DNA of 64,000 bases from Methanobacteriota archaeon (lineage in GTDB: Archaea; Thermoplasmatota; DTKX01; VGTL01): contig VGTL01000002.1 of assembly GCA_016874675.1 (NCBI GenBank), positions 9,021-73,020 on the forward strand, in the 5' to 3' direction. The first letter of the stretch is position 1, and each line of letters opens with the position of its first letter. The notes under the pieces are model-generated. The model had not been told where the DNA came from and did no database searches. It saw only the letters and a list, made by a program, of their open reading frames with translations. This document shows positions 1 through 64,000 of this stretch, in pieces. The position numbers and the translations under genes were made by a program.

Positions 1-160
1 GGTGGCCGATACGCAGGACCTCTATCACCGTATTCCCTTCATCACTCCCACAACAACGAACGGCTCGCATACGCTCCCGTTCGTTGTTGACTCGTGCGAC
101 CATCCCTCTCGCCGGGACGGGATGTCCGCACTCGTCTCCAACGGCCTTCGGTCGTTGTAG

Positions 161-233
161 AGCCGCCAGGGGGAGTCGGACCCCCGACCTGCTGCTTACA
201 AGGCAGCCGCTCTACCAGCTGAGCCATGGCGGC
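161..233 (-). tRNA. tRNA-Thr (anticodon TGT)
   Basis: Reverse complement folds as a 73-nt cloverleaf: acceptor GCCGCCA/TGGCGGC, D-arm GCTC..GAGC, anticodon stem GCTGC/GCAGC with loop CTTGTAA, T-arm GGGGG-TCCGACT-CCCCC. CCA not encoded. Confidence 0.8.
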
Positions 234-373
234 ATCGCGGGAGCATATCGGGGCCTCTGAATAAAAGCGTTACTGGGCGCGCGATGGCGCAACCGGGCGG
301 GGAGGGGGCGTTCACCGACCTCCCCTCAGGGTTCTTATACCCGGCGCCGGATACCAACCGGCAAGGTGCCGGC

Positions 374-2338
374 ATGGACCGTTTCCAGCTCGAATCCCAG
401 TTCTCCCCGACGGGGGACCAGCCCGAGGCGGTGGACCGGCTGGCCCGTGGCGTCGAGTCCGGGATGGGGGCCCAGACGCTTTTGGGCATCACCGGCTCGG
501 GCAAGACCTTCACCATGGCCAACGTCATCGCCCGCGTCAACCGGCCGACGCTCGTCATATCGCACAACAAGACGCTCGCGGCCCAGCTCTACTCCGAGTT
601 CCGCTCCTTCTTCCCGAAGAACGCCGTCGAATATTTTGTCTCGTACTACGACTACTACCAGCCGGAGTCCTACCTTCCCGAGACGGACACCTACATCGAA
701 AAGGACACGGATGTCAACGCCGAGATAGAGAAGCTGCGTTATGCGGCCACGGGGGCGCTGATGTCGCGGCGCGACGTCATCATCGTCTCGTCGGTGTCGT
801 GCATCTACGGCCTGGGGATGTCGCTCGAGGACTACAAGGCGATGCACGTCGTGCTCAACAAGGGGGACCGCGTCTTGCGCGAGAAGCTCATGTCGCGCCT
901 CGTGGAGATGCAGTACGAGCGCACGCGGGCCCGGGTGGAGAAGGGGCAGTTCCGCGTCACCGGCGGCGTCATCGACCTCCAGCCGCCCGGCGAGGACGTC
1001 AACCTTCGGATAGAGCTCGAGGGCGACAGGGTCGACCGCCTTTCCCTGGTGGACACGGTCACGGGCGACGTCCTCAAGTCGAAGGACACGCTCTACATCT
1101 ACCCGGCCAAGCACTTCGCCACCCCGCCCGAGAAGGTGGAGGCGGCGCTCGGAACGATAAAGAAGGAGCTGAAGGAGAGGCTCTCGTTCTTCAAGGAGGA
1201 GAAGAAGGTCGTCGAGGCCTACCGTTTGGAGACGAGGACCAACCACGACATGGAGATGATCCGCGAGATGGGCTACTGCTCCGGCATCGAGAACTACTCC
1301 AGGCACTTCACCGGGCGGTCGAAGGGCCAGCCGCCGTACACGCTCATGGACTATTTCCCCCAAGACTACCTGCTCATTATCGACGAGAGCCATGTCACGC
1401 TGCCGCAGATACGCGGGATGCACCGCGGGGACCTTTCGAGGAAGCAGTCGCTGGTCGATTACGGGTTCAGGCTCGAGTCCGCTTTCGACAACAGGCCCCT
1501 GCGGTTCGAGGAGTTCGAAAAGAAGGTCAACACCGTCATATATACCTCGGCGACGCCGGCCGAGTACGAATTGAAGGCCAGCGACCAGGTGGTCGAGCAG
1601 ATCCTGCGCCCGACGGGCCTGCTCGATCCGGCAATCGATGTGCGGCCGACGAAGAACCAGATCGACAATCTGCTGGAGGAGATACATGCCACGGTCGGGC
1701 GGGGCAACCGGGTGCTGGTCACGACGCTCACGAAGAAGATGGCCGAGGACCTCACGGAATACCTGCAGGACAAGGACATCCGGGCGCGCTACCTGCACTC
1801 CGAGATAGACACCCTGGACCGCATAGAGGTCCTGCGGGGCCTGCGGAAGGGGGAGTTCGACGTCCTGGTCGGGATAAATCTGCTGAGGGAGGGCCTCGAC
1901 ATGCCCGTGGTCGAGCTCGTGGCCATCCTGGATGCGGACAAGGAGGGCTTTCTCCGGTCGGAGACCTCGCTCATCCAGACGATTGGCAGGGCCTCGCGCA
2001 ACGAGAACGGTCGCGTCATAATGTACGCCGACCACATCACCCGGTCGATGAAGGCGGCCATCGAGATAACGAGGGGCCGGAGGCGCAAGCAGGAGGCCCA
2101 CAACCGCAGGAAGGGCATAACGCCGAGGACCATAACGCAGACGGGCGAGCTCATGGCGACGGCCCGGAAGGCGGAGATCAGCAAGGAAGGTTTGACGGTC
2201 GCCATGGCCAGGGACATGCTCATAGACCTCGAGCGCGACATGCGCTTCGCCGCCCGGCGGCAGGAGTTCGAGCTGGCGGCGAAGTACCGCGACGAGATAA
2301 AGGGGCTCAGGGAGTGGCTGGAGATTAACGAGGGCTGA
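374..2338 (+). CDS. uvrB: excinuclease ABC subunit B (UvrB)
   Basis: ORF 284..2338. Likely true start is ATG 374 (MDRFQLESQFSPTGDQPEAV, the typical UvrB N-terminus). Helicase motifs GITGSGKTFT and DESH, plus C-terminal UvrB/UvrC interaction motif. Confidence 0.9.
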   Translation: MDRFQLESQFSPTGDQPEAVDRLARGVESGMGAQTLLGITGSGKTFTMANVIARVNRPTLVISHNKTLAAQLYSEFRSFFPKNAVEYFVSYYDYYQPESYLPETDTYIEKDTDVNAEIEKLRYAATGALMSRRDVIIVSSVSCIYGLGMSLEDYKAMHVVLNKGDRVLREKLMSRLVEMQYERTRARVEKGQFRVTGGVIDLQPPGEDVNLRIELEGDRVDRLSLVDTVTGDVLKSKDTLYIYPAKHFATPPEKVEAALGTIKKELKERLSFFKEEKKVVEAYRLETRTNHDMEMIREMGYCSGIENYSRHFTGRSKGQPPYTLMDYFPQDYLLIIDESHVTLPQIRGMHRGDLSRKQSLVDYGFRLESAFDNRPLRFEEFEKKVNTVIYTSATPAEYELKASDQVVEQILRPTGLLDPAIDVRPTKNQIDNLLEEIHATVGRGNRVLVTTLTKKMAEDLTEYLQDKDIRARYLHSEIDTLDRIEVLRGLRKGEFDVLVGINLLREGLDMPVVELVAILDADKEGFLRSETSLIQTIGRASRNENGRVIMYADHITRSMKAAIEITRGRRRKQEAHNRRKGITPRTITQTGELMATARKAEISKEGLTVAMARDMLIDLERDMRFAARRQEFELAAKYRDEIKGLREWLEINEG

Positions 2339-2370
2339 GGGGCGGTATCCGCCCACCCCTCCACAATCCC

Positions 2371-2377
2371 TATATAG
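2371..2377 (+). promoter_or_regulatory. TATA-like box (ccTATATAG) upstream of uvrA
   Basis: AT-rich TATATAG in GC-rich context, 7-22 nt upstream of the candidate uvrA starts (TTG 2384 / GTG 2399). Suggests a leaderless or short-leader transcript. Confidence 0.3.
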
Positions 2378-2383
2378 TGCGTC

Positions 2384-5236
<2,853 letters not shown>

Positions 5237-5240
5237 GGAT

Positions 5241-5262
5241 TGAAGGGGCAAGGGGCAAGGGT
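5241..5262 (+). repeat. GGGGCAA heptad mini-array (G-quadruplex-capable) in uvrA-uvrC junction
   Basis: aaggggcaaggggcaaggg lies between the uvrA stop (TAA 5234..5236) and the uvrC ATG 5264. Same heptad unit as the dispersed repeat family. Doubles as a purine-rich RBS. Confidence 0.6.
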
Positions 5263-5263
5263 T

Positions 5264-7123
5264 ATGACGGGCAGGAGGGACCGCAGGGAAGGACCGCAAA
5301 AGCCCCCGCAGGGGTTCGATGTGAGGGCACGGGCCCGGGAACTGCCCGAGCTGCCCGGCGTCTACCAGTTCCTCGACGCTTCGGGAAAGGTCCTTTACAT
5401 CGGAAAAGCGCGGAACCTGCGGAAGCGGATAGACTCCTACATACGGCCGCACTCGTGGCTCATCCCCGCGATGCTCGAAAGGGCGCGCTCGCTCGATTAT
5501 ACCGTTACGAAGACGGACCGCGAATCCCTCATCCTGGAGGCGTCGATGGTCCGCCACCACAAGCCGAGGTACAACGTGAAGCTCAAGGACGACAAGAGGT
5601 TCCCGTACCTCAAGCTCACGAAGGAGGGGTTCCCCCGCCTGATCCATGTCCGCCGGACCGCCGACGACGGGGCGACCTACTTCGGGCCTTTCACCTTCGG
5701 CCCGATAAACCGGACGATGAGGTTCGTGCGCAGGCTCTTCGGGCTGCGGCCCTGCGCCAGCCTGCTCCCGCGGGGCTGCATCTACGGGGACATGGGGAAC
5801 TGCCTGGCGCCGTGCCGGGGGAAATGCACCCAGAAGGAGTACGCGGAGGCGGTGGGGCAGGCGGCCAGATACCTCTCGGGGGAGCACCGCGCCCTCCTGA
5901 CCGGCCTCGAAGAACGGATGGAGGAGCTCTCCGAGCGGCAGGAATACGAGAAGGCTGCGGCGATCCGGGACCAGATAAGGACCGTATCCAGGCTCGCGGC
6001 GCGGCAGAGGGTGGATTTCCTCGACCCGGCCGACCGCGACGCGATCGTCGTGAGGAGGGCCGGGGCGGAGAGGGCGCTTGCGCTCCACTACTCGATAAGG
6101 GGCGGCATCGTGGTGGCGAAGAAGCACTTCAGCCTCGACGCGCCCGAAGGGTTGGGGCCCGGCGATGTCCTCGAGGGCTTCCTGACGCAGTACTACGGCA
6201 ATGCCTCCCCGCCACCGGAGATAATGATGCCCGCGGCCGTCCCGGGGCGCGCCCTGGTCGAGGACTGGCTCTCCTCGGTGGCGGGGCGCAGGGTGCGCCT
6301 GCTCCTGCCGAAGAAGGGCCCCCGGAGGAGATTGCTCGGGCTTATGGAATCGGACCTCGCCGCGCTGGCGGCCGCGATGGAGGGCGGGAAGCCGAGGGAC
6401 GGAGCCTACGACGAGGCGGCGGCCGAGCTGCAGAAGTGGCTCTGCCTTCCCCGTGTGCCGGAGAGCATCGAGGCCTACGACATATCGACGATCCAGGGGA
6501 CGAGCTCGGTCGGGGCGAAGGTGCGCTTCGAGAACGGCCTGCCGGCGAAGAGCGGGTACCGGAGGTTCAGGATCAAGAGCGTCGCCGGGCAGGACGATTT
6601 CGCCATGATGGGCGAGGTCCTCTCACGGAGGATGGGTCATATGGACGACGACCCCTTGCCGGACCTGATGTTGATCGATGGAGGCAAGGGGCAGCTAGGG
6701 GCGGCGCTAGGAGCGATGAAGAGGGCCGGAGCGAAGGGCGAGGGCGTGAAGGGAGGGGACGCGAATGTGGCGGGCGCCCGGCCGGCCCTGGCCGCGCTTG
6801 CGAAAAGGGAGGAGGAGGTGTTCGTTCCGGGAGAGGAGGCGCCCCTGCCGATTCCCCCCGGGTCGAAGGCGCGGCTCCTGCTCCAGAGGGTCCGGGACGA
6901 GGCGCACCGCTTTGCGGTCGGCTACCACCGCAAGCTCCGATCGAGGGGGCAGACCGGTTCGGCGCTGGACAGGGTCGAGGGGCTGGGCGCGAAGAAGGCG
7001 GCGGCGCTGCTCCGGCGGTTCTCGTCCGTGGCGGGAATACGGGCGGCGTCCGAGGACGAGCTGAGGCAGGTGGAGGGGATCGGGCCGAAACTGGCCAGGC
7101 AGGTCAAGGAAACCCTCGGATAA
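5264..7123 (+). CDS. uvrC: excinuclease ABC subunit C (UvrC)
   Basis: GIY-YIG N-terminal nuclease domain (LPELPGVYQFLDASGKVLYIGKARNLRKRIDSY), UvrB-interacting region, and C-terminal RNaseH-like/HhH domain (GLGAKKAAALLRRFSSVAGIRAASEDEL). ORF track starts at TTG 5240; ATG 5264 is preferred. Confidence 0.9.
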   Translation: MTGRRDRREGPQKPPQGFDVRARARELPELPGVYQFLDASGKVLYIGKARNLRKRIDSYIRPHSWLIPAMLERARSLDYTVTKTDRESLILEASMVRHHKPRYNVKLKDDKRFPYLKLTKEGFPRLIHVRRTADDGATYFGPFTFGPINRTMRFVRRLFGLRPCASLLPRGCIYGDMGNCLAPCRGKCTQKEYAEAVGQAARYLSGEHRALLTGLEERMEELSERQEYEKAAAIRDQIRTVSRLAARQRVDFLDPADRDAIVVRRAGAERALALHYSIRGGIVVAKKHFSLDAPEGLGPGDVLEGFLTQYYGNASPPPEIMMPAAVPGRALVEDWLSSVAGRRVRLLLPKKGPRRRLLGLMESDLAALAAAMEGGKPRDGAYDEAAAELQKWLCLPRVPESIEAYDISTIQGTSSVGAKVRFENGLPAKSGYRRFRIKSVAGQDDFAMMGEVLSRRMGHMDDDPLPDLMLIDGGKGQLGAALGAMKRAGAKGEGVKGGDANVAGARPALAALAKREEEVFVPGEEAPLPIPPGSKARLLLQRVRDEAHRFAVGYHRKLRSRGQTGSALDRVEGLGAKKAAALLRRFSSVAGIRAASEDELRQVEGIGPKLARQVKETLG

Positions 7124-7289
7124 TCCTCCACAATGTATATACGGCGGGGGGCGAATAATTGAGCATGGCCCGGCGAAGGACCCCGGCTCAACGGAAAAAG
7201 GACCAAGACCTGGGCTACATGCTAGTCCGGCCGGAAAGGCTGGACCGCCTGTTCGAGTACTGGGACCTGCACGGATTGGGGCTAAAGGC

Positions 7290-7808
7290 ATGGAAAAAAC
7301 GGCGGGCGCGAAAACCGGGACGGTAGAGCTCTTTCTCGAGCTTGGGAAAGAGGGGCTCCGGTTCCTGGTCACTGGTGGCTTCGCAGCCAATCTTTATGGC
7401 GTGGAGAGGGCGACCTACGACATCGACCTCGCCATCTCGCCCGAGCCGGCAGCGATCACCGGCTTGATTTCAGCTTTGCGCCGAGCTGGATATACGGAGG
7501 TTGTCAACATCAACTCGGGAAAGAGAATCGCCGTCCTCAAGGATATCGCGCCGGAGAGGATAATGGAGATGGAATCCGTCCGCATAAGGAACAGGAAGGA
7601 GGTCGATGTGTTGATCGTTCCCTCGGCGCAGTTCGAGTACCTCTGGGAATACAGGTTGGAAATCGACTACGCGGGCACAAAGATCCCCTTGCCCAACCCA
7701 ATGGACCTTGTTCACATGAAGGAGCAGTCGTCCCGACGGGTCGACCGGGAGGATGCGAAGCGGCTCAGGCATCTTATCGGGTCGAAGAAAAAGCAGGCGG
7801 GACGATGA
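7290..7808 (+). CDS. uncharacterized nucleotidyltransferase-fold protein
   Basis: 172 aa. N-terminal segment LRFLVTGGFAANLYGVERATYDIDLAI resembles the GG...D.D motif of minimal nucleotidyltransferases. No recognisable partner gene. Confidence 0.4.
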   Translation: MEKTAGAKTGTVELFLELGKEGLRFLVTGGFAANLYGVERATYDIDLAISPEPAAITGLISALRRAGYTEVVNINSGKRIAVLKDIAPERIMEMESVRIRNRKEVDVLIVPSAQFEYLWEYRLEIDYAGTKIPLPNPMDLVHMKEQSSRRVDREDAKRLRHLIGSKKKQAGR

Positions 7809-7898
7809 AGCCATCCCGCCCGATGGCAATCGGGTAGACCGCCCACAGACCTTTCTCCGACAGATAGCCTTAAGAATGCACCCCGCCATCAATGCGGC

Positions 7899-8654
7899 GT
7901 GTCCAAGCGCTGGTTCCGGGAGAAAAAGCGCGAGCACTTCTACAAGCTAGCCAAGAAGGAGCACTACCGCTCCCGCGCGGCCTACAAGCTCAAGCAGATA
8001 CAGGGCCGGTTCAACGTGATTCACTATGATTTCCTGGTCGTCGACCTGGGCGCATCCCCGGGCGGCTGGTCCCAGGTGGCGGCCGGGATAGCCGGCCGCA
8101 ACGGGAAGGTGGTCGCCATCGACCGGGCACGCATGAAGCCCGTGGAGGACGTCTTGGTCCTGCGCGGGGACATGACCAAGGACGAGACCGTGGCCGCGCT
8201 GTTCCGGGCCCTCGGGGGCCGGAAGGCGGACGTGGTGCTTTCGGACATGTCCCCGGACATCTCCGGGAACTACTCCATCGACCACGCCCGGTCAATCGAG
8301 CTTTGCGGGACCGCCCTGGCCTTCGCCCGCCGGGCCCTTCGCCCCGGGGGCAACCTCGTGGTCAAGGCCTTCCAGGGAGACCTCTTCGGCCGCTTCCTGG
8401 CCGCGGTCCGCCAAGACTTCAGAAACGTCCACGCCTTCCACCCGGAGGCCTCCCGCCCCTCGAGCTCGGAGATATACGTTGTCGCCAAGGGATACGGCAT
8501 GGAGGGCGATGGGGGGAAGGCGCGGGGCGCAGGGCGCAGGGCGCAAGGGAAGGAGCAAGGCGCAGGGCGCAAGGCGCAAGGGAAGGAGCAAGGGGCAAGG
8601 GGCAAGGGGCAAGGGATGGACGGAGGATTTCGGGAAAGGGCTGAGGAGGAATAG
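7899..8654 (+). CDS. rlmE: 23S rRNA (uridine-2-prime-O)-methyltransferase RlmE/FtsJ, with repeat-encoded low-complexity C-terminal tail
   Basis: N-terminus SKRWFREKKREHFYKLAKKEHYRSRAAYKL and SAM-binding VVDLGASPGGWSQV with K-D-K-E residues are typical FtsJ. GTG start. The last ~50 aa (GKARGAGRRAQGKEQGAGRKAQGKEQGARGKGQG...) are encoded by the heptad array. Confidence 0.85.
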   Translation: MSKRWFREKKREHFYKLAKKEHYRSRAAYKLKQIQGRFNVIHYDFLVVDLGASPGGWSQVAAGIAGRNGKVVAIDRARMKPVEDVLVLRGDMTKDETVAALFRALGGRKADVVLSDMSPDISGNYSIDHARSIELCGTALAFARRALRPGGNLVVKAFQGDLFGRFLAAVRQDFRNVHAFHPEASRPSSSEIYVVAKGYGMEGDGGKARGAGRRAQGKEQGAGRKAQGKEQGARGKGQGMDGGFRERAEEE

Positions 8655-8745
8655 GCCCCCGCTTCCCCCCTTGCTCCTTGCACCTTGACCCTTGCGCCTC
8701 CAGCCTTGCGCCTTGCGCCTTGCGCCTTGCGCCTTGATATTGCCC
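8515..8745 (+). repeat. heptad-array hairpin repeat (G-rich arm 8515..8627, C-rich complementary arm 8665..8745)
   Basis: Tandem GCGCAGG / GCGCAAG / GGGGCAA heptads, followed after a ~40-nt spacer by the complementary CCTTGCG / CCTTGCC heptads. Can form a very long imperfect hairpin. The G-rich arm contains a (G4 CAA)x3 GGG G-quadruplex motif at 8592..8615. Confidence 0.85.
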
Positions 8746-8756
8746 AAGCGCAATGC

Positions 8757-8763
8757 TTTTAAA
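8757..8763 (+). promoter_or_regulatory. TATA-like box (TTTTAAA) upstream of the L18e operon
   Basis: Only AT-rich heptamer between the repeat arm and the rpl18e ATG 8831. Confidence 0.25.
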
Positions 8764-8830
8764 CCCTTCCCGCGTTAGGGACACTTCACCGAGAGAAAGC
8801 CCGAGAGAAACGGGAAGGCGAGTGCGACCG

Positions 8831-9202
8831 ATGGGTAAAAGCAAGCTTGGGGGCAAGACCAGCGACGTCGTCAGGACGACGATAGAGGAGCTCAGGCTCG
8901 TCTCGAGGGCCAAGGGCGCCCCGGTCTGGCGGACCGTGGCGGACCGGCTCGAGCGGCCCCTCAGGAACTGGGCCGAGGTCAACCTGGACAAGGCCTCCGC
9001 CAGCCTCAAGGAGGGCGAGCTCGGCGTCGTCCCCGGCCGCGTCCTGGGCGGCGGCTCCGCCCGCAGGGGCCTCCAGATCGCCGCGTTCGGGTTCTCCAAG
9101 GGGGCCCGGGAGAAGCTTCTGGCCGCCGGCGGGAGGGCGATGAGCCTCACGGAGGCCGCGGACTCGAACCCCAAGGGCACCAATGTCAGGATTCTGGGGT
9201 GA
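8831..9202 (+). CDS. rpl18e: 50S ribosomal protein L18e (eL18)
   Basis: MGKSKLGGKTSDVVRTTIEELRLVSRAKGAPVWRTVADRLERP is the typical L18e N-terminus. ORF 8753 includes an upstream GTG/TTG extension; ATG 8831 is preferred. Confidence 0.85.
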   Translation: MGKSKLGGKTSDVVRTTIEELRLVSRAKGAPVWRTVADRLERPLRNWAEVNLDKASASLKEGELGVVPGRVLGGGSARRGLQIAAFGFSKGAREKLLAAGGRAMSLTEAADSNPKGTNVRILG

Positions 9203-9206
9203 CCGG

Positions 9207-9617
9207 ATGACGTTCATCGACGCCGACGGAGCGGTCCTGGGGAGGCTCGCCAGCGAGGTGGCCAAGCGCATCCTCAAGGGCGAGGAGATAACGGTCGTGA
9301 ACGCCGAGAAGGCGCTGGTCACCGGCTCCCGGGAAGACGTCTTGGACCACTACAAGGAGCAGAGGTTCATCGGGAGCACCCGCAAGGGGCCCTATTTCCC
9401 GAGGATGCCCGACCGCATCCTGCGGCGGACGGTCCGGGGAATGCTCCCTTTCAGGCAGCACCGGGGCCGCAGCGCCTACAAGCGGCTCAGGGTTTTCATC
9501 GGGGTCCCCCGGGAGCTTGGCAAGGTCCAGGCGGAGAAGGCGGGCGCCCGCCTCCTCCGGAACCCCCGGTTCATGGAGCTGGGCGAGGTCTCCCGCCTGC
9601 TGGGAGCGAAGTTCTGA
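9207..9617 (+). CDS. rpl13: 50S ribosomal protein L13 (uL13)
   Basis: [36 protein letters not shown] is the canonical archaeal L13 start. Located 4 nt after the L18e stop. Confidence 0.9.
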
Positions 9618-9627
9618 GGTGCGATGC

Positions 9628-10041
9628 ATGCCGTCCAAGACAGTCCAGGCAGTCGTTGCGACCGGGCGCCGCAAGACCGCGCTCGCCCGGGCCACGGTGA
9701 CCAAGGGCACCGGGAGGATAAGGGTGAACCGCATCCCGCTTGACATATACCGGCCGGAGCTCGCGAGGCTGCGCATCGCCGAGCCGCTGCACATCGCCGG
9801 GGCCGCCGTCAGGAAGGTGGACATCGAGGTCGCCGTCAGCGGCGGCGGTGTCATGGGGCAGGCCTCCGCCGCCCGCACCGCCATTGCCCGCGGCCTCGTC
9901 CGCTTCCTCGACGACAAGGAGCTCGACGACACCTTCCGGCTGTTCGACCGGAGCATCATGGTCAACGACGTGCGCCAGAAGGAGCCCAAGCACCAGCTGG
10001 GCCGGGGCGCACGGAAGAAGCGCCAGAAATCGTACAGATGA
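9628..10041 (+). CDS. rps9: 30S ribosomal protein S9 (uS9)
   Basis: [34 protein letters not shown] and C-terminal KKRQKSYR are typical S9. Confidence 0.9.
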
Positions 10042-10050
10042 GGGGAGACA

Positions 10051-10242
10051 ATGATAATACCGGTGCGCTGCTTCACCTGCGGCAAGGTGATTGGGTCGTC
10101 CTACGAGGCGTACAAGAAGCGCCTGGAGCTCGGCGAGAAGCCCAAGGAGGTCCTGGACTCGCTGGGCATCAACCGGTACTGCTGCCGCAGGATGATAATC
10201 TCCCACGCCGACCTCATAGACGACGTCATGCCCTACAGCTGA
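10051..10242 (+). CDS. rpoN: DNA-directed RNA polymerase subunit N (RpoN/Rpb10)
   Basis: 63 aa: [25 protein letters not shown]...YCCRRM. Carries the Rpb10 zinc-binding CxxC...CC motif. Confidence 0.9.
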
Positions 10243-10333
10243 GCGGCGGGCCCCCGGGCCCGCCGGCACGGACGGCACCGGCCCGGCCCGGCCGGGCGGG
10301 CGGCCGTCCCGAGACCGCAAGGGGGAACGGAAG

Positions 10334-10882
10334 ATGCCCACGAACGTGGAGCTGGTAAAGAAGGTCTGCCTTATTGGCGACCCCGGGGTGGGCAAGACCA
10401 GCCTCATCCGGCGCTTCGTGCTGGACCAGTTCTCCGACGACTACCTGTCCACCATCGGCGCCAAGGTGACCAAGAAGGAGAAGCTCATAGACATCAAGGA
10501 GCACGACCTGCGGGTCCACCTCAACCTGATGATCTGGGACGTCGCCGGCCAGAAGGAGTACCAGCAGTTCCACGAGATGTACCTCAAGGGCATGGAGGGC
10601 GTCCTGGCGGTCTGCGACCTCTCGCGGCGAAACACCTTCGAGCGGCTCAAGGACTCGCTTCGGCTCGTCGAGAAGCACGCCGGGAGCATCCCGGTCGTCT
10701 TCATGCTCAACAAGGCCGACCTGGTCGACCTCCCGGCCTTGGACCTGAGGGAGGTCAACGCCCTGGCCTCACAGCGGGGCATACCGGTCCTGCCCACGAG
10801 CGCCAAGACCGGGCAGAACGTCGAATCCTCCTTCAGCAAGCTGACGATGATGATAATTCGGGACTGGCTGGCGACGAAATAG
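10334..10882 (+). CDS. Ras-superfamily small GTPase (Rab/Ras-like, all five G motifs)
   Basis: G1 GDPGVGKTSL, G2 T in STIGA, G3 WDVAGQ, G4 NKAD, G5 SAK. 182 aa. RBS GGGGGAA before ATG. Immediately follows rpoN, in the position normally held by rpoK/eno/rps2. Confidence 0.8.
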   Translation: MPTNVELVKKVCLIGDPGVGKTSLIRRFVLDQFSDDYLSTIGAKVTKKEKLIDIKEHDLRVHLNLMIWDVAGQKEYQQFHEMYLKGMEGVLAVCDLSRRNTFERLKDSLRLVEKHAGSIPVVFMLNKADLVDLPALDLREVNALASQRGIPVLPTSAKTGQNVESSFSKLTMMIIRDWLATK

Positions 10883-10898
10883 CGGCCGCGCCGGTGCC

Positions 10899-11909
10899 TC
10901 AGGAGGCCCTGGGGCCGGAGCTCTTCCACCCCTTCGGGTAGGTCCCCGTCGGCATGAGGATTCTCTGGGGCGTGACGGCGATTCCCTGGTTGGTCTCCAT
11001 CATGGCCTCGGAGGCCATCTCGGCGGTGCCCAGGGCGACGCCCTCGCCCTTGGCGGTGAGCACCGCCACCCGGTCCCCCTTCGCTATCCCGCTGTCGAGG
11101 GCCACGAGCCCCGGGACCGCCAGCCGGGCCCCGTGGCACACGGCGTCCACCGCCCCGTCGCGGATGACCACCGCCGGGAGGTGCGAGAGGAGGGCCTCCA
11201 TGGGCCGCACTGCCGCCCGGAGCGGCCCCTCCTCATGGTCCTCCTTCCAGAACACGAAGGCGTCCTTGAGGTCGTGGAGCGTCACGGCCTCCCTCTCGAC
11301 GAAGCGGGCGGTCCTGGTGCGCCGGAGCTCCTGCATGTGGGCGCCCACGCCCAGAACCTCGCCGACGTCGGCGCAGAGGGTGCGGATGTAGGTGCCGGCC
11401 TGGCAGGCCGCCGAGAAGAGCACGTCCCGCCCGTCCACCTCGAGCACCGCGAGCCTGTACACCCGCCGGCTCCTCTGCTGGCGCTTTACCGCCGACCGCA
11501 GGGGCGGCACCTGGAAGATCTCGTCTTCGAACTCCGATAGCACCGAGCGGACCTTGTCCTCGCGCACGTCCTTGTGGAGCTTCATGTAGCAGACGTACTC
11601 CTTGCTCGCGTATAGCAGCGAGCCCACCGCCTTGGTGGCCTGGTCCAGCGTGACCGGCAGCACGCCCGTGACGTTGGGGTCCAGCGTGCCCCCGTGGCCG
11701 GCCCGGGGGACGCCCAGAAGGTCCCGCGCCCAGGCCGCCACCTGGTGGCTGGTCGGCCCGGCCGGCTTGTCCAAGACGACCACGCCCAGGCGGAGCAGGG
11801 CCTCGGCGCAGCGCTTCCCGGGCTCGGCGCCGAAGGCCGGGTCGGACGAAAAATCCGCCCTGACCAGCCGCCGGCGGTTGACGAACGAGGGGTCGGTGGT
11901 CTCGGGCAT
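10899..11909 (-). CDS. cbf5: tRNA/rRNA pseudouridine synthase Cbf5 (TruB family, H/ACA RNP catalytic subunit) with PUA domain
   Basis: TruB catalytic motif GHGGTLDPNVTGVLPV and C-terminal PUA region. ORF track extends the start to 12182, but that extension overlaps cmk and is low-complexity. ATG 11909 (MPETTDP) is chosen. Confidence 0.85.
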   Translation of the reverse strand: MPETTDPSFVNRRRLVRADFSSDPAFGAEPGKRCAEALLRLGVVVLDKPAGPTSHQVAAWARDLLGVPRAGHGGTLDPNVTGVLPVTLDQATKAVGSLLYASKEYVCYMKLHKDVREDKVRSVLSEFEDEIFQVPPLRSAVKRQQRSRRVYRLAVLEVDGRDVLFSAACQAGTYIRTLCADVGEVLGVGAHMQELRRTRTARFVEREAVTLHDLKDAFVFWKEDHEEGPLRAAVRPMEALLSHLPAVVIRDGAVDAVCHGARLAVPGLVALDSGIAKGDRVAVLTAKGEGVALGTAEMASEAMMETNQGIAVTPQRILMPTGTYPKGWKSSGPRAS

Positions 11910-11914
11910 CGTCG

Positions 11915-12442
11915 CTATTCCTTGATGCCCCGCATTATCGTCTCGGCGACCTCTTGGGCGCTTATCGGGGCGCTGTCTATCACGGCGTTGTATATGGTGA
12001 GGTCGTTGAGGTCGAGGTTGTATATCTTGTAGTAGCGGTCCCACTCGCTCTTCTCCCTGACCTGGATCTCGGCCAGGGCCGTGTCGAACGACTTGGACTC
12101 GCGCTCGGCCACCCTCTGGGCCCGCACCTTCAGGGGCGCCTCCAGCCAGACCTTGACGGCCCGGATGCCGCCCCGCTCGCACATGCTGCCGGCGAGCCGG
12201 CCCTCGAGGATGACGTTGTCCTTCTTGGCGATCTCCACTATCTTCCTGTCGATGGTCTGGTCCACGCCCGGGTTCTTCTCGGCGAACAGCCCGAACTCCT
12301 CGAGCGTCAGGCCCTTCTTCGACGCGAGATTCCGGAATATGTCCCCGGCGTTCACGTACTCGAGCTTGAGCTTTTCGGCCAGTATCCTTGCCACCGTGGT
12401 CTTTCCGCTACCGGGCAATCCACCGATCGTGACCACCGTCAT
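11915..12442 (-). CDS. cmk: cytidylate kinase (archaeal type)
   Basis: MTVVTIGGLPGSGKTTVARILAEKLKLEYVNAGDIFR carries the P-loop. 175 aa. Start ATG overlaps the DUF106 stop (ATGA). Confidence 0.8.
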   Translation of the reverse strand: MTVVTIGGLPGSGKTTVARILAEKLKLEYVNAGDIFRNLASKKGLTLEEFGLFAEKNPGVDQTIDRKIVEIAKKDNVILEGRLAGSMCERGGIRAVKVWLEAPLKVRAQRVAERESKSFDTALAEIQVREKSEWDRYYKIYNLDLNDLTIYNAVIDSAPISAQEVAETIMRGIKE

Positions 12443-13188
12443 GAGGTCCCCTCCCCCAGCGCGTTCAGCGAAACCGTCGAAAGCGACCGAAGCTTCCTGC
12501 GGAAGCTCCATATCTTCAAAAGCGCCCCGAGGACCTGGCCCAGTGGTATCGACAGCACCGAGTAGAAGAGGATCCAGTTGGGTATTATGTGGAGGAACGG
12601 CCCGGGCTGGTTGTAGTCCACGGTCGTGTCCCAGGGGGTCGAGATGAAATGGGTGACTGTCCCCGTGTACATGAACACGCCAAGCCAAAGGAAGATGGCC
12701 ATGGCGATGACTATGGTGACGAGCGTGGTCTTCATCTGGGAGCCCATGGTGTCCGTGGACTTCTTCATCATCTCCGACTGGTACTGGTTGAGCCTCCTAA
12801 GCTTGGTCACGTTGCCCTTGAGCCGGACCTCCCGGGCCTGGGACTGGACCCAGGAGGAGAGGTGCTTCTGCCGGCCCTGGTCCACCCAGTTGGTGAAGAA
12901 GTGCCGAACGGTCGTGGTGAATACTATGAGCACGAGGGAGCAGGCGAAGAGCGTCCACACGGGGAACTCGCCCCCGAACCCGAAGAGCGGCGTGAAGAGG
13001 CCGCCCACGGCCCCGCCCAGGGCGGTCCGGGCGTTGGGGTCCATTATGACGATGAGCAGGATGGGCAGCATCATGAGTATCATCATGGACGAGGGGTTGC
13101 TCCTTGGCGGAGCGCCCGGTGCTGGGGCCTTGTCATCCGGCACTGTCGGACCCTGCCTGCCCTGCTTGGGATGCACGAACGAGTACAT
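12439..13188 (-). CDS. DUF106 / EMC3-TMCO1-Oxa1-like membrane protein
   Basis: 249-aa multi-TM protein in the conserved archaeal position downstream of secY. Signature hydrophilic loop with charged coiled segment (QAREVRLKGNVTKLRRLNQYQSEMMKK). Confidence 0.7.
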   Translation of the reverse strand: MYSFVHPKQGRQGPTVPDDKAPAPGAPPRSNPSSMMILMMLPILLIVIMDPNARTALGGAVGGLFTPLFGFGGEFPVWTLFACSLVLIVFTTTVRHFFTNWVDQGRQKHLSSWVQSQAREVRLKGNVTKLRRLNQYQSEMMKKSTDTMGSQMKTTLVTIVIAMAIFLWLGVFMYTGTVTHFISTPWDTTVDYNQPGPFLHIIPNWILFYSVLSIPLGQVLGALLKIWSFRRKLRSLSTVSLNALGEGTS

Positions 13189-13204
13189 AACGGTTGTTGA
13201 GGTT

Positions 13205-13328
13205 GGTCAAAGGCAGCAAGGCAGAAGGGCAGGAAGGGAGAAAGGCAGAAAGGGAGAACGGGGGGTCGACCGTCAGTCCCTTTCTGCCTTCCTGCCTTCC
13301 TGCCTTTGCCCGTTGCCCCTTGCCCCCC
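13205..13328 (+). repeat. heptad-array hairpin repeat between secY and DUF106 gene
   Basis: aaaggcagcaaggcagaagggcaggaagggagaaaggcagaaagggag, spacer, then complement ccctttctgccttcctgccttcctgcctttgccc. Contains the 21-mer ggcaggaagggagaaaggcag, also present at 29217 and (reverse complement) 28462. Confidence 0.85.
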
Positions 13329-13341
13329 GTGGGGCCGCTTA

Positions 13342-14937
13342 TTAGTCTTTGCCGAAGAACTGCCGGAGCATCGGGTGCATCTCCATGGCCTTCTCCTTGC
13401 CTATCTGCTCGTACATCCGGATGATGATGCCGGTCATGAGGAGCACGCCTGTCCCGGAAGCGTTGCCCACCGTCCCTATCATGTCGGCGAAGGCCGCGAG
13501 CGCCCCCACCATCGCGCCCGAGAGCACCGTGACCATCGGTATGTAGCGCTCCAGCACCCGCTTGAGCACCCGCGGGTCGCGTCGGAATCCCGGTATCTGC
13601 ATGCCCGACCGCTCTATCTGCTTGGCCACGGCCTCCGGGCCCATGTTGGTGGTGTCTATCCAGAACTTTGCAAACAGTATCGAGCCGCCGATCATCATCG
13701 CCAGGTAGACGATGAGGTGGATGAAGACCTGGAAGTGCGAGTGCCCGCGCATGTAGGCGCTGTACTGGACCGGGTTCATGAGCGGCAGCAGCCACTCGGA
13801 TAGACCGGCGATCTGGTAGGTGTAGTATGCGCCCCCCATGGTCGGCACGGTGGGATTCAACGGGTCGGTGTAGGCGCCGATGTACGGGTTGTGGCCCAGG
13901 ATGGGCGTCTGGCTGAGGGTCGGGTGCTGCCAGAAGAGCAGCGCGAACATGTTGATGTTGGCCAAAAGCGCCGCCATCAGGATGACCGGGATGTTGGAGG
14001 CGTATATGAGGCGTATGGGGTAGCGGCCCCGGGCGCCCCTCACCTTGCCGTGGGCCAAAGGCAGCTCGATGCTCGAGGATTCGGCATACGCGACTATGAG
14101 GAAGATGAATATCGTCCCGATGAAGGCGATCATCGGGTTGGGGTTCTGTATGAATATTATCTCGTAGCCGCCCCGGGTCAGGTCCGAGGAGCTCATGGTG
14201 GTGGCGAGGTAGATGGTCTTGGGGATGGTGCCCGAGGGCGGGTTGGTGAGGCTCATCGGCAGGCTGTCGGACACCGGGGCCCAGTTCACCGACCCGATGA
14301 ATATCGACTCTGCGACGCCGGCGGCGATGAAGAGCGAGACGCCGGACCCTATGCCCCACTTGGAGACCACCTCGTCCATCAGGAACACTAGGTAGGAGCC
14401 CACGAAAAGCTGCATGACGATGGCAAACCGCGCCAGGTTCTCGCCGTTGCCCGGCGAGAGGTTGTTGAGCTGGGCGTCGAACGAGACAGAGGGCACGAGC
14501 AGGCCGTAGGTCTGGGGCACCGACTCCACGAATATCATGATTATGACCAGGAGCTTCTGGGTGCCCTGGTAGATGGCCTTGTCCTCCTTCTTGGTGAGGT
14601 CCAGGCCTATTATCTTGGCGCCGGTGAAGAGCTGCATTATGATGGAGCCCGTGACTATGGGGCCGATGCCCAGGTGCATCAGCGAGCCGCTCGCGCCCGC
14701 CATGATCGCCCGGAACCCCGCGAAGACGTCCACCGCCTTCTGCTGGTCCAGCCCGTAGATCATGACGTTGGTCAGGATGAAATAGATGACAAGAAGGCCG
14801 AACGTCCACCACATCTTGGTGCCGAACCTGACGTGTATCTCGGGCTTCTTGACGGCGGGCAGCCTGTCCAGGATCGGCTTGAGCTTGTAGAGGCGGCTCT
14901 TCTTCTTCCCGCCCTCCTCCTCCTCGTCCTCAGGCAT
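13342..14937 (-). CDS. secY: preprotein translocase subunit SecY
   Basis: 531 aa, 10 TM segments. Conserved SecY regions (GLDQQKAVDVFAGFRAIMAGASGSLMHLGIGPIVTGSIIMQLF). Confidence 0.9.
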   Translation of the reverse strand: MPEDEEEEGGKKKSRLYKLKPILDRLPAVKKPEIHVRFGTKMWWTFGLLVIYFILTNVMIYGLDQQKAVDVFAGFRAIMAGASGSLMHLGIGPIVTGSIIMQLFTGAKIIGLDLTKKEDKAIYQGTQKLLVIIMIFVESVPQTYGLLVPSVSFDAQLNNLSPGNGENLARFAIVMQLFVGSYLVFLMDEVVSKWGIGSGVSLFIAAGVAESIFIGSVNWAPVSDSLPMSLTNPPSGTIPKTIYLATTMSSSDLTRGGYEIIFIQNPNPMIAFIGTIFIFLIVAYAESSSIELPLAHGKVRGARGRYPIRLIYASNIPVILMAALLANINMFALLFWQHPTLSQTPILGHNPYIGAYTDPLNPTVPTMGGAYYTYQIAGLSEWLLPLMNPVQYSAYMRGHSHFQVFIHLIVYLAMMIGGSILFAKFWIDTTNMGPEAVAKQIERSGMQIPGFRRDPRVLKRVLERYIPMVTVLSGAMVGALAAFADMIGTVGNASGTGVLLMTGIIIRMYEQIGKEKAMEMHPMLRQFFGKD

Positions 14938-14968
14938 CCTTCAGCCTCTCCGGTGGTGTGTCTCCACT

Positions 14969-15553
14969 CTACTGCTGCGTCTTCTGTCCCGCTCTAGGCC
15001 CCTGGGGCGCCTTGGCCTTCTCTTTCGCCGGTCCGGCCGGCGGCGCGCCCTTGCCCGCTATCGCCGCGGGCGAGGCGGGCGCCGCGCGGGCGGCCCGGGC
15101 CTTCCGCTTGCCCTCGTCGCTTGTGACCTCCTCTGCCACCACGACGCCGCCGGCGCCCTTCATCTTCTCCACGGCGCTGGCGGAGGCCTTGGGCACGGTT
15201 ATCGCAAGCGGGAGGGTCGCCCTTCCGGCCCCCAGGAGCTTGTCGAAGCCCAGCGCCCCCAGATCGACCTGTATCTTCCCCTCGACCTGCTTTGCCGCCC
15301 CCGAGAGCAGGTACCTGCCCAGGTTGGATTCGACCTCGCCGATGTTGATGGTCCTGTCCGACGCCACGAGCGGCCGGGGGCGCTTGAAGCCGTGCCGCCC
15401 GAAGTGGTCGGGGTCGTACTTCAGCATCCACTTGAACTTGTGCTTGTGCAGGCCGGCGTTGCCGAAGCCGCCCCTCTTGCCCTTCCCCCGGCCGGCCTTC
15501 ATGCCGCGGCCGTGGGTGCGGCTTCCCCGTAACTTCCTGGTGCGGCTAGGCAT
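14969..15553 (-). CDS. rpl15: 50S ribosomal protein L15 (uL15) with Ala/Pro/Lys-rich C-terminal extension
   Basis: MPSRTRKLRGSRTHGRGMKAGRGKGKRGG is the canonical L15 N-terminus. ~45 extra low-complexity residues at the C-terminus. Confidence 0.9.
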   Translation of the reverse strand: MPSRTRKLRGSRTHGRGMKAGRGKGKRGGFGNAGLHKHKFKWMLKYDPDHFGRHGFKRPRPLVASDRTINIGEVESNLGRYLLSGAAKQVEGKIQVDLGALGFDKLLGAGRATLPLAITVPKASASAVEKMKGAGGVVVAEEVTSDEGKRKARAARAAPASPAAIAGKGAPPAGPAKEKAKAPQGPRAGQKTQQ

Positions 15554-16091
15554 GCCCTGCGCCTCCCTTCGCGGCGAGCCCCCTGCGGCCGGGCGGCCTC
15601 CTGGCCGGCCAGTTGCCCGAGCCGGGGCCGAGCATCCGGGCGATAAGGGCGCTGATGTCGCCGCCGCGGTCGCCCAGCGAGCCCCCCGCCTTCCAGGACA
15701 TCTTCGTGCCCTCGTATCCGCCGCGGGGAGGGTGCAGCCGTATCACCGGTGTCACGTCCTTGAGGTCCGAGAACCGCGCCTTCTGCCGCACGATGGCGTC
15801 GGCGAACTCCCGGGCGGTGCCGTAACCGCTGTTTTCCTTGATATAATCATCTGTGATGGGCCTTCCCCCTGATAGCCGGCCGCGCAGGCGTATGACCAGC
15901 GCCACGGTCTCGGCGTCGGGCCGGCCCCAGGTCACGTAGTCCTTCACCTTCTGGAGCATTCCCCTCATGCCCGGGTCCTCGGGAATGAGCACCAGGTGGT
16001 TCTGCCGCGTCAGCCGGAGCATGTCAAGGGTGTCGCGTATGTCCTGGTTGGTCCGGCAGCCCCCCCGTATCCTCACGACGGCCACGGTCAT
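15546..16091 (-). CDS. rpl30: 50S ribosomal protein L30 (uL30)
   Basis: MTVAVVRIRGGCRTNQDIRDTLDMLRLTRQNHLVLI is the canonical L30. ORF track start at 16610 is an upstream artefact; ATG 16091 is chosen. Confidence 0.85.
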   Translation of the reverse strand: MTVAVVRIRGGCRTNQDIRDTLDMLRLTRQNHLVLIPEDPGMRGMLQKVKDYVTWGRPDAETVALVIRLRGRLSGGRPITDDYIKENSGYGTAREFADAIVRQKARFSDLKDVTPVIRLHPPRGGYEGTKMSWKAGGSLGDRGGDISALIARMLGPGSGNWPARRPPGRRGLAAKGGAGHA

Positions 16092-16993
16092 TTGCCGCCA
16101 CCCCCTGCGGCCGGCTTGGATTCGGGCTTCCTGGGCTCGGCCTTCGCGGGGGCCTTCGCCTCGGGGGCCCCGGCCGGGCCGCCCTTCTGGTCGGGGGCCT
16201 TGGGCGGCGGGACCGAGGAGGCGTCCTCGGGCGTGGGCACGTTCGACTCCTTCTCGATGGCCACCGACTGGTCCGCCTTGGTAGGGTCGGTCACCAGCGC
16301 GCCCTCGGCCACGCCGGAGGCGCCGCTGAGGATCCGCAGCCTGGCGACCTGCTCTTCGCGGACCTTCTGGCGGGCCGTGCCCCGAAGCGACTCGAACGCG
16401 GCCCGGGCCATGTTCACCGTGGTGCGGGTCTTGCCGTCCGTTATCGACCAGGCATCCTTGACGCCGGCGAGGCGCAGCACGTGCTTGGCGACGTTGCCCA
16501 CGGCCAGCCCCACGCCCCGGGGGGCTGGGATGAACGTTATCTCCACCGAGCCGCTCTTGCCGAAGACCCTGTACGGTAGCGTGTGGGGCTTCATGCAGCC
16601 GCACTGCCACGAGCCGCAGCCGCGCTTTATCTCGATGAGGTTGAGCTTGGCGTCGTCGATGGACCGGCGGATCGCCTGCCCGACCTCCTTGCCCTTGACG
16701 TGGCCCAGCCCGACGAAGCCGTCGCCGTTGCCCACGACGGTGGTGATGGCGAACTTGATGCGCCGCCCTGAGTCGGTCATGCGCTGGACCATGTTGACGC
16801 TGAGGACCTCGTCCTCGATGTTGGGCAAGAGGATGTCCACTATCTCCGCCTCGCGGAGCGGGAGCCCGCTCGACAGGGCCTCCGACATGGACGTTATCTT
16901 GCCCTCGCGCACCATCCGGCCCAGCTTCGTGCGGGGCTTCCAGTCGGTGACGGGTTCCTTCCTCCTCTCCATCCTCCTCTGCTCCATCTTCAA
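16088..16993 (-). CDS. rps5: 30S ribosomal protein S5 (uS5) with Pro/Ala/Lys-rich C-terminal extension
   Basis: S5 dsRBD and C-terminal domain (VGNGDGFVGLGHVKGKEVGQAIRRS...GSVEITFIPAPRGVGLAVGNVAKHVLRLAGVKDAWS). ~70-aa low-complexity tail. Confidence 0.9.
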   Translation of the reverse strand: MKMEQRRMERRKEPVTDWKPRTKLGRMVREGKITSMSEALSSGLPLREAEIVDILLPNIEDEVLSVNMVQRMTDSGRRIKFAITTVVGNGDGFVGLGHVKGKEVGQAIRRSIDDAKLNLIEIKRGCGSWQCGCMKPHTLPYRVFGKSGSVEITFIPAPRGVGLAVGNVAKHVLRLAGVKDAWSITDGKTRTTVNMARAAFESLRGTARQKVREEQVARLRILSGASGVAEGALVTDPTKADQSVAIEKESNVPTPEDASSVPPPKAPDQKGGPAGAPEAKAPAKAEPRKPESKPAAGGGGK

Positions 16994-17006
16994 TCCCCCT
17001 TGAACC

Positions 17007-17510
17007 TCAGCCGCTGAGAATCCTCCGCCTGACCTCCTCGAACTGCCTGGCCACCTCCGGTTTGTTGAGGTGGCCCCCCCTTACCCGCTCCTCCGAGGGA
17101 AGCACCCCGTCGGAGTGGGGGACCTGGACCCCGGCGTCGATGACGCCCTTGAGGGCCGCGAAGACCTTCGAGCCCCTCGACGGGCGGATGAGGCCGATGT
17201 CCAGGACCGCCTCCGTGATGTTGGCGCGCGAGGCGTTGCGCCCGGCCAGCAGGCCGGCGAGGTAGGCCGCCGGCGTGTTGCCTGTGGGCGCCTTCCACCC
17301 GAGCCCGCCGAGCTGCGCGGTGGTCGACGAGGCGAGCACGCGGTCCCCGGCCTCCTCGTAGCCGACGAGCTGGACGACGGTGTGCCTGAGGCTGCGGCGG
17401 ACGACGAGCCGCGGCTTGCCCGAGCGGACGAGCCTAAGCCGCGCCCGGTAGTCCGTCTTGCCCTCCCTTCTCCTCCTGAAGGGCACCCTGTGCCTGGGGT
17501 CGGTCGCCAT
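17007..17510 (-). CDS. rpl18: 50S ribosomal protein L18 (uL18)
   Basis: MATDPRHRVPFRRRREGKTDYRARLRLV is typical archaeal L18. Confidence 0.9.
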   Translation of the reverse strand: MATDPRHRVPFRRRREGKTDYRARLRLVRSGKPRLVVRRSLRHTVVQLVGYEEAGDRVLASSTTAQLGGLGWKAPTGNTPAAYLAGLLAGRNASRANITEAVLDIGLIRPSRGSKVFAALKGVIDAGVQVPHSDGVLPSEERVRGGHLNKPEVARQFEEVRRRILSG

Positions 17511-17512
17511 GC

Positions 17513-18196
17513 TCAGCCCTCCTTACGGCCGGCTTCGCCGGCCACTTCCGCCGCCCTCTCCGGAGGGGCCGGGGCTGCCGGCGCGGGCTTCTCCCCCGGC
17601 CGGGCCTTCTTGGCCTTCTTGCCCTTCTTCCCCCGGTGGCGCAGCTTGCGGTCGGCCTTCTTGAGCCTCCCGGGCATGATGATGCTGCGGGCCGCCTCGC
17701 GGCGGCGACGGCGCCTCTCCTCGGCGCGCTTGGCGGAGGGGCGGGCCTCGGTCCTGATTAGCCCGCGGAGCCGAAGCTGGGTGTCCAGGTGGTGGCGGTT
17801 GTGGAACATCCCGCCCTTGGCCTGCCGGTAGAGCGTCCGGTACACCGTGCGGTCGATGGTGCCCTCGTCGCGCAGCTCCCGGAGGCGCTTCCTTATGGGC
17901 CTGATGCGCGTCATCCACCGGCGCTTCGTGTCGAGGCGGGCGTTGGTGCCGCCGCGCCGGTGGGCCGGGCCCCGCCGGCGGCCCTTCTTCTTCTGGGCCC
18001 TCCTGAGGAGGCCCCGGAACCGGCCCTGGCCGGCGATCTGCCGGGCGGAGATGGCGCCCGACACGATGAGCTTGCGTACGTCCTTGCGCGTCACCGCCTC
18101 GGAGATGTCCTCGAGGCGGTTGGGGTCCATGTGGACCCGGTGCTTTCCGCAGCCGAGCATCATGGCCGCCATCCTCTTCTGGTTCGATATGTCCAT
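17513..18196 (-). CDS. rpl19e: 50S ribosomal protein L19e (eL19) with basic C-terminal extension
   Basis: MDISNQKRMAAMMLGCGKHRVHMDPNRLEDISEAVTRKDVRKLI is the canonical L19e. Confidence 0.9.
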   Translation of the reverse strand: MDISNQKRMAAMMLGCGKHRVHMDPNRLEDISEAVTRKDVRKLIVSGAISARQIAGQGRFRGLLRRAQKKKGRRRGPAHRRGGTNARLDTKRRWMTRIRPIRKRLRELRDEGTIDRTVYRTLYRQAKGGMFHNRHHLDTQLRLRGLIRTEARPSAKRAEERRRRRREAARSIIMPGRLKKADRKLRHRGKKGKKAKKARPGEKPAPAAPAPPERAAEVAGEAGRKEG

Positions 18197-18209
18197 GCCG
18201 GGTCCCTCC

Positions 18210-19058
18210 TCACTCCTGAAGCCGGTTCAGTATCCTGATGCCCTTCCTCTCGGCCCGCTGCTCGATCATGCGCCGCTTGCGGGTGCCGACGCCGCGGGCT
18301 ATCCGCGCCGCCATCGTCTTGGGGTCGACGCGATCGAGGTCCAGCGGGTGGTGCACGAGCACCTCGGCGAAGCCCGACGGGTGCAGCCCCCTCGCCGCGG
18401 CAGGCCCGCCGTAGCCGATCGAGACCACGTTGATGCGGTATCTTATGTGGTGCCTGAGCTTCGAGTGCGTGCCCTTGGGCCGCCTCCAGGACGGCGCCAG
18501 CCGCTTGTAGTTGTAGGCCTCCTGGCGGATGAAGCGGGGGGTCTTGCCCTTGAGCACCTTCCGCAGGGCCATCGCCCTGACCACGTCGGCACCGAGCGTG
18601 GGCTTGATAGTCGGGGCGGCCTTCTTCCTGCCCTTCCCCTTCTTGGCCTTTCCCGCCCCCTTCTCCCCCTTCTCGGCCTTCTCGTCCTTCTCCTCCGCCC
18701 CCGCCCCGTCCTCCTCCTCCATTATCTCGGCCTCGACCTCGCCCTCCTCGGGCGGGGACCCGGCCTCCTCGGTCTTTCCGGCGGCGGGCCTCTCGGCCGG
18801 TCCCTTGGGCCTCTCCGGGGCCTTCCGCGGGGCCTCTTCGGGGCCCTCCTTCACCGTCGGGGGCGCGGGGGCGGCCTTCGCGGCGGCGGCGCGCTGGCTC
18901 GCCTCAGGCGCGGCCGTTTCCTTCCCGGCCACGGGGGCCGGCCCGGGGGAGACCTTCTTCACCGGGGCGGGAACCTCCGCGGGCCTTTGCTTGACCACCT
19001 TCTTCTCCAGCTTCCTCTCCACCTTCTCCTCCGCCTTCTTCCCGTGCCGTTCGGCCAA
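18210..19058 (-). CDS. rpl32e: 50S ribosomal protein L32e (eL32) with ~140-aa low-complexity N-terminal extension
   Basis: C-terminal half (RFIRQEAYNYKRLAPSWRRPKGTHSKLRHHIRYR...) is L32e. N-terminal half is Ala/Pro/Glu/Lys-rich low complexity. Confidence 0.85.
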   Translation of the reverse strand: MAERHGKKAEEKVERKLEKKVVKQRPAEVPAPVKKVSPGPAPVAGKETAAPEASQRAAAAKAAPAPPTVKEGPEEAPRKAPERPKGPAERPAAGKTEEAGSPPEEGEVEAEIMEEEDGAGAEEKDEKAEKGEKGAGKAKKGKGRKKAAPTIKPTLGADVVRAMALRKVLKGKTPRFIRQEAYNYKRLAPSWRRPKGTHSKLRHHIRYRINVVSIGYGGPAAARGLHPSGFAEVLVHHPLDLDRVDPKTMAARIARGVGTRKRRMIEQRAERKGIRILNRLQE

Positions 19059-19061
19059 ATC

Positions 19062-19604
19062 TCACACCCCCTTGCCCTTGTGCGTGATGAATATCCCGTC
19101 CTGGAACACGCGGGGGTCCCGGTCCTTCACCCGGGTGGCGTTCTCGATGTTGGCGGCGGTCTGGCCGACCATCTCGAGGACCGGGCCGGAGAGCTCCAGC
19201 TCCTGGCCCTTGACGGTCACCTTCGTGTCGCCCAGTATCTTGGCGCGTCGCGGGTGGTGCTCGCCGAGGAAGTTCTCGATGACGAGCTCCTGGCCCTTGA
19301 CCGCCATCTTGATGGGGAAGTGGGCGTACACCGCCTTCATCCTGTACTCGAACGGCTCGAGCTGGCCCCTCATCATGTTCCGGGCGTGGGCCGCCCAGGT
19401 CCCGACCAGGGCCTTTTCCCGGCGGGAGACGTATCGGGCCTCGACGACGATTCTTTCGCCCGACACCGCCATCCGGAGCGACGGGTGGAAGAACCTGCGG
19501 GAGACGCTTCCCCGGGGGCCCCTCACCGAGAGCACGTTGTCCTTCAAGGTCACGGTGGTCCCCTTCATCACCGGTACCTCCTCCTTCACCATGGCTATCC
19601 TCAT
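19062..19604 (-). CDS. rpl6: 50S ribosomal protein L6 (uL6)
   Basis: Two L6 repeats (VTLKDNVLSVRGPRGSVSRRF ... KVTVKGQELELSGPV). Confidence 0.9.
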   Translation of the reverse strand: MRIAMVKEEVPVMKGTTVTLKDNVLSVRGPRGSVSRRFFHPSLRMAVSGERIVVEARYVSRREKALVGTWAAHARNMMRGQLEPFEYRMKAVYAHFPIKMAVKGQELVIENFLGEHHPRRAKILGDTKVTVKGQELELSGPVLEMVGQTAANIENATRVKDRDPRVFQDGIFITHKGKGV

Positions 19605-19616
19605 ATCCGGTCCCCC

Positions 19617-20006
19617 TCAGTAGACGTAGGCCAGGAGCTTGCCGCCCGTCCCTATCTCCTTGGCCTTGAAGTGCGAGATTACCCCCTTGGTCGTGGTCAG
19701 GATGAGAACCCCGAAGTCCTGCGCCGGCAGGAAGCGGCTCTCCCATTTCTCGAACTCCTGCGAGCGGACCGAGTAGCGCGGCTTGACCACGCCGCAGTCG
19801 TTTATCTGGCCGGTGAGCTGCACGCGGAACTTGCCGCCCCTCCCGTCCTCGATTGGCTGGAAGCCGCGTATGTAGCCCATCTCGTGCATGACCTTGAGCA
19901 CCCGCCCGATGAGCTTCGAGGACGGCCGGACCATGCAGTCGTTCTTGCCGGCCCGCTCGGCGTTCCTTATCACGGACATGGCGTCCGACAGCGGATCGTG
20001 GAGCAT
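19617..20006 (-). CDS. rps8: 30S ribosomal protein S8 (uS8)
   Basis: MLHDPLSDAMSVIRNAERAGKNDCMVRPSSKLIGRVLKVMHEMGYIRGF is the canonical S8. Confidence 0.9.
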   Translation of the reverse strand: MLHDPLSDAMSVIRNAERAGKNDCMVRPSSKLIGRVLKVMHEMGYIRGFQPIEDGRGGKFRVQLTGQINDCGVVKPRYSVRSQEFEKWESRFLPAQDFGVLILTTTKGVISHFKAKEIGTGGKLLAYVY

Positions 20007-20016
20007 TGCATCACCC

Positions 20017-20163
20017 TCACTTGTACTTCTTGAAACCGATCTCGGGAGCGATCTCGCGGAAGCACTGGCGGCAAAGGTGCATCCCGTAGCGGCGCACGAT
20101 GCCGCGCTTGCGGCCGCACCTGTGGCAGCCGACCCTGCGCCCGTAGAGTTTCTTGCGCTCCAT
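20017..20163 (-). CDS. rps14: 30S ribosomal protein S14 type Z (uS14, zinc-binding)
   Basis: Not in the ORF track (48 aa). Manual translation of the minus strand gives [48 protein letters not shown], with the CxxC...CxxC zinc motif. Sits in the expected slot between S8 and L5. Confidence 0.8.
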
Positions 20164-20754
20164 CTAGTCCACCACCTCTATGCCGTACTTCTTCCTCATG
20201 TGCTCGATGACCTCGGCCCGGGAGAGCCTCTGGTGACTGGGCATCCTCCTGGGGGCCCGGGCCCTTCGGGCGACCCGGTGCCCGGCGCGCCTCATCACGA
20301 CCGAGACGTCCATGCCGAATATCCCTATCTCGGGGTTGTACTTCTGGCCGGGGAAGTCGGTGTAGTCGGATATCCCAAACGAGAAGTTCCCCTCGGGGTC
20401 GAAGGAGTAGGAGGGCATCCGGTTCTCCTTCACCCAGAGCGCGGTCTTGAGGAACTCCTCGGCCGCCTTCTTGCGCATCGTGACCTTGACGCCCAGGGGC
20501 ATGCCCCAGCGGATGCCCAGGTCCTTGTTCGTGGTCCGAGAGATCGTCCGCAGGGGCTTCTGGCCGGTGACCATCTTGAGCACGCGCTCGGCCTTGGCCA
20601 GCTTGTCGCCGGCCTCGCCGACGCCGATGTTCACGACGATCTTCTCTATGCGGGGCTCCCTCATGCGGTTGGCGCCCGATGCCGCTGGCGTAGCTTTTGC
20701 CCCCTCCTGCCCGCCGGCCGGCGCCGGGGCGGGCGCGTCGCCGTCGTCGCTCAC
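20164..20754 (-). CDS. rpl5: 50S ribosomal protein L5 (uL5)
   Basis: REPRIEKIVVNIGVGEAGDKLAKAERVLKMVTGQKPL is the L5 signature. Short acidic N-terminal extension. Confidence 0.9.
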   Translation of the reverse strand: MSDDGDAPAPAPAGGQEGAKATPAASGANRMREPRIEKIVVNIGVGEAGDKLAKAERVLKMVTGQKPLRTISRTTNKDLGIRWGMPLGVKVTMRKKAAEEFLKTALWVKENRMPSYSFDPEGNFSFGISDYTDFPGQKYNPEIGIFGMDVSVVMRRAGHRVARRARAPRRMPSHQRLSRAEVIEHMRKKYGIEVVD

Positions 20755-21464
20755 TTGTCCACCTCCACCTGCGGGAGCTTGATCTCGGGCACCGTGACGC
20801 CTATCGTGAACACGTAGGGCCGGATGGTGTAGAAGCCCTCCTTGAACTTGACCAGGTTGGGCATCGGGTTCTTCTTCTCCTCGAAGCCGGCGATGGTGGC
20901 GAGCTCGCCGACGTGGTGGCCGCCGGTGAGCATGGCCAGGCTCCCCACCGCCTCGGGGAACGAGGCGAGGACCTTCTGGCCGGGGAGCTCGATTTTGAGC
21001 ACGTCGCCGGTCTTGTGCTCGTTTCTCTCGACCAGCATGTTGCGGCCGTCATGGAGGTTGAGCTGGACCCGCCCGCCCGGGACGACCTTCTTGTCCTCGA
21101 TGCGCACGAGCTTCCAGCGGGCCTCCTCGGGCCCGATGCGCTGGAGGACGAGCTTGCCCCGGCGGTCCTTGAGCACCCGGAAGTGCTCCCTGGTCTTGGG
21201 GATGGACAGCACGTCCATGAGCCCCAGCGGGAACTTGGGGTCGGTGACGATCCGGCCGTCGGCCAGGATGTTGCGCCCGCCGATTATCTGCTTGGCCTCC
21301 TGGTAGGTGTCGCAGTGGTGCAGCATGTCCCGGAGCACCACGGCGAGCGGCACCGCCTCGTCGATGGGGTGCGGGCCCGGGCTGGGCTTGGCTATCCAGT
21401 GCGAGGTCTTCCTCTCGACCCTCCAGGACCTCGGCGCCGTCAGGCGCTTCATGTGCTTGCTCAT
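20751..21464 (-). CDS. rps4e: 30S ribosomal protein S4e (eS4)
   Basis: MSKHMKRLTAPRSWRVERKTSHWIAKPSPGPH is the canonical S4e N-terminus. Confidence 0.9.
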   Translation of the reverse strand: MSKHMKRLTAPRSWRVERKTSHWIAKPSPGPHPIDEAVPLAVVLRDMLHHCDTYQEAKQIIGGRNILADGRIVTDPKFPLGLMDVLSIPKTREHFRVLKDRRGKLVLQRIGPEEARWKLVRIEDKKVVPGGRVQLNLHDGRNMLVERNEHKTGDVLKIELPGQKVLASFPEAVGSLAMLTGGHHVGELATIAGFEEKKNPMPNLVKFKEGFYTIRPYVFTIGVTVPEIKLPQVEVDK

Positions 21465-22138
21465 TTGCCTTCCTCCTTCGCATGGGATTGCTTGTGACCG
21501 GGCTTCGGCGCCTCCTTGTGCTCCGCCTTGGGCGCCTCCTTGGGCCCAATCCTCGAAGACTTCGCCTTTTCCTCCTCGGCCCGGGCCTTATCCTCCTCCG
21601 CCTCCGCCCCCGCCTCCCCTTCGGCCTTCTCCTTTTCCGCCTCCGCCCCCTCCTCCCCTTCGGCCTCGTCCTCCCCCTCGACGGCCTCCCCTTCCTCCTC
21701 CAGCTCCTCCTCGGTCCCCTTCTCCTCCTTCTCCTCCCTGTCCTCCTTCGCCCCGCGGGAGGGGGCCTTGAACTGCTGGAGCTTCTCGCGCCTCCAGGGG
21801 TCCGAGAGGTCGAGCTTCGTGATTATCACCTTGGACGGACGGAAGAGGCGCGCCACCTTCTTGTTGTCCGCCTTCGTCAGGGTGGCCTCCTCTATCGAGA
21901 TCATCCCCCGGCGGGGCACGACCTTGATGACCTTGGCGGTGTGCCCCTTGAACACGCCGCGCACGACCTTCACGGTGTCGCCCTTGCGCACCGTCACCGA
22001 ACGGACGCGGCTGTACTCCTTGAGCAGCTCGTCGCTGAGGTGCGCCGCCATAGCCCGTCCCCGGTCGTGGGCGTTCATGTTGTAGCGGGCCAGTCTCTGC
22101 TTCCTGGGTTGGCTGGAGTAAGACCTCATCGTCCTCAC
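21461..22138 (-). CDS. rpl24: 50S ribosomal protein L24 (uL24) with ~100-aa acidic (Glu-rich) C-terminal extension
   Basis: N-terminal KOW domain (SQPRKQRLARYNMNAHDRGRAMAAHLSDELLKEYSRVRSVTVRKGDTVKVVRGVFKGHTAKV). Tail is EEKEEKGTEEELEEEGEAVEGEDEAEGEEG..., encoded by GAG/GAA purine repeats. Confidence 0.9.
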   Translation of the reverse strand: MRTMRSYSSQPRKQRLARYNMNAHDRGRAMAAHLSDELLKEYSRVRSVTVRKGDTVKVVRGVFKGHTAKVIKVVPRRGMISIEEATLTKADNKKVARLFRPSKVIITKLDLSDPWRREKLQQFKAPSRGAKEDREEKEEKGTEEELEEEGEAVEGEDEAEGEEGAEAEKEKAEGEAGAEAEEDKARAEEEKAKSSRIGPKEAPKAEHKEAPKPGHKQSHAKEEGK

Positions 22139-22139
22139 C

Positions 22140-22538
22140 TCAGACTATCATCGCGGCCTTGGCCGCCACCATCGCCCACCGCTCGGCCGCCTCGCGCGCC
22201 ACCGGGCCCTTGATGTCCGAGCCCTTGACCTCGCCCGTCTCCGTCACTATTATCGCGGCGTTGTCCTCGAACTCCACCATCGTCCCGTCTGGCCGCCGGA
22301 AGGGCCGGCGCTGGCGGATCACCACCGCGCGCACGACCTGCTTGCGCATCTCGGGGGTGCCCTTCTTCACCGCGACCACGATGACATCGGCCACCCCGGC
22401 CGCGGGATACCGCCGGTGAACGCCGTGGAGCTTGGGGACGTCGATTATCTGGACCACCTTCGCGCCGGTGTTGTCGACGCAGTCGAGGCGGGCTCCCTTG
22501 GGCAACCCCCTCGTGACATTCGCTGGAACCGCCTTCAA
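22140..22538 (-). CDS. rpl14: 50S ribosomal protein L14 (uL14)
   Basis: GARLDCVDNTGAKVVQIIDV is the L14 signature. Confidence 0.9.
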   Translation of the reverse strand: MKAVPANVTRGLPKGARLDCVDNTGAKVVQIIDVPKLHGVHRRYPAAGVADVIVVAVKKGTPEMRKQVVRAVVIRQRRPFRRPDGTMVEFEDNAAIIVTETGEVKGSDIKGPVAREAAERWAMVAAKAAMIV

Positions 22539-22550
22539 CGCCCATCCCTC

Positions 22551-23120
22551 CTATTCGGCCCTCTCCTTCCGCTCGGAGTGCTTGCTCACTATCGTGAACG
22601 CCACGGTCTTGCTCAGGGGCCGGCACTCCATGACGGTCACCCTGTCCCCCGTCCGGGCCCCGATGCAGGGCGGGCTGTGCACGGACATGCGGCTGGTGCG
22701 CTTGAGGTAGCGCTCGTACTTGGGGACGTAGACCAGCCTCTCCCGCCTTATGACGGCGCTCTTGTCCATCCCGTCGGAGACCACCTCGCCCTCGAATATC
22801 TGGCCCCGGACGGGGAGCCTCCCGTGGAAGGGGCAGTTTCGGTCGGTGCAGGCCTTCGCCGGCGGCCTGACGTCTATCCCGATGTTGGTCTTGCCGACCG
22901 GCTTGGGCCTGGCCGCCTTGGGGGCGGGCGCCTTCTTCCTGGACGCGGCATTCGGCGCGGCCGCCTTGGCCGCCCGGTGCTCCCTGGCCGGCTCGTGCTC
23001 GGCCGTCCGGTGCTCCTTTTGGGCCTCCTTGTCATGCGCCGGCCTGTGCGGCCTCGCTTCCTTGTCGACCGGCTTCTTGACAGTCTCGTTCTCTTCAGCC
23101 ATTTTCCCACTCACCTGCAT
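22551..23120 (-). CDS. rps17: 30S ribosomal protein S17 (uS17) with basic/His-rich N-terminal extension
   Basis: C-terminal OB fold (GQIFEGEVVSDGMDKSAVIRRERLVYVPKYERYLKRTSRMSVHSP). Start may be the internal ATG 23102 (MAEENE), which avoids overlap with the rnp1 stop. Confidence 0.85.
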   Translation of the reverse strand: MQVSGKMAEENETVKKPVDKEARPHRPAHDKEAQKEHRTAEHEPAREHRAAKAAAPNAASRKKAPAPKAARPKPVGKTNIGIDVRPPAKACTDRNCPFHGRLPVRGQIFEGEVVSDGMDKSAVIRRERLVYVPKYERYLKRTSRMSVHSPPCIGARTGDRVTVMECRPLSKTVAFTIVSKHSERKERAE

Positions 23121-23386
23121 CTCTTTACACGGTCCTCGGGCCTGAACGCGATAAAGCTCCCCTCGAGCTCCGCGAATGTCCCGTTGGGGAGGGCGAACCT
23201 GAAGGCGCAGCCTGCCTTGGGCACCCGGATGGCCCGCCGGCCATCGGCGCGCTCTAGCACCAGGGTGTTGCGGGTCTCGTCGACCACCCGCCCCTCGACG
23301 CCCTCGACCGAGGGGTCGGGGCTCCGGGACACCCTGACCGAAAGCCCGATGAGCTCGTGCCTGGCCAGATTGCCTTGCGTCCTCAT
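23111..23386 (-). CDS. rnp1: RNase P protein component 1 (Rpp29/Pop4)
   Basis: 91 aa: LIGLSVRVSRSPDPSVEGVEGRVVDETRNTLVLE. Conserved archaeal position between SUI1/L29 and S17. Confidence 0.8.
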   Translation of the reverse strand: MRTQGNLARHELIGLSVRVSRSPDPSVEGVEGRVVDETRNTLVLERADGRRAIRVPKAGCAFRFALPNGTFAELEGSFIAFRPEDRVKRCR

Positions 23387-23453
23387 GCCGTCTCCTCCCC
23401 TGCTGTCCGTCCGCGTGGTCCCGGCCGCCCGCCCGGGCGGCCCGCCCGGCCGC

Positions 23454-23753
23454 CTACGAGACCGATATCGGAAAACCGAGCTCCTGGAGGACCGCCTCCA
23501 CCTTGCGCTTGTGGTCCCCCTGCAGCTCGATCTTGCCGTCCTTCACGGTCCCTCCCGCGGCGCACTTGGTCTTCAGCTGGCGGGCGAGGTCGTCGATGTC
23601 GATGTCGGAGGCGTCGATGCCCTCGACGATCGTCACTATCTTCCCGTAGCGGCGCTTGGCGGTGGTGATGCGTATCTCCTGCTGCTCCCGGGCTATCTCC
23701 TCGCACGCGCATATCTCCTTGGGCAACCCGCACGTCGGACAGATTCCAGCCAT
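23454..23753 (-). CDS. translation initiation factor SUI1 (aSUI1/eIF1)
   Basis: SUI1 domain ([67 protein letters not shown]) with N-terminal CPTCG...CAC zinc ribbon. Confidence 0.85.
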
Positions 23754-23779
23754 GTCTGCTCACATCCTCCTTTCCCCTA

Positions 23780-23995
23780 CTAGGACTTTTCGCCCTTCTC
23801 CTTCATTACAGTCAGCACTCGCGCGACCGCGGTGCGCATCGCCCGGATCTTGCCGGGGCTCGGGGGCGCGCCGCCCATCGCGGCCTGCCCGCGGGCGTGC
23901 ATGAGCTCGTCGCGGGTCTCCTTGAGCTTCACCTTCCGCTCCTCGGGGCTCATCTCCCGGATGGCCCTGATGTTCATCGGCGAGACCATCTCCAA
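23780..23995 (-). CDS. rpl29: 50S ribosomal protein L29 (uL29)
   Basis: IREMSPEERKVKLKETRDELMHARGQAAMGG is the L29 signature. Confidence 0.85.
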   Translation of the reverse strand: MEMVSPMNIRAIREMSPEERKVKLKETRDELMHARGQAAMGGAPPSPGKIRAMRTAVARVLTVMKEKGEKS

Positions 23996-24781
23996 TCACG
24001 CCCCCTGACCATCGGCGCCCTTCTTCGCGGCCGGCGGGGGCGCCTCGGGCTTCTGCGGCTGCTGCACCTGGTCGGGCTTCCTTTCGGATGCCGGCGGCTC
24101 CGGCGGCCTTCCCGCCGGCTGCGTCTCCGGCCTCCCGGGCGCGGGCGCGCCCGGCGCCGGCTGGGCCTGCGCCCCCTCGGCCCCCGCCTGCTCCTTTATC
24201 CTTATCTCGTCGGGAAGCCGGGCGTCCGGCCACATTATCTGGACCTTTATGCCGATTATCCCGGGCTTCTTCTTGGCGACGGCGAACCCGGTCTTCATGA
24301 AGAGCTGCTTGGGCTCCCCGCAGTACTTGATGTGTCCCTCCCGGAACTTCTCGGTCCGGTGCCTCTCGCCGGTGAGCTTCCCCGAGATTATGACCTGGCA
24401 GCCGCGGGCCCCCGCCTCCATTATCCTTCTCACGGTGGAGTGCCCGGCCCGCCGGAAGTGCCAGCCCCGCTCTATGGCCGAGGCGAGCTTCTGGGCCATG
24501 ATGTGGGGGTTGAGGTTGGGGTCGCGGTCCTCCTGGACCTCTATCTGGGGATTGTCGAACTTGAACCGGTTCTCGACGACTTCGGTGAGGTCCTTGATGC
24601 TGGCCCCGCGCTGGCCGATTATCATGCCGGGGCGCTCGGCCACCAGCGTGATGCGGGTGCCCATGGGGGTCCTCTGGATGTCCAGGCCGCCGAATCCCGC
24701 CTTCTCGGTCTCCTTCATTATGTACTCCTTGAGCAGGACCCTCCGGATGTTCTCGGTGACGAGCTTGCGTTCTGCGACCAT
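23996..24781 (-). CDS. rps3: 30S ribosomal protein S3 (uS3) with Pro/Ala/Gln-rich C-terminal extension
   Basis: KH domain (GMIIGQRGASIKDLTEVV) and S3 C-terminal domain. ~50-aa low-complexity tail. Confidence 0.9.
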   Translation of the reverse strand: MVAERKLVTENIRRVLLKEYIMKETEKAGFGGLDIQRTPMGTRITLVAERPGMIIGQRGASIKDLTEVVENRFKFDNPQIEVQEDRDPNLNPHIMAQKLASAIERGWHFRRAGHSTVRRIMEAGARGCQVIISGKLTGERHRTEKFREGHIKYCGEPKQLFMKTGFAVAKKKPGIIGIKVQIMWPDARLPDEIRIKEQAGAEGAQAQPAPGAPAPGRPETQPAGRPPEPPASERKPDQVQQPQKPEAPPPAAKKGADGQGA

Positions 24782-24782
24782 C

Positions 24783-25244
24783 CTATTCCTCCAGCTTCTC
24801 CAGTACTATCTCGACGTTGACCGTCTGGCGGTCCTTCTGGGTCCAGCGCCCGTGGGCCCGGGGCATCCTCTGGTGCCAGGTCCGCCCGTGGTGGGCGGCG
24901 GCCACCGCCACCCGGAGCGCCTCCGTGTCGAAGCCCTTGTACTCGGCGTTGCTCTCGGCGTCGGTGAGAACGTAGAGGACGTGCTTGGCCACCTTCCGGG
25001 GGAACCTCCCCGGGCCGACGCCGCCCTTCTGGTGGACGATCTGGTAAAGGTGGCGCCTGTACGGCACCGCCACCTTCCCGGCGATGACGCCCTCGAGCAG
25101 GCTGCGGGCCTTCTCTATCGGCAGCCCCCTTATCGCCCGGCAGACCTCCACGGCGCCCTTGGGCGAGATGGGCATCTCCTTGCCTATCGACCGGGCGGTC
25201 TTCTCCGGGTCGGTCTGGACCGTGTATCCGGCGTGCTTTGCCAT
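24783..25244 (-). CDS. rpl22: 50S ribosomal protein L22 (uL22)
   Basis: ISPKGAVEVCRAIRGLPIEKARSLLEGV is the L22 signature. Confidence 0.9.
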   Translation of the reverse strand: MAKHAGYTVQTDPEKTARSIGKEMPISPKGAVEVCRAIRGLPIEKARSLLEGVIAGKVAVPYRRHLYQIVHQKGGVGPGRFPRKVAKHVLYVLTDAESNAEYKGFDTEALRVAVAAAHHGRTWHQRMPRAHGRWTQKDRQTVNVEIVLEKLEE

Positions 25245-25345
25245 CCTTGCACCCTCCTTCCTCTTCTCCCCTTCCCGTCCTTCCCTCTCTCCCCTTTCCT
25301 TTCTTCCTTCTTCCCCGCACCCTGCGCCCTGCGCCCCGCACCCCG
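25245..25345 (+). repeat. C-rich heptad array (single arm) between rps19 stop and rpl22 start
   Basis: ccttcctcttctccccttcc...ccccgcaccctgcgccctgcgccccgcaccccgcgcgc. On the mRNA (minus) strand this is a purine-rich GCGCAGG/GAAGGAA leader ending in GGAGGGTGCAAGG ATG (the rpl22 RBS). Confidence 0.75.
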
Positions 25346-25350
25346 CGCGC

Positions 25351-25824
25351 TCACTTGAGCGGCATGAACTTGGACGACCTCGTGGCGCCCACGCCGGGCC
25401 CGGCGTGCTTCATGAACCTGCGGGTCAGGGCGAACTCCCCAAGGTAGTGCCCGATCATCTCGGGGATTATCTCGACGATCTTGAAATCGTTGCCCTTGTG
25501 GACGCCGATTCTTTTGCCGACGAGCTCCGGGAGCACTATCACATCGCGGCAGTGCGTCTCGACCACCTCGCGGCCGCCCTTGCGGACGGCCTCCCAGAAC
25601 TTGCGGGCGTCCTCGCTGGGGCCGCGGCGCAGGCAGCGGCGCGCCCGGGCGGTGAGCAGGGGCGCAAGCTCCTCGAGCGGCATCGCCCGGAGCTCCTCGA
25701 GCGTGTAGCCGCGGTAGGTGAACTCCTTCTTCCTGCGGCCCAGGAGCTTGCCGACCTTCTTCCGGGCCCTCCTGCGGCTCGCCTTCCCCGAGCCTGCGAA
25801 CTTCTCGTCAGCCATGGTGGACAC
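25351..25824 (-). CDS. rps19: 30S ribosomal protein S19 (uS19)
   Basis: KEFTYRGYTLEELRAMPLEEL ... GKRIGVHKGNDFKIVEIIPEMIGHYLGEFA is canonical S19. Confidence 0.9.
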   Translation of the reverse strand: MSTMADEKFAGSGKASRRRARKKVGKLLGRRKKEFTYRGYTLEELRAMPLEELAPLLTARARRCLRRGPSEDARKFWEAVRKGGREVVETHCRDVIVLPELVGKRIGVHKGNDFKIVEIIPEMIGHYLGEFALTRRFMKHAGPGVGATRSSKFMPLK

Positions 25825-25825
25825 C

Positions 25826-26536
25826 TCACCTCTTCCTCTTCTTCCGCTGCGGGCTCAGCCGGCCGACCTTCTGGCCGGGCCACGAGCCGCGCCCGACGGT
25901 CGAGGGCCTCCCGACATGCGGGTGGCCGCCGCCTCCGTGCGGGTGGTCGATCGGGTTCTTCGAAAGCCCCTTCACGTTGGGGAATATGACCGCCGTGGAG
26001 CGGAGGGCCCAGAACTTCTTGCCGGCCTTCGCGAACGGCTTCTCCTTCCGGCCGCCACCGGCGGTGAAGCCGACCGTGGCCCGGCAGAGCGGGCTGAGGG
26101 CCTTGAACGCCCCCGAGGGGAGCTGCACCACGGTCAGCCGGCCCTGGCTGGTGATCGTGGCGCCCACGCCGCCGGCACGGGCGAACTTGCCCCCGTCCCC
26201 CGGCCTGGCCTCGACGTTGTGGACCTGGACGCCGACCGGTATCCTCCCGACGGGCAGGGTGTTGCCCACCTCCACGGGGGCGTCGGAGCCGACGCGGACC
26301 TGCTGGCCCACCTGGACGCTGTCGGGCGCTATGACCAGCGCCTCGGCCGTCCTGCCCCGGTCCTCGAAGACGACGCGCGCAAGGGGCGTCGTGCGGCCGC
26401 GGGCGTGGAAGAGCTCCTCGACCGTCCCGGTGCAGCTTGCGGAGGGTATGTGCCGGATGTCGCCCCTGTGCTGGTGGCCCGGCGAGCCGTACACGCCGCC
26501 CTTGCCCCTCCTTCGGACTATGATGCGCTTCCCCAT
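25826..26536 (-). CDS. rpl2: 50S ribosomal protein L2 (uL2)
   Basis: MGKRIIVRRRGKGG...; conserved PHGGGGHPHVGRPSTV and C-terminal KKRKR. Confidence 0.92.
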   Translation of the reverse strand: MGKRIIVRRRGKGGVYGSPGHQHRGDIRHIPSASCTGTVEELFHARGRTTPLARVVFEDRGRTAEALVIAPDSVQVGQQVRVGSDAPVEVGNTLPVGRIPVGVQVHNVEARPGDGGKFARAGGVGATITSQGRLTVVQLPSGAFKALSPLCRATVGFTAGGGRKEKPFAKAGKKFWALRSTAVIFPNVKGLSKNPIDHPHGGGGHPHVGRPSTVGRGSWPGQKVGRLSPQRKKRKR

Positions 26537-26547
26537 ATCCGGTCCCC

Positions 26548-26811
26548 CTAGAACACCCCTATCCTCATGCCGAGGTCCTCGGCCGAGTAGTCCTTCGTGA
26601 GTTTGACTATGGCGTGCTTTCCCTCCGAGTTTATGAACGTGTTGACGGACTGCACCTTGACCTCGAAGAGGGCTTCGACCGCGAGCTTCACGTCCTTCTT
26701 GTTGGCCCGCCGGTCGACGATGAACTCGAGCTTGTTCTGCTCGGACATGAGGTTCATGGTCTTTTCCGTGACGTGCGGGTGGTAGACCACCGTGTACGGG
26801 TCCTTGCTCAT
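26548..26811 (-). CDS. rpl23: 50S ribosomal protein L23 (uL23)
   Basis: MSKDPYTVVYHPHVTEKTMNLMSEQNKLEFIVDRRANKKDVKLAVEALF. ORF track start 27396 is an artefactual upstream extension; ATG 26811 is chosen, abutting the L4 stop. Confidence 0.85.
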   Translation of the reverse strand: MSKDPYTVVYHPHVTEKTMNLMSEQNKLEFIVDRRANKKDVKLAVEALFEVKVQSVNTFINSEGKHAIVKLTKDYSAEDLGMRIGVF

Positions 26812-27626
26812 GATCTCCACCTCCGCAGCTCCTCGATGGCGCTCTCGGTGAAGACCGAGAGCCTCCCCGGGTCGCCGCCGGGGGCCAAAAGCTCGGTGTT
26901 GAGCTGGCGCGGCGTGACGATGTCCACGCCGGCCAGGTTGCGCGCGCCCTTCTCCACGCCGTCCTTGCGCGAGACCACTATGAGCACGCTGCGGGGCGAG
27001 CGGAACCGGCGGCCGCGAATCTTGCCCACCCCGGCGCGCACATGCTTGCCCCTCCAGGCCCGGGCGATGTCGTCGTACACCCCGACCTTCTGCAGGACCT
27101 CGATGACGTCGCGGGTGGCGTCCACCTTCTCGAAATCGTCCTCGAGGACCACCGGGAGCGTCAGCCCCTCCTTGAAGCGGTGGCCCCGGCGGGCGACGAG
27201 ATCGGCGCGGACGCAGGCGCCCAGCGCCGAGGCCCGGGCGCCCAGCCTCTCCTTGTGGTTGATCTTTTTCTCCCAGACCCTCTCGGGGCGGGGCGGGTTG
27301 GCCGGGCGGCCGCCCACCGTGCAGGGCGCCTGGGCGCCCCGGGACTGGCCCTTGAGGCGCGTGACGCGGCTTGCGCCCCGTCCCTTGCCCCACCACTCGA
27401 CGCTGTGCCTCATCCCGGCGCGCTCGTTCGGGCCGTAGGGCTGGCGGCGGCCCGCCCGGATGGCCAAAACGTCCCTCCGGATGAGGTCCTGGCGGAGCGG
27501 GCTGGAGAAGACCTCCGGGAGGTCGACCGTGCGGGATTTCTCGCCCTTCATCGTGTAGATGTTGACGCTCGCGCCACCGTGCCCCGGCTTCGGGCGGGCT
27601 TCCCTGGCATGCTCCTTTTCAGCCAT
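26808..27626 (-). CDS. rpl4: 50S ribosomal protein L4 (uL4)
   Basis: VNIYTMKGEKSRTVDLPEVFSSPLRQDLIRRDVLAIRAGRRQPYGP is canonical archaeal L4. ATG 27626 is chosen (the ORF track extension overlaps L3). Confidence 0.88.
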   Translation of the reverse strand: MAEKEHAREARPKPGHGGASVNIYTMKGEKSRTVDLPEVFSSPLRQDLIRRDVLAIRAGRRQPYGPNERAGMRHSVEWWGKGRGASRVTRLKGQSRGAQAPCTVGGRPANPPRPERVWEKKINHKERLGARASALGACVRADLVARRGHRFKEGLTLPVVLEDDFEKVDATRDVIEVLQKVGVYDDIARAWRGKHVRAGVGKIRGRRFRSPRSVLIVVSRKDGVEKGARNLAGVDIVTPRQLNTELLAPGGDPGRLSVFTESAIEELRRWRS

Positions 27627-27639
27627 TCCCCATACCCCC

Positions 27640-28863
27640 TCACGCACCCTGCTTCGACTCCTTCGAGATGTAGAGCACCTCGGTCTTCTCGGTTTCGGGG
27701 CCCTGCCACCGGATGGCGTCGCGCAGCTTGATGAGCCGCTTGGCGGGCCCGGGCACGGACCCCTGGATGAGGACGTAGCCGTTGCGGACACTGCCGTAGC
27801 CCAGGAAGCCGCCGGCGGGCGTCACCTCCTCGCCCCTGTCGCCGACCTTGAGGATGCGCTTGTTGAACTCGGTCCTCTGGTGCAGGCCCAGCTGCCCCGA
27901 CTGGGGGACCGTGCGCTGCACGTAGCTCGGGAAGTGCGGGCCCAGCGTGCCTATCATTCGCCGGTGCTTGCTGTTCTTGTGCGAGAGCAGCTTGGGGTGC
28001 CATTTCTTTATCGTGCCGGAGAAGCCCTTGCCCTTCGTCACCCCGGCAACGTCCACCATGAGCCCGTCCTCGGCGAACTGCTCTACCTTGAGCTCCTTTC
28101 CCAGGAGGCCCTTCGCGAACTCGACGCGCTGGTCGACGGTCCCGCCGCCGATCCGGACCTCCATCAGGTCGGGGACCTTCTTGGGCACGCCCGAGACGAG
28201 ATGCGGCTGGGTGTGCACCAGAAGCCTCACATCCTCGATCGCGGCCCGGTCCAGCTTCTTGAACCTCTCGATTGTCCCGCCTGAAAGCGACTCTTCGTGC
28301 TTCCTCTTCTTGCCCTTCCCTTCCTTGTCGCCCTTCTCTCCCTTGCCGCCCTTCTCCTCCGCCTCCGTCTCCGCCCTCTCCGCCTCCTCCCCCTTTCTGC
28401 CTTCCGTAGACGAGCTTCGCTCGTCTCGGCCTAAAAGACCGGCCCGCCGGTCTTTCAAGGTCTGCCTTTCTCCCTTCCTGCCCTCGTCCTTCCCCGCCCC
28501 CTCCGTATCGACGGTGAGCAGCCGCCCCAGGTGCTTCTCCAGCCGGTCGGCCCATATCTCGGTCGAGGTCTTCAGGCCGTAGGGAGAGCCCGAGTAGAAG
28601 CGGACCGCAACGGCCCGCATCGGCGGCACCTCGAGGACCGTCACCGGCGATTGAATCTCCTGGTCGGCGGTGGGGCTGTTCTTGTTCGGGTCGCGGACGA
28701 TGGCGTGGGTCATGCCCGCCTTGTAGCCGGCGAAGCCCTGCAGGCGCGGCGGCTGGGAGGCCCCGCGCTCGGGCCAGGCGTTGAAGTGGGCCCGGTGGCT
28801 CTGTATCCTCTTTCGGGGCCAGTAGCCCCTCGATCCGCGCTTCGGATGGCTCTTCTGCGCCAT
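27640..28863 (-). CDS. rpl3: 50S ribosomal protein L3 (uL3) carrying ~70-aa in-frame low-complexity insertion
   Basis: MAQKSHPKRGSRGYWPRKRIQSHRAHF...FAGYKAGMTH is the canonical L3 N-terminus, and the C-terminal region is conserved. RBS GGAGGAAA before ATG 28863. Internal segment EGAGKDEGRKGERQTLKDRRAGLLGRDERSSSTEGRKGEEAERAETEAEEKGGKGEKGDKEGKGKKRKHEE is encoded by repeat-family sequence. Confidence 0.9.
   Translation of the reverse strand: MAQKSHPKRGSRGYWPRKRIQSHRAHFNAWPERGASQPPRLQGFAGYKAGMTHAIVRDPNKNSPTADQEIQSPVTVLEVPPMRAVAVRFYSGSPYGLKTSTEIWADRLEKHLGRLLTVDTEGAGKDEGRKGERQTLKDRRAGLLGRDERSSSTEGRKGEEAERAETEAEEKGGKGEKGDKEGKGKKRKHEESLSGGTIERFKKLDRAAIEDVRLLVHTQPHLVSGVPKKVPDLMEVRIGGGTVDQRVEFAKGLLGKELKVEQFAEDGLMVDVAGVTKGKGFSGTIKKWHPKLLSHKNSKHRRMIGTLGPHFPSYVQRTVPQSGQLGLHQRTEFNKRILKVGDRGEEVTPAGGFLGYGSVRNGYVLIQGSVPGPAKRLIKLRDAIRWQGPETEKTEVLYISKESKQGA
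28290..28500 (+). repeat. repeat-family sequence (heptads + two small hairpins) embedded in-frame in the rpl3 coding region
   Basis: Plus strand reads cttcccttccttgtcgcccttctctcccttgccgcccttctcc...cctttctgccttccgtagacgagcttcgctcgtctcgg cctaaaagaccggcccgccggtctttcaagg tctgcctttctcccttcctgcc. Contains the 21-mer ctgcctttctcccttcctgcc (28462..28482), the reverse complement of the 21-mer at 13228 and 29217. Confidence 0.8.
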
Positions 28864-29188
28864 GTCGTTTCCTCCTTTGCCGTGAGCGGGCGCGCTTTTC
28901 GGAGCTTTTGGCGCCAGCCGCCTGGGCAAGCGCTCTCCGGCCTGCGTAGGCCCGCCTCGAACTGCTCCGCGGGGGTTCACGGGTCCGGCCGCGTGCGCCT
29001 GTGGCGCCGGGGACCGTCGGTCCGCCGCGGCACTTTGCGACACAAACCGTAACGCTTAGCGCCGCGGCCATAACGGGTGGCCGCCGCGCCACAGGGGTAA
29101 TTTCCGGTTAACCCTTTGGCGTTGGGTTTGCGCCCCGCCTTGCATTTCGCTCCCCGGCTTTTCCGGGGAACGGTCGATAGAAGTTCCC

Positions 29189-29198
29189 CTATATAAAC
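29189..29198 (-). promoter_or_regulatory. TATA box (cTATATAAAc) of the main ribosomal-protein (L3) operon
   Basis: Strong TATATAAA in the AT-rich island 29180..29215, ~325 nt upstream of the rpl3 ATG on the minus strand. Nearly palindromic, so it could also fire on the plus strand. Confidence 0.4.
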
Positions 29199-29214
29199 TA
29201 TACTATGTAATAAG

Positions 29215-29275
29215 AAGGCAGGAAGGGAGAAAGGCAGCAAGGCAGCAAGGGGCGGTGGCGCAGGGCGCAAGCGAC
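29215..29275 (+). repeat. purine-rich heptad array adjacent to L3 operon promoter
   Basis: aagaaggcaggaagggagaaaggcagcaaggcagcaaggggcggtggcgcagggcgcaagcg, including the shared 21-mer at 29217..29237. Confidence 0.8.
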
Positions 29276-29415
29276 CATAATAATGGTCATGACCACAGAG
29301 CCGAAATATACAACGTCCGACCGGATACGATTCCGGTGAAGAAAATGTCCATCAGCCCGATCCCAATCCCGTCCCACCGAACAAGTTTTATACCCGACGC
29401 ACGAATGAAGACCCG

Positions 29416-29733
29416 ATGCCCCGAAGGGGTCGTCCCATGCTGAGCCCCGGCGGTCAGCCCGCCTGGGCCGCACGCCTGCTTCAAGAAGTCGACCTCGGCG
29501 AGATAGCGGGCGACATAGAGCGCTTCGGGCGCGATGACCGCTGGCTCCGGGAGAAATTGGGCCTTTTGCGGAAGGATTTCCCGGGAATGTTCATCGCCGT
29601 CCATGAGAGGAGGGTGGTCGCCTCCGGGAGGACCCTGCTGGAGGTCCGGCGGAAACTGGTCTCAGCCGGAATGGACCCCCGAAGGTGCGTCATCAGGCTC
29701 GTCCTGGCCGTAGAGCCCGACTGGATGTTGTAG
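29416..29733 (+). CDS. hypothetical small protein (upstream partner of retropepsin-like gene)
   Basis: 105-aa ORF (alternative ATG at 29437). TATA-like ttttata at 29384..29391 and hairpin ccccgaagggg just upstream. 13-nt gap to the next gene. Confidence 0.5.
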   Translation: MPRRGRPMLSPGGQPAWAARLLQEVDLGEIAGDIERFGRDDRWLREKLGLLRKDFPGMFIAVHERRVVASGRTLLEVRRKLVSAGMDPRRCVIRLVLAVEPDWML

Positions 29734-29746
29734 GGGGAGCGGCCGC

Positions 29747-30196
29747 ATGGACATCCCGCTCCTTTTCGACGAGGCAGGGAAGCTGTTCCTTTACGCGCAG
29801 GTATTCAGCCCGGGAATCCCCCGGCCGAAACCGCTCAGGATGCACCTCGACACCGGGGCAAGCTCGACGACCCTTTCCCTCAAGGACGCCGAGGAGCTCG
29901 GCGTGGATGCCGGGAGCCTTCGCCCGAGCGGAAGAACGAACTACGGCTACGGCGGCAGGATGGATGTGCGAAGGCTCCCGGAGGCGTGCCTGGTCTTTCT
30001 CACCGTGGACAGGACCGCGTTCACCGTGCCGTTGGACAGTGTCCAGGTCAACTGCACATTCTCCGCGGTCAGGGGAAAAGGCAAGGACCTGGTGGTCTAC
30101 GGGATGCCGTCCGTTCTCGGCGTGGACCTCCTTCTCAAAGCCGGCATGGGCCTGAGCGCGAGCTGGAAGGACAGGACGGCGCGTCTTTCGGCCTGA
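29747..30196 (+). CDS. retropepsin-like (clan AA) aspartic protease
   Basis: Active-site motif HLDTGASSTTLS (D-T-G-A) in the N-terminal third, second hydrophobic flap-like segment (LVVYGMPSVLGVDLL). 149 aa, about right for a single-lobe retropepsin-like fold that dimerises. Confidence 0.7.
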   Translation: MDIPLLFDEAGKLFLYAQVFSPGIPRPKPLRMHLDTGASSTTLSLKDAEELGVDAGSLRPSGRTNYGYGGRMDVRRLPEACLVFLTVDRTAFTVPLDSVQVNCTFSAVRGKGKDLVVYGMPSVLGVDLLLKAGMGLSASWKDRTARLSA

Positions 30197-30289
30197 GCGC
30201 TCCGGCGCGGGGCGGTCGGCGTTCAGAGCCCAGGCACCGGAACGGGCACCCCGTCTATGACCCGGAGTGCGTCCCAGACGCCCGTATGT

Positions 30290-30515
30290 CCCCTGCACCC
30301 TGCACCCTGAGTTTCCCTTGCGCCTTGCGCCTTCCTAACCCCGCACTGAAGTGCGGGGCTTCAACGCTTTCCTATGTTGACCGACCCCGGACTCAAGTCC
30401 GGGGTATCTAGCTTTCAACCTTGCGCCTTGCGCCTTGCGCCCTGCGCCTTCCCATCGCGCCTTGCGCCGTCGTCCCCTGCTCCCTTGCTGCCTTGCTGCC
30501 TTGCTCCCTTGCTCC
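30290..30515 (+). repeat. composite repeat module between convergent genes: heptad arrays + two near-identical GC hairpins + atctagctttca box
   Basis: cccctgcaccctgcaccctg...cccttgcgccttgcgcc; hairpin ccccgcac-tgaa-gtgcgggg (30339..30358); hairpin ccccggac-tcaa-gtccgggg (30385..30404); atctagctttca (30406..30417); then accttgcgccttgcgccttgcgccctgcgcc...cccttgctgccttgctgccttgctccc. Confidence 0.85.
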
Positions 30516-30521
30516 CCTCGT

Positions 30522-30992
30522 CTATTCCTTCACCATATACACTTTCTTCATCCTGTCGCCCATCTGTATCCGGTCGACGACCTCGATGCCCTCGAGGACC
30601 TGGCCGAAGACGGTGTGCTTGCCGTCGAGGTGCGGCGTCGGGACGTGGCAGATGAAGAACTGGCACGAGCCGGTGTCGCGCCCCTTGTGGGCCATGGACA
30701 GCGAGCCGCGCTGGTGGCGCCGGCGGTTGTGGTCCACCTCGCACTTTATCGTGTAGCCGGCGTCGCCCGTGCCGTTGCCCTTGGGGTCCCCGCCCTGGAT
30801 CATGAAGCCCGGGATGACGCGGTGGAACTTGATACCGTTGTAGAAGCCCTTCTTGACGAGCTTCAGGAAGTTGTCCACCGTGCCGGGAGCGTCGTTCTTG
30901 TAGAGCTCCAAAACGATCTTGCCCTTGTCCGTCTCCATCGCCACCACTGGAAGGTTCCCCTCTGCCGGCATCATGACCACCTTCGAGCCCAT
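30522..30992 (-). CDS. peptidyl-prolyl cis-trans isomerase, cyclophilin type
   Basis: [25 protein letters not shown] and [20 protein letters not shown] are cyclophilin signatures. True start probably internal (MPAEG.. or METDKG..). Confidence 0.88.
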
Positions 30993-31099
30993 CGGCTGGC
31001 GGGTATATAACGGTGGCGGAGCGCTCCCGCGGCCCGCCCGTCACGGCGGGGCCGCGCGGCCGCGCGCCGGTCCCCAGCCACGCCCCGTCCGCCGGCCGC

Positions 31100-33628
31100 T
31101 CACCACTTGAGCACGGGCTGCTCGAGCTTCGCCGGTGCCGCCGGTTCCTTCTTCCGGCCCCGGGCCATCAATGCGATCGCGATGGACACCACCACCCCGG
31201 CCGCTATCCCGCCGACGATGTACAGGCCGTAGTCGGCCGCCGCCGCGCCCGGCTCGACCACCTCGAAGTCCAGCGTCTGCTGGACCACGGCCGTCCCGTC
31301 CGACACGGCGAGCTGGAGGCGGTGCTTGCCGACAGGGAGGCCCGAAAGCGTGAGGGAGGCGTTGGTGCCGATGAGCCGCCCGTCCTCGGTCCAGCAGTAG
31401 ACGAGCTCGTCGCCGTCGGCGTCCATGACCTCGGCGAAGACCGAAACGATCTTGCCCCGGGCGAATTTCTGGCCCTTCTCCGGCGATAGCGAAAGAATCG
31501 TCGGCTTGGCGTTGACCTTGACCGAGACGCTGATGGTGGCCGAACGGACGGACGCGGTCCCGTCGGAGACCTCGAGCGTTATCTTGTGCTCGCCGACCGG
31601 AAGCCGGATGCTCAGGTTGCGGCCCGTGCCGAGCTCCATGAGCCCCTCGTACCAGAAGAAGGTCAGGAGGTCGCCGTCCGGGTCGGAGGAATCGCCCTCC
31701 AGCGTTATCGGGAGGCCCTCCTTGAAAGAGGCGCCCGGCCGGGGCGACACTATCGTGGCCTTGGGGGGCGGCCGGTTGACGTTCTCCACGGTCACCTCCC
31801 AGCTCAGGGAGGTCGAAAGCTCGCCGTCGCTTGCGACCACCTTCACCTTGTGGACGCCGGCCGAGCCGTAGTCCGTCTGGAGCTTGTATCCCGTCACGCC
31901 GGTGGCGACCTGGACGTCGTCGAGCAACCAGGCGTAGGTCACGCCCGCGCCGCTCTCCGGGTCGGAGACGGCCACCGAGAAGTCCAGGCCGTCGTTCTCC
32001 CGGAGCGTGACGTTCCCCGGCGGGCTGTACGAGGTTATCCGGGGCGGGTCGTTGACCGGGACGACCGTGACGTTCACCGTCACCGGCCCGCTGGCGAGCC
32101 CCTTGTCGTCCCGGGCCCGGATGGTCACCCTCTCGGTGAAGCCGGAGGCGTCCGGCCGCGGGGTGAAGGTGGCGTTCTGGAGCTCGAACGCCACGGCCAG
32201 CTGCTCGTTCCCGGAGGCCTCGAAGGTCATCGGGTCCCCGTCGGGGTCCCAGAACACCGGGCCCAAAAAGACCGTGACGCTCTCGTCCTCGCGGACGGAG
32301 GTGTCGGGCGGGCCGGACCTGGCCTGCGGGGCCTGGTTGACGTGGTACACCACCACGCGCGCCTCCGCCGTGGCCGAAAGCTCGGTCCGGTCGGTCGCCG
32401 TGAAGGAAAGCTCGAGCTCGCCCCAGAAATCGATCGGGGCGACGACCGTCACGAGGCCGCCGGCCGCGATGGAGACCTGGAGCCGGCCGGTGCCCTCCCA
32501 GGAGTAGGCTAGCGCGTCCGTCCCGCCGTGGAGCGTGTCGTTGTCGAAGAAATGGGCCGAGAGGTTCAGGGAGGAGTTCGCCCCCGCCTGGGGCACGTTG
32601 ATGTCGGGGATGGGCTCAAGCAGGCACGGCGCGTCCGGGACCGGCGTCACCGTAACGCGTATCTGCGCCTTTATAAAGAGGCCGAAGCGGTCCGTGGCCT
32701 TGATGTTGGCGAACTCCGCGCCGTTCCAGTTGGCAATGCCCCAGACCTCGAGGTCGTTTCGGGTCTCGTTGAACGCGCCCTTGATGTGGGCCGAGTCCGT
32801 GACCTCGAAGACCAGCTCATCCCCGTCGGGATCGGAAAGGTGGGTGGATATGTCCAGCCCGAGGCGCTCGTCCTCCCTGACGGACACCGGAGTGAACGGG
32901 TCCGTAATGGCGGGCGGGCGGTTGGGGGCGCCGACGCGGAAGTAGTCGAAGTCGGTGGCGAAGTCGGCGTTGGCGTTGCCGTCGGCGATAATGAGGCCGA
33001 TGCTCAGAGGATCGTTCAATGACACCGAGCCGCTCCACACGAACGTCCAGCCGGTGCCGTTCGTGGAGTAGTAGCTCGTGAAGGTCTGGCCGTCGCGCTC
33101 CAGGCGCAGCCAGACGGGGCTTGCCGAGACGTCCACGATGTTGTCGTTGGCGCTGCCCCCTATCTTGGTGGTGAGCTCGACCTTCTTTCCGCTCTGGGCC
33201 TGGTAGAACAGGCCGACCCAGTTGCTGGCGTTGTACCGGACCATTATCCCCGATTTTTCGAAGTTGGCGGCCGGGTCGGAGGAGAGCTTGGTCTCGATGG
33301 AGAAGTTGCCCGAGGCGTTCTGGTAGAGCAGGGCGCCGCTGTCGGAGCTTTGGCCGAAGTTGGTGTTCCGCCGGGCGACCAGGTGCAGGTGGCCGGCGGT
33401 GGTGACGCCCATGTCGTAGGAGGCGGGGGAGTTGTACCAGCTCCATTTCGGGTCCAGCACGGGCCCGTCGAACTCGTCGGAGAGGTCCTCCCGGGCGGCA
33501 GCGCGCGGGCACTCCATCCCGGTCTCCGGCGACGCGGCCGGGAAGAGCGAGACCGGGCCAAGGAGCAGGCTGAACATAAGGAATGCTGCGGCTTTCCTCG
33601 ACAAGGACCTTCCCCCGTCCCTGAACAT
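31100..33628 (-). CDS. large secreted surface protein: signal peptide, LamG/jelly-roll-like N-domain, multiple cadherin-like repeats, C-terminal TM anchor
   Basis: Start chosen at ATG 33628 (MFRDGGRSLSRKAAAFLMFSLLLGPVSLFPAAS is a signal peptide). The ORF track extension to 33919 runs through the intergenic repeat. Repeated motifs VTVVPVNDPP, VENVNRPP, VYHVNQAP and DPDGD pairs are typical of cadherin-like domains. Many N-x-S/T sequons. C-terminal YGLYIVGGIAAGVVVSIAIALMARGRKKE anchor. Confidence 0.75.
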   Translation of the reverse strand: MFRDGGRSLSRKAAAFLMFSLLLGPVSLFPAASPETGMECPRAAAREDLSDEFDGPVLDPKWSWYNSPASYDMGVTTAGHLHLVARRNTNFGQSSDSGALLYQNASGNFSIETKLSSDPAANFEKSGIMVRYNASNWVGLFYQAQSGKKVELTTKIGGSANDNIVDVSASPVWLRLERDGQTFTSYYSTNGTGWTFVWSGSVSLNDPLSIGLIIADGNANADFATDFDYFRVGAPNRPPAITDPFTPVSVREDERLGLDISTHLSDPDGDELVFEVTDSAHIKGAFNETRNDLEVWGIANWNGAEFANIKATDRFGLFIKAQIRVTVTPVPDAPCLLEPIPDINVPQAGANSSLNLSAHFFDNDTLHGGTDALAYSWEGTGRLQVSIAAGGLVTVVAPIDFWGELELSFTATDRTELSATAEARVVVYHVNQAPQARSGPPDTSVREDESVTVFLGPVFWDPDGDPMTFEASGNEQLAVAFELQNATFTPRPDASGFTERVTIRARDDKGLASGPVTVNVTVVPVNDPPRITSYSPPGNVTLRENDGLDFSVAVSDPESGAGVTYAWLLDDVQVATGVTGYKLQTDYGSAGVHKVKVVASDGELSTSLSWEVTVENVNRPPPKATIVSPRPGASFKEGLPITLEGDSSDPDGDLLTFFWYEGLMELGTGRNLSIRLPVGEHKITLEVSDGTASVRSATISVSVKVNAKPTILSLSPEKGQKFARGKIVSVFAEVMDADGDELVYCWTEDGRLIGTNASLTLSGLPVGKHRLQLAVSDGTAVVQQTLDFEVVEPGAAAADYGLYIVGGIAAGVVVSIAIALMARGRKKEPAAPAKLEQPVLKW

Positions 33629-33671
33629 GCGCGCGCGAGTATAATAAGATGTCGCAATGAAAGGTGGGAAG

Positions 33672-33850
33672 AAGAAGGCACAGGGCGCAAGGCGCAGGGC
33701 GCAGGGCTTGAGGGTAAAGGCGCAAGGGGCAAGGGGCAAGGTGAAGAACCCTTTCCTCCCTTGCGCCTTCACCCTTGCGCCTTTACCCTCAAGCCCTGCG
33801 CCCTGCGCCTTGCGCCTTGCGCCTTCCCTTGCGCCCTGCGCCTTGCGCCC
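33672..33850 (+). repeat. heptad-array hairpin repeat in divergent promoter region (surface protein / thrS)
   Basis: ggcacagggcgcaaggcgcagggcgcagggcttgagggtaaaggcgcaaggggcaaggggcaaggtg; short spacer; complementary ccttgcgccttcacccttgcgcctttaccctcaagccctgcgccctgcgccttgcgccttgcgcc. A long near-perfect palindrome. Confidence 0.85.
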
Positions 33851-33902
33851 CGTTCTCGGGAAACCTTTATCTTGGCCCGTCCGTCTAGGGGGCCCGATAG
33901 CG

Positions 33903-35747
33903 ATGCGGCTGCTCCTCATCCACTCGGACTACATGCGCTACGAGACCAAGGACAAGGCCATGAAGGCCGCCGAGGACATCCCGGGGGGGCACAAGAAGGG
34001 CTCCATGGACGAGGTCCTCGTGGCCTTCGCCTCCGTGGAGGAGAGGGACACGGCCGACCACAAGGCTGCGGCGGCCGTCACCGCCGCCTCCGTGAAGGAG
34101 GTGCTCGCGCAGGTCCGGGCCGACAAGGTGATGCTCTACCCCTACGCCCACCTCTCCCCGTCCCTGGCGGACCCGGCCTCCGCGATGGCCGTGCTCGTCG
34201 AGACCGAGAAGCTGCTCCGGGCCGACGGGATCAACGTCGAGCGCTCGCCCTTCGGGTGGTACAAGGCCTTCCAGCTGTCGTGCAAGGGCCACCCGCTCTC
34301 CGAGCTCTCGCGCGAGGTGGCCGCCGGGGAGGAGAAGGTGACCCGCGAAGAGGTGGTCAAGGGCATCAAGAAACAGTTCGTCGTGCTCACCCCCGAGGGC
34401 AAGGAGTACCCGCTGGAGATGGAGAAGGCCGAATCCGACCCGAATCTGGAAAAGCACCCGTCCCTGCGCAGCTTCATCCTGACGGAGGAGGCACGGACGA
34501 GAAAGACAGAAGAGCCCCCGTCCGTCAAGGCGATGCAGAGGCTGGAGCTCGTCGACTACGAGGAGGCCAGCGACAGCGGGCACTTCCGGCTCTACCCCAA
34601 GGGCCATTTGGTTTTCCACCTGCTCCAGGAATGGGCCCGGCAGCTCGCCCTCGAGCGCCTGAACGCGATACAGATCGACACGCCCATCCTGTACGACTGG
34701 ACGCTCCCCGACATCCAGGCGCAGGGCAGGTCGTTCCACGAGAGGCACTACGTCATCAAGACCGACGAGAAGAGGCAGTTCGTGCTGCGCTTCGCCGGCG
34801 ACTTCGGCCTCTTCCGGATGATGGCCCAGTCCACGCTGAGCTACCGCCACCTGCCCATCAAGGTCTACGAGTTCTCCAAAAGCTTCCGCCTGGAGCAGCG
34901 CGGGGAGCTCACCGGGCTCAAGCGCCTCCGGGCCTTCCACATGCCCGACATCCACTACTTCACGAAGGACCTCGACCAGGGCTGGGACGTGTTCATGGAG
35001 CTCTTCCAGGGATACACGGAGTACCACCGCGCGATAGGCGCCGAGTACGCCATCGCCTTCCGCATCGTGGACGAGTTCTACGGGAAGTACAAGGACCGGC
35101 TGGTGGGGCTCCTGAAATACGCCGGCAAGCCGGCCCTCATCGAGATACTCTCCCAGCGCAAGCACTACTGGGTCGTCAAGTACGAGTCGCAGGCCCTGGA
35201 CGCGCAGGGCGGGGCGGTCCAGCTCAACACCGTCCAGCTCGATGTGGAGGACGCCGAGCGCTACGGCATCCTCTACACGGACAGCGACGGCCAGAAGAAA
35301 CCGTGCATCATCGGCCACTGCTCCGTCGGCTCCCTGGAGCGGTGGATATACACGCTGCTCGAGAACGCCCTCAAGATGCCGAAACCGGAGTTGCCGTACT
35401 GGCTGTCCCCGACGCAGGTGCGCCTGCTCCCGGTCGCGGGCGAGCACGTCCAGGACTGCGAGGCGCTGGCGCGGAAGCTCCACGCCCGCGTCGACATCGA
35501 CGACCGCGACGAGAAGGTCGGGCGCAAGATAAGGGACGCGGAGAAGGAGTGGATAAACCTCATCATCGTCGTCGGCGAAAAGGAGAAGGCGAGCGGCAAG
35601 TTCCCCGTCCGTTTCCGGACGGGCGAGGTGAGGGAGTTCACGGTCGACGAGCTGAGGGCGGAGATCGCGCGGCTCCAGGGCGAATACCCGTACGACAACC
35701 TTCCGCTGCCGGTCCTGATGAGCAGGAGGCCGATTTTCAGGGGCTGA
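33903..35747 (+). CDS. thrS: threonyl-tRNA synthetase, archaeal type (N-terminal archaea-specific editing domain)
   Basis: Start ATG 33903 (MRLLLIHSDYMRYETKDKA is the archaeal ThrRS editing-domain start). Class II catalytic motifs (FRLEQRGELTGLKRLRAFHMPD ... GHCSVGSLERWIY) and C-terminal anticodon-binding domain. The ORF track N-terminal extension is repeat sequence. Confidence 0.9.
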   Translation: MRLLLIHSDYMRYETKDKAMKAAEDIPGGHKKGSMDEVLVAFASVEERDTADHKAAAAVTAASVKEVLAQVRADKVMLYPYAHLSPSLADPASAMAVLVETEKLLRADGINVERSPFGWYKAFQLSCKGHPLSELSREVAAGEEKVTREEVVKGIKKQFVVLTPEGKEYPLEMEKAESDPNLEKHPSLRSFILTEEARTRKTEEPPSVKAMQRLELVDYEEASDSGHFRLYPKGHLVFHLLQEWARQLALERLNAIQIDTPILYDWTLPDIQAQGRSFHERHYVIKTDEKRQFVLRFAGDFGLFRMMAQSTLSYRHLPIKVYEFSKSFRLEQRGELTGLKRLRAFHMPDIHYFTKDLDQGWDVFMELFQGYTEYHRAIGAEYAIAFRIVDEFYGKYKDRLVGLLKYAGKPALIEILSQRKHYWVVKYESQALDAQGGAVQLNTVQLDVEDAERYGILYTDSDGQKKPCIIGHCSVGSLERWIYTLLENALKMPKPELPYWLSPTQVRLLPVAGEHVQDCEALARKLHARVDIDDRDEKVGRKIRDAEKEWINLIIVVGEKEKASGKFPVRFRTGEVREFTVDELRAEIARLQGEYPYDNLPLPVLMSRRPIFRG

Positions 35748-35750
35748 GAA

Positions 35751-38690
35751 TCAGACGATCCCGGGGCGCCCCCCCTTGCGGCGGACCATCCAGGCCCCGA
35801 TAGCCGCCACACCACATATGACCGCGGCCAATACCCAGGGCCAACAGGCCGGCCCGGTCGTGGGGGCCGGTGCCCTCGGAAGGACCGTCACGGTCCAGTT
35901 GCGAGAAATTTCGAACTCGCCGTCGCTGACTACGACCTTTATGTTCCTGGCCCCGGACCCGCCCTTTGCCACGAATGCAAAGTTCCCGGATTCGGCGGCC
36001 TTCTGACCGTCCACGAACCAGGAATATTGAAGATCGTCATCTTCAAAATCCTCGGCCTTTGCCCAGAAGTGGATGCGCTCGTTTGGATAGGCCGTGTTGT
36101 TCCAATAGACGGGGGACCACTCCCGAAGTACGGGGGGCGTGTTGAAGTTCATCACCGAGAGATTCCAGCAAAAGCTCGTCTCGACCTTTCCGAAATAAAA
36201 ATAGCCCACGACGACCTTCACGGTGTAACGGCCGCTGGAGCTCCAGTTCGTGGAGAATAAAAGGCTGGAGATGGGGCCGTCGTCATATCGTTCTTTATAC
36301 AAAGAGAATTTCCCGCAGGGCCATTCCGTCTCGTTTTCCGCAATCCCGATGCCGTTGACCGTCCACTGGAAGTCCGCCTCGAGCGGGCGCGCCCAGAGGA
36401 CCTGCGAGACGAACTCCACTTGCGCGCTCTCGGTCGCGGCAATGTCCTGCGGGGGGGAGAACGCGACCTTGGGCATTGGATTGTCGACCAGGACCCGTAC
36501 CGATGCCATGGATTCGACCCAGCCGTTCGTTGCGGCCGCGCTGATGTTGTACCAGCCGTTGGGAACCGCCGTCGTGTCCCAGCTCCGGCGCCAGCTGCCG
36601 TCGGAGAACAGGAGCAGTTCCAAGGCAGGGCTGTCACCGAGCGCAAGGCGCAGGACCGGCTCGCCCCACACGCTAACGACCCGCCCGGCGATCTCGAACG
36701 TGCCGTTCACTCTGGAGCCGTCGGCCGGGGACAGGATCTCCACCGAGAACACTGCTGGCGCCACCGTGATCGTCCTCTTTAGCGAATTGTTGGAAAGCTC
36801 CAGCTCGTAAGGGTCGGTCCCGTCCATGGCGGCGACAACGGAATAGCTGCCCGGGAGCCCGGCCGTCCATTCCGTCGAGCAGTTGGCCCGCTCTCCCGGC
36901 CCGAGGCGGGCCGCAGCACCCTCCAAGACCGAGCCGTTCAGCTCGATGCACCAGCTGAAATCGCCTGCGGTCTCGCCGGAGTTGAGGACGCGGGCGGAGA
37001 TGTTGACCCGGTCGCCGACCGCCGGCGAGGGCGGGTCCCAGACGATGTCCTCGACAGAGATGTCGGGCCTTCCGTAGACATACAGCGAGGCGTTCATCTC
37101 GTTGTTGGTAAGGTTCAGCTCGGCGAGCCCCGACACGATTCGGGCCGTGAAGTTGTGCAGGCCCCCCGTGGCGGTCCAGTTAAAGTTCACAGTGTCCATT
37201 TTAAATACCGATCCGTGGCTGGATCCTGCCAATGCTCCATCGACGAACAGTTCAACATCGAAATCCATCGGATAGGTCGCCGGCGGGTAGCTGCTGAAGT
37301 ATTCAACCTCTACCCGTATCGTGATATTATCCTTCTCGAGCGGGCCTTGGTCCGAAAATCCAATCCAGGCGGTTCTTAGATCAGCAGTGTAAGGTCCGAG
37401 GATGTCAAGGTAGATGTTCATGCCGCCGGGAGGGTCCTCCCATGCCAGCCGGTCGTCCGAGTAGGCGACATGGGCATAGCTTCCGGACTGGTCCGGGAGA
37501 GTTACTTGGGCGGAGAAAGGCGGCCCGACACCGGAGTATCCCTTGTCGACGAGGTCCATACCCTCGACGGTCTGGAAATGCAGCTGTCTCGTGCCTTCTT
37601 CGTCGGTCATTCCCATTATGATATCATACGGGAAGGTATGGCCGCCCTGGCGTTCGATGTGGCCATACCCGAAGAGGTGGTTCAAACCCCTGGCATCCGA
37701 TTCTGCGACAAATGGATATCGCAAATCATAATTGAATATCTGGCCCTGTCCCTGCCCTTGGTGCAGAAATACGGTCCTGGCGGTCCCGTTTAGGGAAATG
37801 CTGCACATATGGATATCCCACTCGTTCCAGAAGATGTTGGCACCGGGACTATTACGCTTCGCAACTATGGTGAAATGAAATATGCTGAAATTGATTCCCC
37901 GTATCTGGTCTATCCTGCATGTCTCGGTACCGTTCTGGTCAAGCCTGCTATACGTGAGGTTTCCGGTCTCGTTGCGCCAGACCAGGTGGACATTGTCCCA
38001 CGCGTCCACCGCCACCCCCACCTCCGTCTCGTTTTTCGCCAAAAACTTCGAAAAGAGCCTCGCCCCGGTCGAATTGGTCTTGACATACCAGACATACGGC
38101 TCGCCGTACCACTCCGAGTTCCCGGCGTAGGCGAAATGCATGTTCCCCTTCGAGTCGAAGGCGTAGAGCGGGTTCCCGTAATACAAGCGGTCGATGGCAT
38201 ATATCGGGAGCCAGCATTCCCTCCTCGTCTTGAGGTCCGGCGAGAACCGGAGCATCCGAAGATTCTCGTCGTGGTCGGTCTGCCCGCTGGGATGGTTCTC
38301 GGTGCTGTTCCAGAACAGCACCAGAGAGCCGTTGTTGTGGTCCAGCCGCGGGGAATAGGGCCGGCCGGAGACATAGACCGGCGGCTGCGGGTCGTAGTAG
38401 TTCACGAGCACCGTGTCGTTGACGGTGACCTCGCCCGAAGGCGCAAATGACTTGTACCGTATGCTCGTTTTGTCCGTGCCGTCCTGCCACGCCAGATGGA
38501 TGTTCCCCGAGCCGTCGACAAGAATCGACGGGTCCCACGACGAGTTCGCCGAGTTGGTGAGCTGGACCGGGCCGGACCGGGTCGAGCGCGCCGACGGCGC
38601 TGCAGCGCCCGAATCGGGAGGCTCCGGCAGGGCAGGCGGCGCGACGGATAGAAGGACTATCAGAATGGGCAGCAGGCGGGTCCGGGGCAC
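35751..38690 (-). CDS. very large secreted surface protein with CARDB-like and Ig/Fn3-like domains, C-terminal TM anchor (S-layer/adhesin candidate)
   Basis: GTG start with signal peptide MPRTRLLPILIVLLSVAPPALP. CARDB-like segment (ISVEDIVWDPPSPAVGDRVNISARVLNSGETAGDFSWCIELNGSV). Dozens of N-x-S/T sequons. C-terminal CWPWVLAAVICGVAAIGAWMVRRKGGRP anchor. Confidence 0.7.
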   Translation of the reverse strand: MPRTRLLPILIVLLSVAPPALPEPPDSGAAAPSARSTRSGPVQLTNSANSSWDPSILVDGSGNIHLAWQDGTDKTSIRYKSFAPSGEVTVNDTVLVNYYDPQPPVYVSGRPYSPRLDHNNGSLVLFWNSTENHPSGQTDHDENLRMLRFSPDLKTRRECWLPIYAIDRLYYGNPLYAFDSKGNMHFAYAGNSEWYGEPYVWYVKTNSTGARLFSKFLAKNETEVGVAVDAWDNVHLVWRNETGNLTYSRLDQNGTETCRIDQIRGINFSIFHFTIVAKRNSPGANIFWNEWDIHMCSISLNGTARTVFLHQGQGQGQIFNYDLRYPFVAESDARGLNHLFGYGHIERQGGHTFPYDIIMGMTDEEGTRQLHFQTVEGMDLVDKGYSGVGPPFSAQVTLPDQSGSYAHVAYSDDRLAWEDPPGGMNIYLDILGPYTADLRTAWIGFSDQGPLEKDNITIRVEVEYFSSYPPATYPMDFDVELFVDGALAGSSHGSVFKMDTVNFNWTATGGLHNFTARIVSGLAELNLTNNEMNASLYVYGRPDISVEDIVWDPPSPAVGDRVNISARVLNSGETAGDFSWCIELNGSVLEGAAARLGPGERANCSTEWTAGLPGSYSVVAAMDGTDPYELELSNNSLKRTITVAPAVFSVEILSPADGSRVNGTFEIAGRVVSVWGEPVLRLALGDSPALELLLFSDGSWRRSWDTTAVPNGWYNISAAATNGWVESMASVRVLVDNPMPKVAFSPPQDIAATESAQVEFVSQVLWARPLEADFQWTVNGIGIAENETEWPCGKFSLYKERYDDGPISSLLFSTNWSSSGRYTVKVVVGYFYFGKVETSFCWNLSVMNFNTPPVLREWSPVYWNNTAYPNERIHFWAKAEDFEDDDLQYSWFVDGQKAAESGNFAFVAKGGSGARNIKVVVSDGEFEISRNWTVTVLPRAPAPTTGPACWPWVLAAVICGVAAIGAWMVRRKGGRPGIV

Positions 38691-38710
38691 GAATCAATAC
38701 TCGAATTGCC

Positions 38711-38719
38711 AATATTTAG
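38711..38719 (-). promoter_or_regulatory. TATA box (TAAATATT on minus strand) for the CARDB surface-protein gene
   Basis: AT-rich aatatttag ~21-29 nt upstream of the GTG start at 38690. Implies a leaderless mRNA. Confidence 0.35.
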
Positions 38720-38748
38720 ACTTTGTCAGTCTGCAGTCGAATGGTATG

Positions 38749-40548
38749 TCAGGCGAACAGTCTCACGACATAGTGCCACGCAAAAGCGCCGAGGAACGCG
38801 CCCATCAGGCTCAACACGACCGATGTCCGCAGGATCGCGACCGTCGAGTTGATGGCCGTCGTGAGGCGCGCGGTGTTCCCGTGCCCGAACACGCGCAACT
38901 GCACCTTTCCGGAGCCGACACCCACCTCGACATCCTCCAGATCGGCTATCGCCCTCTCCACCGTCTCCTTGGCCTTCTGCGCCAGCGACTCCCGCGAGTA
39001 CTTGGCCCCGACCGGGTTGTAGCCTCCCATCGTGGCGTGCACGACGTGGTTGTCGGTGGTGAAGACCTCCGCCTCGTCCACCATCCCCTTGACGGCGTCG
39101 AGCACGAGCTCCCGGAGGCCCTTCACCATGTTGTTCCCGTCGAAGAGGATGTAGGCGGCCTTCCTCCCCTCCGATTCCAGCACGGCCACCTGGATTCCCT
39201 GCTCGCCCAGTCCGTCCCTCTCCTTGTGGAAGCCGCCGGTCGATGCGAACCCGGCGCGCAAGGTGCTGGCAGGCTTCGTCGTTGCGGAGGCGGCCTCCTC
39301 CGTGACGCGCAGGAGCTCCTCCGCTTCCGGGCTCCCGGAGTGCACCGCCCCGCCGCCGCGCTCCAGGCAGTTGTGCGCGTCGATGAAGAGCGGGTGGACG
39401 AAGCCGTGCCTGCGGAAGGCGTGCGAGACGAGATGGCCCACGGCGTGGTCGACGTCGTCCGTCGGGTCCGGGGCCGAGGTGTGCATCGCGAGCACCGATT
39501 TCCCCAGCGGCTGGACGCAGAGCGCCACCCTCTCGCCCCTGAAGCGCCGGAAGGCCCCGGCCCCACTAGCATATTCGAGCCCCTCGAGGACCGACCTGGC
39601 CGTGGCGGCCAGTTTCGCGACCTCCGTGTCGGAGGCCGGGTTCTGGTCGTGCGTCGCCGGGCCGTGGAAGACCATCAGGTTGTCGAAAGCAAGCGGCTTT
39701 TTGAGCTTCGCCGGGAGATCGCTCCCGCCAAGCGTCCCGAACGGGCCCGGATGCACTGACGGGACTACCCAGAGGCCCTTGAGCTTCCCGCCGGCGCGGA
39801 AGCCCACCACACCGAGCTCGGCCCTGAACGGCACCGAGAAGGTGGAGAAGAAGCGCTCCATCCCGTCCTTTCCGGCGTCCCCTCCCTCGGTCCAGTGGGC
39901 CAGCATGTTGCGCACGAGCTCCATGCCGCTCGCGCCGAAGTTTCGCTTCAAGGGCGATTCGGCCATCTTCCTGAAGGCGGAGGCGGAGAGCAGGAATATC
40001 GCGAAGAAGCCGGCGACAAGCAGAAGCTCCCTCGCCCCGAAGGGCGGGAGCAGGAAGGCCACCGACAATGCTCCGAGGACAGGCATGCCGAGGGAAACGG
40101 GCAGGCTGCGGCCGTGGCTCGTGTTCGACGTCGTCAAGAGCACGAGGTGCCAGAGCCAGAGTATCAACGCCCAGGAGAAGAGCAGGATGTCGGACAGGCG
40201 TCCGGCAAAGTGGGGTCCGATGACCAGGCGCCACGCCAGGACCATCGGAAAGAGGACCATGAGCGATATCAGCGCGAGGAGGGTGCTCCGGCGCAGATAG
40301 ATGGTCCCGCCCAGCCCCCGGGCCAGCGGGACGGCGACAAGCGCGCCGATGGCCGCCGGGACGAAGAACAATCCGATCGTCTGCACAATCCAGATCTGGA
40401 ACGGGTACGATGGCACGGCGACCGCGCCCAGGACGAGCGACAGCACGAAGAGCACCGGGAAGGTCTTCCACGGCCTGGGCGAGGTGAAGACATAATCGGC
40501 CACGCGCGTGGCCTGCACGACGCCCTGTTCGGTCGTCGGGGCGGGCAA
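38749..40548 (-). CDS. integral membrane protein with N-terminal multi-TM region and C-terminal soluble domain (DUF2070-like)
   Basis: 599 aa. ~8 predicted hydrophobic helices in the first 230 aa, then a mixed alpha/beta soluble region. Family assignment is tentative. Confidence 0.55.
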   Translation of the reverse strand: MPAPTTEQGVVQATRVADYVFTSPRPWKTFPVLFVLSLVLGAVAVPSYPFQIWIVQTIGLFFVPAAIGALVAVPLARGLGGTIYLRRSTLLALISLMVLFPMVLAWRLVIGPHFAGRLSDILLFSWALILWLWHLVLLTTSNTSHGRSLPVSLGMPVLGALSVAFLLPPFGARELLLVAGFFAIFLLSASAFRKMAESPLKRNFGASGMELVRNMLAHWTEGGDAGKDGMERFFSTFSVPFRAELGVVGFRAGGKLKGLWVVPSVHPGPFGTLGGSDLPAKLKKPLAFDNLMVFHGPATHDQNPASDTEVAKLAATARSVLEGLEYASGAGAFRRFRGERVALCVQPLGKSVLAMHTSAPDPTDDVDHAVGHLVSHAFRRHGFVHPLFIDAHNCLERGGGAVHSGSPEAEELLRVTEEAASATTKPASTLRAGFASTGGFHKERDGLGEQGIQVAVLESEGRKAAYILFDGNNMVKGLRELVLDAVKGMVDEAEVFTTDNHVVHATMGGYNPVGAKYSRESLAQKAKETVERAIADLEDVEVGVGSGKVQLRVFGHGNTARLTTAINSTVAILRTSVVLSLMGAFLGAFAWHYVVRLFA

Positions 40549-40552
40549 CGGC

Positions 40553-41302
40553 TCACCCCTTCCTCACCGCGGCCACTATCCTGGAGAGCAGGTCGCCCCG
40601 GCCCTGGTTGAACTCGGCCACGGTGCCGGTCACGACAATGTCGGCCCCGGCCCGGACGACCGCGCGCGCCGATTCGGGCGAGGTCACGCCACCGCCCACT
40701 ATCACCGGTATCCCGACGCTGCGCTTGACCGCACGGACCGTCCCGGCCGGAAGGGGCTCGGGCGCCCCCGAGCCCGATTCGAGGTACACGCAGGCCATGC
40801 CGAAGAGCTCGGCGGCGATGGCGTACTCGACGGCAAGCCGGATGTCGTCGCGCCCCACGAGCTCGGCGTGCCCCACCTCCCCCACGCGCATGCCCGGCTC
40901 GAAGACGATGTAGCCCATCGATATGGGCTCGAGCCTGAACCGTTTCACGTAGGGCGCCCCCCGGCGCTGCTCCTCTATCAGGAAGCGCCGGTCCCGGGAG
41001 TTGAGAAGGCTCATGAAGAACAGGGCGTGGGCGTGCCTCGACAGGCAGGCGGCCCCGGCCGGGAAGAGGATCGTCGGGAGGGGGCAGCTCTTCCGTATCT
41101 GCAGGACGGTGGCGTCCGTGATGCGCGGGTCCACCCCGGTGGAGCCGCCGATCATGATGCCGTCGCTCCCGGCGCGGAAGAACGCCCCGGCGAGCTCCCC
41201 GGCCCGCTCGGGGCCCTGCTTATCGGGGTCGACGAGCCCCAGGTGGGCCGGCCTCCTTCCTATCGTCGCGGTCAGCGTCCTCCAGACCTCGCCACGCTTC
41301 AT
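40553..41302 (-). CDS. geranylgeranylglyceryl phosphate synthase (GGGPS, PcrB family)
   Basis: TIM-barrel PcrB/GGGPS motifs (GIMIGGSTGV...; GIPVIVGGGVTSPESARAVVRAGADIVVTGT). Start ATG 41302 (MKRGEVW); the ORF track extension is upstream low-complexity. Confidence 0.8.
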   Translation of the reverse strand: MKRGEVWRTLTATIGRRPAHLGLVDPDKQGPERAGELAGAFFRAGSDGIMIGGSTGVDPRITDATVLQIRKSCPLPTILFPAGAACLSRHAHALFFMSLLNSRDRRFLIEEQRRGAPYVKRFRLEPISMGYIVFEPGMRVGEVGHAELVGRDDIRLAVEYAIAAELFGMACVYLESGSGAPEPLPAGTVRAVKRSVGIPVIVGGGVTSPESARAVVRAGADIVVTGTVAEFNQGRGDLLSRIVAAVRKG

Positions 41303-42171
41303 CGTTGCACCGTCAGGGCCCCCAGCAGGAAGGCCGAGAGGGCCAGGAGCATCGCGAGCTTGGCCGCCCGCTGCGCCCCGCCGGGGTTCCGGAATAGAAC
41401 CCAAACAGAATATATAAACATTGCATCCGCCGCAAGCACCGCCGGGAAATACCACTCGGCCCGGAACGCCCCGAGGGGGAACACCGGCAGGGGGGAAAGG
41501 GCCACCGCCAGGAGGATCCAGGCCGCCGCCGTCCGCCCCGCTATCAGCGGGCCCACGAGGCGCGGCAGCGTCCGGCGGTCGGTGTCCCCCGCCATGTCCT
41601 CGATGCCCTTGATTATCTCGCGCCCCATTGACGCCAGGAAGGCCAGCAGGGCGAGCACCAGCACCGGGGCCGGGAAGGGCTCCGGCCCCGGGAAGGGGGC
41701 CGCGGCCGCGCCGCCGAACACGAAGAGGGAGGCGGTCAGCCAGCTGACGGTCAGGTTCCCCAGGAGGCCCCGGGCCTTGAGCTCCATCTCGTAGCCGGCG
41801 AGGAGCAGGCTGTTGAGCGCCGCTATCCCCAGCGTCAGCCAGTTGAGCCGGGGGTGGCCGATGAACAGGGCAAGCAGCATGCCCGCGGCGAACAGCGCCA
41901 CGGAGAAACGGCGGGCCCCCTCCGGGCTGATCCGGCGGGAGGGTATGGGCCTTCCGGGATGGTTCACCCGGTCGGTGAACCGGTCGTAGTAGTCGTTGAG
42001 GGCGTTCCCGGCGCCGGTGTAGAGGAACGCCACGAGCATCGCCGCCCCGACGGCCCAGAGCCCGCCCGAGGAGAGCAGGGGGAGCCCGGCCCCCACCAGC
42101 GCCCCGGCGGCGACGGCCACCCCGGACATGACGGAGTTCCCCGGCCGCAGGAGCTCGGTACGCGGTCCCAT
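41299..42171 (-). CDS. UbiA-family prenyltransferase, likely digeranylgeranylglyceryl phosphate synthase (DGGGPS)
   Basis: Multi-TM protein with the UbiA Asp-rich motif NALNDYYDRFTDRVNHPGRP and second motif. 4-nt overlap with the GGGPS start, i.e. a lipid-synthesis operon. Confidence 0.75.
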   Translation of the reverse strand: MGPRTELLRPGNSVMSGVAVAAGALVGAGLPLLSSGGLWAVGAAMLVAFLYTGAGNALNDYYDRFTDRVNHPGRPIPSRRISPEGARRFSVALFAAGMLLALFIGHPRLNWLTLGIAALNSLLLAGYEMELKARGLLGNLTVSWLTASLFVFGGAAAAPFPGPEPFPAPVLVLALLAFLASMGREIIKGIEDMAGDTDRRTLPRLVGPLIAGRTAAAWILLAVALSPLPVFPLGAFRAEWYFPAVLAADAMFIYSVWVLFRNPGGAQRAAKLAMLLALSAFLLGALTVQR

Positions 42172-42192
42172 CGGGTGGTGATGGGGCTCGCG

Positions 42193-42236
42193 TTTAAAAT
42201 TCTTAACACTGCCCCCGAGGCCAAAGGATTATATAA
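42193..42236 (+). promoter_or_regulatory. divergent promoter island: tttaaaa (42193..42199, for minus-strand DGGGPS operon) and ttatataa (42229..42236, for RHH gene)
   Basis: Two TATA-like elements in an AT-rich island, each 20-30 nt from the respective start or putative TSS. Confidence 0.35.
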
Positions 42237-42315
42237 GAGGATGGATATATCTGTCGGACAAGCGGAGGACAAAAGAGGCCTATTCGACCTCCACTATCCC
42301 CCCGGAAGGACACCG

Positions 42316-42552
42316 ATGCCGAACCGGACCGAAAAGATCACAATACGGCTCCCCTCGAGGTTCGTCGAGGCCCTCGACCTCCTGGTCGGGGTCGACGACT
42401 TCCCGTCCCGCTCGGAGGCCATCCGGACGGCGGTCCGGGACCTGGTGTACCTGCGCGCCGGGCTGGTCATGAAGAAGGCCAAGAAGCTGGGACGGCTCCA
42501 GAGGGACGTTACCAGGCTCAGGGACGTCGAGCTCAAGTACCTGGGCAAATGA
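42316..42552 (+). CDS. ribbon-helix-helix (CopG/NikR-N-like) DNA-binding protein
   Basis: EKITIRLPSRFVEALDLLVGVDDFPSRSEAIRTAVRDLV is the RHH beta-strand + two helices pattern. Start ATG 42316 with RBS ggaagga. Alternative upstream ATG 42241 would lie within the promoter. Confidence 0.7.
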   Translation: MPNRTEKITIRLPSRFVEALDLLVGVDDFPSRSEAIRTAVRDLVYLRAGLVMKKAKKLGRLQRDVTRLRDVELKYLGK

Positions 42553-42570
42553 CCCGTTCACGATCGCTCC

Positions 42571-42590
42571 TTTCCCCTTTTTTTTTGATT
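42571..42590 (+). terminator. oligo-T terminator (T9) after RHH gene
   Basis: cctttcccctttttttttgatttc. The longest T-run in the window. Archaeal intrinsic terminators are oligo-T tracts. Confidence 0.6.
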
Positions 42591-42595
42591 TCGCC

Positions 42596-42611
42596 GAGAG
42601 TGGACACTCTC
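42596..42611 (+). promoter_or_regulatory. perfect palindrome GAGAGTG-GA-CACTCTC (candidate RHH operator) 25-40 nt upstream of khtT-like gene
   Basis: 7-bp inverted repeat between the T-tract and the RBS gaggagg (42622..42628) of the 42636 ORF. Confidence 0.4.
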
Positions 42612-42635
42612 TTGCTGAGCTGAGGAGGCGCAAGG

Positions 42636-43121
42636 ATGGCCGACATAACCGAAAACGAGCTGCCGGGAATCGGCAAGAGGTTCTCGCTGGACACCGTCGA
42701 GGGCGGGACCGTCACTGTCATCGCCCACCTTTCGGGCAGGCGCGACGTCTACTACTCGACCGGCGAGGACCGGAGCCCGACCTTCTTCACCCTCACGGAC
42801 GAGGAGGCCAGGAGGCTGAGCGCCGTGCTCGGCGACACGTTCTACAAGCCCGCCCCGATGGAGATGCTGCGCTCGGCCCTTTCGGCGAGCGGCGGCATCG
42901 AGCTCCTGCATATCGCCGAGGGCTCGCCGGTCGTGGGGCGCACCCTGAGGGAGCTGGACGTGCGCCGCAAGACGGGGGCGACGGTGGTGGGGATAAAGCG
43001 GGGCGAGGACACCCTGACCAACCCGCCGGCCTCGGCGACGCTCCAGAGGAACGACTACCTGATAGTGATGGGCGGGTCGGCGCAGCTGCGCAGGCTCGAC
43101 AGGATGATCCGGGGGACCTGA
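42636..43121 (+). CDS. TrkA-C domain regulatory protein (KhtT/YhaT-like antiporter ancillary subunit)
   Basis: C-terminal TrkA-C/RCK_C pattern (GSPVVGRTLRELDVRRKTGATVVGIKRGEDTLTNPPASATLQRNDYLIVMG). 13 nt upstream of a CPA2 transporter gene. Confidence 0.6.
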   Translation: MADITENELPGIGKRFSLDTVEGGTVTVIAHLSGRRDVYYSTGEDRSPTFFTLTDEEARRLSAVLGDTFYKPAPMEMLRSALSASGGIELLHIAEGSPVVGRTLRELDVRRKTGATVVGIKRGEDTLTNPPASATLQRNDYLIVMGGSAQLRRLDRMIRGT

Positions 43122-43134
43122 GGAGAGCGGAAGC

Positions 43135-44997
43135 GTGGCCTCCTTCTTCCTCGACATCGGGATAATCATCTTCCTGGCCTTCCTGGGGGCGTTCCTGGCG
43201 GGCCGGGCGCGCCTGTCCGCCATAGTGGGCTACATCATCGTGGGCATCCTCATCGGGCCGTCGATGAACCTCAACCTCTTCGGCATGGAGTACCGCGGGC
43301 TGGTAACCAACACCGACTTCATTACGCAGATGTCCCGCCTGGGGCTCATGTTCCTGCTTTTCTTCACGGGGCTGGGGTTCTCCACCTCGGCGCTCAAGAC
43401 CACCTGGAAGCCGGCCATCCTGCTTGCGGTCTCCGACGTCCTGCTCAACCTCTACGTCGGCTTCATCATAGGCTCGCTCTTCGGCTGGCCCCTGCCAGAC
43501 ACCCTCTTTTTGGCGGCGATAATCGGGATGACCTCGGTGGCGGTGGCCGCCAAGTCGGCCCTAGAGGGCAAGCAGCTCTACCGCAAGGAGTACAGCTACC
43601 TTTTCAGCACGATGATAGTCGAGGACTTCATCTCGATAGTGCTGCTCACCTTCGCCAGCGCGTTCGTGCTGGGCAACACCCTGCGGCCCGAGCAGCTGGT
43701 CAACATGGGCTTCGGCGTGGTCATAATATACTCCTTCTTCTTCGTCCTGGCGCTCTACATCGCGCCCAAGGCGTTCCACTACTTCGAGAGGATACAGGGC
43801 AACGAGCTCTTCGTGCTCTTCGCCCTGAGCGTTGTCTTCCTTTCGTCCGCGTTCGCCGACTTCCTGGGCATACCTCCGGCCATCGGCGCATTCCTCGTGG
43901 GCATGGCCTTCGCCGAGACCGCCCTCAAGGAGAAGCTCGAGCGGCAGATGCTCTCTATGAAGGACGCCTTCGTGGCCATCTTCTTCGTGACGTTCGGGAT
44001 GCTCGTCGACCCGGGAAGGATAGGGGACGTCCTCCCCATGGTGGCGCTGGCGGTGCCCCTGGTCATAATGAACGAGGTCTTCATACTGGGCGCGCTGGCC
44101 TACATCGTCGGATTCACGCGCCGGGCCGCGGTCTCCATCGGCGCCGGCTTCCTGGGGCGGGGCGAGGACGCCGTGCTGTTCGCCTCGGTGGGCTCGGGGC
44201 TTCAGGACCCCGCCACCGGGAAGCCCATACTGAGCCGCGCCGGGGATATCAGCCCGTTCACCGGGGTCTTCTGCTTCGTGATGAGCATCCTGACGCCTTT
44301 CATGATGAGGCTCTCCATAAGGCTCGCGGACCTCATCGGCAGGGTGCTGCCGGATTCGGTCAAGTTCGGAGGGAGCCTGCTCTCCCGTGTGCTGCGCGCC
44401 ACGATGATGGTGTCCGGTTTCTCGCCCACCGGCTCCGAGAAGCGGCTGCTCCTTGCGATGCTGGCCTACGGGGCCTCCATCTGCGTCACCCTGGTGACCC
44501 CGGGGATGCTGCACATCGTGTCGGCCTCCCTGAGCCTGGTGCTGCTGCTCCTGGTGTGGCGGGGGCTCCACCGCTTCTTCGGGCCGCGGGCGGGGGCCGT
44601 GGACCTCCAGGACCAAGACATCCTCAGGCCGGACCAGGCCGCGGTGGGGCGCTTCGCCACCCTTGTCTCGGTGTCCCTGCTCGCCATGCTTTTCGTGACG
44701 GCAGCCTTCTGGAGGTACAGCTGGCAGGCGGCGCTCCTTGTCAATATCGGTCTGCTGGCCGGCGTGTTGCTGTCGATGAGGCTGGTATATCGCCACCTAA
44801 AGGTCCGGGCCCCGCCCATGAGCAAGGAGCACATCCTGCCGACCGGCAGGCCCCAGCCGCGGCGCGAGCCGCTGGGCTTCGAGCCGCGCAAGGATAGGCG
44901 GAAGGTGAGGCGGCCCATGAGGCCGCGACCGGTGCCCCGGGAGTACCGGCCGGTGCCCAGGGAACTGCTTCTGCCCCGCTCCGGGCCCAGGCGCTAG
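43135..44997 (+). CDS. monovalent cation:proton antiporter-2 (CPA2/Kef-type) family transporter with long C-terminal region
   Basis: 12-13 TM Na_H_Exchanger-like region (LGLMFLLFFTGLGFS; GAFLVGMAFAETAL). GTG start. ~190 extra C-terminal residues with additional hydrophobic segments. Confidence 0.75.
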   Translation: MASFFLDIGIIIFLAFLGAFLAGRARLSAIVGYIIVGILIGPSMNLNLFGMEYRGLVTNTDFITQMSRLGLMFLLFFTGLGFSTSALKTTWKPAILLAVSDVLLNLYVGFIIGSLFGWPLPDTLFLAAIIGMTSVAVAAKSALEGKQLYRKEYSYLFSTMIVEDFISIVLLTFASAFVLGNTLRPEQLVNMGFGVVIIYSFFFVLALYIAPKAFHYFERIQGNELFVLFALSVVFLSSAFADFLGIPPAIGAFLVGMAFAETALKEKLERQMLSMKDAFVAIFFVTFGMLVDPGRIGDVLPMVALAVPLVIMNEVFILGALAYIVGFTRRAAVSIGAGFLGRGEDAVLFASVGSGLQDPATGKPILSRAGDISPFTGVFCFVMSILTPFMMRLSIRLADLIGRVLPDSVKFGGSLLSRVLRATMMVSGFSPTGSEKRLLLAMLAYGASICVTLVTPGMLHIVSASLSLVLLLLVWRGLHRFFGPRAGAVDLQDQDILRPDQAAVGRFATLVSVSLLAMLFVTAAFWRYSWQAALLVNIGLLAGVLLSMRLVYRHLKVRAPPMSKEHILPTGRPQPRREPLGFEPRKDRRKVRRPMRPRPVPREYRPVPRELLLPRSGPRR

Positions 44998-45980
44998 TAC
45001 TCGTCGTGGATCTCGTCCATGTCCGCCACGGGCTCGATGAAGCAGTCCAGCACCGTCGGGATTTCGCGCTTTATGCGCTTTTCGACGTTCTGGAGCAGGT
45101 CGTCGAGCCGCTCCAGCCTAAGCTCGGGATCGAACTCCACCAGGAGGTGGACTATTATCCGGTTGGAGCCCATGAACATGGTCTTGATGCTCAGGACGTC
45201 CTTGATTCCGGGCGCCGCCCGGGCTATGTCGGCGATCTTGCGCTCCGTGCCCTCGTCGGCCGCGGCACCGATGAGCTTCTCCCGGTTCTCCATCGCCAGG
45301 ATTACGGCCAGCACGCCCAGGACGACCCCGATGATTATCGAGGCGTAGCCGTCGAGGACGTGGATGTCGGTCTGGTGCACCACGACGAGGAACCCCAGCG
45401 CTATGGCGACCCCGGAGAGCGCCACTGTGTCCTCGACGAAGACGAGCTTGAGGGTCGGGTCGTGGACCTTGCGGAAGGCCTTGAAGGGGTTTTTGGTCTT
45501 GAGGCCGCTCAGCCTGTTGGCATACCTCAGAAGGCCCTGGACTGCGAATGACACCGACACCACCTCCAGGCAGACCGATGCCACCAAGGCCACGATGGCG
45601 ACCTCGATTGTATCCACGCTCTGGTCGTGTGTTATCTGGTCGAACCCGCGGTATATCGAGCTGACCGATATCACCCCCAGCATGAAGACCGCGGCGACGA
45701 ATGCCCAGAAGTAGACCTCCTTGCCGTACCCGAAAGGGTGGGTCCGGTCGGCCGGGCGCGAGGCCAGATAGAGGCCGATGAGGAGAAAGACGCTGTTCAT
45801 CGCGTCGGCCAGGCTGTGGAGGGTTTCCGAGAAAAGGGCCGCGGAACCGGTGATGTGGGTCGAGACCGCCTTGATGATGAACCCGAGGATATTGGCGGCG
45901 AACGCTATCTTGACCGGCCTGCTGCCGAACTGAATCTCAGTGGCCAACCGTCTTCGTCCTCCACCAGGTGGATAGGGCAT
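44994..45980 (-). CDS. cation diffusion facilitator (CDF) family metal efflux transporter
   Basis: Six TM helices with the CDF signature (SAALFSETLHSLADAMNSV; HQTDIHVLDGYASI) and C-terminal cytoplasmic domain. Start ATG 45980. Confidence 0.8.
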   Translation of the reverse strand: MPYPPGGGRRRLATEIQFGSRPVKIAFAANILGFIIKAVSTHITGSAALFSETLHSLADAMNSVFLLIGLYLASRPADRTHPFGYGKEVYFWAFVAAVFMLGVISVSSIYRGFDQITHDQSVDTIEVAIVALVASVCLEVVSVSFAVQGLLRYANRLSGLKTKNPFKAFRKVHDPTLKLVFVEDTVALSGVAIALGFLVVVHQTDIHVLDGYASIIIGVVLGVLAVILAMENREKLIGAAADEGTERKIADIARAAPGIKDVLSIKTMFMGSNRIIVHLLVEFDPELRLERLDDLLQNVEKRIKREIPTVLDCFIEPVADMDEIHDEY

Positions 45981-46022
45981 ATGAATAATTAAACTATGCC
46001 GGAAAATTACTATACGATTCGC

Positions 46023-46153
46023 GAAAGGCAGAAAGGCAGGAAGGCAGCAAGGCAGCAAGGGGGAACGGAACGAACCGTCGTCCCCTTGTTGCCCTGCTGC
46101 CTTTCTGCCTTGCTGCCTCCCTTGCTGCCTTGCTGCCTTTCTCCCTTGCTGCC
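46023..46153 (+). repeat. heptad-array hairpin repeat between CDF gene start and tRNA-Ile
   Basis: gaaaggcagaaaggcaggaaggcagcaaggcagcaaggggg; spacer; ccccttgttgccctgctgcctttctgccttgctgcctcccttgctgccttgctgcctttctcccttgctgcc. Confidence 0.85.
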
Positions 46154-46211
46154 CGATCTTCCCTACTGGAAATATATTAAAATACCCCGGTGTTATTTAG
46201 TGCCCCGCAAC

Positions 46212-46286
46212 GGGCCCATAGCTTAGACTGGCTGGAGCGCCCGGCTGATAACCGGGCGGTCGAGAGTTCAAATCTCTCTGGGCCCA
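46212..46286 (+). tRNA. tRNA-Ile (anticodon GAT)
   Basis: 75-nt cloverleaf: acceptor GGGCCCA/TGGGCCC, anticodon stem CCCGG/CCGGG with loop CTGATAA, T-arm GAGAG-TTCAAAT-CTCTC, discriminator A. Confidence 0.85.
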
Positions 46287-46469
46287 TGCATCCCCGAAGG
46301 GGATGCAGGCGCCTCAGCGCACAGAGATTTCAAGATTTTGATGAAACTTTTAATTGCGAACAAAGGAAGGAATTAAAAGTTTCGTTCAAATCTCTCTGGG
46401 CCCATGCATCCCCGAAGGGGATGCAGGCGCCTCAGCGCACAGAGATTTCAAGATTTTGATGAAACTTTT
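46267..46469 (+). repeat. 85-bp tandem direct repeat (2 copies, 118-bp period) including the last 20 nt of tRNA-Ile; att-site-like
   Basis: Copy 1 at 46267..46351 and copy 2 at 46385..46469 are identical: ttcaaatctctctgggcccatgcatccccgaaggggatgcaggcgcctcagcgcacagagatttcaagattttgatgaaactttt. Each contains the 9-bp-stem hairpin gcatcccc-gaa-ggggatgc. Confidence 0.85.
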
Positions 46470-46623
46470 TGACCGCAAGCCTCGCGCCATGCGCCTCGAA
46501 CCGGGCGCCCGCGCCATCGGCCCGCCCGCGCAAACGACGGCTGCCGCATCGCCCATTCCGGCGTCCGGACCCTGGACCGTCCCGGCAAAAGGTTGATAAT
46601 GTCGGAGCCTGGTCCACATACCC

Positions 46624-47469
46624 GTGTCGGCGCCTTCTGCGGAGAAAACGGTGACCTTCACCTCCATAGCGTGGAAGGGCGCCTACAAGAAGGCGTTCAT
46701 CCTGCTGGCAGTCCTGGCGGTCGCCGGTACGGTCGCCGGGGCCTCGATGGTCCCCATCCGTCCGCCGCAGCGCGCGGGGACCACCGAGCGCGATTATGTC
46801 CCCATCGAGGTGCCGGACCATGCCGAGCCGCCCATGAAGATCCAGATCTCCCACGGCTTCCGGCTCGTCACGGTGCCGTTCTCGGGCTACTTCGCCGTCG
46901 ACGACGGGGTGGAGGAGATCAGCTATAACCTCACAATCGAGGACGGAAACGGCCGCCTGGTCGCGGAGGATTTCTCGCGCCTCCACGCCCCCCAGGAGCA
47001 CGCATTCAGCGGTTCCGCGACCGAGGAAACGGTCGTCGTGACCAGAGAGCACGAGTTCTCGCTTCCGCCCGGCCAGTACATCGTGGAGATCGGGTCCGAC
47101 CACCCGGTGGACTATCGCATCGAGCAGAAGTCGAGGTACTTCGCCCCCGGGGCGCTGCTCCTGGGGCTGGGCATCTCCTCGTTCATCCTCATCGGGGCCC
47201 TGGCGATGATCGTGCTCCGAAAGCGCGATTCGCTGCGTGTGTCACAGGTCGCAGCCGGGCCTGTCTCAGGGCCGGCCGCCCCGCCGACAATGGCCCCTCC
47301 CGCGGCCGCATCCCGGGCGACCGACCCCCGCCGCTCCTCGCTGGAGTACGTGCCGCCCCAGTTCTTTGCCGAGTTCATCTGCACCGCCTGCGGGTGGAGC
47401 ATCCGGAACCCCCCGGTCAAGGGGATCATCGTCTGCGACCGGTGCGGCGAGATGGGGCGCCTCCTCTGA
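46624..47469 (+). CDS. hypothetical membrane-associated protein with C-terminal zinc ribbon
   Basis: N-terminal hydrophobic segment AFILLAVLAVAGTVAG, second TM GALLLGLGISSFILIGALAMIVL, and C-terminal CTACG...CDRCG (CxxC-x17-CxxC). GTG start. Confidence 0.5.
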   Translation: MSAPSAEKTVTFTSIAWKGAYKKAFILLAVLAVAGTVAGASMVPIRPPQRAGTTERDYVPIEVPDHAEPPMKIQISHGFRLVTVPFSGYFAVDDGVEEISYNLTIEDGNGRLVAEDFSRLHAPQEHAFSGSATEETVVVTREHEFSLPPGQYIVEIGSDHPVDYRIEQKSRYFAPGALLLGLGISSFILIGALAMIVLRKRDSLRVSQVAAGPVSGPAAPPTMAPPAAASRATDPRRSSLEYVPPQFFAEFICTACGWSIRNPPVKGIIVCDRCGEMGRLL

Positions 47470-47475
47470 GGGCGG

Positions 47476-48189
47476 TCAGGCCCGCTCCCGGAGGATCCCG
47501 AACAGAACGAAGAGCGGCGCCGACAAGAGCGTTATGAGCCCGGAGGACAATGCCGCGGTCTCGGAGAAGGTCAATGCTATCCCGGCCGTCAGGGCCCCGT
47601 TCTTTATCCCGATGCACACCGCCAGCGCCTTGGCGTTTGGCAGCGAAAGGAGCCCCCGTCCCGCCATCCTCCCGAGGGCCCACCGGAGGCCGAAGAAGAA
47701 GGCGTACTCCTGGAGTAGGGCCAGCCCCACCAGGACCGGGACGGAGAGGAGGTCGACCCCCCCGAGGCTGGAGGCGATCACGCCCCACATGAAGAAGAAG
47801 AACAGTATCGAAGTGGCGATCCTCTCTCCGGGGAGCGGGCCTTCTATTAGGGAGGGGCGGGCCCTGCGCAGCGCGAGCGCTACGAGCACCGGGAGCCCGA
47901 CGAGCGCGCCGGCGTTGAGGGCTATCGTCCAGACGGGCACGGTCACGGCCCTCCCGACCAGCGCCTCCAGCATCGCCGGCACGAGCAGGGGAGAAAGCAG
48001 CGTGGACACCACCGACACCATCGCCGCCAGCACCCGGTTGCCGCCGATCATGTCCGTGAAGAATGGGGCAAGCACTATGGCGGGCGACAGGGCGGCCAGC
48101 GTCGCGCCGAAGAGGATGTCGGGCGCAAGCCCCGCCGCCAGGGCCGCGCCCCAGATCGAGAGCGGGACGGGGCCGTAGAGGAACACCAA
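47476..48189 (-). CDS. bile acid:sodium symporter (BASS)-like / AEC-type membrane transporter (possibly N-terminally incomplete)
   Basis: 237-aa polytopic membrane protein. TTG start. A 77-aa ORF (48075..48308) in another frame upstream also looks membrane-like. Confidence 0.45.
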   Translation of the reverse strand: MVFLYGPVPLSIWGAALAAGLAPDILFGATLAALSPAIVLAPFFTDMIGGNRVLAAMVSVVSTLLSPLLVPAMLEALVGRAVTVPVWTIALNAGALVGLPVLVALALRRARPSLIEGPLPGERIATSILFFFFMWGVIASSLGGVDLLSVPVLVGLALLQEYAFFFGLRWALGRMAGRGLLSLPNAKALAVCIGIKNGALTAGIALTFSETAALSSGLITLLSAPLFVLFGILRERA

Positions 48190-48361
48190 CCCGGCGGCCA
48201 GCAGGTCCGGTCTCCGAAGGAGGGTACGAGCAGGCCGAAGAGGGTGCCCAGGAAGGTGCCGGCGGGGAAGGCCCAGAGCTCGATCCTCTGGCGGGTGGAC
48301 TCTTCCACGGGCGGGAAACGGGGTCAGGTAGAAATAGATTGTTGCAGGCCGAAGGGTCCGG

Positions 48362-49528
48362 TCAGCTTTCGCGCTTTGCCATGAACCTCATGAGGGCCTT
48401 GAACTTCTCGGCCTGCTCCCGGCTGCCGAAGCCCCTCATCTCGTCCACCATCGACACGGCCTGCCTGCAGAGCGCCGCCGCCGCCTCCACGGCCCAGCCG
48501 GAGACCTTCTTCTTCCCGTCGACGACCTCCCAGTCCACTATGCCGTGCTTCCGGAACAGGCCCGCCACCCAGGCGATGTCCTTTCCGGTGGTCCGCTCGC
48601 GGGGCTTGCGGAATATCGCAACGAGCCTCTCCTTCTCCGAAGGCGAGGCGCAGTCGAGCGCCCTGGCGAAGAGCGCCGAGGGCTTGCCCTCGCGGATGTC
48701 GTTGCCCAGCTCCGGCCTCCCGTCCCTCCCGACCCGACCCTTGCCGGAGGTGAGGTCGATGACGTCGTCGAGCATCTGGAAGGCGACGCCGACGTTACCG
48801 CCGAGCTTCCAGAGCGTGTCGATGGAGGCGCGGTCCAGCCCGGCGAGCACGGCCGAGCCCACCACGCCGAAGATGAGGTAGTAGCCCGTCTTGAGGGTGG
48901 CGAGCTCGACGTACCGGTCCACGGTGAAGCCGGCGTCCGCCCGGAGGTTGACGTCGAGCGACTGGCCCTCGCCGGTCTTCACGAGCGTGGTCGCCAGGAT
49001 GCCGCAGAGCGCCGCCCGCTTCCCGGGAGGAAGGTGCGAGGAGGTGACGGCCTCGAAGGCCTTGGCCATCATGTAGTCGCCGGCGTTGATGCCGTTGGCG
49101 ATGCCGATGTCACCGAGCTTGAGCCCGCGGGTTATGGAGCGCCGGTAGTCGCCCTTCCGCCTCTCGGCGTCGGTGCCGTACCTCACCCACACCGCCGGCA
49201 GGTCGCGCCGCGAGGTGTCGCCGTCCATCACGTCGTCGTGGCATATCAGGTAGTTGTGGGCGAGCTCGGTGGCCGCGGCGAACGGGAGCGCGTCCGCAAG
49301 CGGCACCCCGAGGCACTCGGCCGAAAGCAGGCAGAACATCGGGCGGGAGCGCTTGGGGCCCTTCCCGGTCGCCGGGTCTATGCAGTCGTCGCCGATGTGG
49401 TACCAGACCGGGCCGTTGAGGTGGCGGGCGTAGGGGCCGTCCCGGGGCAGCACCCGCTCTATCTGGGCCCGCACGAGGGGCCACTTCTCGGCGGTGTAGC
49501 CGAGCACCCAGCCGCTCTCGAACTCCAT
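48362..49528 (-). CDS. idsA: polyprenyl diphosphate synthase (geranylgeranyl diphosphate synthase, IdsA-like)
   Basis: First Asp-rich motif LICHDDVMDGD and second motif FQMLDDVIDL. Start ATG 49528 (MEFESGW). Confidence 0.85.
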   Translation of the reverse strand: MEFESGWVLGYTAEKWPLVRAQIERVLPRDGPYARHLNGPVWYHIGDDCIDPATGKGPKRSRPMFCLLSAECLGVPLADALPFAAATELAHNYLICHDDVMDGDTSRRDLPAVWVRYGTDAERRKGDYRRSITRGLKLGDIGIANGINAGDYMMAKAFEAVTSSHLPPGKRAALCGILATTLVKTGEGQSLDVNLRADAGFTVDRYVELATLKTGYYLIFGVVGSAVLAGLDRASIDTLWKLGGNVGVAFQMLDDVIDLTSGKGRVGRDGRPELGNDIREGKPSALFARALDCASPSEKERLVAIFRKPRERTTGKDIAWVAGLFRKHGIVDWEVVDGKKKVSGWAVEAAAALCRQAVSMVDEMRGFGSREQAEKFKALMRFMAKRES

Positions 49529-49547
49529 GGCGTTCCCCCGGTGCCAT

Positions 49548-49642
49548 TGCGGTTGCGGGGATTCGAACCCCGGTTTGAAGCTGGTCCCGGCGCGCGGTGG
49601 CGCCATGGGAAGCTCCAGTCCTAACCACTAGACTACAACCGC
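49548..49642 (-). tRNA. tRNA-Gly (anticodon CCC) with a ~23-nt canonical-position intron
   Basis: Reverse complement: GCGGTTG TA GTCT AGTGGTTA GGAC T GGAGC TTCCCA [TGGCGCCACCGCGCGCCGGGACC] A GCTTC AAAC CGGGG TTCGAAT CCCCG CAACCGC A. Intron follows anticodon-loop position 37. Confidence 0.65.
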
Positions 49643-49662
49643 ACGGAGCTGGGGATATCTGG

Positions 49663-49735
49663 CGTTGGGGTTTGGGGTTCGGGGCATGCGAGGCAGGGGT
49701 CGGGGTACGGGGTGCGGGGTGCTGGGAAGGGAGGA
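49663..49735 (+). repeat. G-tract array (telomere-like TTTGGGG/GGGGTNC units), strong G-quadruplex motif
   Basis: ggcgttggggtttggggttcggggcatgcgaggcaggggtcggggtacggggtgcggggtgctggg. Seven G4 tracts within 65 nt. Lies between tRNA-Gly and the small ORF. Confidence 0.8.
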
Positions 49736-49739
49736 GGCC

Positions 49740-49961
49740 TCAGATCGTTTCGAGCTTGAAGAGGACGTTGTAGCCCTTGAGGACAGAGTGGATCTTGTCG
49801 CCGAACCATATGGCGTCCTTGACGGTGGCCTTCTTGTCCCACTCGTAGATGAAGTCGTACGTCCCCTGCGTCGGCCGGAAGCCGATCATGCAGAGGCGGT
49901 CCACTATCTCGGAGGGTTTCGCCCCCTCGCTGTTGAACGTAACCGTAAGGTAGGTCTTCAT
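49740..49961 (-). CDS. hypothetical small protein (73 aa)
   Basis: MKTYLTVTFNSEGAKPSEIVDRLCMIGFRPTQGTYDFIYEWDKKATVKDAIWFGDKIHSVLKGYNVLFKLETI. ATG 49961 chosen over the upstream ORF extension. Confidence 0.45.
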   Translation of the reverse strand: MKTYLTVTFNSEGAKPSEIVDRLCMIGFRPTQGTYDFIYEWDKKATVKDAIWFGDKIHSVLKGYNVLFKLETI

Positions 49962-50085
49962 CCCCATCCCCGACCGTAAAAGCACTATGCCCTTTTAATA
50001 GATTTCGTACGACGGGCCCGCCCAACGATAGGATTAATACTCCAGATGCCGTTCCGAAGCGACGGTACGTTCCGGGGGCCCCGGC

Positions 50086-51492
50086 GTGGACGAAGAAACC
50101 GGGCAGGATGGCAGGCGCAAGCGGGAGGACGCGCTCATAAAGGACTACCTGACGGAGCGCGAGGAGCTCGCTTCCGGGCCCCGGTTCCACGTTCCCCCGT
50201 TCACCATCAAGCGCATCGAGGGGACCAGGACAATCTACTACGCTCCCATCGGCGAGGACCCCGAAAGCCAGCTCGAGGGAATGCGTCGGAGGCCGGCCGG
50301 GGACGGTGAGAGCCAAAAGCCGGCGGAAGCCCCGCCGGCACCGAAACCGCAGCCGGTCGAGGCCGGGCCGGGCCGGCGTCCGACGGAGACGACCGCCCCG
50401 CGGCATGCGGAGCCCGGCATGCCCAGGGCGTTTGCGCACCTGCAGGCCGGGGCCCTGGAGCGATCCGACGGGCCACCGGCCGCGCCATCGGGCACGATCC
50501 AGGCACCTCGGGTTGAGGAGCGCACCCCTGAACCGGAGGAGCCCGCCCCCGAGCCAGTTGCGGCCCCCTCTTGGGCGGCCAATGTGATCGAGGCGGCCGA
50601 CGAGCGGCTGCCTGCGGCGGTGGAGAGGGTCACCGGGGCTCTCAGGGCCGAGGAGGCGCCGGCCGCGCCCGAAACGCAGCCCGAAGGAGCGCGGCCCGTC
50701 TCTTTCCGCAAGCCATTCGTGAAGGCTGACACCTTCCCCCAGAGGAGGACCGGCCTCCCGCCGCTGCCCGGGAGGGTCTCGGCGAAGGAGCTCATCGCCA
50801 GGCTGCGCGTCGTGAAGGAGGGCGTCGAGACGCGGGAGCAGCTGGCCAGGAGGACGGCCGCGGCGGGCGGGCAGACGCGGGTGCCCGCGCCGGAGGCTCC
50901 CGATGGAGAAGGGGAGGCGGAGGGCCCTGCCACCGGCCAGGCCGCAACCGATGGGCCGGCCGGGGAGGCCGAAAAGCCGGCGGCCGTTGCCGGAGGCGTC
51001 CCCGCCCTGGCCGCGCCATCGGGGCCGGCCGGAGGGGCCCTGGAGCAGAAGAGCGAGGGGGGCAAGCTCTGCCCCTCCTGCGGAATGCCCATCTCCGAAC
51101 GCAACGACCTGCTCATATGCACCGGCTGCGGTCGCAAGAACTGCGCCACCTGCGGCCGCTACGAGAAGAGCCACATGAGGTCCGATGTCTATTACGAGTA
51201 CCAGTTCGACTGGCCGCTGTGCCTCACCTGCTACGAGAAGGCCTACACCATCCAGAGGATGCTCGGCCGGGCCTCGGTGTGCTATGGCAACGGCAACTTC
51301 TCGTACGCGCTTTGGTACGCCAGGAACGCCCTGCAGCAGGACCCCGGCTCGAGGTACATCCCGAAGATAAACGACCTCATGGAGAAGATAGACAAGGCCA
51401 GCAAGGCCGCCGGCGAGCGGGACCGCGAGTGGCATTTCGCGCGCCGGCAGTTCTCGCGCCACCCGGTAGAGGACCCTCGGTGGAGGCAGTAA
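50086..51492 (+). CDS. hypothetical protein with long Pro/Ala/Glu-rich disordered region and C-terminal double zinc ribbon
   Basis: C-terminus CPSCG-x12-CTGCG-x3-CATCG...CLTCYEK (four CxxC pairs). N-terminal ~330 aa low complexity. GTG start uncertain. Confidence 0.45.
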   Translation: MDEETGQDGRRKREDALIKDYLTEREELASGPRFHVPPFTIKRIEGTRTIYYAPIGEDPESQLEGMRRRPAGDGESQKPAEAPPAPKPQPVEAGPGRRPTETTAPRHAEPGMPRAFAHLQAGALERSDGPPAAPSGTIQAPRVEERTPEPEEPAPEPVAAPSWAANVIEAADERLPAAVERVTGALRAEEAPAAPETQPEGARPVSFRKPFVKADTFPQRRTGLPPLPGRVSAKELIARLRVVKEGVETREQLARRTAAAGGQTRVPAPEAPDGEGEAEGPATGQAATDGPAGEAEKPAAVAGGVPALAAPSGPAGGALEQKSEGGKLCPSCGMPISERNDLLICTGCGRKNCATCGRYEKSHMRSDVYYEYQFDWPLCLTCYEKAYTIQRMLGRASVCYGNGNFSYALWYARNALQQDPGSRYIPKINDLMEKIDKASKAAGERDREWHFARRQFSRHPVEDPRWRQ

Positions 51493-51499
51493 CGCGGCG

Positions 51500-51605
51500 C
51501 GATTGGTTCGGGGGACATGCTGGCGCAGCTGGTCAAGGGGACGTGTTGGTCCTATTGGTTCGGGGGACGTGTTGTTGATGTGGGTCAGGGGGACGGAGGG
51601 GGGCG
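51500..51605 (+). repeat. ~52-bp tandem duplication with G5 tracts at convergent gene junction
   Basis: gattggttcgggggacatgctgg...ggtcaaggggacgtgttgg / ctattggttcgggggacgtgttg...gggtcagggggacggagggggg. Four copies of gggggacRtg-like cores. Confidence 0.7.
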
Positions 51606-53522
51606 GCAGCCGGGAGACCAGAAATCCGCGACGTCCCTTGCGGGGTCCGATGATTCGCGAAGGTCCGGGAGGTATTCCCTGAACTGGACGGCGCGGCGGT
51701 CCAGGATGACGGCCACGCCGCGGTCGCGCTCGCTGCGGATGAGCCTGCCGATGGTCTGCAGGAGGCGCCGGGCGGTCGGGGCCCTCACGGCGTAGTCCCA
51801 GCCCTTCCCGAACCGTATGTCGTAGTAGTACTGGAGCGCCTTCTGGCGGGCCGTCGGCTTCGGGTAGGGGATGCCCACGATGACGGCGACGTCCAGCTCC
51901 CGGTCGGGGAAGTCGATGCCCTCGCTGACCCGGCCCCCGATCACGGAGAGCAGTACCGCGCCCTCCTCGCCCCTCCGGCCCTCCTCCTTGAAGCTGTCCA
52001 CGGTCTCGAGCAGGTCCTGCTGGCTGGCGCCCCGCTCCTCGACGAATATCCGGCGGCCGGCGGACCGCCCCAGCCCCATCGCCAGGGAGCGCTCCAAAAG
52101 GTCGAAGCTCGGGAAGAACACCGCGGTGTTGCGGGAGGTGGCGCGGCAGATCTCCCCGGCCTTGCCAAGTATCCCGGAGAACATCTCCTCGTCGGTGAGC
52201 CGGTCCTCGTACTTCATCGAGACCGACGGGTCGCAGAGCACGAGGCGGTTCTCCGGGGGGAAGATGCCGGGGAAGGCGCGTAAAAGCGTCCGGTCGCCCA
52301 ACCCCAGGGAGTCCCGGTACTCCTCGAGGGGCGAGAGCGTCCCGGACATGTGCAGGCCCGAGTGGCAGCGGCCCAGGGGTTCGGAGGCGAGGCCGGGGTC
52401 CATGCAGTAGGCCTCGAGGCGGGGGCTCTCCCCGTCCTTCACGAGCTTGACATAGGCGTCGCTCTCCAGGCCCATCCAGAGCGCCAGGAAGGAGCCCACG
52501 GAGTGGAGGTGGGACCGCGGCACGCGGCCCCCCTTGCGCCGGTTCTCCCTTATCGCCTCGCCGTGGGCGGCCAGGTTCGCCACGGCCGACTCGAGCCGGT
52601 TGGAGGTCCAGCGGAAGGAGTACATGAGCTCCTCCTCCACCGCGCCCGGCGGCACCATGCCGTCCTCGTCGATGAGGTACTCGTCGCGCAGCTGGAGGAC
52701 TATCTGCTCCATCCGGGCGCAGAGATCGCTGACCCGGACCTCGTCTTGGACGTACAGCCCTCCCAGCTCCGTCGCCTCCTGCGAGGCGAGCCTGAGGGTC
52801 TGCAGGCCCAGCGAGAGCGACTTGAGCGAGCGGGCGAACTCGGGCAGGTTGTGCGCCTCGTCCACCACCACCACGAGGTCCTCGAGCGGGCAGTTCATCC
52901 AGTCGAGGAGCCGGGCGCGTATGAACGGGCTGAGAAAGTAGACGTAGGGCGCGACCACCACCGCGGCGGAGCGCGCGAGGAGCTTGGCGGCCTCATATGG
53001 GCAGAGCCCCGCCTCCCGGCAGTGCCGGGCCATCTCCTCCACCGTGGGCAGCGTGCGCTCGCACCAGGACTGGAGCTCTCCGGTCCCGGCGGCCCGGAGC
53101 TCCTCGAAGAACGGGCAGCCGCCCGGCTCGCGACGGCGGGAGGTCTCCTTCCGGTCGTTGCAGAGCACCGAGAGCTCCTCGGGGGAGGCCGTCCTCCACT
53201 CCCGCTCGGTCGCGAGCAGGAGGCAGGTGCTGTGGCGCCCCTGGATGCCCGTGCCCAGCACGCGGGAGCGGCCCGAGATGGCCCGAAGCTCCCGGAACAC
53301 CTGCACCTGCTGGGAGTTGGTCCGGGTGAGATACAGCAGCCGCTTGCCGTGCCGGGCGGCACCGAAGAGCGCCGGCACGAGGGCGCAGACCGTCTTGCCC
53401 GTGCCGGAGCCCGCCTCGGCGAGGGCGCTCGTCCCCGACCCCACCGCACCGGCGAAGAGCCCCATCAGCTCGAGCTGGACGGGGCGGGGCTCGTAGGGGA
53501 ACATCCCGAGGTGGGAATCCAT
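51585..53522 (-). CDS. xpd: ATP-dependent DNA helicase, XPD/Rad3 (ERCC2) family with Fe-S domain
   Basis: Motif I EAGSGTGKT, motif II VVVDEAHNL (DEAH), four Fe-S cysteines in the Arch/FeS insertion (HSTC...C..C..C), C-terminal HD2 motifs (GIDFPDRELDVAVIVGIPYP, RLIRSERDRGVAVILD). Confidence 0.88.
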   Translation of the reverse strand: MDSHLGMFPYEPRPVQLELMGLFAGAVGSGTSALAEAGSGTGKTVCALVPALFGAARHGKRLLYLTRTNSQQVQVFRELRAISGRSRVLGTGIQGRHSTCLLLATEREWRTASPEELSVLCNDRKETSRRREPGGCPFFEELRAAGTGELQSWCERTLPTVEEMARHCREAGLCPYEAAKLLARSAAVVVAPYVYFLSPFIRARLLDWMNCPLEDLVVVVDEAHNLPEFARSLKSLSLGLQTLRLASQEATELGGLYVQDEVRVSDLCARMEQIVLQLRDEYLIDEDGMVPPGAVEEELMYSFRWTSNRLESAVANLAAHGEAIRENRRKGGRVPRSHLHSVGSFLALWMGLESDAYVKLVKDGESPRLEAYCMDPGLASEPLGRCHSGLHMSGTLSPLEEYRDSLGLGDRTLLRAFPGIFPPENRLVLCDPSVSMKYEDRLTDEEMFSGILGKAGEICRATSRNTAVFFPSFDLLERSLAMGLGRSAGRRIFVEERGASQQDLLETVDSFKEEGRRGEEGAVLLSVIGGRVSEGIDFPDRELDVAVIVGIPYPKPTARQKALQYYYDIRFGKGWDYAVRAPTARRLLQTIGRLIRSERDRGVAVILDRRAVQFREYLPDLRESSDPARDVADFWSPGCRPPPSP

Positions 53523-53594
53523 CCGCCCGTGAATCGTCGGGGAGAAGTATATCCTTTCGGGGGGATGGGTGAAACCGGCGGCCCGGCCGAGCCG

Positions 53595-54086
53595 TCACTG
53601 CTTGTCCGGGATCTCCTCGATGCCGTTCTCCTGGACGCGCGTCCAGACGTCCTCGGGGATGTCCTGATAGACCGACGCCTCCACCGGACAGGCGGACTCG
53701 TCTTTCTCCTTCCCGGCGTCGATGAGCGCCGCGATGCGGTCCATCCGGAAGAGCCAGTAGTGGATCCTCCACTCGCGGCCGTCGTAGAGCGTGGTCTCCT
53801 CGCGCTCGGTGGTCAGCAGGCCGGCGTCCTCGAGCATGTAGAACGCGTCCCGGTCCTCCGGCTCCAAGACATTGTCGATGATCCTGTCGTTGTAGCCGAA
53901 GAAGTTCATGATGTGCTTGGCCATGTCCCGGGCGGCGGTCTCCTCCATTCCCTTCCGGTCGATGCTGTTCTTTATCGCTTTGGTGAGTCCCTCGACCGAG
54001 AGCAGATGGCCCGAGCACTGCATATTATCGGGGCCGTTCATAGGCTCCTTTCCCCCATTTTCACCTTGGTAAAAATGTATATGCAC
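53595..54086 (-). CDS. hypothetical acidic protein
   Basis: 163-aa ORF; the GTG start lies inside the AT-rich promoter island, so the true start is probably internal (MNGPDNMQ...). No recognisable motifs. Confidence 0.45.
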   Translation of the reverse strand: MHIHFYQGENGGKEPMNGPDNMQCSGHLLSVEGLTKAIKNSIDRKGMEETAARDMAKHIMNFFGYNDRIIDNVLEPEDRDAFYMLEDAGLLTTEREETTLYDGREWRIHYWLFRMDRIAALIDAGKEKDESACPVEASVYQDIPEDVWTRVQENGIEEIPDKQ

Positions 54087-54123
54087 GGGAGTATGATATA
54101 AACATTTTGGTCTTTACACGTAC

Positions 54124-54801
54124 TCAGGAACCGTCGTGCAGGCGTTCCGAGAGCCGGGCTGGCAGGCCGCATGCTGCCACGGCTGACGCCGTCTTGGCCC
54201 GGTCGTAGTCGACCCTGTGGAGGCGGATCCCCAGACCGCGGGTGTCCAAGGTGGCGAAGGCCGCCCTGGGGTCGCTGTCGCGCGGCTGGCCGACAGACCC
54301 GGGGTTCACCACCAGCAGGTCCCCGAAGATCCCCTCCCACTGGACGTGGGTGTGCCCCATGACAAGGACCTCCACGTCAAGCTCCCCGAACGGCCAGGCG
54401 TCAGGGCCCAGGGGATACACATACTCGTCGTCGTCGCGGGGGCTTCCGTGGACCAGGAGCACGCGGCGGCCGTCCACCTCCAGTCGGTGCCGGCGCGGGA
54501 GCCGCTCCAGAAACGCCCGGGAGGCCGGGGCGATCCGCGCCGCGGTCCAGCGGGCGGCGACGGCGGCGACCTCGTTCAGGCGGGAGAAGTCGCCCGTGGC
54601 CACCGCCCGGTCGTGGTTGCCGGCGATGGAGCGCACTCCCCGCGCCGCGAGAAGCTCCAAAACCTCGTCGGGGAAGGTGTAGTAACCGACAAGGTCCCCG
54701 GCGCCAAGAACGCATGACACCCCGAGCCGGCCCATTTCCGAAAGGACGGCCCGGAGGGCCGTCAGGTTGGAATGGACATCGGATATCATCCCGACTAGCA
54801 T
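54124..54801 (-). CDS. metallophosphoesterase (calcineurin-like, MJ0936/YfcE-type)
   Basis: GMISDVHSN (motif I D-x-H), GDLVGY (motif II), GNHD (motif III), MGHTH (motif V). Confidence 0.8.
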   Translation of the reverse strand: MLVGMISDVHSNLTALRAVLSEMGRLGVSCVLGAGDLVGYYTFPDEVLELLAARGVRSIAGNHDRAVATGDFSRLNEVAAVAARWTAARIAPASRAFLERLPRRHRLEVDGRRVLLVHGSPRDDDEYVYPLGPDAWPFGELDVEVLVMGHTHVQWEGIFGDLLVVNPGSVGQPRDSDPRAAFATLDTRGLGIRLHRVDYDRAKTASAVAACGLPARLSERLHDGS

Positions 54802-54819
54802 GCGACCGACCGCGAAGGA

Positions 54820-55188
54820 CTAGCTCAGGGTCTCCTTGATGAGCCGGCTGGCGACCTCGGCGCTGGAGAGGAGCTGCTCCACCCCGTCGCGGCCCTCCTT
54901 GAGCACGACCAGGATGGCCTTCGTGCCGGCATCGACCGCCACCAGGACGCAGTCGTGCCCCTCCACGACGATGCGGTCCGGGCCGGTCTTGTTGAACTCG
55001 GACAGGGCCGCGCTGGCTGCACCGCTCATGGTCGCCCCCATGGCGGCGAAGGTCTCGGAGTGGGCCTCCTCGGAGGCGCTGGCCGTTATGACTATACCAC
55101 CGCGGCTGACCAGGACCGCGCCGATGACGTTTGGGAGCTGGCGCAATTCCCGGACAATCCGCTCAAGTTGCTCGGCCTTGGCAACCAT
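54820..55188 (-). CDS. Roadblock/LC7 domain protein (MglB-like)
   Basis: 122 aa: LPNVIGAVLVSRGGIVITASASEEAHSETFAAMGATMSGAA...HDCVLVAVDAGTKAILVVL. Alpha-beta-beta-alpha-beta-beta Roadblock pattern. TATA-like atataaac ~27 nt upstream on minus strand (55214..55221). Confidence 0.7.
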   Translation of the reverse strand: MVAKAEQLERIVRELRQLPNVIGAVLVSRGGIVITASASEEAHSETFAAMGATMSGAASAALSEFNKTGPDRIVVEGHDCVLVAVDAGTKAILVVLKEGRDGVEQLLSSAEVASRLIKETLS

Positions 55189-55271
55189 TAATTCCTACAA
55201 CAGACTTCAATGTTTATATCCTTATTGGTCTTTTTCATGTCGGGTATTGAGACTTGGCCCGATAGGCGGAC

Positions 55272-55360
55272 GGGGAAGGGGAGCGGGCAGCGGGCAGCGG
55301 GCAGCGGGGAGCGGTGACGGAACGAATCCGTCCGTCCACCGCTCCCCGCTGCCCCGCTGG
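55272..55360 (+). repeat. GGGCAGC heptad-array hairpin (15-bp perfect stem cagcggggagcggtg / caccgctccccgctg)
   Basis: ggggaaggggagcgggcagcgggcagcgggcagcggggagcggtgacggaacgaatccgtccgtccaccgctccccgctgccccgctgg. Confidence 0.85.
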
Positions 55361-55377
55361 ATCAATTGGAGGGAATG

Positions 55378-55450
55378 TGCCGAGGGAGGGAGTCGAACCC
55401 CCAGGAAACGGATCTGCAGTCCGTCACATTAGCCGCTCTGTCACCTCGGC
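55378..55450 (-). tRNA. tRNA-Cys (anticodon GCA)
   Basis: Reverse complement: GCCGAGG TG ACAG AGCGGCTA ATGT G ACGGA CTGCAGA TCCGT TTCCT GGGGG TTCGACT CCCTC CCTCGGC A. D-stem only 3 bp, so confidence is moderate. Confidence 0.6.
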
Positions 55451-55497
55451 TTGTCCATCCCACATCGGGGGGAACCGATTTGAATATTTCGCGCGAT

Positions 55498-55630
55498 GGC
55501 AGGGTGCAGGGTGCAGGGTGCGGGGTGCGGGGTGCGGGGTAACGTACGGTGTCCATCTTGAACCCGGTACCCCATGCCCCGAGATATCCCCCGCACCCTG
55601 CACCCTGCACCCTGCACCCCGCACCCTGCG
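55498..55630 (+). repeat. GCAGGGT/GCGGGGT heptad-array hairpin with G-quadruplex motif
   Basis: (gcagggt)x3(gcggggt)x3; 50-nt spacer; complement (cccgcac)(cctgcac)x3 cccgcaccctgcgg. Confidence 0.85.
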
Positions 55631-55703
55631 GTCGGCCACGAGCTTTATATTGTCGTTCGGACATCCCGGTTTCCCTTCGCCAGGGGGAGCTGGTAGGGTT
55701 CGC

Positions 55704-56705
55704 ATGAACCTTGGTCGGCGGCTTGTGATCGCCATCGGTGGAAATGCAATCCTGCAAGAGGGCCAGAGGGGCACCGCCGAGGAGCAACGGGCCAACCTGG
55801 AGGTCGCCTGCGAGTCCCTCGCCGCGCTCATCCGCCCCGGCGTCAATGTCGTCCTCACGCACGGGAACGGCCCCCAGGTGGGGAACATTCTCGTCCAGAA
55901 CGAGGCCGCCAGGGCGCAGGTGCCGGCGCTCCCGCTCGATGTCTGCGGGGCCCAGTCCCAGGGCTCCCTGGGCTATCTGATCCAGCAGGTCCTGTCCGGA
56001 GTCCTCCGGAGCCGCAACATCCGGCGCGATGTGATGGCGCTCGTCACCCAGACCGTGGTGTCCCCCGACGACCCGGCGTTCCTCTCCCCGAGCAAGCCCA
56101 TCGGCCCATATTACAGGGAGCCCGAGGCCCGCGCTCTCTCGCAGGAGAAGGGATGGAAGCTCGTCGAGGTCGGCAAGCGCCACTGGCGGAGGGTGGTGGC
56201 CTCGCCCGACCCGCTGGAGATCGTGGAGAAGGGGATGATCCGGAAGCTCATGCGCCAGGGGACGGTCGTCATAGCGGCAGGCGGCGGGGGCATCCCGGTG
56301 GTGCGGCGCGACGGGAGGCTCGCCGGCGTGGAGGCGGTTGTCGACAAGGACCTGGCCTCGGCCACCCTGGCGCGCGATGTCGGGGCCGACGCGATGATCC
56401 TGCTCACTGACATAGAGAAGGTGGCCATCAACTTCCGCACCCCGGAGGAGCGGTTCCTGGACCGGATGACCGTGGAGGAGGCGGGGCGATATCTCAAGGC
56501 GGGCCACTTTCCGGCGGGGAGCATGGGACCGAAGATAGAGGCGGCGATCAGGTTCCTGGCCCCCAGGCCGGAGCCCACGCTGGACTCGTTTGGCGCGCCG
56601 GGAGCCCGGTTCTCCCGCCCGCAGCTCAAGGTCATCATAGCCTCCCTGAACGCCGCCGAGCGGGCAGCCCGCGGGAAGACCGGCACCACCATCACCCCGG
56701 ACTGA
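55704..56705 (+). CDS. arcC: carbamate kinase
   Basis: MNLGRRLVIAIGGNAI start, HGNGPQVG, and AAGGGGIPV are carbamate kinase signatures. ATG 55704; the ORF track extension runs through the repeat and tRNA. Confidence 0.85.
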   Translation: MNLGRRLVIAIGGNAILQEGQRGTAEEQRANLEVACESLAALIRPGVNVVLTHGNGPQVGNILVQNEAARAQVPALPLDVCGAQSQGSLGYLIQQVLSGVLRSRNIRRDVMALVTQTVVSPDDPAFLSPSKPIGPYYREPEARALSQEKGWKLVEVGKRHWRRVVASPDPLEIVEKGMIRKLMRQGTVVIAAGGGGIPVVRRDGRLAGVEAVVDKDLASATLARDVGADAMILLTDIEKVAINFRTPEERFLDRMTVEEAGRYLKAGHFPAGSMGPKIEAAIRFLAPRPEPTLDSFGAPGARFSRPQLKVIIASLNAAERAARGKTGTTITPD

Positions 56706-56736
56706 TGTCCGGGGCTCTACGCTATGCTGTGGTGAA

Positions 56737-56900
56737 ACGACCCGGAATGAGAGCCGGGGCATCTAGCTTTCAGGCGGACCGCACCCTGCCCGCTGCCCGC
56801 TGCCCGCTGCCTGCAGCTCCCTCACCCTTCCATCACCTCACCCCCCTGCATCCCGCGCCCTGCACCTTGTAGCCTCGCAACCCTGCCCCTTGACCCTTGA
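56737..56900 (+). repeat. second copy of composite module (hairpin + atctagctttca + C-rich heptad arrays)
   Basis: cgacccggaatgagagccggggcatctagctttca (56737..56772) is ~80% identical to 30381..30417. Followed by ggcggaccgcaccctgcccgctgcccgctgcccgctgcc ... ccctgcaccttgtagcctcgcaaccctgccccttgacccttgacccttgaccc. Confidence 0.8.
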
Positions 56901-56965
56901 CCCTTGACCCGTTCCCCGATAGTATAAATATCCCCTGCCCTCTATACGGGTACGAAGGAGACCGG

Positions 56966-57313
56966 ATGCCGGGCGAAGAGGAGGCCTACGAATCCGATGC
57001 GGAGCCGCCGGAGGGAGGCGAGGAGTTCAGGGTCCGCCTGCCCCGCCGCAACGAGGGCGAACTCTTCGGGATCGCCGACCAGCTCCTCGGGGCCTCGCGC
57101 ATAAAGGTGATGTGCGCCGACGGAAAGACCCGGATGGCCCGCATCCCGGGGAAGATGAAGAAGCGGATGTGGATTCGGGAGGGGGACCTGGTCATCATCC
57201 GGCCCTGGAAGTTCCAGGATGAAAAATCCGACGTCCTGTGGCGCTACACGAAGACGCAGGCGAGCTACCTGAGCCGGCGCAAGCTCCTCCCCAAGGAGAT
57301 CGACATATTCTGA
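56966..57313 (+). CDS. translation initiation factor 1A (aIF-1A/eIF1A)
   Basis: S1-like OB fold (RIKVMCADGKTRMARIPGKMKKRMWIREGDLVIIRPWKFQDEKSDVLWRY). ATG 56966 with RBS gaaggag. Acidic N-terminal extension. Confidence 0.85.
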   Translation: MPGEEEAYESDAEPPEGGEEFRVRLPRRNEGELFGIADQLLGASRIKVMCADGKTRMARIPGKMKKRMWIREGDLVIIRPWKFQDEKSDVLWRYTKTQASYLSRRKLLPKEIDIF

Positions 57314-57335
57314 GGCGGTATTCCCGGGACCTTTC

Positions 57336-58184
57336 ATGCAATCCAGAGTTCTAGATTTCCTGGAGACCCGCGTCGACGCCCTCAAGCACAGGGACAAGGA
57401 CCAAGACGAGATGCGCCGCACCGGATCGGAGATCTTCGACGAGCGCACGCTGATGGTCCTCTACAAGCTCCTCAGCACGGGCGTGTTCGACACGCTCGAG
57501 TTCCCCATCTCTACTGGGAAGGAGGCCAACATCTTCCGGGGGACCAAGGGCGACCGGTTCGTCGCCGTCAAGATCTACCGCGTCGCCACGGCCACCTTCA
57601 AGAGCTTCGGCAAGTACATCATCGGCGACCCGCGCTTTAGGAGCATCGGCCGGGACCACCGCGGCCTCATCGGCCTTTGGGCCCAGAAGGAGTACAAGAA
57701 CCTGCTGCGCCTGGGAGAGGCGGGAGTGCGCGTCCCGGAGCCGATCACCTGCCGCGAGCACGTGCTTGTCATGGAGTACATCGGGCAGCCGGACGCCGCC
57801 GCCCCGATGTTGCGCGACGCCGGGCTCGACCGCGCCGGCCTCGAGCGCGTCAGGCACGAGGTGCTCGCATTCTTCGACCGCAGCCACAACCGGGCCGGCC
57901 TCGTCCACGGCGACCTGAGCGAGTACAACATACTCGTCGACCGCGGAAGGACCGTCTTCATCGACCTCGCCCAGGCGGTGGTGCTGGAACATCCGATGGC
58001 CGCGGAGCTCTTGGTGCGCGACCTGCACAACATGGCCGCCTGGTTCGGGAGGAAGGGCCTGCCGTTCGACTGGAAGGTCGTCCACAACCAGGTGCTCTCG
58101 AGGAGCAGGCGGCTCGTCTCGGACCGGTCAAAGGCGCGGCGGCGGACCCGGCGGGCCGGGCGCCGATGCGAAGAGGAGGAGTGA
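57336..58184 (+). CDS. RIO-type serine/threonine protein kinase (Rio1-like)
   Basis: STGKEANIFRG (RIO P-loop), VAVKIYRV, VMEYIG, catalytic LVHGDLSEYNILV, and DLAQAV. Confidence 0.85.
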   Translation: MQSRVLDFLETRVDALKHRDKDQDEMRRTGSEIFDERTLMVLYKLLSTGVFDTLEFPISTGKEANIFRGTKGDRFVAVKIYRVATATFKSFGKYIIGDPRFRSIGRDHRGLIGLWAQKEYKNLLRLGEAGVRVPEPITCREHVLVMEYIGQPDAAAPMLRDAGLDRAGLERVRHEVLAFFDRSHNRAGLVHGDLSEYNILVDRGRTVFIDLAQAVVLEHPMAAELLVRDLHNMAAWFGRKGLPFDWKVVHNQVLSRSRRLVSDRSKARRRTRRAGRRCEEEE

Positions 58185-58186
58185 GT

Positions 58187-58756
58187 GTGGAACATTTCCT
58201 GAAGATTCCCAGGGACAGGATCGGCGCCCTCATAGGACCCGGGGGCAGGGTCAAGCGGGAGATGGAGAAAAGGACGGGCATCCGGGTCGATGTCGAGTCC
58301 GAGACCGGGGAGGTCACCATCCACTACGATTCGGCCCGAGACCCGGCCCTGGTGCTAAAGGTCAACGACCTCGTGAAGGCCGTCGGCAGGGGGTTCTCCC
58401 CCCAGCGCGCCATGCGGCTGCTCAAGGACGACCAGTTCTTCGCCGTCATCGACATCCAGGACTACGTCGGCAAGAAGGTGGACCACGTCCGCCGGATGCG
58501 GGCGCGCGTCATAGGCACCGGCGGCAAGACCCGCCGGGTGATCGAGGAGCTCTCCGAGGCGGAGCTCTCCGTCTACGGCGACACCGTCGCCATCATCGGC
58601 GACCCGGTCTCGCTGGACATCGCCCGGACCGCGGTGGACATGATTCTCAACGGCTCGGAGCACTCGGCCGTCTACTCCTACCTTGAGCACACCAGGCGCG
58701 AGCGGCGGCTGGCCGAGCTCCGGCCCCCGGAGGACCGGGTCAAAGAGGAAGAATAA
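58187..58756 (+). CDS. KH-domain RNA-binding protein (archaeal Dim2/Pno1-like)
   Basis: Two KH-like GxxG motifs (IGALIGPGGRVKRE; VIGTGGKTRRVIEE). GTG start 3 nt after the Rio stop, with RBS gaggagg. Confidence 0.75.
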   Translation: MEHFLKIPRDRIGALIGPGGRVKREMEKRTGIRVDVESETGEVTIHYDSARDPALVLKVNDLVKAVGRGFSPQRAMRLLKDDQFFAVIDIQDYVGKKVDHVRRMRARVIGTGGKTRRVIEELSEAELSVYGDTVAIIGDPVSLDIARTAVDMILNGSEHSAVYSYLEHTRRERRLAELRPPEDRVKEEE

Positions 58757-58860
58757 AGGCAGCAGGCAACTGGCAGCGGGCAGTGGTGGGACGACGGACA
58801 ATCGTCCCCCGCTGCCCGCTGCCTCTGCCCCGCTGCCCCCCCGCCGCTCCCCGCTGCCCC
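58757..58860 (+). repeat. GGCAGCG heptad-array hairpin between convergent genes
   Basis: aaaggcagcaggcaactggcagcgggcagtggtgggacgacggacaatcgtcccccgctgcccgctgcctctgccccgctgcc. Confidence 0.8.
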
Positions 58861-58872
58861 TTTCAACAAGAG

Positions 58873-59226
58873 CTAGGAAAAACTTGGCGGTATTATGACC
58901 ACGAAGTACCGGGCCTTCTTCTTGCCGGGGTTCCGCAGCGTGTGCGGCACCTCGGAGGCATGCCAGAGGCAGTCCCCCTCCTTGAGACAGTATTTCTTGC
59001 CGGCGATGTCCACCTCGAGGGTCCCTTCTAGGAGGTATCGTATCTCCTCGCCCCGGTGGGAGTAGGCCTCGCCCCAGTCGGTTCCCGGCTCGACCGTGAC
59101 CAGCAGGCCCTCCATGTTTTCGGACCTGGCGAGCACCTGGATGGACTTCCCGTCAATGGTCTGGATCGTGGCGCCGCCGCTCTCCCGGGGTTCCTCCTCC
59201 GCCGGCATCTTCCCCTGCCCCGTCAA
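58873..59226 (-). CDS. cupin-domain protein
   Basis: Cupin motifs G(X)5HXH-like (EAYSHRGEEIRYLLEGT) and second motif (GDCLWHASEVPHTLRN). Confidence 0.6.
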   Translation of the reverse strand: MTGQGKMPAEEEPRESGGATIQTIDGKSIQVLARSENMEGLLVTVEPGTDWGEAYSHRGEEIRYLLEGTLEVDIAGKKYCLKEGDCLWHASEVPHTLRNPGKKKARYFVVIIPPSFS

Positions 59227-59319
59227 CGTGGAACGCCTTCACCGAATAAATAATCTGCCCAATCGAACCAAAAACTATAATTAGGGTCCACCGGCTAGAC
59301 CCTTATCGGAGGTGAAACG

Positions 59320-61377
59320 GTGCAAAGGGCGCTGCTTATGGTCCTTCTGTCCTGCCTGGTGGCCCAGGCCGCCGCCGTCCCGCTCACCCTTCCCGACCGC
59401 CCCGGCGCCCCTCCGGATTCCGCCGGGGAGGCGACCTACTCGTGGCCCGCCTGGTCCCGCGACGCCGACGGTGACCGGCTGGACGACGAGCTCGAGCACT
59501 GGATGGCGGGACCGGGGGACGGCCCCCTTCCCGTGGTCGTGTGCTACGACCGGCACCCCGGCCCCGCCCAGGAGCGCGCCCTGGAGCGCCTCGGGGGCCG
59601 TGTGGACTACACCTGCCGGTATGTCCCCTGCATCGTCGCGACATTGCCGGAGCCTTCCATAGGCGCGGCGCTGTCTCTGCCCGGCGTGGCCCGCCTCGAG
59701 GCCGCGGTGCCGCTCGCGCCCGCTCTCGACACCTCCGTCCCCTCCGTCGGCATCGACCGCGTCCGGGAGACCTCGGGCCTCCGGGGCACCGGGGTCACCA
59801 TCTGCGTCATCGACTCAGGGATCGACGCCAACCACACGGCCCTCGACGACCTCGACGACGTCAACACCACGAAGGACCCCAAGGTCATCGCATTCTACGA
59901 CGCCACCGACTCCACCGGCGTCACGGATGGCTCCACCCGGCCCTTCGACCTCGACGGCCACGGCACCCACGTCGCCGCCATTGCGGCCGGGACGGGGCAC
60001 GGAACGCCCGACTTCAGGTACATTGGCGCGGCGCCCGGCGCCCGGCTGGTCGGGGTGAAGATCCTCGAAAACGGAAGCGCATTGATATCCACCGACGACG
60101 CCCTGCGGGGCATCGAGTGGGCCATCACCAATAAGGACCGGTTCGGGACAAGGGTGCTGAGCATGTCCTTCGGGGCGGTGTTCGCGGCGCCCGGGATATC
60201 CAACGACGGCACATCCGCCATGAGCCAGCTTTGCAACCGTGCGGTGGCGGATGGCCTGGTGTGCGTCGTGGCGGCCGGGAACAACGGGCCGCTCCGGCGC
60301 TCCATCGCTCCCCCGGCCGACGCCATCGACGTCATCACGGTCGGCAACGTGGAGGACGACCACACCCTCAACCCGACCTCCTCCCGCGGCCCGGTCGGCC
60401 GCCTCACGAGCAGCTACACAAAGCCCGACGTCTGCGCCCCCGGGACGGACGTCTACTCGGCCGAGGCGGGCTCCGGCGACCGCTTCGCCACGAAGACCGG
60501 GACCAGCATGGCCTGCCCCCACGTGTCCGGGCTGGCGGCGTTGATGATAGAGGCCTCATCGGGCCTTCGCCCCCAGGACCTCAAGGACATCTTCCACAGC
60601 ACCGCCGAGCCCGGGAAGAGCGTGCCCTGGCAGTCCTCCCCCAACAACGACTACGGCTGGGGCACCGTGAACGCGCCGAGGGCCTTGGAGAACTGCACCA
60701 ACGGCACGCTCCCGCCGGTGGTCCACATCAACCCTCTGGAGAGGGCCAACGGCACCGCCCTCATCACCGGCACGGCGAGCTCGGCCAGGGGGACGGTCGT
60801 GTCGGTCGATGTCCGCATCGACGCCGGCGAGTACCGGACCGCCGCCGGCACGACCGTGTGGAGCTACAGCTGGGACACCACCGCATCCCAGAACGGGGCG
60901 CATACAGTCACCGCCCGGGCGTTCGACGGGACCATCTACTCCTACGAGTACCGGCTGGTGGTCACGGTGGACAACCTCTACGTCACGATCTCGACGCCGC
61001 CGGCGATACCGGTCAGCGGGGAGTACACCTTCTCGGGGAGAGCCGACGGCCTGGAGGTCCAAAGCGTCGAGGTCCGGATAGACTCCGGGCCCTGGACGGA
61101 GGCCCGGGACAGCTCCGGCTCCGGGTTCCGCACCTGGGACTTCACCCTCAACACCACCCGGCTCGCCAACGGCAGGCACCGCCTGGAGGCGCGGGCCTTC
61201 GACGGGTCGCGATACTCCCAGCTCTCCGACGTCGAGTTCGAGGTCAACAACCGCTCGGAGCCGCGGCCGGCGGGCGGGTCCGTACCTGGGTTCGAGGTGG
61301 CGGTCGTGCTTCTTTCGGCCCTGGCACTCCTGGCCGTCCGGGGCCGGAGGGGCCGTCAGGCCGGCCCCGGGGAGTGA
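59320..61377 (+). CDS. subtilisin-like serine protease (S8 family), secreted with C-terminal membrane anchor
   Basis: Catalytic triad motifs VIDSGIDANH (Asp), HGTHVAAIAAG (His), GTSMACPHVSGLAAL (Ser). N-terminal signal peptide. C-terminal Ig-like repeats and PGFEVAVVLLSALALLAVRGRRGR anchor. GTG start with RBS ggaggtg. Confidence 0.88.
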   Translation: MQRALLMVLLSCLVAQAAAVPLTLPDRPGAPPDSAGEATYSWPAWSRDADGDRLDDELEHWMAGPGDGPLPVVVCYDRHPGPAQERALERLGGRVDYTCRYVPCIVATLPEPSIGAALSLPGVARLEAAVPLAPALDTSVPSVGIDRVRETSGLRGTGVTICVIDSGIDANHTALDDLDDVNTTKDPKVIAFYDATDSTGVTDGSTRPFDLDGHGTHVAAIAAGTGHGTPDFRYIGAAPGARLVGVKILENGSALISTDDALRGIEWAITNKDRFGTRVLSMSFGAVFAAPGISNDGTSAMSQLCNRAVADGLVCVVAAGNNGPLRRSIAPPADAIDVITVGNVEDDHTLNPTSSRGPVGRLTSSYTKPDVCAPGTDVYSAEAGSGDRFATKTGTSMACPHVSGLAALMIEASSGLRPQDLKDIFHSTAEPGKSVPWQSSPNNDYGWGTVNAPRALENCTNGTLPPVVHINPLERANGTALITGTASSARGTVVSVDVRIDAGEYRTAAGTTVWSYSWDTTASQNGAHTVTARAFDGTIYSYEYRLVVTVDNLYVTISTPPAIPVSGEYTFSGRADGLEVQSVEVRIDSGPWTEARDSSGSGFRTWDFTLNTTRLANGRHRLEARAFDGSRYSQLSDVEFEVNNRSEPRPAGGSVPGFEVAVVLLSALALLAVRGRRGRQAGPGE

Positions 61378-61403
61378 CGGCCGCGGCGGGGTCCCGCCGG
61401 CGG

Positions 61404-61431
61404 TGCGGAACCCGGTGCCCGACGGCACCGG
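61404..61431 (+). terminator. GC hairpin (10-bp stem aaccggtgcc / ggcaccggtt) after subtilase gene
   Basis: Perfect inverted repeat with loop cgac, 27 nt after the stop. No T-tract, so terminator function is speculative. Confidence 0.25.
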
Positions 61432-61531
61432 TTCGTGGTCGGCGGCGGCGATGCCCGGCCGGGCCTGCCATGATTAGAACGATACTCCAATACTATTTTA
61501 TCGGTCTAGTACACTTGATGGTCCCGGGTAA

Positions 61532-64000
61532 ATGGCCAAATACCGGGCGCGGCGGCCTTCCCGCGGGTTTCGCCGCCTGCTCCAGCTTGGTGTCTTCCTC
61601 GCCCTGGCAGCCCCGCTGCCGATCCTCCCGGCCGCCGCGGGGGGCGCCCCGCCGCCGTTCGGCATCGGCGACTGGACGGTCACCGGCACGGAGCTTTTCA
61701 TCGACCGGGGCCTGGTCCTTGACGGGAACCTGACCGTCGCCGCCGGGGGCTCGCTCACGCTCGTCAACTCGTCGCTATTGTTTTTGCCGGGCCCGCACGA
61801 GCTCCGGGTGCTTTCGGGCGGGTCGCTCCGGATGCTCTCCGGCTCCTCGGCCTCCTCGTTCGACGCCACCGAGAAGGACCTCCACCGCGCCGGTTTCTGG
61901 GTGGAGCGGGGCGCCCGGGCCGAGTTCCGGAACGCCAGCTTCGACTCGATCGGCATCATCTACCGCTGGCAGGGCTCGACGAAGCTCGGGGGCGTGTGCG
62001 TCTACGCCGACGGGGCGGTGGTGGACAACTGCACCTTCTCGGGCAACTACATAGGCCTCACGCTATTCGACCGGGCCGCGGTCACCAACTGCCGTTTCAG
62101 CGAGAACGGCTGGGCCGGGGCCGTCTCCTACGGCGCCGACACGGAATGGACCGGCTGCACTTTCGTCCGCAACTTCTACGGCGCGGTCGCCTATCGCGGG
62201 AACCCGGCGTTCGAGCGCTGCTCGTTCACGGACAACGCCATCGGGGCCGCCGCCGACAGCACGGCCGTGAGGTTCTCGCGATGCGATTTCACGGACAACG
62301 TCCGCAAGGGGCTGTACGTGTCGCTCGAGCAGGGCTCCTCCCCCGTGCCGTCCGCCTCCCAGGTGCGCGCCGAATATTGCCTGTTCGAGAACAATTCGTA
62401 CGGCATAGACGGGGTGTTCTTCTACAGCGACGAGGGCGGCAACATCTGGCCGCTGGAGCACGAGCTTCTGCTCGTTGACCCCGCTTTCATCAAAAACCGG
62501 GAGGCGGGCATCAAGTGGGACCGGTTGATTCCCGACGGCGAGAAGCGCAGAAGCTCCTCCACCTGGACGGTGAGGGGGCGCTCGGAGGTGCTGGCCAACC
62601 GGGCGCTGTTCAAGGGCAACCTCATCGTCGAGGGCGAGCTTGATGTGTCCGGCTCCCAGCTCCTGGTGGACTGCGAGGACGACGGCTGGCAGCAGCTCGA
62701 GGTCCGCCCCGGCGGGCGGCTCAATGTTTCGGACAATTCGACGCTGGCGGCAGCCTCGGGCCACGCCTTCGCCCTCCGCTGCCGGCCGGGCTCATCTTTC
62801 GCGATGGACCGGTCGGTACTGCGCGGCTGCGGCTGGGACGCGTCGGAACCCTACCGCGCCGGCCCGCTCCTCGAGACGGGGGATGTGCGCCTTTCCCGCA
62901 CGACGGTCGCCTGGTGCCCGGCCGCCCTGGTCCTCGACGGCGCCCGGGGTGTGCTGGTCGAGGACTGCGCTCTCGGCGGGAACATCACGGGCCTGCTGAT
63001 GGACGGCTCCTCCGTCCTGCTCCGGAACTGCACGGTCGGGGCGCGGGGGCCATCCCGGTGCCGGCTGGACGGTGGCTCGTTCCTCGACAGCGTCAACTCG
63101 ACGGTCGACCGCTTCGGCATCGAGCTCCTCGACGAACGAAGCCGCGCCAACATCTCCTGGTACCTGGACGTCCTGGCCGTGTGGTCCGACGGGCGGCCGG
63201 CGGCCGGCGCGACCCTGGTGGTGACCGACGTGGACGGCGTCGAGGTCGCGGTGGCCGCCGCCGACGCCGGTGGGTCGGTGGACGACCTGGTGGTGCTGGA
63301 CACTTCCGTGACGCCCTCGGGCTACGAGGTCCGCACGCCCCACCACCTGAACTGCACCCTGGGCCCCGTCTGCAACGAGACCGACGTGGCGGTCACGTCC
63401 AGCCTGCGCGTCGAGCTCGTGCTCAGGGACACCGAGCCGCCGTCCATATCGGTCACCTCCCCACGGCCCGACGAGCACCTGGGGTCCCGCCGGGTGAGGC
63501 TTGCGGGCCTTGCGGAGGACAATTTGGCCCTGGCCACTGTGGCGCTGGTCCTGGACGGCCACCGCCGGCATCTCGTCCACCAGCAGGCGTCCGGCGGGCC
63601 CGCGCGAATCGACTGGGACCTCGTCGTGGAGCTGGCCGAGGGCCCCCACACGCTCGAGGCCCTGGCGGTGGACGCCGGCGGCACCTCCGCCAGATCCTCT
63701 TTCGGGTTCACGGTGGACGCCACGCCACCCAGGGTGTCCATCACCTCGCCGCGGGACCGCCACCTCACGAACGCCGCGGAGCTCGACGTGGAGGGCCGCA
63801 CGGAGCCGGGGACGGCCGTCGAGGTCAACGGCGTGCAGGCCCGGGTGGCCGGCGGCTCGTTCACCGCCCGGGTCCGCCTCTCCGAGGGTGAGAACCTCGT
63901 CACCGCCCGGGCCACGGACCGGGCGGGAAACCGGGACGAGGACTCAGTTTCGGTCCGGCTGGACTCCGTGCCCCCGGCCCTCTGGGTCTCGTTCTCGCCC
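61532..64000 (+). CDS. right-handed parallel beta-helix (PbH1) repeat surface protein, 3-prime truncated by window edge
   Basis: Not in the ORF track because it is open to the window end. Manual translation from ATG 61532 gives MAKYRARRPSRGFRRLLQLGVFLALAAPLPILPAAAG (signal peptide). Six consecutive ~23-aa PbH1 repeats follow with pattern x-C-x-F-x-x-N (DNCTFSGNYIGL, TNCRFSENGWAG, TGCTFVRNFYGA, ERCSFTDNAIGA, SRCDFTDNVRKG, EYCLFENNSYGI), then more repeats and many N-x-S/T sequons. TATA-like attttat ~35 nt upstream. Confidence 0.65.
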   Translation, partial: MAKYRARRPSRGFRRLLQLGVFLALAAPLPILPAAAGGAPPPFGIGDWTVTGTELFIDRGLVLDGNLTVAAGGSLTLVNSSLLFLPGPHELRVLSGGSLRMLSGSSASSFDATEKDLHRAGFWVERGARAEFRNASFDSIGIIYRWQGSTKLGGVCVYADGAVVDNCTFSGNYIGLTLFDRAAVTNCRFSENGWAGAVSYGADTEWTGCTFVRNFYGAVAYRGNPAFERCSFTDNAIGAAADSTAVRFSRCDFTDNVRKGLYVSLEQGSSPVPSASQVRAEYCLFENNSYGIDGVFFYSDEGGNIWPLEHELLLVDPAFIKNREAGIKWDRLIPDGEKRRSSSTWTVRGRSEVLANRALFKGNLIVEGELDVSGSQLLVDCEDDGWQQLEVRPGGRLNVSDNSTLAAASGHAFALRCRPGSSFAMDRSVLRGCGWDASEPYRAGPLLETGDVRLSRTTVAWCPAALVLDGARGVLVEDCALGGNITGLLMDGSSVLLRNCTVGARGPSRCRLDGGSFLDSVNSTVDRFGIELLDERSRANISWYLDVLAVWSDGRPAAGATLVVTDVDGVEVAVAAADAGGSVDDLVVLDTSVTPSGYEVRTPHHLNCTLGPVCNETDVAVTSSLRVELVLRDTEPPSISVTSPRPDEHLGSRRVRLAGLAEDNLALATVALVLDGHRRHLVHQQASGGPARIDWDLVVELAEGPHTLEALAVDAGGTSARSSFGFTVDATPPRVSITSPRDRHLTNAAELDVEGRTEPGTAVEVNGVQARVAGGSFTARVRLSEGENLVTARATDRAGNRDEDSVSVRLDSVPPALWVSFSP

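Follow-up and report, generated by a model that had tools for sequence, protein, structure and literature searches.

The question raised by this locus is how a uL3 gene came to encode roughly 70 residues that have no counterpart in canonical archaeal uL3. Universal ribosomal proteins are usually regarded as frozen. A sequence-only reading of the window (the whole 64,000-nucleotide stretch of DNA that was analysed, hereafter 64 kb) had proposed that a repeat-family element entered the L3 gene, kept its reading frame and was tolerated as a surface loop. To answer the question, the extra residues are considered here in turn as part of the protein, as DNA and as one case among those of related species.

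The uL3 gene and its expansion segment

The gene heads an L3-L4-L23-L2-S19-L22-S3 cluster whose order is kept in all relatives. Two stretches of the protein match Ribosomal_L3 (PF00297; Pfam, 1.7e-84), and the solved uL3 chains 9nri (1e-89) and 1s72 (2e-83) cover residues 1-121 and 202-406, so that profile, solved chains and operon context all place the protein in the uL3 family. The insert was positioned against these two archaeal references (337-338 aa). Query residues ~122-201/207 occupy the place of ~10-17 reference residues, which leaves ~70 extra residues where canonical archaeal uL3 has a short linker. The open reading frame is continuous over 407 codons with conserved domains flanking the insert on both sides. 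Translation and solved-chain alignment thus bear out the length of 407 aa and the ~70 extra residues given by the sequence-only reading, and the frame is indeed preserved. The peptide that it quoted comprises residues E121-E191 (28291-28503).

In this uncultured Thermoplasmata lineage, the expansion segment is a G/K/E/R-rich, highly charged, hypervariable and lineage-specific linker that follows the N-terminal barrel. An AlphaFold model of L3, which was mediocre (mean pLDDT 54) and was used for the disorder call only, gave pLDDT values of 27-37 across residues 117-191, and the insert is accordingly predicted to be disordered. In eukaryotic uL3, and in some of the solved archaeal chains, this region has ~15-20 additional residues, and the linker varies in length among solved structures. 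The predicted disorder and the extra residues of these other chains agree with the proposal of a tolerant site. Roughly 60% of the insert consists of ordinary low-complexity K/E/G sequence whose periods are divisible by three. Tandem Repeats Finder (TRF) reported periods of 9, 18, 12, 15 and 6 for 28296-28390, the autocorrelation of this stretch peaks at 9, and it has only 13-15-mers in common with the K/E-rich tails of other ribosomal proteins. L32e, L24, S17 and L19e are likewise extended in this lineage.

A G/K/E-rich segment occupies the same L3 site in all 22 of the nearest orthologues (P0002-P0023, 63-88% identity), and a metagenome scan yielded 10 further loci with such a segment. L3 length varies from 364 to 426 aa across the segment-bearing relatives, and the segment is missing from more distant L3 proteins (328-336 aa). 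Among the matches listed for a scan of genome contigs, all L3 genes were canonical. Members of the nearest subclade (P0002-P0010) have the anchor KKKKH[DE]ESLS in common. With a variable-length segment at this place in all 22 closest orthologues, the insert taken as a whole dates back to the ancestor of the lineage. The segment nevertheless differs between species of 90-94% identity. P0011 and P0012, at 94% identity, are distinguished by an indel of 12 residues within the array, and at this position of L3 P0017 carries another array.

Table 1. Positions of the L3 gene, its expansion segment and the associated repeats within the 64-kb window.
Feature	Position	Strand	Description
uL3 gene	27640..28863	-	407 aa; first in L3-L4-L23-L2-S19-L22-S3 operon
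Expansion segment	28276..28509	-	residues ~119-196; from alignments, pLDDT and orthologues
C-terminal anchor KKRKHEESLS of segment	28282..28311	-	from alignment with relatives
Low-complexity coding part (EEAERAETEAEEKGGKGEKGDKEGKGKK)	28296..28390	-	from TRF, autocorrelation and k-mers
Octamer patch 2	28391..28405	-	~two units, coding strand GGAAGGCAGAAAGGG; 15/15 match
Two-hairpin coding stretch	28405..28467	-	21 codons, R133-T153 (RQTLKDRRAGLLGRDERSSST)
Hairpin 1	28408..28426	.	AGACGAGC-TTC-GCTCGTCT; perfect 8-bp stem, 3-nt loop
Hairpin 2	28434..28455	.	AAAGACCGG-CCCG-CCGGTCTTT; perfect 9-bp stem, 4-nt loop
Octamer patch 1	28461..28484	-	three units, coding strand AGGGCAGG AAGGGAGA AAGGCAGA
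TATA-box-like TTTATATA of L3 operon	29190..29197	-	read from sequence; conserved in relatives
Octamer array	29215..29250	.	directly upstream of L3-operon TATA box; holds 29217-29237
Octamer array	13209..13258	.	holds 13226-13249; left arm of inverted pair with 13279-13326

A repeat-derived patch within the segment

The repeat-derived portion of the insert is limited to ~94 nt (28391-28484). The proposed derivation from the repeat family holds for this in-frame portion, and the ~70 residues as a whole are not a single inserted element. The ~94 nt are laid out as two octamer units, a hairpin, a second hairpin and three further octamer units. The unit inside L3, AAGGCAGN, is an octamer and not the heptad described by the sequence-only reading, and the rest of the insert has periods of 9, 12, 15 and 18 nt. 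Octamer patch 1 encodes EGRKGERQ and has an 8-nt autocorrelation of 0.68. All of it (28461-28484) is the exact reverse complement of 13226-13249 (24/24), and 28462-28482 is the exact reverse complement of 29217-29237 (21/21), 734 nt apart. The 21-mer said to be common to insert and repeats is thus real, and the 24-mer is longer still. The three unit variants stand in the same order in patch 1, at 13226 and at 29217. Octamer patch 2, which opens a second EGRKGE motif, is identical to 13278-13292 over its full length and has the same orientation as patch 1. Outside the arrays, nothing else in the 64 kb matches the array set over so long a run as the 24-mer in L3, and the runner-up is 16 nt. When the codons of the insert were shuffled 20,000 times, 24 nt was never reached, and the maximum of 21 nt occurred once. 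Chance sharing of k-mers was ruled out by the codon shuffles, Markov models and a window-wide scan.

Between the octamer patches stand the two hairpins, both as perfect as had been described. The whole window holds ~24 hairpins of this class, and hairpin 2 is predicted to form a strong stem in the mRNA. Rfam returned no match in the insert or the leader. The peptide R133-T153 encoded by the two-hairpin stretch is missing from every relative aligned. Its codon usage is atypical for the L3 gene, with a GC3 of 0.67 against 0.92-0.93 in the conserved L3 domains and rare codons at 8 of 21 positions against 7 of 118 and 11 of 211 in those domains.

The patches share with the intergenic arrays of the window tandem units of 7-8 nt that are identical to arrays of the same genome. 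The intergenic copies are mostly inverted array pairs around a short centre, an arrangement from which the L3 patches depart in that both are direct. Same-orientation arrays around small hairpins were found only at 30285-30525 and in the upstream modules of the relatives L004 and L009; the earlier statement that the intergenic copies have the same architecture holds for these and fails for most copies. Zero stop codons occur in any frame of the purine-rich strand in 16 of 18 arrays. This strand has coding potential for G/K/R/E/Q/A and the opposite strand for P/C/L/F/S. Judging from its position and sequence, TTTATATA is the putative promoter element of the L3 operon. A motif of this type lies between array and leader in relatives too, and arrays occupy the equivalent upstream position in L004, L009, L010, L011, L012, L014/15 and L172.

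Related modules, recurrence and origin

A homologue of the hairpin block was found in L004. The two share an 18-nt exact core at hairpin 1 (TCCGTAGACGAGCTTCGC; L004 9564-9581), blastn gave 26/28 identity (E 1e-4 to 5e-6), and similarity extends at ~71% across ~90 nt. The L004 hairpin homologous to hairpin 2 (AAGGAACGGTC-TCG-GACCGTTCCTT) preserves its pairing through two compensatory double changes. The L004 module is intergenic, lies upstream of the L3 promoter and is inverted relative to the L3 patch. Its layout matches (repeats, two hairpins, repeats) with differing unit types, and no credible ORF was found in the stretch. Apart from this homologue, a search of the 64 kb and of the 170+ loci compared returned no second copy of the hairpin block.

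Arrays with 7- or 8-nt units lie inside the same L3 segment in four further species groups. The units are of 8 nt in L009, of 7 nt in L010/L011/L012 (up to 42 nt of array) and of 8 nt in L014/L015 (54 nt). In three of the four groups the L3 array matches an intergenic array of its own genome over 19, 19 and 18 nt, and only 0-3 of 3,000 codon shuffles of those three relatives reach each observed length. Matches of 17-18 nt also occur as background between low-complexity inserts and unrelated loci, so the 18-19-nt matches of the relatives are individually weaker than that of the window. The partner array is inverted and directly upstream of the L3 promoter in L009, L010 and the window. It lies 3 kb downstream in direct orientation in L014, and L011 and L012 retain the patch though their upstream arrays have different units. 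In L004, L006 and L007, every match of the L3 segment to arrays is shorter than 12 nt; L006 has one 13-nt K/E-type match, to a non-array site. Orthologues with a segment and no repeat similarity had been named as grounds for abandoning the insertion proposal. The alignment places the segment at the same site throughout, and several relatives lack repeat similarity; L004, L006 and L007 therefore realize that situation in part. Taken over the species groups, these comparisons suggest that the same copying process recurs in sister species.

Within an ancestral L3 loop that is predicted to be disordered, the ~94 nt at 28391-28484 are a copy of the lineage's intergenic array-hairpin-hairpin-array module, inverted relative to the reading direction of L3. 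On balance we consider it likely that this copy arose at the DNA level. A replication template switch or ectopic conversion would be the most likely route, in which the purine-rich low-complexity tract of the coding sequence exchanged with upstream arrays that are pyrimidine-rich and complementary to it, and with entry and exit of the copied tract within array units. The array part of the upstream module is still present in this genome, 734 nt from patch 1. Such a copy could survive through the near absence of stop codons in the arrays, the hydrophilic G/R/K/E/Q/A peptide and a net length that keeps the frame, and the insert would be tolerated because the arrays are almost stop-codon-free. The product would be translated and form part of a flexible loop that we assume to be solvent-facing, and the inserted peptide itself probably lacks a specific function. 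Transposition appears an unlikely origin of the patch.

Several observations limit this copying explanation. An inverted match is present in the window (21 nt at 734 nt) and likewise in L009 and L010, but a donor for the hairpin block is found only in L004 and not in the gene's own 64-kb window. Since the homologue exists in one relative only, we infer the direction and timing of the transfer. The array adjacent to L3 fits the 24-mer slightly less well than one that lies 15 kb away, which makes the upstream array only a candidate donor. The partner array of L014, direct and 3 kb downstream, means that template switching with an inverted neighbour cannot explain every case.

A broader version of the copying explanation appears rather unlikely. 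It would have the whole K/E/G-rich uL3 expansion born and continually rebuilt from inverted upstream-module copies; other ribosomal protein extensions may then share this origin, stop-free arrays would feed disordered sequence to essential genes genome-wide, and the complementarity may regulate the operon. If this rebuilding does take place, intergenic 7/8-nt arrays would be a standing source of disordered protein sequence across the genome.

That the octamer and heptamer patches arose by slippage in situ and resemble arrays through composition only is improbable in our judgement. The segment is a slippage-prone low-complexity tract, AAGG-rich units are similar to K/G/E/R codons, and background matches of the kind described above do occur between low-complexity regions. 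These points do not account for a 24-nt exact match with three variants in the same order, which no codon shuffle reproduced, or for the 18-nt core and compensated stems in L004 of a hairpin block that is itself non-repetitive. They also leave aside the four genomes with different units in which the L3 patch matches its own arrays each time. We give a similarly low probability to the idea that the inverted match between upstream array and L3 patch is selected and regulates the ribosomal protein operon; possible means would be cruciform or loop formation in the DNA, binding sites for a protein that recognizes the arrays, or pairing of RNA with a transcript that is antisense or comes from upstream. 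In three genomes, each with a unit sequence of its own, an upstream array is indeed paired with a patch in L3, 0.7-1.0 kb further downstream, and a stem of 19-21 bp would be stable. Against such selection, five or more members of the clade whose segments are short (L004, L006, L007, L172, L173) have no such match, the patches of L011 and L012 persist despite other upstream units, and the best match of the window is a distant array. The array is also upstream of the TATA box and so probably outside the L3 mRNA.

Very unlikely, by comparison with the copying explanation, is that the whole ~70-residue insert represents one recent MITE- or RPE-like insertion into a canonical L3. The repeat-family k-mers and two palindromes within the insert, the preserved ORF and the foreign-looking codon usage of the block all fit such an event. 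Orthologue alignment appears already to have largely refuted it, in that all close relatives are expanded at the same site with a common anchor motif, and the ordinary low complexity of ~60% of the insert is equally at odds with it. Terminal inverted repeats are absent because the flanking arrays are direct. The search for a target-site duplication proposed by the sequence-only reading gave a single candidate, TCTGCCTT (28396-28403 and 28461-28468), which cannot be distinguished from an array unit and whose copies are spaced 65 nt, not a multiple of three. The block also differs from a multicopy dispersed family, since comparison of the 64 kb and 170+ loci gave L004 as its one homologue beyond the window and no other copy.

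Finally, it is extremely improbable that the insert is a chimera or is removed as an intron or intein to give a canonical mature L3: the hairpins are predicted to form strong local RNA structure, but the ORF is continuous, relatives have inserts at the same site, the predicted fold is without a bulge-helix-bulge-like structure, and the K/E/G-rich composition is unlike an intein. An assembly chimera, earlier named as a possible objection, is ruled out because the identical insert recurs in 3 JGI samples, on five or more independent contigs in all, and in a protein from an NCBI MAG.

Significance and comparison with known systems

In total, five species groups have L3 arrays with 7- or 8-nt units, and four of these match non-coding repeats of their own genome. 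The copying explanation would thereby offer a concrete path, open to tracing, by which repeat DNA from between genes becomes new intrinsically disordered protein sequence within an essential gene. It would also parallel, in an archaeon, the way in which the eukaryote-specific segments of ribosomal proteins have grown. With units of 7 or 8 nt in an essential gene, slippage by one unit would shift the reading frame, and selection against such slippage in the L3 arrays should be measurable in population data.

A literature search found nothing specific on this insertion or these arrays in Thermoplasmata. One mechanistic comparison is with template-switch (quasi-palindrome) mutations, reportedly described by Ripley in 1982, Dutra and Lovett in 2006 and Loytynoja and Goldman in 2017. 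In a template switch, the reverse complement of nearby sequence replaces or lengthens a short tract, with switching at microhomologies. Over 21 nt the L3 patch is likewise the reverse complement of a nearby tract, and its switch points would fall within array units. Described events usually involve tens of nucleotides and donors tens to hundreds of bases away, whereas the putative donor here is ~0.7-1 kb away and a full donor exists only in a relative.

RPEs and other MITEs are palindromic intergenic repeats that have inserted in frame into ORFs (PMC10969869). Like the Rickettsia RPEs, the L3 patch is a short palindrome-bearing intergenic repeat in frame, with an added peptide compatible with the fold. 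RPEs form multicopy families of ~150 bp, each with a conserved encoded peptide, in many unrelated genes (PMC10969869). In contrast, the L3 patch consists of ~94 nt with 8-nt tandem units and two hairpins, has no second copy in 64 kb, and is without terminal inverted repeats or a recognisable target-site duplication. It also lies within a pre-existing low-complexity loop and was apparently copied from the upstream region of its own gene.

Borg tandem repeats create intrinsically disordered protein regions (PMC9879509). They resemble the present case in being archaeal, fast-evolving tandem repeats between and within genes, the genic ones yielding K/E-rich disordered segments. The unit length of Borg repeats inside ORFs is always divisible by three (PMC9879509), a rule that 28296-28390 follows and the array-derived patches do not. 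The L3 patches, in contrast to Borg repeats, are built from units of 7 or 8 nt that recur unchanged in intergenic arrays, and only their total length keeps the frame; they reside in a chromosomal gene for an essential ribosomal protein. The intergenic arrays of this lineage further resemble the 7-nt arrays of Xanthomonas and Nostoc, which are G-rich on one strand, occur genome-wide, concentrated near ORF ends, and are depleted from coding sequence (PMC4692102). Those heptameric repeats are bacterial with a single consensus per genome, and their copying into an essential gene is not known to have been reported, whereas many unit types, usually in inverted array pairs, are found here.

Eukaryote-specific ribosomal protein segments and extensions are disordered, charged insertions and tails on universal ribosomal proteins (PMC6131548, PMC11764897). 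Conservation among eukaryotes is typical of these segments, to which roles have often been assigned, while the L3 segment described here is hypervariable between species.

The L3 gene and its expansion segment

Translation of the minus-strand L3 ORF, the first gene of the usual cluster L3-L4-L23-L2-S19-L22-S3, yields a 407-aa protein whose Pfam Ribosomal_L3 match (1.7e-84) is split into two stretches. The sequence-only reading had described this L3 as longer than usual for archaea, and comparison with solved archaeal uL3 chains of 337-338 aa (9nri, 1e-89; 1s72, 2e-83) confirmed this. Residues 1-121 and 202-406 align to 9nri and 1s72, while residues ~122-201 replace just 10-17 reference residues; the extra peptide quoted in that reading corresponds to E121-E191. 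Linker length also varies among solved uL3 chains, the eukaryotic and the 361-365-aa archaeal chains exceeding Haloarcula by ~15-20 residues. Three JGI samples yielded the identical protein on at least five contigs, and one NCBI MAG also encodes it, so an assembly chimera at the insert is ruled out. The NCBI copy, MBM4247942.1 (326 aa), is annotated from Met82; the conserved first 81 residues (28620-28863, minus strand) are thus missing, which is a start-codon mis-annotation.

An insert at exactly the same site is present in all 22 nearest orthologous protein clusters (P0002-P0023, from Thermoplasmata and 'Euryarchaeota' MAGs, 63-88% identity), with L3 lengths from 364 to 426 aa, and 10 additional metagenomic loci display the same pattern. 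More distant, Methanomassiliicoccales-type L3 is 328-336 aa long and has no insert. At its C-terminus the insert ends in KKKKH[DE]ESLS throughout the nearest subclade (KKRKHEESLS in the window); outside this anchor the insert is not alignable between species. AlphaFold pLDDT is 27-37 over residues 117-191. Given the same-site inserts in all near relatives and the low pLDDT, the segment is a lineage-wide, hypervariable and predicted-disordered expansion rather than a fresh 70-residue insertion. Long, K/E/G/A-rich extensions are also carried by L32e, L24, S17 and L19e, with the same pattern in relatives.

Repeat-derived DNA within the segment

The 21-mer that L3 had been said to share with the repeat arrays was recovered as an exact reverse complement, together with a longer match of 24 nt. 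No other non-array sequence of the window matches the array set over such a length (runner-up 16 nt). Codon shuffles of the insert never reached 24 nt in 20,000 trials (maximum 21, once), and such a length hardly ever arose in Markov chains modelled on the insert. The order of the three unit variants, AGGGCAGG-AAGGGAGA-AAGGCAGA, does not differ between L3 and the two arrays, which points to copying and not to slippage that occurred independently. These L3 units are 8 nt and not 7 nt long, so the heptad units reported for the insert were not borne out. In the rest of the insert (~95 nt) the repeat periods are 9, 12, 15 and 18 nt, as is usual for low-complexity coding sequence. Besides L3, only one non-array site in the window matches arrays over at least 16 nt; located just upstream of ORF 10334-10882, its 16 nt (GCAAGGGGGAACGGAA) recur exactly in the centre of the array pair at 46055.

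On the plus strand, the repeat-derived piece is ordered as two octamer units, hairpin 1, TCGGCC, hairpin 2, CAAGG and three octamer units, and both hairpins noticed earlier have perfect stems. The window holds about 24 hairpins of this kind in its 64 kb; the only adjacent pairs other than that of L3 are 30339/30384, within an intergenic repeat region, and 46287/46405, in the two copies of a perfect 86-nt duplicate. The duplicate comprises the 3' end of tRNA-Ile and a 9-bp hairpin, TGCATCCCC-GAA-GGGGATGCA. A small hairpin family adjoins arrays at two sites, and a comparable hairpin was found near one of them.

Local alignment relates the piece to positions 9560-9650 of L004, the genome of orthologue P0005 (L3 85% identical), with an exact core of 18/18 nt (TCCGTAGACGAGCTTCGC), 26/28 identity by blastn (E 1e-4 to 5e-6) and ~71% identity over the full ~90 nt. 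Pairing of hairpin 2 is kept in L004 via two compensatory double substitutions. This L004 stretch contains no credible ORF; it has a heptad-like tract on one side and, on the other, an octamer array ending just before the L3-operon TATA box. Its match is inverted relative to the L3 direction, as is the 21-nt match to the window's own upstream array. A weaker link is provided by 20/21 nt of the L004 module, which match the reverse complement of the L3 segment of L009, another relative. None of the relatives in the orthologue alignment has the 21 codons across the hairpins (RQTLKDRRAGLLGRDERSSST); the GC3 of these codons (0.67 vs 0.92-0.93 in the conserved domains) and the share of rare ones (8/21) are as expected of non-coding DNA recruited recently. 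The proposed element insertion is reduced to ~94 nt that derive from intergenic repeat DNA, the ~70-residue insert as a whole being ancestral.

Arrays of non-triplet period occur inside the L3 segment of four further species groups. The segment of L009 (P0006) has about 2.5-3 units of CAGAAAGG, those of L010 (P0011), L011 and L012 have GGGTGCC/GGGGGCC over up to 42 nt, encoding GAGGRVPGAGHAGA, and that of L014/L015 (P0017) has GCAAGGGK over 54 nt. The best match to each genome's own non-L3 DNA is a 19-nt reverse complement in L009, to an array of 225 nt immediately upstream of the L3 TATA box, and in L010, to an array upstream of L3; in L014/L015 it is an 18-nt direct match to an array in the S19-L22 spacer. 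Codon shuffles reached such lengths in 0-3 of 3,000 trials. P0011 and P0012 are 94% identical, yet differ by a 12-residue indel within the array, and P0017 (90% identical to P0011) has an octamer array at the same place instead. No array patch was found in L3 of the short-segment species L004, L006, L007, L172 and L173.

Intergenic arrays and neighbouring features

Tandem arrays of 7- or 8-nt units (including AAGGCGC, AAGGCAGN, GGGCAGC and GGGGTGC) occupy almost every larger intergenic gap of the window, usually as an inverted pair about a short centre that would form long hairpins or cruciforms; several are G4-capable. Relatives have arrays of other units at the same positions; upstream of the L3-operon TATA box these typically stop 15-30 nt short of it. 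The S19-L22 spacer, which holds a pyrimidine-rich array in the window, measures 11 nt in L004, while the array in the L014 spacer is a different one (3986-4027). Across 10 clade genomes the L3 leader shows strong conservation, including long invariant blocks, and RNAalifold predicts 60 pairs (10 with compensatory changes); no Rfam family matched it (best E 0.71), and it may represent an r-protein operon leader or ncRNA not described before. A two-ORF cassette adjoins the L3 promoter, and its position is taken in relatives by other genes (S27-like zinc ribbon, DUF4129, AAA-lid protein). A tRNA-like gene, of undetermined identity by ARAGORN, probably contains an intron.

Coordinates of features in the window
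Feature	Position	Strand	Detail
L3 gene	27640-28863	-	407 aa
Insert C-terminal end	28282-28311
E121-E191 codons	28291-28503
Rest of insert	28296-28390
Repeat-derived piece	28391-28484
Hairpin 1	28408-28426		8 bp
Hairpin 2	28434-28455		9 bp
24-nt exact match	28461-28484 / 13226-13249		reverse complement
21-nt exact match	28462-28482 / 29217-29237		reverse complement
Exact match	28391-28405 / 13278-13292		same orientation
L3 leader	28864-29165	-	~300 nt, TATA box to start codon
L3-operon TATA box	29190-29197	-	array 29215-29250 upstream
Cassette, L3 to PPIase gene	29270-30456		1.2 kb; DUF5678-like (105 aa), retropepsin-like aspartyl protease (149 aa)
Cassette flanks	29215-29268, 30457-30510		inverted arrays, 54 nt, 81% complementary
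Array, S19 stop to L22 start	25245-25350		~100 nt, inside r-protein operon
Arrays	5236-5300, 8500-8745, 13200-13335, 29205-29270, 30285-30525, 33665-33855, 46015-46165, 49660-49735, 51500-51610, 55270-55362, 55495-55635, 56780-56915, 58750-58865
Non-array match	10317-10332		16 nt
Hairpin CCCCGCAC-TGAA-GTGCGGGG	30339-30358
Hairpin family CCCCGGAC-N4-GTCCGGGG	30384-30405, 56695-56714
tRNA-Ile	46212-46286
86-nt direct duplicate	46266-46351, 46384-46469		perfect
tRNA-like gene	49547-49643	-	97 nt; 4-base anticodon 'ccca'; Rfam tRNA 55 bits
Extended L19e	17516-18196	-	227 aa
Extended L32e	18213-19058	-	282 aa; Pfam domain only 173-278
Extended L24	21464-22138	-	225 aa
Extended S17	22554-23120	-	189 aa; domain 111-178

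Proposed origin and known systems

No stop codon occurs in any frame of the purine-rich strand in 16 of 18 arrays; this strand can encode G/K/R/E/Q/A (P/C/L/F/S on the opposite strand), and the L3 coding strand is the purine- or G-rich strand of the array in every case. On the same strand, pyrimidine-rich arrays ~0.7-1 kb upstream would be partly complementary to the purine-rich coding tract of the segment. Through a template switch during replication, or through ectopic conversion, with entry and exit within array units, an inverted copy of the upstream sequence could be written into the L3 segment. Only frame-keeping products would survive, presumably tolerated because the loop is disordered. 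A dedicated function seems unlikely.

Complementarity between the upstream array and the L3 patch may instead be selected, although it is absent from several clade members and the array sits upstream of the TATA box. The codon shuffles contradict pure in-situ slippage within L3, and so does the fact that the hairpin block, which is not repetitive, is homologous to the L004 module. A single insertion of a mobile element conflicts with the same-site inserts of the orthologues and with the lack of inverted ends, and no second copy was found in the window or in the more than 170 loci compared, apart from the L004 homologue. Splicing or assembly artefacts have no support.

The nearest analogues include the Rickettsia palindromic elements and MITEs that occur in frame in ORFs (PMC10969869). 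With no inverted ends and no second copy in the sequence compared, the L3 piece is not classed as a MITE. Template-switch mutations are another of these analogues. The dispersed G-rich heptamer repeats of Xanthomonas and Nostoc parallel the window's intergenic arrays (PMC4692102). Borg tandem repeats likewise create disordered regions, but their genic units are always divisible by three (PMC9879509), whereas the units of the L3 array patches are not. What would be new here is the recruitment, by an essential ribosomal protein, of non-triplet-period array DNA and hairpins from the gene's own upstream region.

Follow-up and report, generated by a model that had tools for sequence, protein, structure and literature searches.

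A lineage-restricted family of modular intergenic stem-loops recurs in an uncultured high-GC group of Thermoplasmata. Each element is built from two GC-rich hairpins (H1 and H2) of 8-9 bp with T-N-A-A loops, which stand head-to-tail, are joined by a conserved linker of ~25 nt and are followed by a 12-nt tail box, ATCTAGCTTTCA. Two copies lie in the DNA analysed here, a stretch of 64 kb that we call the window. For a Thermoplasmata clade without cultured members that inhabits lakes, sediments and wetlands, the finding provides a concrete conserved element alongside intergenic arrays of strong polarity.

Setting and anatomy of the two copies in the window

The window is archaeal, has a GC content of ~66% and carries a ribosomal-protein operon, the gene for aIF-1A and tRNAs. 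Proteins identical to those of the window were found in lake metagenomes from JGI as well as in a MAG that bears the label 'Euryarchaeota archaeon' (MBM4247942), and the closest named relatives of its cyclophilin come from Thermoplasmata / Thermoplasmatota MAGs (77-80% identity). The first copy (locus 1) is located between the 3' ends of a retropepsin-like gene (plus strand, ending at 30196) and the cyclophilin gene on the minus strand. The second copy (locus 2) begins within the final codons of an AA_kinase-family gene, whose TGA stop codon coincides with the H1 loop, and lies upstream of C-rich arrays and the TATA box of the aIF-1A gene. Alignment of the two loci yielded a unit of ~79 nt at both places, composed of H1, a 25-nt linker, H2 and the tail. 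The element spans 30339-30417 and 56695-56772, both on the plus strand, with the following features:

30291-30333, plus strand: C-rich heptads (CCCTGCA, CCTTGCG) on the 5' side of locus 1
30339-30358, plus strand: H1 of locus 1, CCCCGCAC-TGAA-GTGCGGGG, 8 bp with a tetraloop
30359-30383, plus strand: conserved linker of locus 1, CTTCAACGCTTTCCTATGTTGACCG (family consensus CTTGGACGCTTTCCTATGGTGAAACG; the next A opens H2)
30384-30405, plus strand: H2 of locus 1, ACCCCGGAC-TCAA-GTCCGGGGT, 9 bp with a tetraloop
30406-30417, plus strand: tail box of locus 1, ATCTAGCTTTCA; conservation stops sharply past ...TTTCA
30419-30516, plus strand: C-rich arrays of 7/8-nt units (CCTTGCG, TCCCTTGC) between the locus-1 element and the cyclophilin stop codon
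30522-30992, minus strand: cyclophilin gene, with its stop codon at 30522
56695-56714, plus strand: H1 of locus 2, CCCCGGAC-TGAT-GTCCGGGG; in the loop, 56703-56705 is the TGA stop codon of the AA_kinase-family gene
56715-56739, plus strand: linker of locus 2, CTCTACGCTATGCTGTGGTGAAACG
56741-56758, plus strand: degenerate H2 of locus 2, CCCGG-AATGAGAG-CCGGG, 5 bp only
56761-56772, plus strand: tail box of locus 2, ATCTAGCTTTCA
56777-56921, plus strand: C-rich arrays (CTGCCCG, CCCTTGA and degenerate units) up to the aIF-1A TATA box
about 56918-56932, plus strand: TATA box of the aIF-1A gene, whose ATG is at 56966

The initial annotation, made from the letters of the window, had described a shorter module of 36 nt that occurs twice, at 30381-30417 and 56737-56772. 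Both copies were recovered, with starts that move to 30382 and 56738: cgaccccggactcaagtccggggtatctagctttca at 30382-30417 and its partner cgacccggaatgagagccggggcatctagctttca at 56738-56772 are identical at 29 of 36 positions with one gap (81%), in line with the ~80% given there. The C-rich arrays said to follow both copies were also detected by Tandem Repeats Finder (30419-30516; 56786-56811 and 56887-56910). A scan for perfect hairpins returned three at the two loci (30339-30358, 30384-30405 and 56695-56714), the first of which is the second hairpin that had been noticed upstream at locus 1. The corresponding upstream hairpin at locus 2 (56695-56714) had been missed. Since locus 2 also possesses H1, the repeat unit is ~79 nt and not 36.

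The compensatory stem changes that the initial annotation placed within the 36-nt segment did not hold up. H2 of locus 2 is eroded, with only 5 bp left around an 8-nt loop where locus 1 has 9 bp and a tetraloop. It is in H1 that the window loci truly compensate (GCAC/GTGC versus GGAC/GTCC). The fold z-scores are -5.5 for locus 1 and -1.8 for locus 2. Within the window, the 12-mer ATCTAGCTTTCA has two exact occurrences, and none beyond these when up to two mismatches are allowed.

Distribution, covariation and retention of the family

Further copies were collected by a pattern scan of metagenomes with an 18-nt query taken from the tail, CGGGGNATCTAGCTTTCA. The scan returned 36 stretches, 29 of which are copies of the element and seven chance matches in low-GC or otherwise unrelated contexts. 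The 29 copies are homologous to those of the window over another ~60 nt upstream, which comprise H1, linker and 5' arm of H2. They come from lake, sediment and wetland samples, have a GC content of 59-68% and, according to clustering of the flanking proteins, represent ~18 distinct loci besides the two of the window. This number is not exhaustive, as six JGI contigs in which the copies of the window itself are known to lie escaped the scan. Copies at ~20 distinct loci in several environments contradict the view that the similarity reflects a local duplication only.

The family consensus reads CA-CCCCGGAC-TNAA-GTCCGGGG-CTTGGACGCTTTCCTATGGTGAAACG-ACCCCGGAC-TGAA-GTCCGGGGT-ATCTAGCTTTCA. Its boundaries are sharp, with the information content at background directly before 'CA' and H1 and directly after TTTCA. 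Rfam 15 contains no family at or above its gathering threshold for the element, and the whole window gave tRNAs only; permissive scans of the two loci gave at best a hit to Acido-Lenti-1, with 22 bits against a threshold of 37 and covering H1 only. A scan of species-representative genomes, a set in which the source genome is not represented, produced a single chance match in a Bryobacteraceae MAG. BLAST searches of plasmid and phage records found no match to the element, and viral contigs contained 0 matches to the tail pattern. The bare hairpin CCCCGGAC-TNAA-GTCCGGGG had 14 matches in viral contigs, none of them with the full element (≤27 bits), which indicates that the hairpin alone is generic. 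In the literature we found no description of the element or of the heptad arrays.

Pairing in the stems was assessed in 22 copies. Standard pairs make up 98.4% of the cells, and five stem pairs change on both sides, in 15 cells, with covariation in both stems. None of 500 shuffles reached the observed value for pairing or for double changes, and sliding the 3' partners by 1-3 columns reduced the pairing to ≤56%. Six distinct perfect stems were observed (GGAC/GTCC, GCAC/GTGC, GGAA/TTCC, GGAT/ATCC, GTAC/GTAC and CCTC.../...GAGG), and RNAalifold predicts just the two hairpins on both strands. The covariation points to selection on hairpin structure and is compatible with a form of either RNA or single-stranded DNA. 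There are no G-U pairs on the ATCTAGCTTTCA strand, and its three stem mismatches of the C/A type correspond to G-U wobbles on the opposite strand. We also considered a third helix between TGAAA of the linker and TTTCA of the tail and rejected it, as it is absent from the RNAalifold predictions for either strand; it has five pairs in most copies (one of them a G-U wobble in the GAGACGA subtype) and only three in the GTTGACCGA subtype.

The number of hairpins and the internal length vary between copies. One-hairpin forms occur in L021 and L033, whose orthologs have at least two hairpins, and three-hairpin forms in L035 and L013. Structured insertions of 60-65 nt are found in the H1 loop of L023 and L028, and the 5' arm of H2 is interrupted in L013, L023, L029 and L030 by ~46-60 nt that contain two other hairpins and are flanked by duplications of 6-10 nt. 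These variant and nested forms imply that the hairpins behave as recombination or insertion points. Judged from the sequences at hand, one hairpin together with the tail is the minimal retained unit.

The cyclophilin locus could be followed in relatives whose cyclophilin falls in the 90%-identity cluster of the window's protein (L052-L059). The element is kept in these relatives with scores of 96.8-107.2 bits (107 for L052/L053, 97-104 for L054-L059), and the surrounding arrays and the next gene differ from those of the window. In L054, the gene side is free of arrays and the tail is shortened to TATCTAGCTA, abutting the stop codon. The L052 copy has kept both stems through compensatory changes, and retention combined with compensatory change argues for function. 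More distant relatives (L060-L065), with cyclophilins that are 77-81% identical, are without the element (best score 12 bits).

Other comparisons argue for copying or mobility, namely the pattern of presence and absence and the subtypes common to different loci. On contig Ga0233425_10000249, the copy at the cyclophilin locus is present (L052) and the copy at the AA_kinase locus is absent (L049), where a spacer of G-array, centre and C-array stands in place of the element; the AA_kinase genes of this contig and of the window share 75% amino-acid and 74% nucleotide identity. The locus-1 copy of the window differs by one base, with arbitrary flanks excluded, from L015, which comes from another sample and lies at a non-orthologous locus, and shares only about 82% with its own ortholog L052, which fits copying or mobility better than a static function. 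An empty-site analysis at locus 2 had to be discarded, because in the relative without the element the whole spacer is unalignable next to a flanking gene of 75% amino-acid identity. Likewise, the overlap with the stop codon was not accepted as proof of insertion, since synonymous differences are too common (104 of 250 same-residue codons). A covariance model, run with filters off on the 64-kb window, recovered the two known copies only. Across ~240 kb of flanks around the ascertained copies it added no independent copy, which tentatively puts the number per genome at roughly one to a few tens.

Gene context and polarity of the neighbouring arrays

Gene neighbours were assigned with a crude caller based on third-position GC and checked by clustering, and both neighbours were resolved at 16 loci. 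Seven of these are tandem pairs for which the opposite of the ATCTAGCTTTCA strand is the sense strand, two are tandem pairs with the ATCTAGCTTTCA strand as sense, five are convergent and two divergent (L039, L044). A gene 3' end adjoins the element at 14 of the 16 loci. At 12 of the 16, the TTTCA side points towards a gene 3' end, a modest bias obtained with a crude gene caller. The neighbours are housekeeping genes and share no common functional theme.

At several tandem loci just 3-40 nt separate the element from the next start codon, and no AT-rich TATA box was seen in this space in the flanks that were read. The short gap together with the missing TATA box makes co-transcription across the element likely, for example from propionyl-CoA carboxylase beta to methylmalonyl-CoA mutase (L018/L023/L034). 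The strand on which the module had initially been described is probably not the usual transcript strand, as the opposite strand is more often sense (seven versus two tandem loci). If the element acts as RNA, the three C/A mismatches that turn into G-U wobbles are a weak hint that this opposite strand matters; the pairing argument for the strand consists of these three mismatches only.

A terminator scan of both loci on both strands detected neither a terminator-like site nor a run of five T. Lacking a T-tract, the element is not a canonical terminator, and at loci with the next start codon 3-40 nt away it cannot be a strong terminator.

Arrays of 7-9-nt units are present in nearly every intergenic region of the window, with at least 12 such regions counted, and have a fixed polarity. 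In all seven regions that contain both types, the G-rich array lies left of the C-rich array on the plus strand, and a stricter detector counted four G-to-C transitions and no C-to-G transition. The arms often form long inverted repeats, such as 33674-33741 with 33759-33826 (68 nt, 93% complementary). It follows from this order that the sense strand is G-rich right after stop codons, and it is C-rich directly upstream of about ten TATA boxes. The element, which lies mostly just past stop codons and is embedded in G/C-skewed heptad arrays of the kind that fills intergenic regions across this clade, is oriented in the same manner: its ATCTAGCTTTCA strand coincides in every case with the C-rich strand of the arrays beside it, and the 100 nt downstream of the element have a negative GC skew in 19 of 23 copies.

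What is known of how Archaea form transcript 3' ends comes mainly from oligo-T signals and from the factor aCPSF1/FttA, and a run of five T is the usual terminator signal. In the window, such a run is found in only 2 of 56 gene 3' flanks, and this scarcity leaves room for another 3'-end signal. To our knowledge, it is poorly understood how high-GC archaea with few T-runs end or insulate their transcripts. One conceivable, though doubtful, proposal is that arrays and element together provide a lineage-specific marking of gene boundaries, which would replace oligo-T terminators and insulate promoters. The arrays would then act through long hairpins, G-quadruplexes or R-loops, and, if this is true, arrays and element would constitute a new termination and insulation architecture in Archaea.

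Candidate role, rival explanations and known systems

The explanation that we prefer, tentatively and at somewhat less than even probability, is that of a REP/BOX-like stem-loop, located between cistrons or in 3' UTRs, by which transcripts are stabilised or brought to an end. We infer that the element would be transcribed within mRNAs, usually as the reverse complement of the ATCTAGCTTTCA strand, and that its very stable hairpins may act in cis as a transcript-boundary element. They could protect against 3'-to-5' decay and/or make RNA polymerase pause or stop, which would result in differential expression across the boundary, as with REP or BOX in bacteria. The invariant single-stranded linker and tail would presumably be recognised by a protein; their invariance speaks against a pure stability element, which would not need them. 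Copies would be gained and lost by recombination or a transposition-like process, and the hairpin number would vary by unequal recombination between near-identical hairpins. For the copies in divergent promoter regions (L039, L044), a 3'-end role makes little sense.

The main rival, although rather unlikely, is selfish mobile DNA, a non-autonomous element of the MITE, REP or PATE type. In that case a tyrosine HUH transposase such as those of IS200/IS605 or RAYT would recognise its hairpins as single-stranded DNA, the cleaved right end would be the tail with its terminal ...TTTCA, and effects on transcripts would be a by-product. Both boundaries are sharp, the right end lies 13 nt past the subterminal hairpin, and the two hairpins are alike and share one orientation, as is typical for IS200/IS605 ends, where like hairpins point the same way. 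Every stem change keeps Watson-Crick pairing on the ATCTAGCTTTCA strand, with no G-T pairs. One genome (that of contig Ga0233425_10000249) has the element at one locus and is without it at another, near-identical copies occupy non-orthologous loci in different samples (L015 and locus 1 of the window), other hairpin mini-elements with 6-10-nt duplications are nested within copies (L013, L023, L028, L029, L030), and many contigs end within a few hundred bases of the element, as they do at repeats. The position directly before the element is a nearly invariant A, and about half of the copies are preceded by a TTGCA-like sequence, which is also a heptad unit and may be nothing else. However, no transposase gene was seen adjoining any copy, the neighbours being housekeeping genes, and none of the viral, plasmid and phage collections contained the element. 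The copy number appears low (two in the 64-kb window, none additional in the ~240 kb of flanks), the element persists at the cyclophilin locus although other genes of these genomes have only ~74% nucleotide identity, and a clean empty site was not obtained, as the spacer at the element-less locus is not alignable throughout. The mobile element and the preferred transcript-boundary element are compatible with each other, because REPs are thought to be both functional transcript elements and mobile. If it is mobile DNA, the family would be a rare archaeal example of a REP-like or hairpin-transposon-like family; under either reading, the element offers a candidate for a new RNA family and can usefully mark the clade in metagenomes.

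An independent multi-copy gene for a small non-coding RNA, with its own promoter and acting in trans, appears improbable. The conserved sequence and structure and the defined ends would suit such a gene, and in three copies (L024, L039, L044) a TATA-like, AT-rich stretch precedes H1 by 16-25 nt. In these three, however, the box is correctly placed for the divergent neighbour gene, and most copies lack a TATA-like sequence on either side; the information content is at background upstream of both ends, so that a conserved promoter signal of the element's own was rejected. One window copy begins within a coding sequence, others lie 3-40 nt from the next start codon, one to three hairpins and large insertions in the H1 loop and the H2 arm are tolerated, and no Rfam match exceeds its threshold. 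The initial annotation had read the module as the signature of a structured RNA rather than simple sequence. The conserved box with covarying hairpins bears out that this is not simple sequence, and the structure may act as RNA or as single-stranded DNA; two specific suggestions fared less well, the small-RNA gene because neither strand has a conserved promoter and the terminator because the element lacks a T-run and fails the terminator scan.

We attach a similarly low probability to a double-stranded DNA site, in which two palindromic operators 45-47 bp apart and the box would bind a dimeric regulator or a chromatin or insulator protein that works with the promoter-adjoining heptad arrays. 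The palindromes are perfect and without wobble pairs on the ATCTAGCTTTCA strand, their polarity is fixed relative to arrays that end at TATA boxes, and some copies lie upstream of promoters (locus 2 of the window, L029, L039, L044). Most copies, in contrast, are not beside a promoter, and the genes next to them have no functional theme. Moreover, stems with GGAC, GCAC, GTAC, GGAT and GGAA coexist and are always self-complementary, which is explained by hairpin formation and not by a single protein that reads the bases.

That the similarity reflects chance, nothing but local duplication or a short stretch coding for protein has a negligible probability. The two window copies do share 11 codons with conservative-looking substitutions (PGLKSGVSSFQ versus PGMRAGASSFQ), but the 29 further copies in other samples are at odds with chance or local duplication. 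A protein-coding mini-ORF was rejected, as the linker subtypes of 11 and 12 nt differ by an indel that shifts the frame, the family consensus has stops in all three reverse-strand frames, most copies contain stops on the ATCTAGCTTTCA strand, and the ORFs continue into the heptad arrays. Readings as C/D box, H/ACA or K-turn were dismissed because the box-like letters fall in freely varying loop positions; for a C/D box sRNA, CUGA is present in some loops only (CUAA, CUCA and CUUA also occur), and a 5' C box (RUGAUGA) is missing, with just UGGUGA in the linker. The sites do not resemble a CRISPR array, having one to three hairpins each and a conserved linker rather than unique spacers, and archaeal origin (ORB) repeats were discounted, since neither an AT-rich unwinding region nor a cdc6 gene is nearby.

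Regarding known systems, the element may work most like REP/BIME or BOX, an analogy that we draw with reservation. REP and BIME sequences are short GC-rich extragenic palindromes with stems of 8-9 bp and loops of 4-5 nt, which are mostly located downstream of coding regions, are probably transcribed and clustered, and have been tied to mRNA stabilisation and termination and possibly to mobility (PMC3733652, PMC12306157). They carry a GTAG or CGTC tetranucleotide tag at one end (PMC3733652), and head-to-tail REP dimers were rare or absent in a survey (PMC3733652, PMC12306157). Each hairpin of the element is likewise an extragenic palindrome, with 20-22 nt against 20-40 nt for REPs, here a perfect one where REPs are imperfect. 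In contrast to REPs, the element is without GTAG or CGTC (the flanks are CA/CT for H1 and CGA/TATC for H2), its hairpins are arranged head-to-tail with a long conserved non-palindromic linker and tail, its copies number a few per genome, judging from the DNA sampled, and not the tens to hundreds of REPs, no RAYT gene was seen adjoining its copies, and its host is archaeal.

BOX elements of Streptococcus pneumoniae and Correia/NEMIS elements are modular and intergenic, have a stable predicted RNA structure and can be co-transcribed with their neighbours. The element resembles BOX in combining variable internal units, here one to three hairpins, with a fixed terminal module; it differs in having no sequence similarity, much smaller units and no terminal inverted repeats, and belongs to another domain of life. 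IS200/IS605 ends and PATEs have like-oriented, imperfect subterminal hairpins and no terminal inverted repeats; they insert 3' of a fixed tetra- or pentanucleotide, with complementarity of guide and cleavage site, and cause no target duplication. The sharp right end of the element, about a dozen bases past the hairpin, is reminiscent of them, as is the complementarity between TGAAA 5' of H2 and the terminal TTTCA in many copies. This complementarity fails in the GTTGACCGA subtype, however, the hairpins of the element are perfect, no target tetranucleotide emerged as conserved, and a tnpA or tnpB partner was not found. With intrinsic or oligo-T terminators the element shares a GC-rich hairpin after stop codons and some T in the tail (TATCTAGCTTTCA), but not the run of five T. 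Other GC hairpins were observed directly after stop codons in this genome and its relatives.

G-rich and C-rich arrays between genes

Arrays of 7-9-nt units occupy almost all intergenic regions of the window, with AAGGCGC, AAGGCAG, GCAGGGT and GGGCAGC among the units.

Array sites in the window
5243-5298
8517-8736
13209-13326
25255-25348
29215-29270
33675-33849
46023-46153
49665-49726
55278-55359
55499-55629
58757-58859

In all seven window regions which contain both kinds, the order along the + strand is G-rich first and C-rich second, and the two arms of a region often form long inverted repeats. The sequence of the units varies between loci, yet it matches between the two arms within one locus. 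Sense C-rich arrays stop 10-25 nt upstream of TATA boxes, and sense G-rich arrays are found downstream of stop codons. The + strand ORF 7899-8654 has no stop codon ahead of its G-rich array, and its frame continues through the array; read-through would add about 50 low-complexity residues to the protein, provided that the ORF does not in fact end at another position.

The centres separating G-rich and C-rich arrays have in common a small hairpin (GACGGAACGAAyCCGTC or GGGACGAcggacaaTCGTCCC type), which may represent a second conserved centre element.

Array-centre hairpins in the window
13259-13278
46061-46083
55315-55338
58784-58807

Oligo-T runs and hairpins downstream of genes

Runs of at least five T are very scarce: they are found 11 times on the + strand and 14 times on the - strand of the 64-kb window, and only 2 of 56 window genes have such a run within 80 nt downstream. 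Canonical archaeal oligo-T terminators seem to be close to absent in the window. Both the window and its relatives have unrelated GC-rich hairpins of 8-9 bp located directly 3' of stop codons, which suggests that 3' hairpins are in general use across the clade.

GC-rich hairpins directly after stop codons
10244-10265, window
61412-61431, window
900-921, L044 (a compared DNA stretch)
2847-2866, L044

A possible cassette, tRNA-associated features and further repeats

Next to the first copy of the module, the two-hairpin intergenic element, two small + strand genes are encoded at 29271-30290, one of 105 aa and one of 149 aa, the latter retropepsin-like (Asp_protease_2). Both are enclosed by the G-rich array 29215-29270 and the complementary C-rich array 30457-30510 (54 nt, 81% complementary). 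The corresponding place in relatives holds a Zn-ribbon gene, in some together with an AAA-lid gene, and the window segment has the appearance of an exchanged cassette.

A perfect direct repeat of 86 nt (46266-46351 and 46384-46469, spacing 118 nt) starts within the final 21 nt of tRNA-Ile(GAT) (46212-46286) and contains a hairpin and AT-rich sequence. The pair resembles attachment sites that were duplicated and left behind by a tRNA-integrating element. A 97-nt tRNA on the - strand (49547-49643), scored as such by Rfam, received no assignment from ARAGORN (anticodon read 'ccca') and probably contains an intron.

A 468-aa gene and an XPD-like helicase gene converge on a spacer in which a 26-nt unit with GGGGGACG is present in 3-4 copies (51502-51606). 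Further small hairpin repeats, namely GGAGGACC-nnnn-GGTCCTCC, AGGCGAC-ttcg-GTCGCCT and GAAGAGCGAGCAGRGCGAGCTCTTC, recur in module-bearing genomes, and some have inserted into the module, with short flanking duplications.

Small hairpin repeats in compared DNA stretches
L013, 398-531
L023, 2790-2980
L028, 232-377
L029, 1151-1298
L030, 2974-3103
L012, L014 and L025, flanks

Follow-up and report, generated by a model that had tools for sequence, protein, structure and literature searches.

An att-like repeat behind an archaeal tRNA-Ile(GAT) gene as a probable birth-and-death array of hairpin-bearing units

Introduction

Does a perfect second copy of a tRNA 3' end mark the site where an element was integrated? 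Duplicated tRNA 3' ends are routinely taken for att scars and serve to mark the limits of genomic islands. The T-loop is a common crossover site of tyrosine integrases, and Williams is said to have distinguished, in 2002, sublocation classes of integration within tRNA genes. Elements and islands that have integrated into tRNA genes are marked by displaced tRNA fragments (attL/attR; Islander, PMC4383910; archaea, PMC9897764), and attP sites of the T-stem region form the commonest class in Islander (PMC4383910). The question arises for tRNA-Ile(GAT) in a 64,000-nt stretch of a Thermoplasmatota contig (VGTL01000002.1), here called the window, in which a preliminary description had seen either an att-like scar, left by excision or deletion of an element, or a local tandem duplication.

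Results

The repeat and its hairpins

The features of the locus are as follows.

44994..45947, - strand: cation-diffusion-facilitator (CDF) gene, conserved promoter-side neighbour, used as the anchor for fetching syntenic loci
46168..46211, + strand: conserved promoter-like block 5' of tRNA-Ile, with the A/T-rich, TATA-like ATATATTAAAATA (predicted promoter)
46212..46286, + strand: tRNA-Ile(GAT), intact, no encoded CCA (ARAGORN; Rfam tRNA, 65.2 bits)
46266..46351, + strand: repeat copy 1, the tRNA from position 53 to 73 and the following 65 nt of trailer (repeat family, 100% identity)
46287..46307, + strand: trailer hairpin H1, U-GCAUCCCC-GAA-GGGGAUGC-A (compensatory changes across lineages)
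46309..46320, + strand: trailer hairpin H2, GCGC-CUCA-GCGC (MFE fold prediction)
46322..46398, + strand: long hairpin H3, including the orphan T-loop/T-stem strand (fold, covariation and stem count)
46352..46383, + strand: spacer of 32 nt, unique to unit 1, made of the "alpha" loop and the 3' arm of H3
46384..46404, + strand: orphan copy of tRNA-Ile positions 53-73, GTTCAAATCTCTCTGGGCCCA (repeat search, shuffles)
46384..46469, + strand: repeat copy 2, the orphan followed by a second H1 (46405-46425), a second H2 (46427-46438) and the 5' arm of H3
46470..46488, + strand: "beta" loop remnant of the second unit, TGACCGCAAGCCTCGCGCC, homologous to the H3 loops of loci L071, L082, L091 and L092
46651..47469, + strand: 272-aa membrane protein, Cys-rich at the C-terminus (longest ORF from 46624; same-species contigs carry the exact product)

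A repeat search of the window found an exact direct repeat of 86 nt (100% identity) at 46266-46351 and 46384-46469, with the copies starting 118 nt apart and separated by 32 nt (46352-46383). The repeat begins in the T-loop, at position 53 of tRNA-Ile(GAT), and the duplicated portion of the tRNA is 21 nt long (positions 53-73). The preliminary description had given a perfect repeat of 85 bp, 20 nt of tRNA, a gap of 33 bp and an offset of 118 bp; the perfection and the offset agree with our search, but the other values become 86, 21 and 32 nt. The hairpin that it described is present in both copies, with a stem of 8 bp, or of 9 bp if the flanking U-A pair is counted. The orphan 21-mer occurs twice in the window, compared with an expectation of 0 (100 shuffles). 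No tRNA was called by ARAGORN at the orphan, and none of the other tRNAs of the window (Thr, Cys and Gly) has partial copies.

We found that the 118-nt unit has the order last 21 nt of the tRNA, H1, H2, 5' arm of H3, variable loop and 3' arm of H3. The core of H1, GCATCCCC-GAA-GGGGATGC, lies at 46288-46306, with the second copy at 46406-46424. A 13-bp inverted repeat, which had gone unnoticed in the preliminary description, lies in the end of copy 1 and the spacer (GAAACTTTTAATT / AATTAAAAGTTTC) and forms, together with the orphan T-loop/T-stem strand, the single long hairpin H3. In its predicted fold, the lower stem pairs (C)AGAGAUUU with AAAUCUCU(G) of the orphan, the 5' internal loop carries the conserved UUUGAUGAAAC, and an upper stem of 16 bp (GAUGAAACUUUUAAUU / AAUUAAAAGUUUCGUU) is closed by a loop of 15 nt (46356-46370). 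The 3' arm of H3 is followed directly by the next tRNA 3' end, and the orphan strand is thereby base-paired within H3.

The arrangement in the window may be written A-s-A-t, in which t, the sequence after copy 2, is unlike the spacer s, and a plain A-s-A-s tandem duplication is therefore a poor fit; Tandem Repeats Finder reported no 118-nt array in the window. The second unit is truncated at 46470..46488, with neither a 3' arm nor a further orphan, and the window haplotype is best read as a complete unit followed by a second trailer that is truncated. Upstream, the block at 46168..46211 is probably an archaeal promoter, and comparison with the same-species contigs L061/L062 showed it to be a hybrid of two promoter variants.

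Conservation of structure

Comparison across the related lineages described below revealed compensatory changes in five of the eight pairs of H1. In the covariation analysis, 93.7% of cells were paired, compared with 26-52% in slid controls, and 13 pairs had double changes, compared with 7.5 +/- 1.6 in shuffles (0 of 500 reached the observed number). H2, recognised by inspection in all lineages as a GC-rich stem of 4-5 bp, is poorly aligned and lies outside these statistics. Because indels shift H2 and the distal stem of H3, column-wise counting of the latter was dropped in favour of an anchored stem in each unit. By this count 11 of the 14 units have a distal stem of 7-11 contiguous pairs, with sequences that differ and arms that remain complementary, and L072 and both L098 units have only 4-5 pairs, the shuffle P value being at most 0.006 for each of the 14 units (12 lineages). 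The acceptor-strand part of the orphan is invariant in most lineages and hence uninformative on structure. Eight loci were fetched with a pattern demanding a perfect orphan and so carry an ascertainment bias; L071, L072 and L078 were retrieved by synteny, with no orphan-requiring pattern.

Folding energies on the tRNA-sense strand lay between -43.7 and -60.2 kcal/mol, with z scores of -4.3 to -6.5, whereas antisense folds were weaker, at -39 to -48.4 kcal/mol and with z scores of -2.4 to -4.0, and conserved G-U pairs were found. Compensatory substitutions and strand-specific stability, by which a conserved structured RNA element is recognised in the generic sense, are thus both present.

Searches for a more specific class gave no assignment. 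Rfam 15, at gathering and permissive thresholds, returned the tRNA only, the rest being generic hairpin noise on an 8-mer palindrome. A box C/D sRNA, in which a C box (RUGAUGA) is paired with a D box (CUGA) beside a terminal stem as a K-turn, was rejected, since UGAUGA occurs at 46339-46344 but GUUC on the opposite strand, with no CUGA/GA and no Rfam match. Inspection found the defining features of an H/ACA RNA, and those of a T-loop intron with a bulge-helix-bulge motif, to be missing; it also identified no complementary leader/trailer or bulge-helix-bulge motif at the junctions. An integron attC site was rejected on the hairpin feet, GATGAAAC / GTTTCGTTC, which are off the consensus RYYYAAC...GTTRRRY, and on the failure to find an integrase. 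A MITE or dispersed palindromic element (IS200/IS605-type PATE) does not fit units that occur only behind tRNA-Ile in the 64-kb window and 0.5 Mb of loci, and a split, permuted or intron-containing tRNA gene does not fit the intact 75-nt tRNA-Ile that was called.

The unit in related Thermoplasmata

The unit of trailer, hairpin and orphan was found 3' of tRNA-Ile in at least 12 related lineages of uncultured Thermoplasmata, in which the neighbouring CDF protein is 65-77% identical. Its copy number is 1-3 across lineages and varies inside species. Two full units are present in L071, L073 and L085, of which L071 (ENA) is identical to L073/L085 (JGI), so that the architecture has been assembled independently in another species. 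One unit each is present in L078, L080, L081 (equal to L084), L082, L086, L087, L091 and L092; L094 has at least two and L098 three, with a period of exactly 118 nt; L072 retains a degenerate orphan and L083 a partial unit. The units of L094 and L098 are truly head-to-tail, unlike those of the window. L092, with one unit, and L094, with at least two identical units, encode the same CDF protein, P0019, and the same-species L061/L062 and L074 are compatible with a haplotype that lacks the unit and has an IS element in the trailer. H1 and H2, with neither H3 nor an orphan, recur in L095-97 and L100, which are more distant.

The tRNA-proximal copies stay identical to the tRNA and to each other, whereas distal orphans and terminal trailers decay. 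For example, the orphans of L098 are, from proximal to distal, perfect, AAATCGATTT and GAATCGATCTGGGCCAC; L091 and L092 also carry mutated orphans, and the terminal trailers end at a different point in each lineage. The 32-nt spacer of the window is identical to that of the L081 unit at 30 of 32 positions and to those of the L098 units at about 26 of 32 (manual counts), and the CDF proteins of the window and L081 are only about 69% identical. The proximal and terminal trailers are of types A and B in L081, D and C in L086, and B and C in L098. Such mixed trailer types are not predicted by simple local duplication and need inter-lineage recombination or insertion of foreign units. The local tandem duplication first proposed comes close to the comparative picture, although the window itself is hard to fit to a simple A-s-A-s form.

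Further variation affects the orientation and the other side of the gene. In several lineages the entire module is flipped with respect to its flanks, and structured 5' tRNA fragments with an extra insert (F units) lie upstream of the intact gene in L061/L062 and other lineages; the window is without this 5' piece. A covariance model search of the window and 0.5 Mb of loci located units only 3' of tRNA-Ile. Viral and plasmid-like contigs gave 0 matches for the tRNA end plus trailer, the orphan 21-mer or the IS end. In GTDB representative genomes the 21-mer was found at 60 loci, none of them syntenic and none two-copy, the tRNA alone being aligned.

Search for an integrase and an occupied site

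A real integrated element at tRNA-Ile(GAT) is available for comparison. In L030, from a distant member of the Thermoplasmata (Methanomethylophilaceae), a 4.45-kb element with a Phage_integrase ORF is bounded by tRNA-Ile(GAT) and an 18-nt orphan starting at position 57. The T-loop breakpoint of the window (positions 53-57) matches the att core of this element, and the window repeat is, as in an att site, a direct repeat of the 3' part of a tRNA from a stem-loop crossover site. However, only 32 nt lie between the copies, and no recombinase was found in or beside them. The earlier statement that no integrase is nearby was borne out: a Pfam scan of the eight ORFs within about 5 kb detected no recombinase, phmmer with the L030 integrase found no homologue in the window, and the gene tables of six complete syntenic loci (up to 10 kb) list no integrase. 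Among the Pfam matches listed for 63 large ORFs of the window (25 of 82 families) were housekeeping proteins (UvrABC, ribosomal proteins and SecY).

Comparison of relatives, as had been proposed, for an occupied site with genes between the copies yielded no gene-bearing element; they differ by whole 118-nt units or IS insertion only. Nor do the adjacent genes resemble residual cargo, as had been suggested. The 272-aa protein has no Pfam match, but tblastn located homologues with 35-53% identity at the same position in L082, L083, L087, L091 and L092. In L098 the tblastn match was only 41 aa long and in L086 there was none, and in both the gene tables and reading of the sequence revealed an equivalent gene of 289-305 aa at this position. 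The 272-aa gene is best regarded as a conserved chromosomal neighbour outside the array. The transporter that had been thought possibly truncated is indeed so, but at its far (N-terminal) end, along with the loss of an adh_short gene and unrelated to the tRNA side. As a whole, the reading as an att-like scar draws on the start in the T-loop and the parallel with L030, but has against it a conserved unit with neither integrase nor element at the loci examined.

Discussion

Origin of the array

The data may be best explained, at a moderate level of confidence, by a lineage-specific birth-and-death tandem array 3' of tRNA-Ile(GAT), shaped by unequal recombination, gene conversion and selection on RNA hairpins. 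Unequal homologous recombination between the tRNA 3' end with its trailer and an orphan with its trailer would lead to gain or loss of units, and gene conversion from the tRNA gene would homogenise the proximal copy; the perfect 86-nt identity in the window probably reflects a recent homogenisation of this kind. H1 and H2 may constitute the functional 3' trailer of pre-tRNA-Ile, with a role in processing or termination. H3 may have been selected for sequestering the orphan tRNA strand, which would otherwise be free to mis-pair with the real tRNA body, and for carrying T-runs that end transcription. The T4-T5 runs in its 5' arm, at 46336-46351, may stop transcription before the orphan, and such a stop would make an RNA-level role for H3 weaker. 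The array would have been founded by one ancient rearrangement that broke in the T-loop, whether an insertion made by an integrase and afterwards cut down to its att arms or a duplication by template switching; because the breakpoint equals the att core of L030, an integrase may have been responsible for this event.

The same observations could also be produced if a tyrosine recombinase encoded elsewhere inserted each 118-nt unit at the T-loop of tRNA-Ile, the unit being either a non-autonomous integrative element of miniature size or a remnant with attP alone, with new units entering proximally and old ones pushed outward and decaying. This seems unlikely to us, even though the breakpoint at positions 53-57 coincides with the L030 att core and falls in the commonest attP class of Islander (PMC4383910), proximal units are fresh and distal ones decayed, trailers are mosaic with the tRNA-proximal type often foreign to the terminal type, the alpha spacer is shared by the window and L081 far beyond what their CDF proteins would suggest, and the module is flipped in several lineages. 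No recombinase lies near the examined loci or in the window region, neither orphan nor unit was matched in viral or plasmid-like contigs, copies elsewhere than at tRNA-Ile are absent from the window and 0.5 Mb of loci, and 118 bp falls short of the length that a conventional circular intermediate of double-stranded DNA needs. Moreover, H1 and loop types reassort (A/alpha, A/beta, B/alpha and B/beta), so that units are not inherited as intact modules, and identical internal units, as in L094 and L098, are the expected product of unequal crossing-over. A cassette-like form of insertion is quite improbable: a trans-acting recombinase would add hairpin units of about 118 nt singly at the T-loop, each bearing a replacement tRNA 3' end, the units would be exchanged between related Thermoplasmata with the older ones decaying distally, and F units would arise by the mirror-image process. 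By analogy with integron attC sites or CTX-phi, such units might enter as folded single strands. If true, the locus would represent a class of archaeal integrative mini-element that carries no genes and has not been described before, and would serve as a live model for the fragmentation of tRNA genes.

A further possibility is that the unit is a functional structured RNA, co-transcribed with tRNA-Ile and freed by RNase Z, which could form a tRNA-like four-way junction of an acceptor-like stem, H1, H2 and H3 by using the palindromic GGGCCC in the acceptor strand of the copy before it. Just this cloverleaf-like topology is predicted by RNAalifold, H1 and H3 show strong covariation, folding of the sense strand is favoured and UUUGAUGRA is conserved in the internal loop. 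We nevertheless find it improbable, since copy number varies within a species and the unit is apparently missing from one haplotype, decay affects the distal copies, the acceptor-like stem is without covariation and lost in L072, Rfam gives no match, the unit is without its own promoter and has T-runs before its 3' half, the H2 loop of 3-4 nt is not anticodon-like, and the C-box-like UGAUGA has no D box (CUGA) at the right place. An assembly artefact, in which a de Bruijn-graph loop or a chimera of co-occurring strains made the second copy, might be suspected from the other same-species contigs fetched, all of which break or diverge here (window 46054/46061 on the left, 46450 on the right; none spans the junction), and from pattern scans of genome and metagenome collections, which missed the window's own contig, an expected match. 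It is very unlikely, because the spacer, being unique sequence, must be present in reads, different pipelines assembled this architecture in over 10 further lineages, and repeat collapse loses copies rather than adding them. The recent excision or deletion of an element between the copies in this strain, with the neighbouring ORFs as leftover cargo, is hardly credible: the copies are perfectly identical and the locus is polymorphic in the species, but precise excision leaves a single attB and not two copies, the spacer is conserved in other species (L081 and L098), the neighbours are conserved chromosomal genes, neither the window region nor the six syntenic loci contain an integrase, and the remnant reading fails on the presence of the same unit in at least 12 related lineages.

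Under the birth-and-death reading, the att-like signature here belongs to a module that is conserved, structured and variable in copy number and to which no element is attached, and automatic island callers and tRNA annotators would therefore misread it. The array also accounts for the assembly breaks at tRNA-Ile in this clade. A tRNA gene is flanked by its own partial copies, including upstream 5' fragments in sister strains, which turn over within a species, and models of tRNA disruption, intron gain and split-tRNA origin thus become testable in natural populations.

Comparison with known systems

Integron cassette arrays have folded attC hairpins, R''/R' core sites (RYYYAAC / GTTRRRY) and intI. 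As in these arrays, the units here are short, each is closed by an imperfect hairpin kept in structure and not in sequence, and the newest-looking unit stands beside a fixed site with older ones distal; unlike integrons, there are no R''/R' core sites, no intI and no ORF in the units, and a tRNA T-loop serves as the fixed site. Among the small RNAs that are transcribed together with tRNAs and freed by RNase Z/RNase P are those of dicistronic tRNA-snoRNA genes and the mascRNA-type tRNA-like elements. In both cases a structured RNA, here a predicted one, abuts the 3' end of a tRNA and has a tRNA-like 3' portion, whereas the present unit lacks box C/D and H/ACA features and varies in copy number.

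Islands bounded by attL/attR likewise have a direct repeat of a tRNA 3' end from the T-loop region, downstream of an intact tRNA; tandem arrays at a single tRNA gene are known, and L030 provides the real case at tRNA-Ile(GAT). Such islands hold kilobases of foreign DNA and their own integrase between the repeats, compared with 32 nt and no integrase nearby in the window. Unlike theirs, the window repeat extends 65 nt past the tRNA, and the unit has been conserved between species, its substitutions preserving the structure.

Archaeal split, permuted and multi-intron tRNA genes (Chan et al. 2011, PMC3218864; PMC4033280) resemble the locus in having separate 5' and 3' pieces with structured flanks in an archaeon, but tRNA-Ile here is intact and intron-less, and the pieces are variable in number and dispensable. 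In a natural population of Caldiarchaeum, tRNA gene disruption and scattered tRNA fragments have been described (Sugahara et al. 2012, PMC3293823). There a 1.8-kb recombinase-encoding element separates fragment and gene, whereas the fragments here lie tens of nucleotides from the gene, on both sides and in tandem, with no recombinase present. The two cases share population heterogeneity at one tRNA locus, for which recombination at the tRNA gene is invoked, and the promoter-proximal 5' tRNA fragment with an insert upstream of the intact gene in Caldiarchaeum resembles the F units of L061/L062 and other lineages.

The tRNA-Ile repeat and its structure

The repeat lies at the 3' end of a tRNA-Ile gene and has these components in the window:

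46212-46286, + strand: intact tRNA-Ile(GAT), found by ARAGORN and Rfam
46266-46351 and 46384-46469: exact 86-nt direct repeat with a 32-nt spacer, starts 118 nt apart, found by repeat search

The preliminary description had recognized an exact duplication of the tRNA 3' end, and the two copies are indeed 100% identical, but its extent needed correction, each copy consisting of 21 nt of tRNA (from G53) and 65 nt of trailer. The 21-mer occurs twice in the window, with 0 occurrences expected, and no partial copies of the other tRNAs in the window were found. The trailer hairpin noticed earlier is present in both copies, but a 13-bp inverted repeat, formed by the end of copy 1 and the spacer, had been overlooked; this grows into a long hairpin (H3), whose 3' strand is the T-loop/T-stem sequence of the orphan, the extra copy of tRNA-Ile positions 53-73. 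Classified by H1 sequence (A to D) and H3 loop (alpha or beta), the window carries an A/alpha unit followed by a truncated terminal trailer of the A/beta type.

RNAalifold analysis of 10 units predicts four elements: H1, with 8 bp; a short, GC-rich H2; H3, with a lower stem of 8 bp (AGAGAUUU with the orphan's AAAUCUCU), a 5' internal loop that includes the invariant UUUGAUGRA and an upper stem of 16 bp with a variable loop beyond; and a stem resembling an acceptor stem, in which the palindromic UGGGCCCA ends pair and which is invariant across units and so offers no covariation signal. Pairing was found in 93.7% of cells, compared with 26-52% in slid controls, and 13 pairs showed double-sided changes versus 7.5 +/- 1.6 in shuffles, none of 500 reaching the observed value. 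When H3 was counted from an anchor in 14 units, 11 had 7-11 contiguous distal pairs and the L072 unit and two L098 units had 4-5 (shuffle P <= 0.006 for each unit); the distal arms differ in sequence and stay complementary (AATT/AATT, AAACC/GGTTT, GAGCG/TGCTC, CGACCGC/GTGGTCG and others). In four lineages the sense strand folds more stably than the antisense strand, by 5-12 kcal/mol, and several conserved pairs are G-U, which points to constraint at the RNA level on the tRNA-sense strand. The unit matched no Rfam family.

Distribution among relatives

Loci were retrieved by synteny through a 73-aa neighbour, by one search of metagenomes for the orphan junction and by homologues of the cation-diffusion-facilitator (CDF) gene on the promoter side.

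Table. Units behind tRNA-Ile in related lineages (L-numbers stand for loci of the same species or relatives); eight loci were retrieved by a pattern demanding a perfect orphan
L071 = L073 = L085: two full units
L078, L080, L081 = L084, L082, L086, L087, L091, L092: one unit each
L094 (CDF protein the same as in L092): at least two identical units
L098: three units, period exactly 118 nt
L072: one unit, orphan degenerate
L083: partial

Where enough of the gene was present to compare, CDF proteins of the unit-bearing lineages were 64-77% identical to that of the window. The more distant L095-97 (CDF 66%) and L100 (64%) keep H1 and H2, with the long hairpin and orphan absent, and nothing like the unit was seen at some 35 further tRNA-Ile loci of Thermoplasmata in GTDB; the duplication is thus old, conserved and confined to one clade. 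A covariance-model search found no unit away from tRNA-Ile in the window (64 kb of this genome) and in the fetched loci. The preliminary description had proposed an att-site-like scar to be compared with relatives; across the clade these carry the unit itself, in varying copy number, and no site occupied by a gene-bearing element was found there.

Genomic neighbourhood

The window is chromosomal, GC-rich (about 66%) Thermoplasmata DNA, with genes for GGGP synthase/PcrB, UbiA, polyprenyl synthase, UvrABC, a ribosomal-protein/SecY cluster and an XPD-like helicase, and its best tRNA matches are Thermoplasmata MAGs. No compositional island was detected at the tRNA-Ile locus, and Pfam scans of eight ORFs lying up to about 5 kb from the tRNA found only transporters, polyprenyl synthase and unannotated proteins. 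The adjacent 272-aa ORF and a possibly truncated transporter had been suggested as potential residual cargo. For the former, tblastn detected homologues of 35-53% identity in the corresponding position of L082, L083, L087, L091 and L092, and L086 and L098 have an equivalent gene in the same place, as read from gene tables and sequence; the latter is an SBF gene shortened at its far end, with the adjacent adh_short gene lost. Neither is cargo.

The SBF-family protein (window 47476-48361) has 237 aa, compared with 309 aa for relatives, and the gene, possibly a pseudogene, lacks about 100 nt near its 5' end. In L071, L078 and L092, adh_short lies between the SBF and polyprenyl synthase genes (for L091 the flank retrieved was too short to judge); the change in the window is probably a deletion. 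A tRNA-Gly(CCC) gene (49547-49643, - strand) is 97 nt long, with an odd 4-base anticodon in ARAGORN and an Rfam tRNA score of 55 bits, suggesting an intron of about 23 nt; its syntenic counterparts in L072, L076 and L095 have 72-74 nt without the insert. Imperfect long palindromes of 8-nt tandem repeats occur upstream of tRNA-Ile (46023-46153; GGCAGCAA/TTGCTGCC) and, in similar form, after tRNA-Cys (about 55290-55365; GCGGGCAG); the former is replaced in the same place by other 8-mer palindromes in L091, L092 and L098.

Variation of the array and within the species

Next to the tRNA, the units show no or almost no differences. Outward, the orphans of L098 change from perfect to AAATCGATTT and then GAATCGATCTGGGCCAC, and those of L091 and L092 have a single mutation each. 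Terminal trailers end at points differing from lineage to lineage. The four H1 types and at least two H3 loop types reassort, and proximal and terminal trailers are often of unlike type within one genome.

Same-species contigs (JGI, Logan) were 99.7-100% identical to the window, each breaking or diverging at the tRNA-Ile locus; the window junction is known from its own assembly, with no spanning same-species contig among those fetched. Compared with the window, L061 and L062 have a longer upstream 8-mer palindrome and one or two extra F units, each of about 171 nt and built from a promoter, the first 25 positions of the tRNA, an insert of 80 nt with two hairpins, and tRNA positions 26-44. Identity with the window stops at ...CAAGATTTT, from where IS-like sequence follows; in L074 the opposite IS end is joined to AAGATTTTGATGAAACTTTTTGACC, the second trailer of the window.

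L061:13680-13850 and L062:12794-13135: F units, upstream of intact tRNA-Ile; none in the window
L061:13979-14105 and L062:13264-13365: left end of the IS-like element
L074:13513-13637: right end of the IS-like element
Window 46332-46339 / 46450-46457: IS target, in the tRNA-Ile trailer

The element terminates in inverted repeats of 23 bp (GTCCCGTATCAAAGTCGGCTAGC / GTCCCGTCTCAACCTTGGCTAAC) and is flanked by a duplicated 8-bp target (AAGATTTT); an ORF inside it stops 20 nt short of the right end. The element is absent from the window and had no match in viral contigs. Together, the three contigs fit a haplotype with F units and the IS element and without the orphan. In the window haplotype F units are missing, the promoter is a hybrid and there is one complete unit; the locus is thus polymorphic within the species.

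F units, numbering 0, 1 or 2 within this species, also occur in L071, L072, L078, L080, L081, L082, L086, L087 and L100, each with its own promoter-like block and an insert of about 80 nt with nine covarying pairs. The 3' portion corresponds to tRNA positions 26-44, reaching 56 in L078, and copies are more decayed in L082, L086, L091 and L092. They may be left over from a tRNA-Ile gene that contained an intron, or may represent an undescribed small RNA.

In about half of the lineages the entire module of F units, tRNA and 3' units has been inverted in place with respect to the genes that flank it. L072, L080, L081/L084, L095-97, L098 and L100 form one orientation group and the window, L071, L082, L086, L091 and L092 the other; in L080 the gene on the upstream side is a different one. 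From polyprenyl synthase to CDF, gene content is variable as well. This locus is a hot spot of rearrangement, and many contigs reaching it stop there.

Origin of the array and comparison with known systems

The data are probably best explained by a tandem array evolving by birth and death. One ancient T-loop rearrangement would have produced the first orphan, after which unequal homologous recombination between tRNA-plus-trailer and orphan-plus-trailer could gain or lose 118-nt units. Gene conversion may hold proximal copies identical, which would account for the perfect 86-nt identity in the window, while distal copies decay. H1 and H2 may represent the conserved 3' trailer of pre-tRNA-Ile, and H3 may be retained for hiding the orphan tRNA strand by pairing and for its T-runs, which would end transcription. 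The comparisons establish conservation, varying copy number, a gradient of decay, covariation and strand bias, and from these the recombination mechanism, the hairpin roles and the founding event are inferred.

An integrase-mediated founding event is plausible by analogy with a Methanomethylophilaceae MAG (L030), in which 4.45 kb lie between tRNA-Ile(GAT) and an orphan of 18 nt (AAATCTCTCTGGGCCCAC, starting at position 57), with the breakpoint at the same T-loop site as in the window clade:

L030:618-5163: element carrying two ORFs, one with a Phage_integrase domain (3103-5019) and one for an RNase_T-like exonuclease

Here the same tRNA holds a genuine att site that is occupied. Sites of attP are often located in the T-stem region, and the ends of islands are usually marked by displaced tRNA fragments (PMC4383910; PMC9897764). 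That no integrase is near the repeat, as originally remarked, holds, since gene tables around the loci of the window's clade list no recombinase and the window contains no homologue of the L030 integrase.

A mini-cassette mobilised in trans, or attP-only element, would agree with the mosaic trailer types, the order of fresh proximal and old distal copies and the L030 precedent, but no recombinase, free form or dispersed copy was found, orphan and unit had no match in viral or plasmid-like contigs, and types reassort within units, leaving it unlikely. We give a still smaller chance to a dedicated tRNA-like ncRNA. An assembly chimera is highly improbable, and least credible of all is a fresh excision scar with cargo, the unit being old and clade-wide.

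The signature of the array is similar to that of att-derived tRNA fragments, and its locus resembles the population-level tRNA disruption in Caldiarchaeum (PMC3293823). Integrated elements, split tRNAs, integron cassettes, box C/D sRNAs and dispersed MITEs were also considered, and the array lacks their defining features. We have filed it as a conserved, structured, integrase-less tandem module, a variant among tRNA-gene-fragment repeats.
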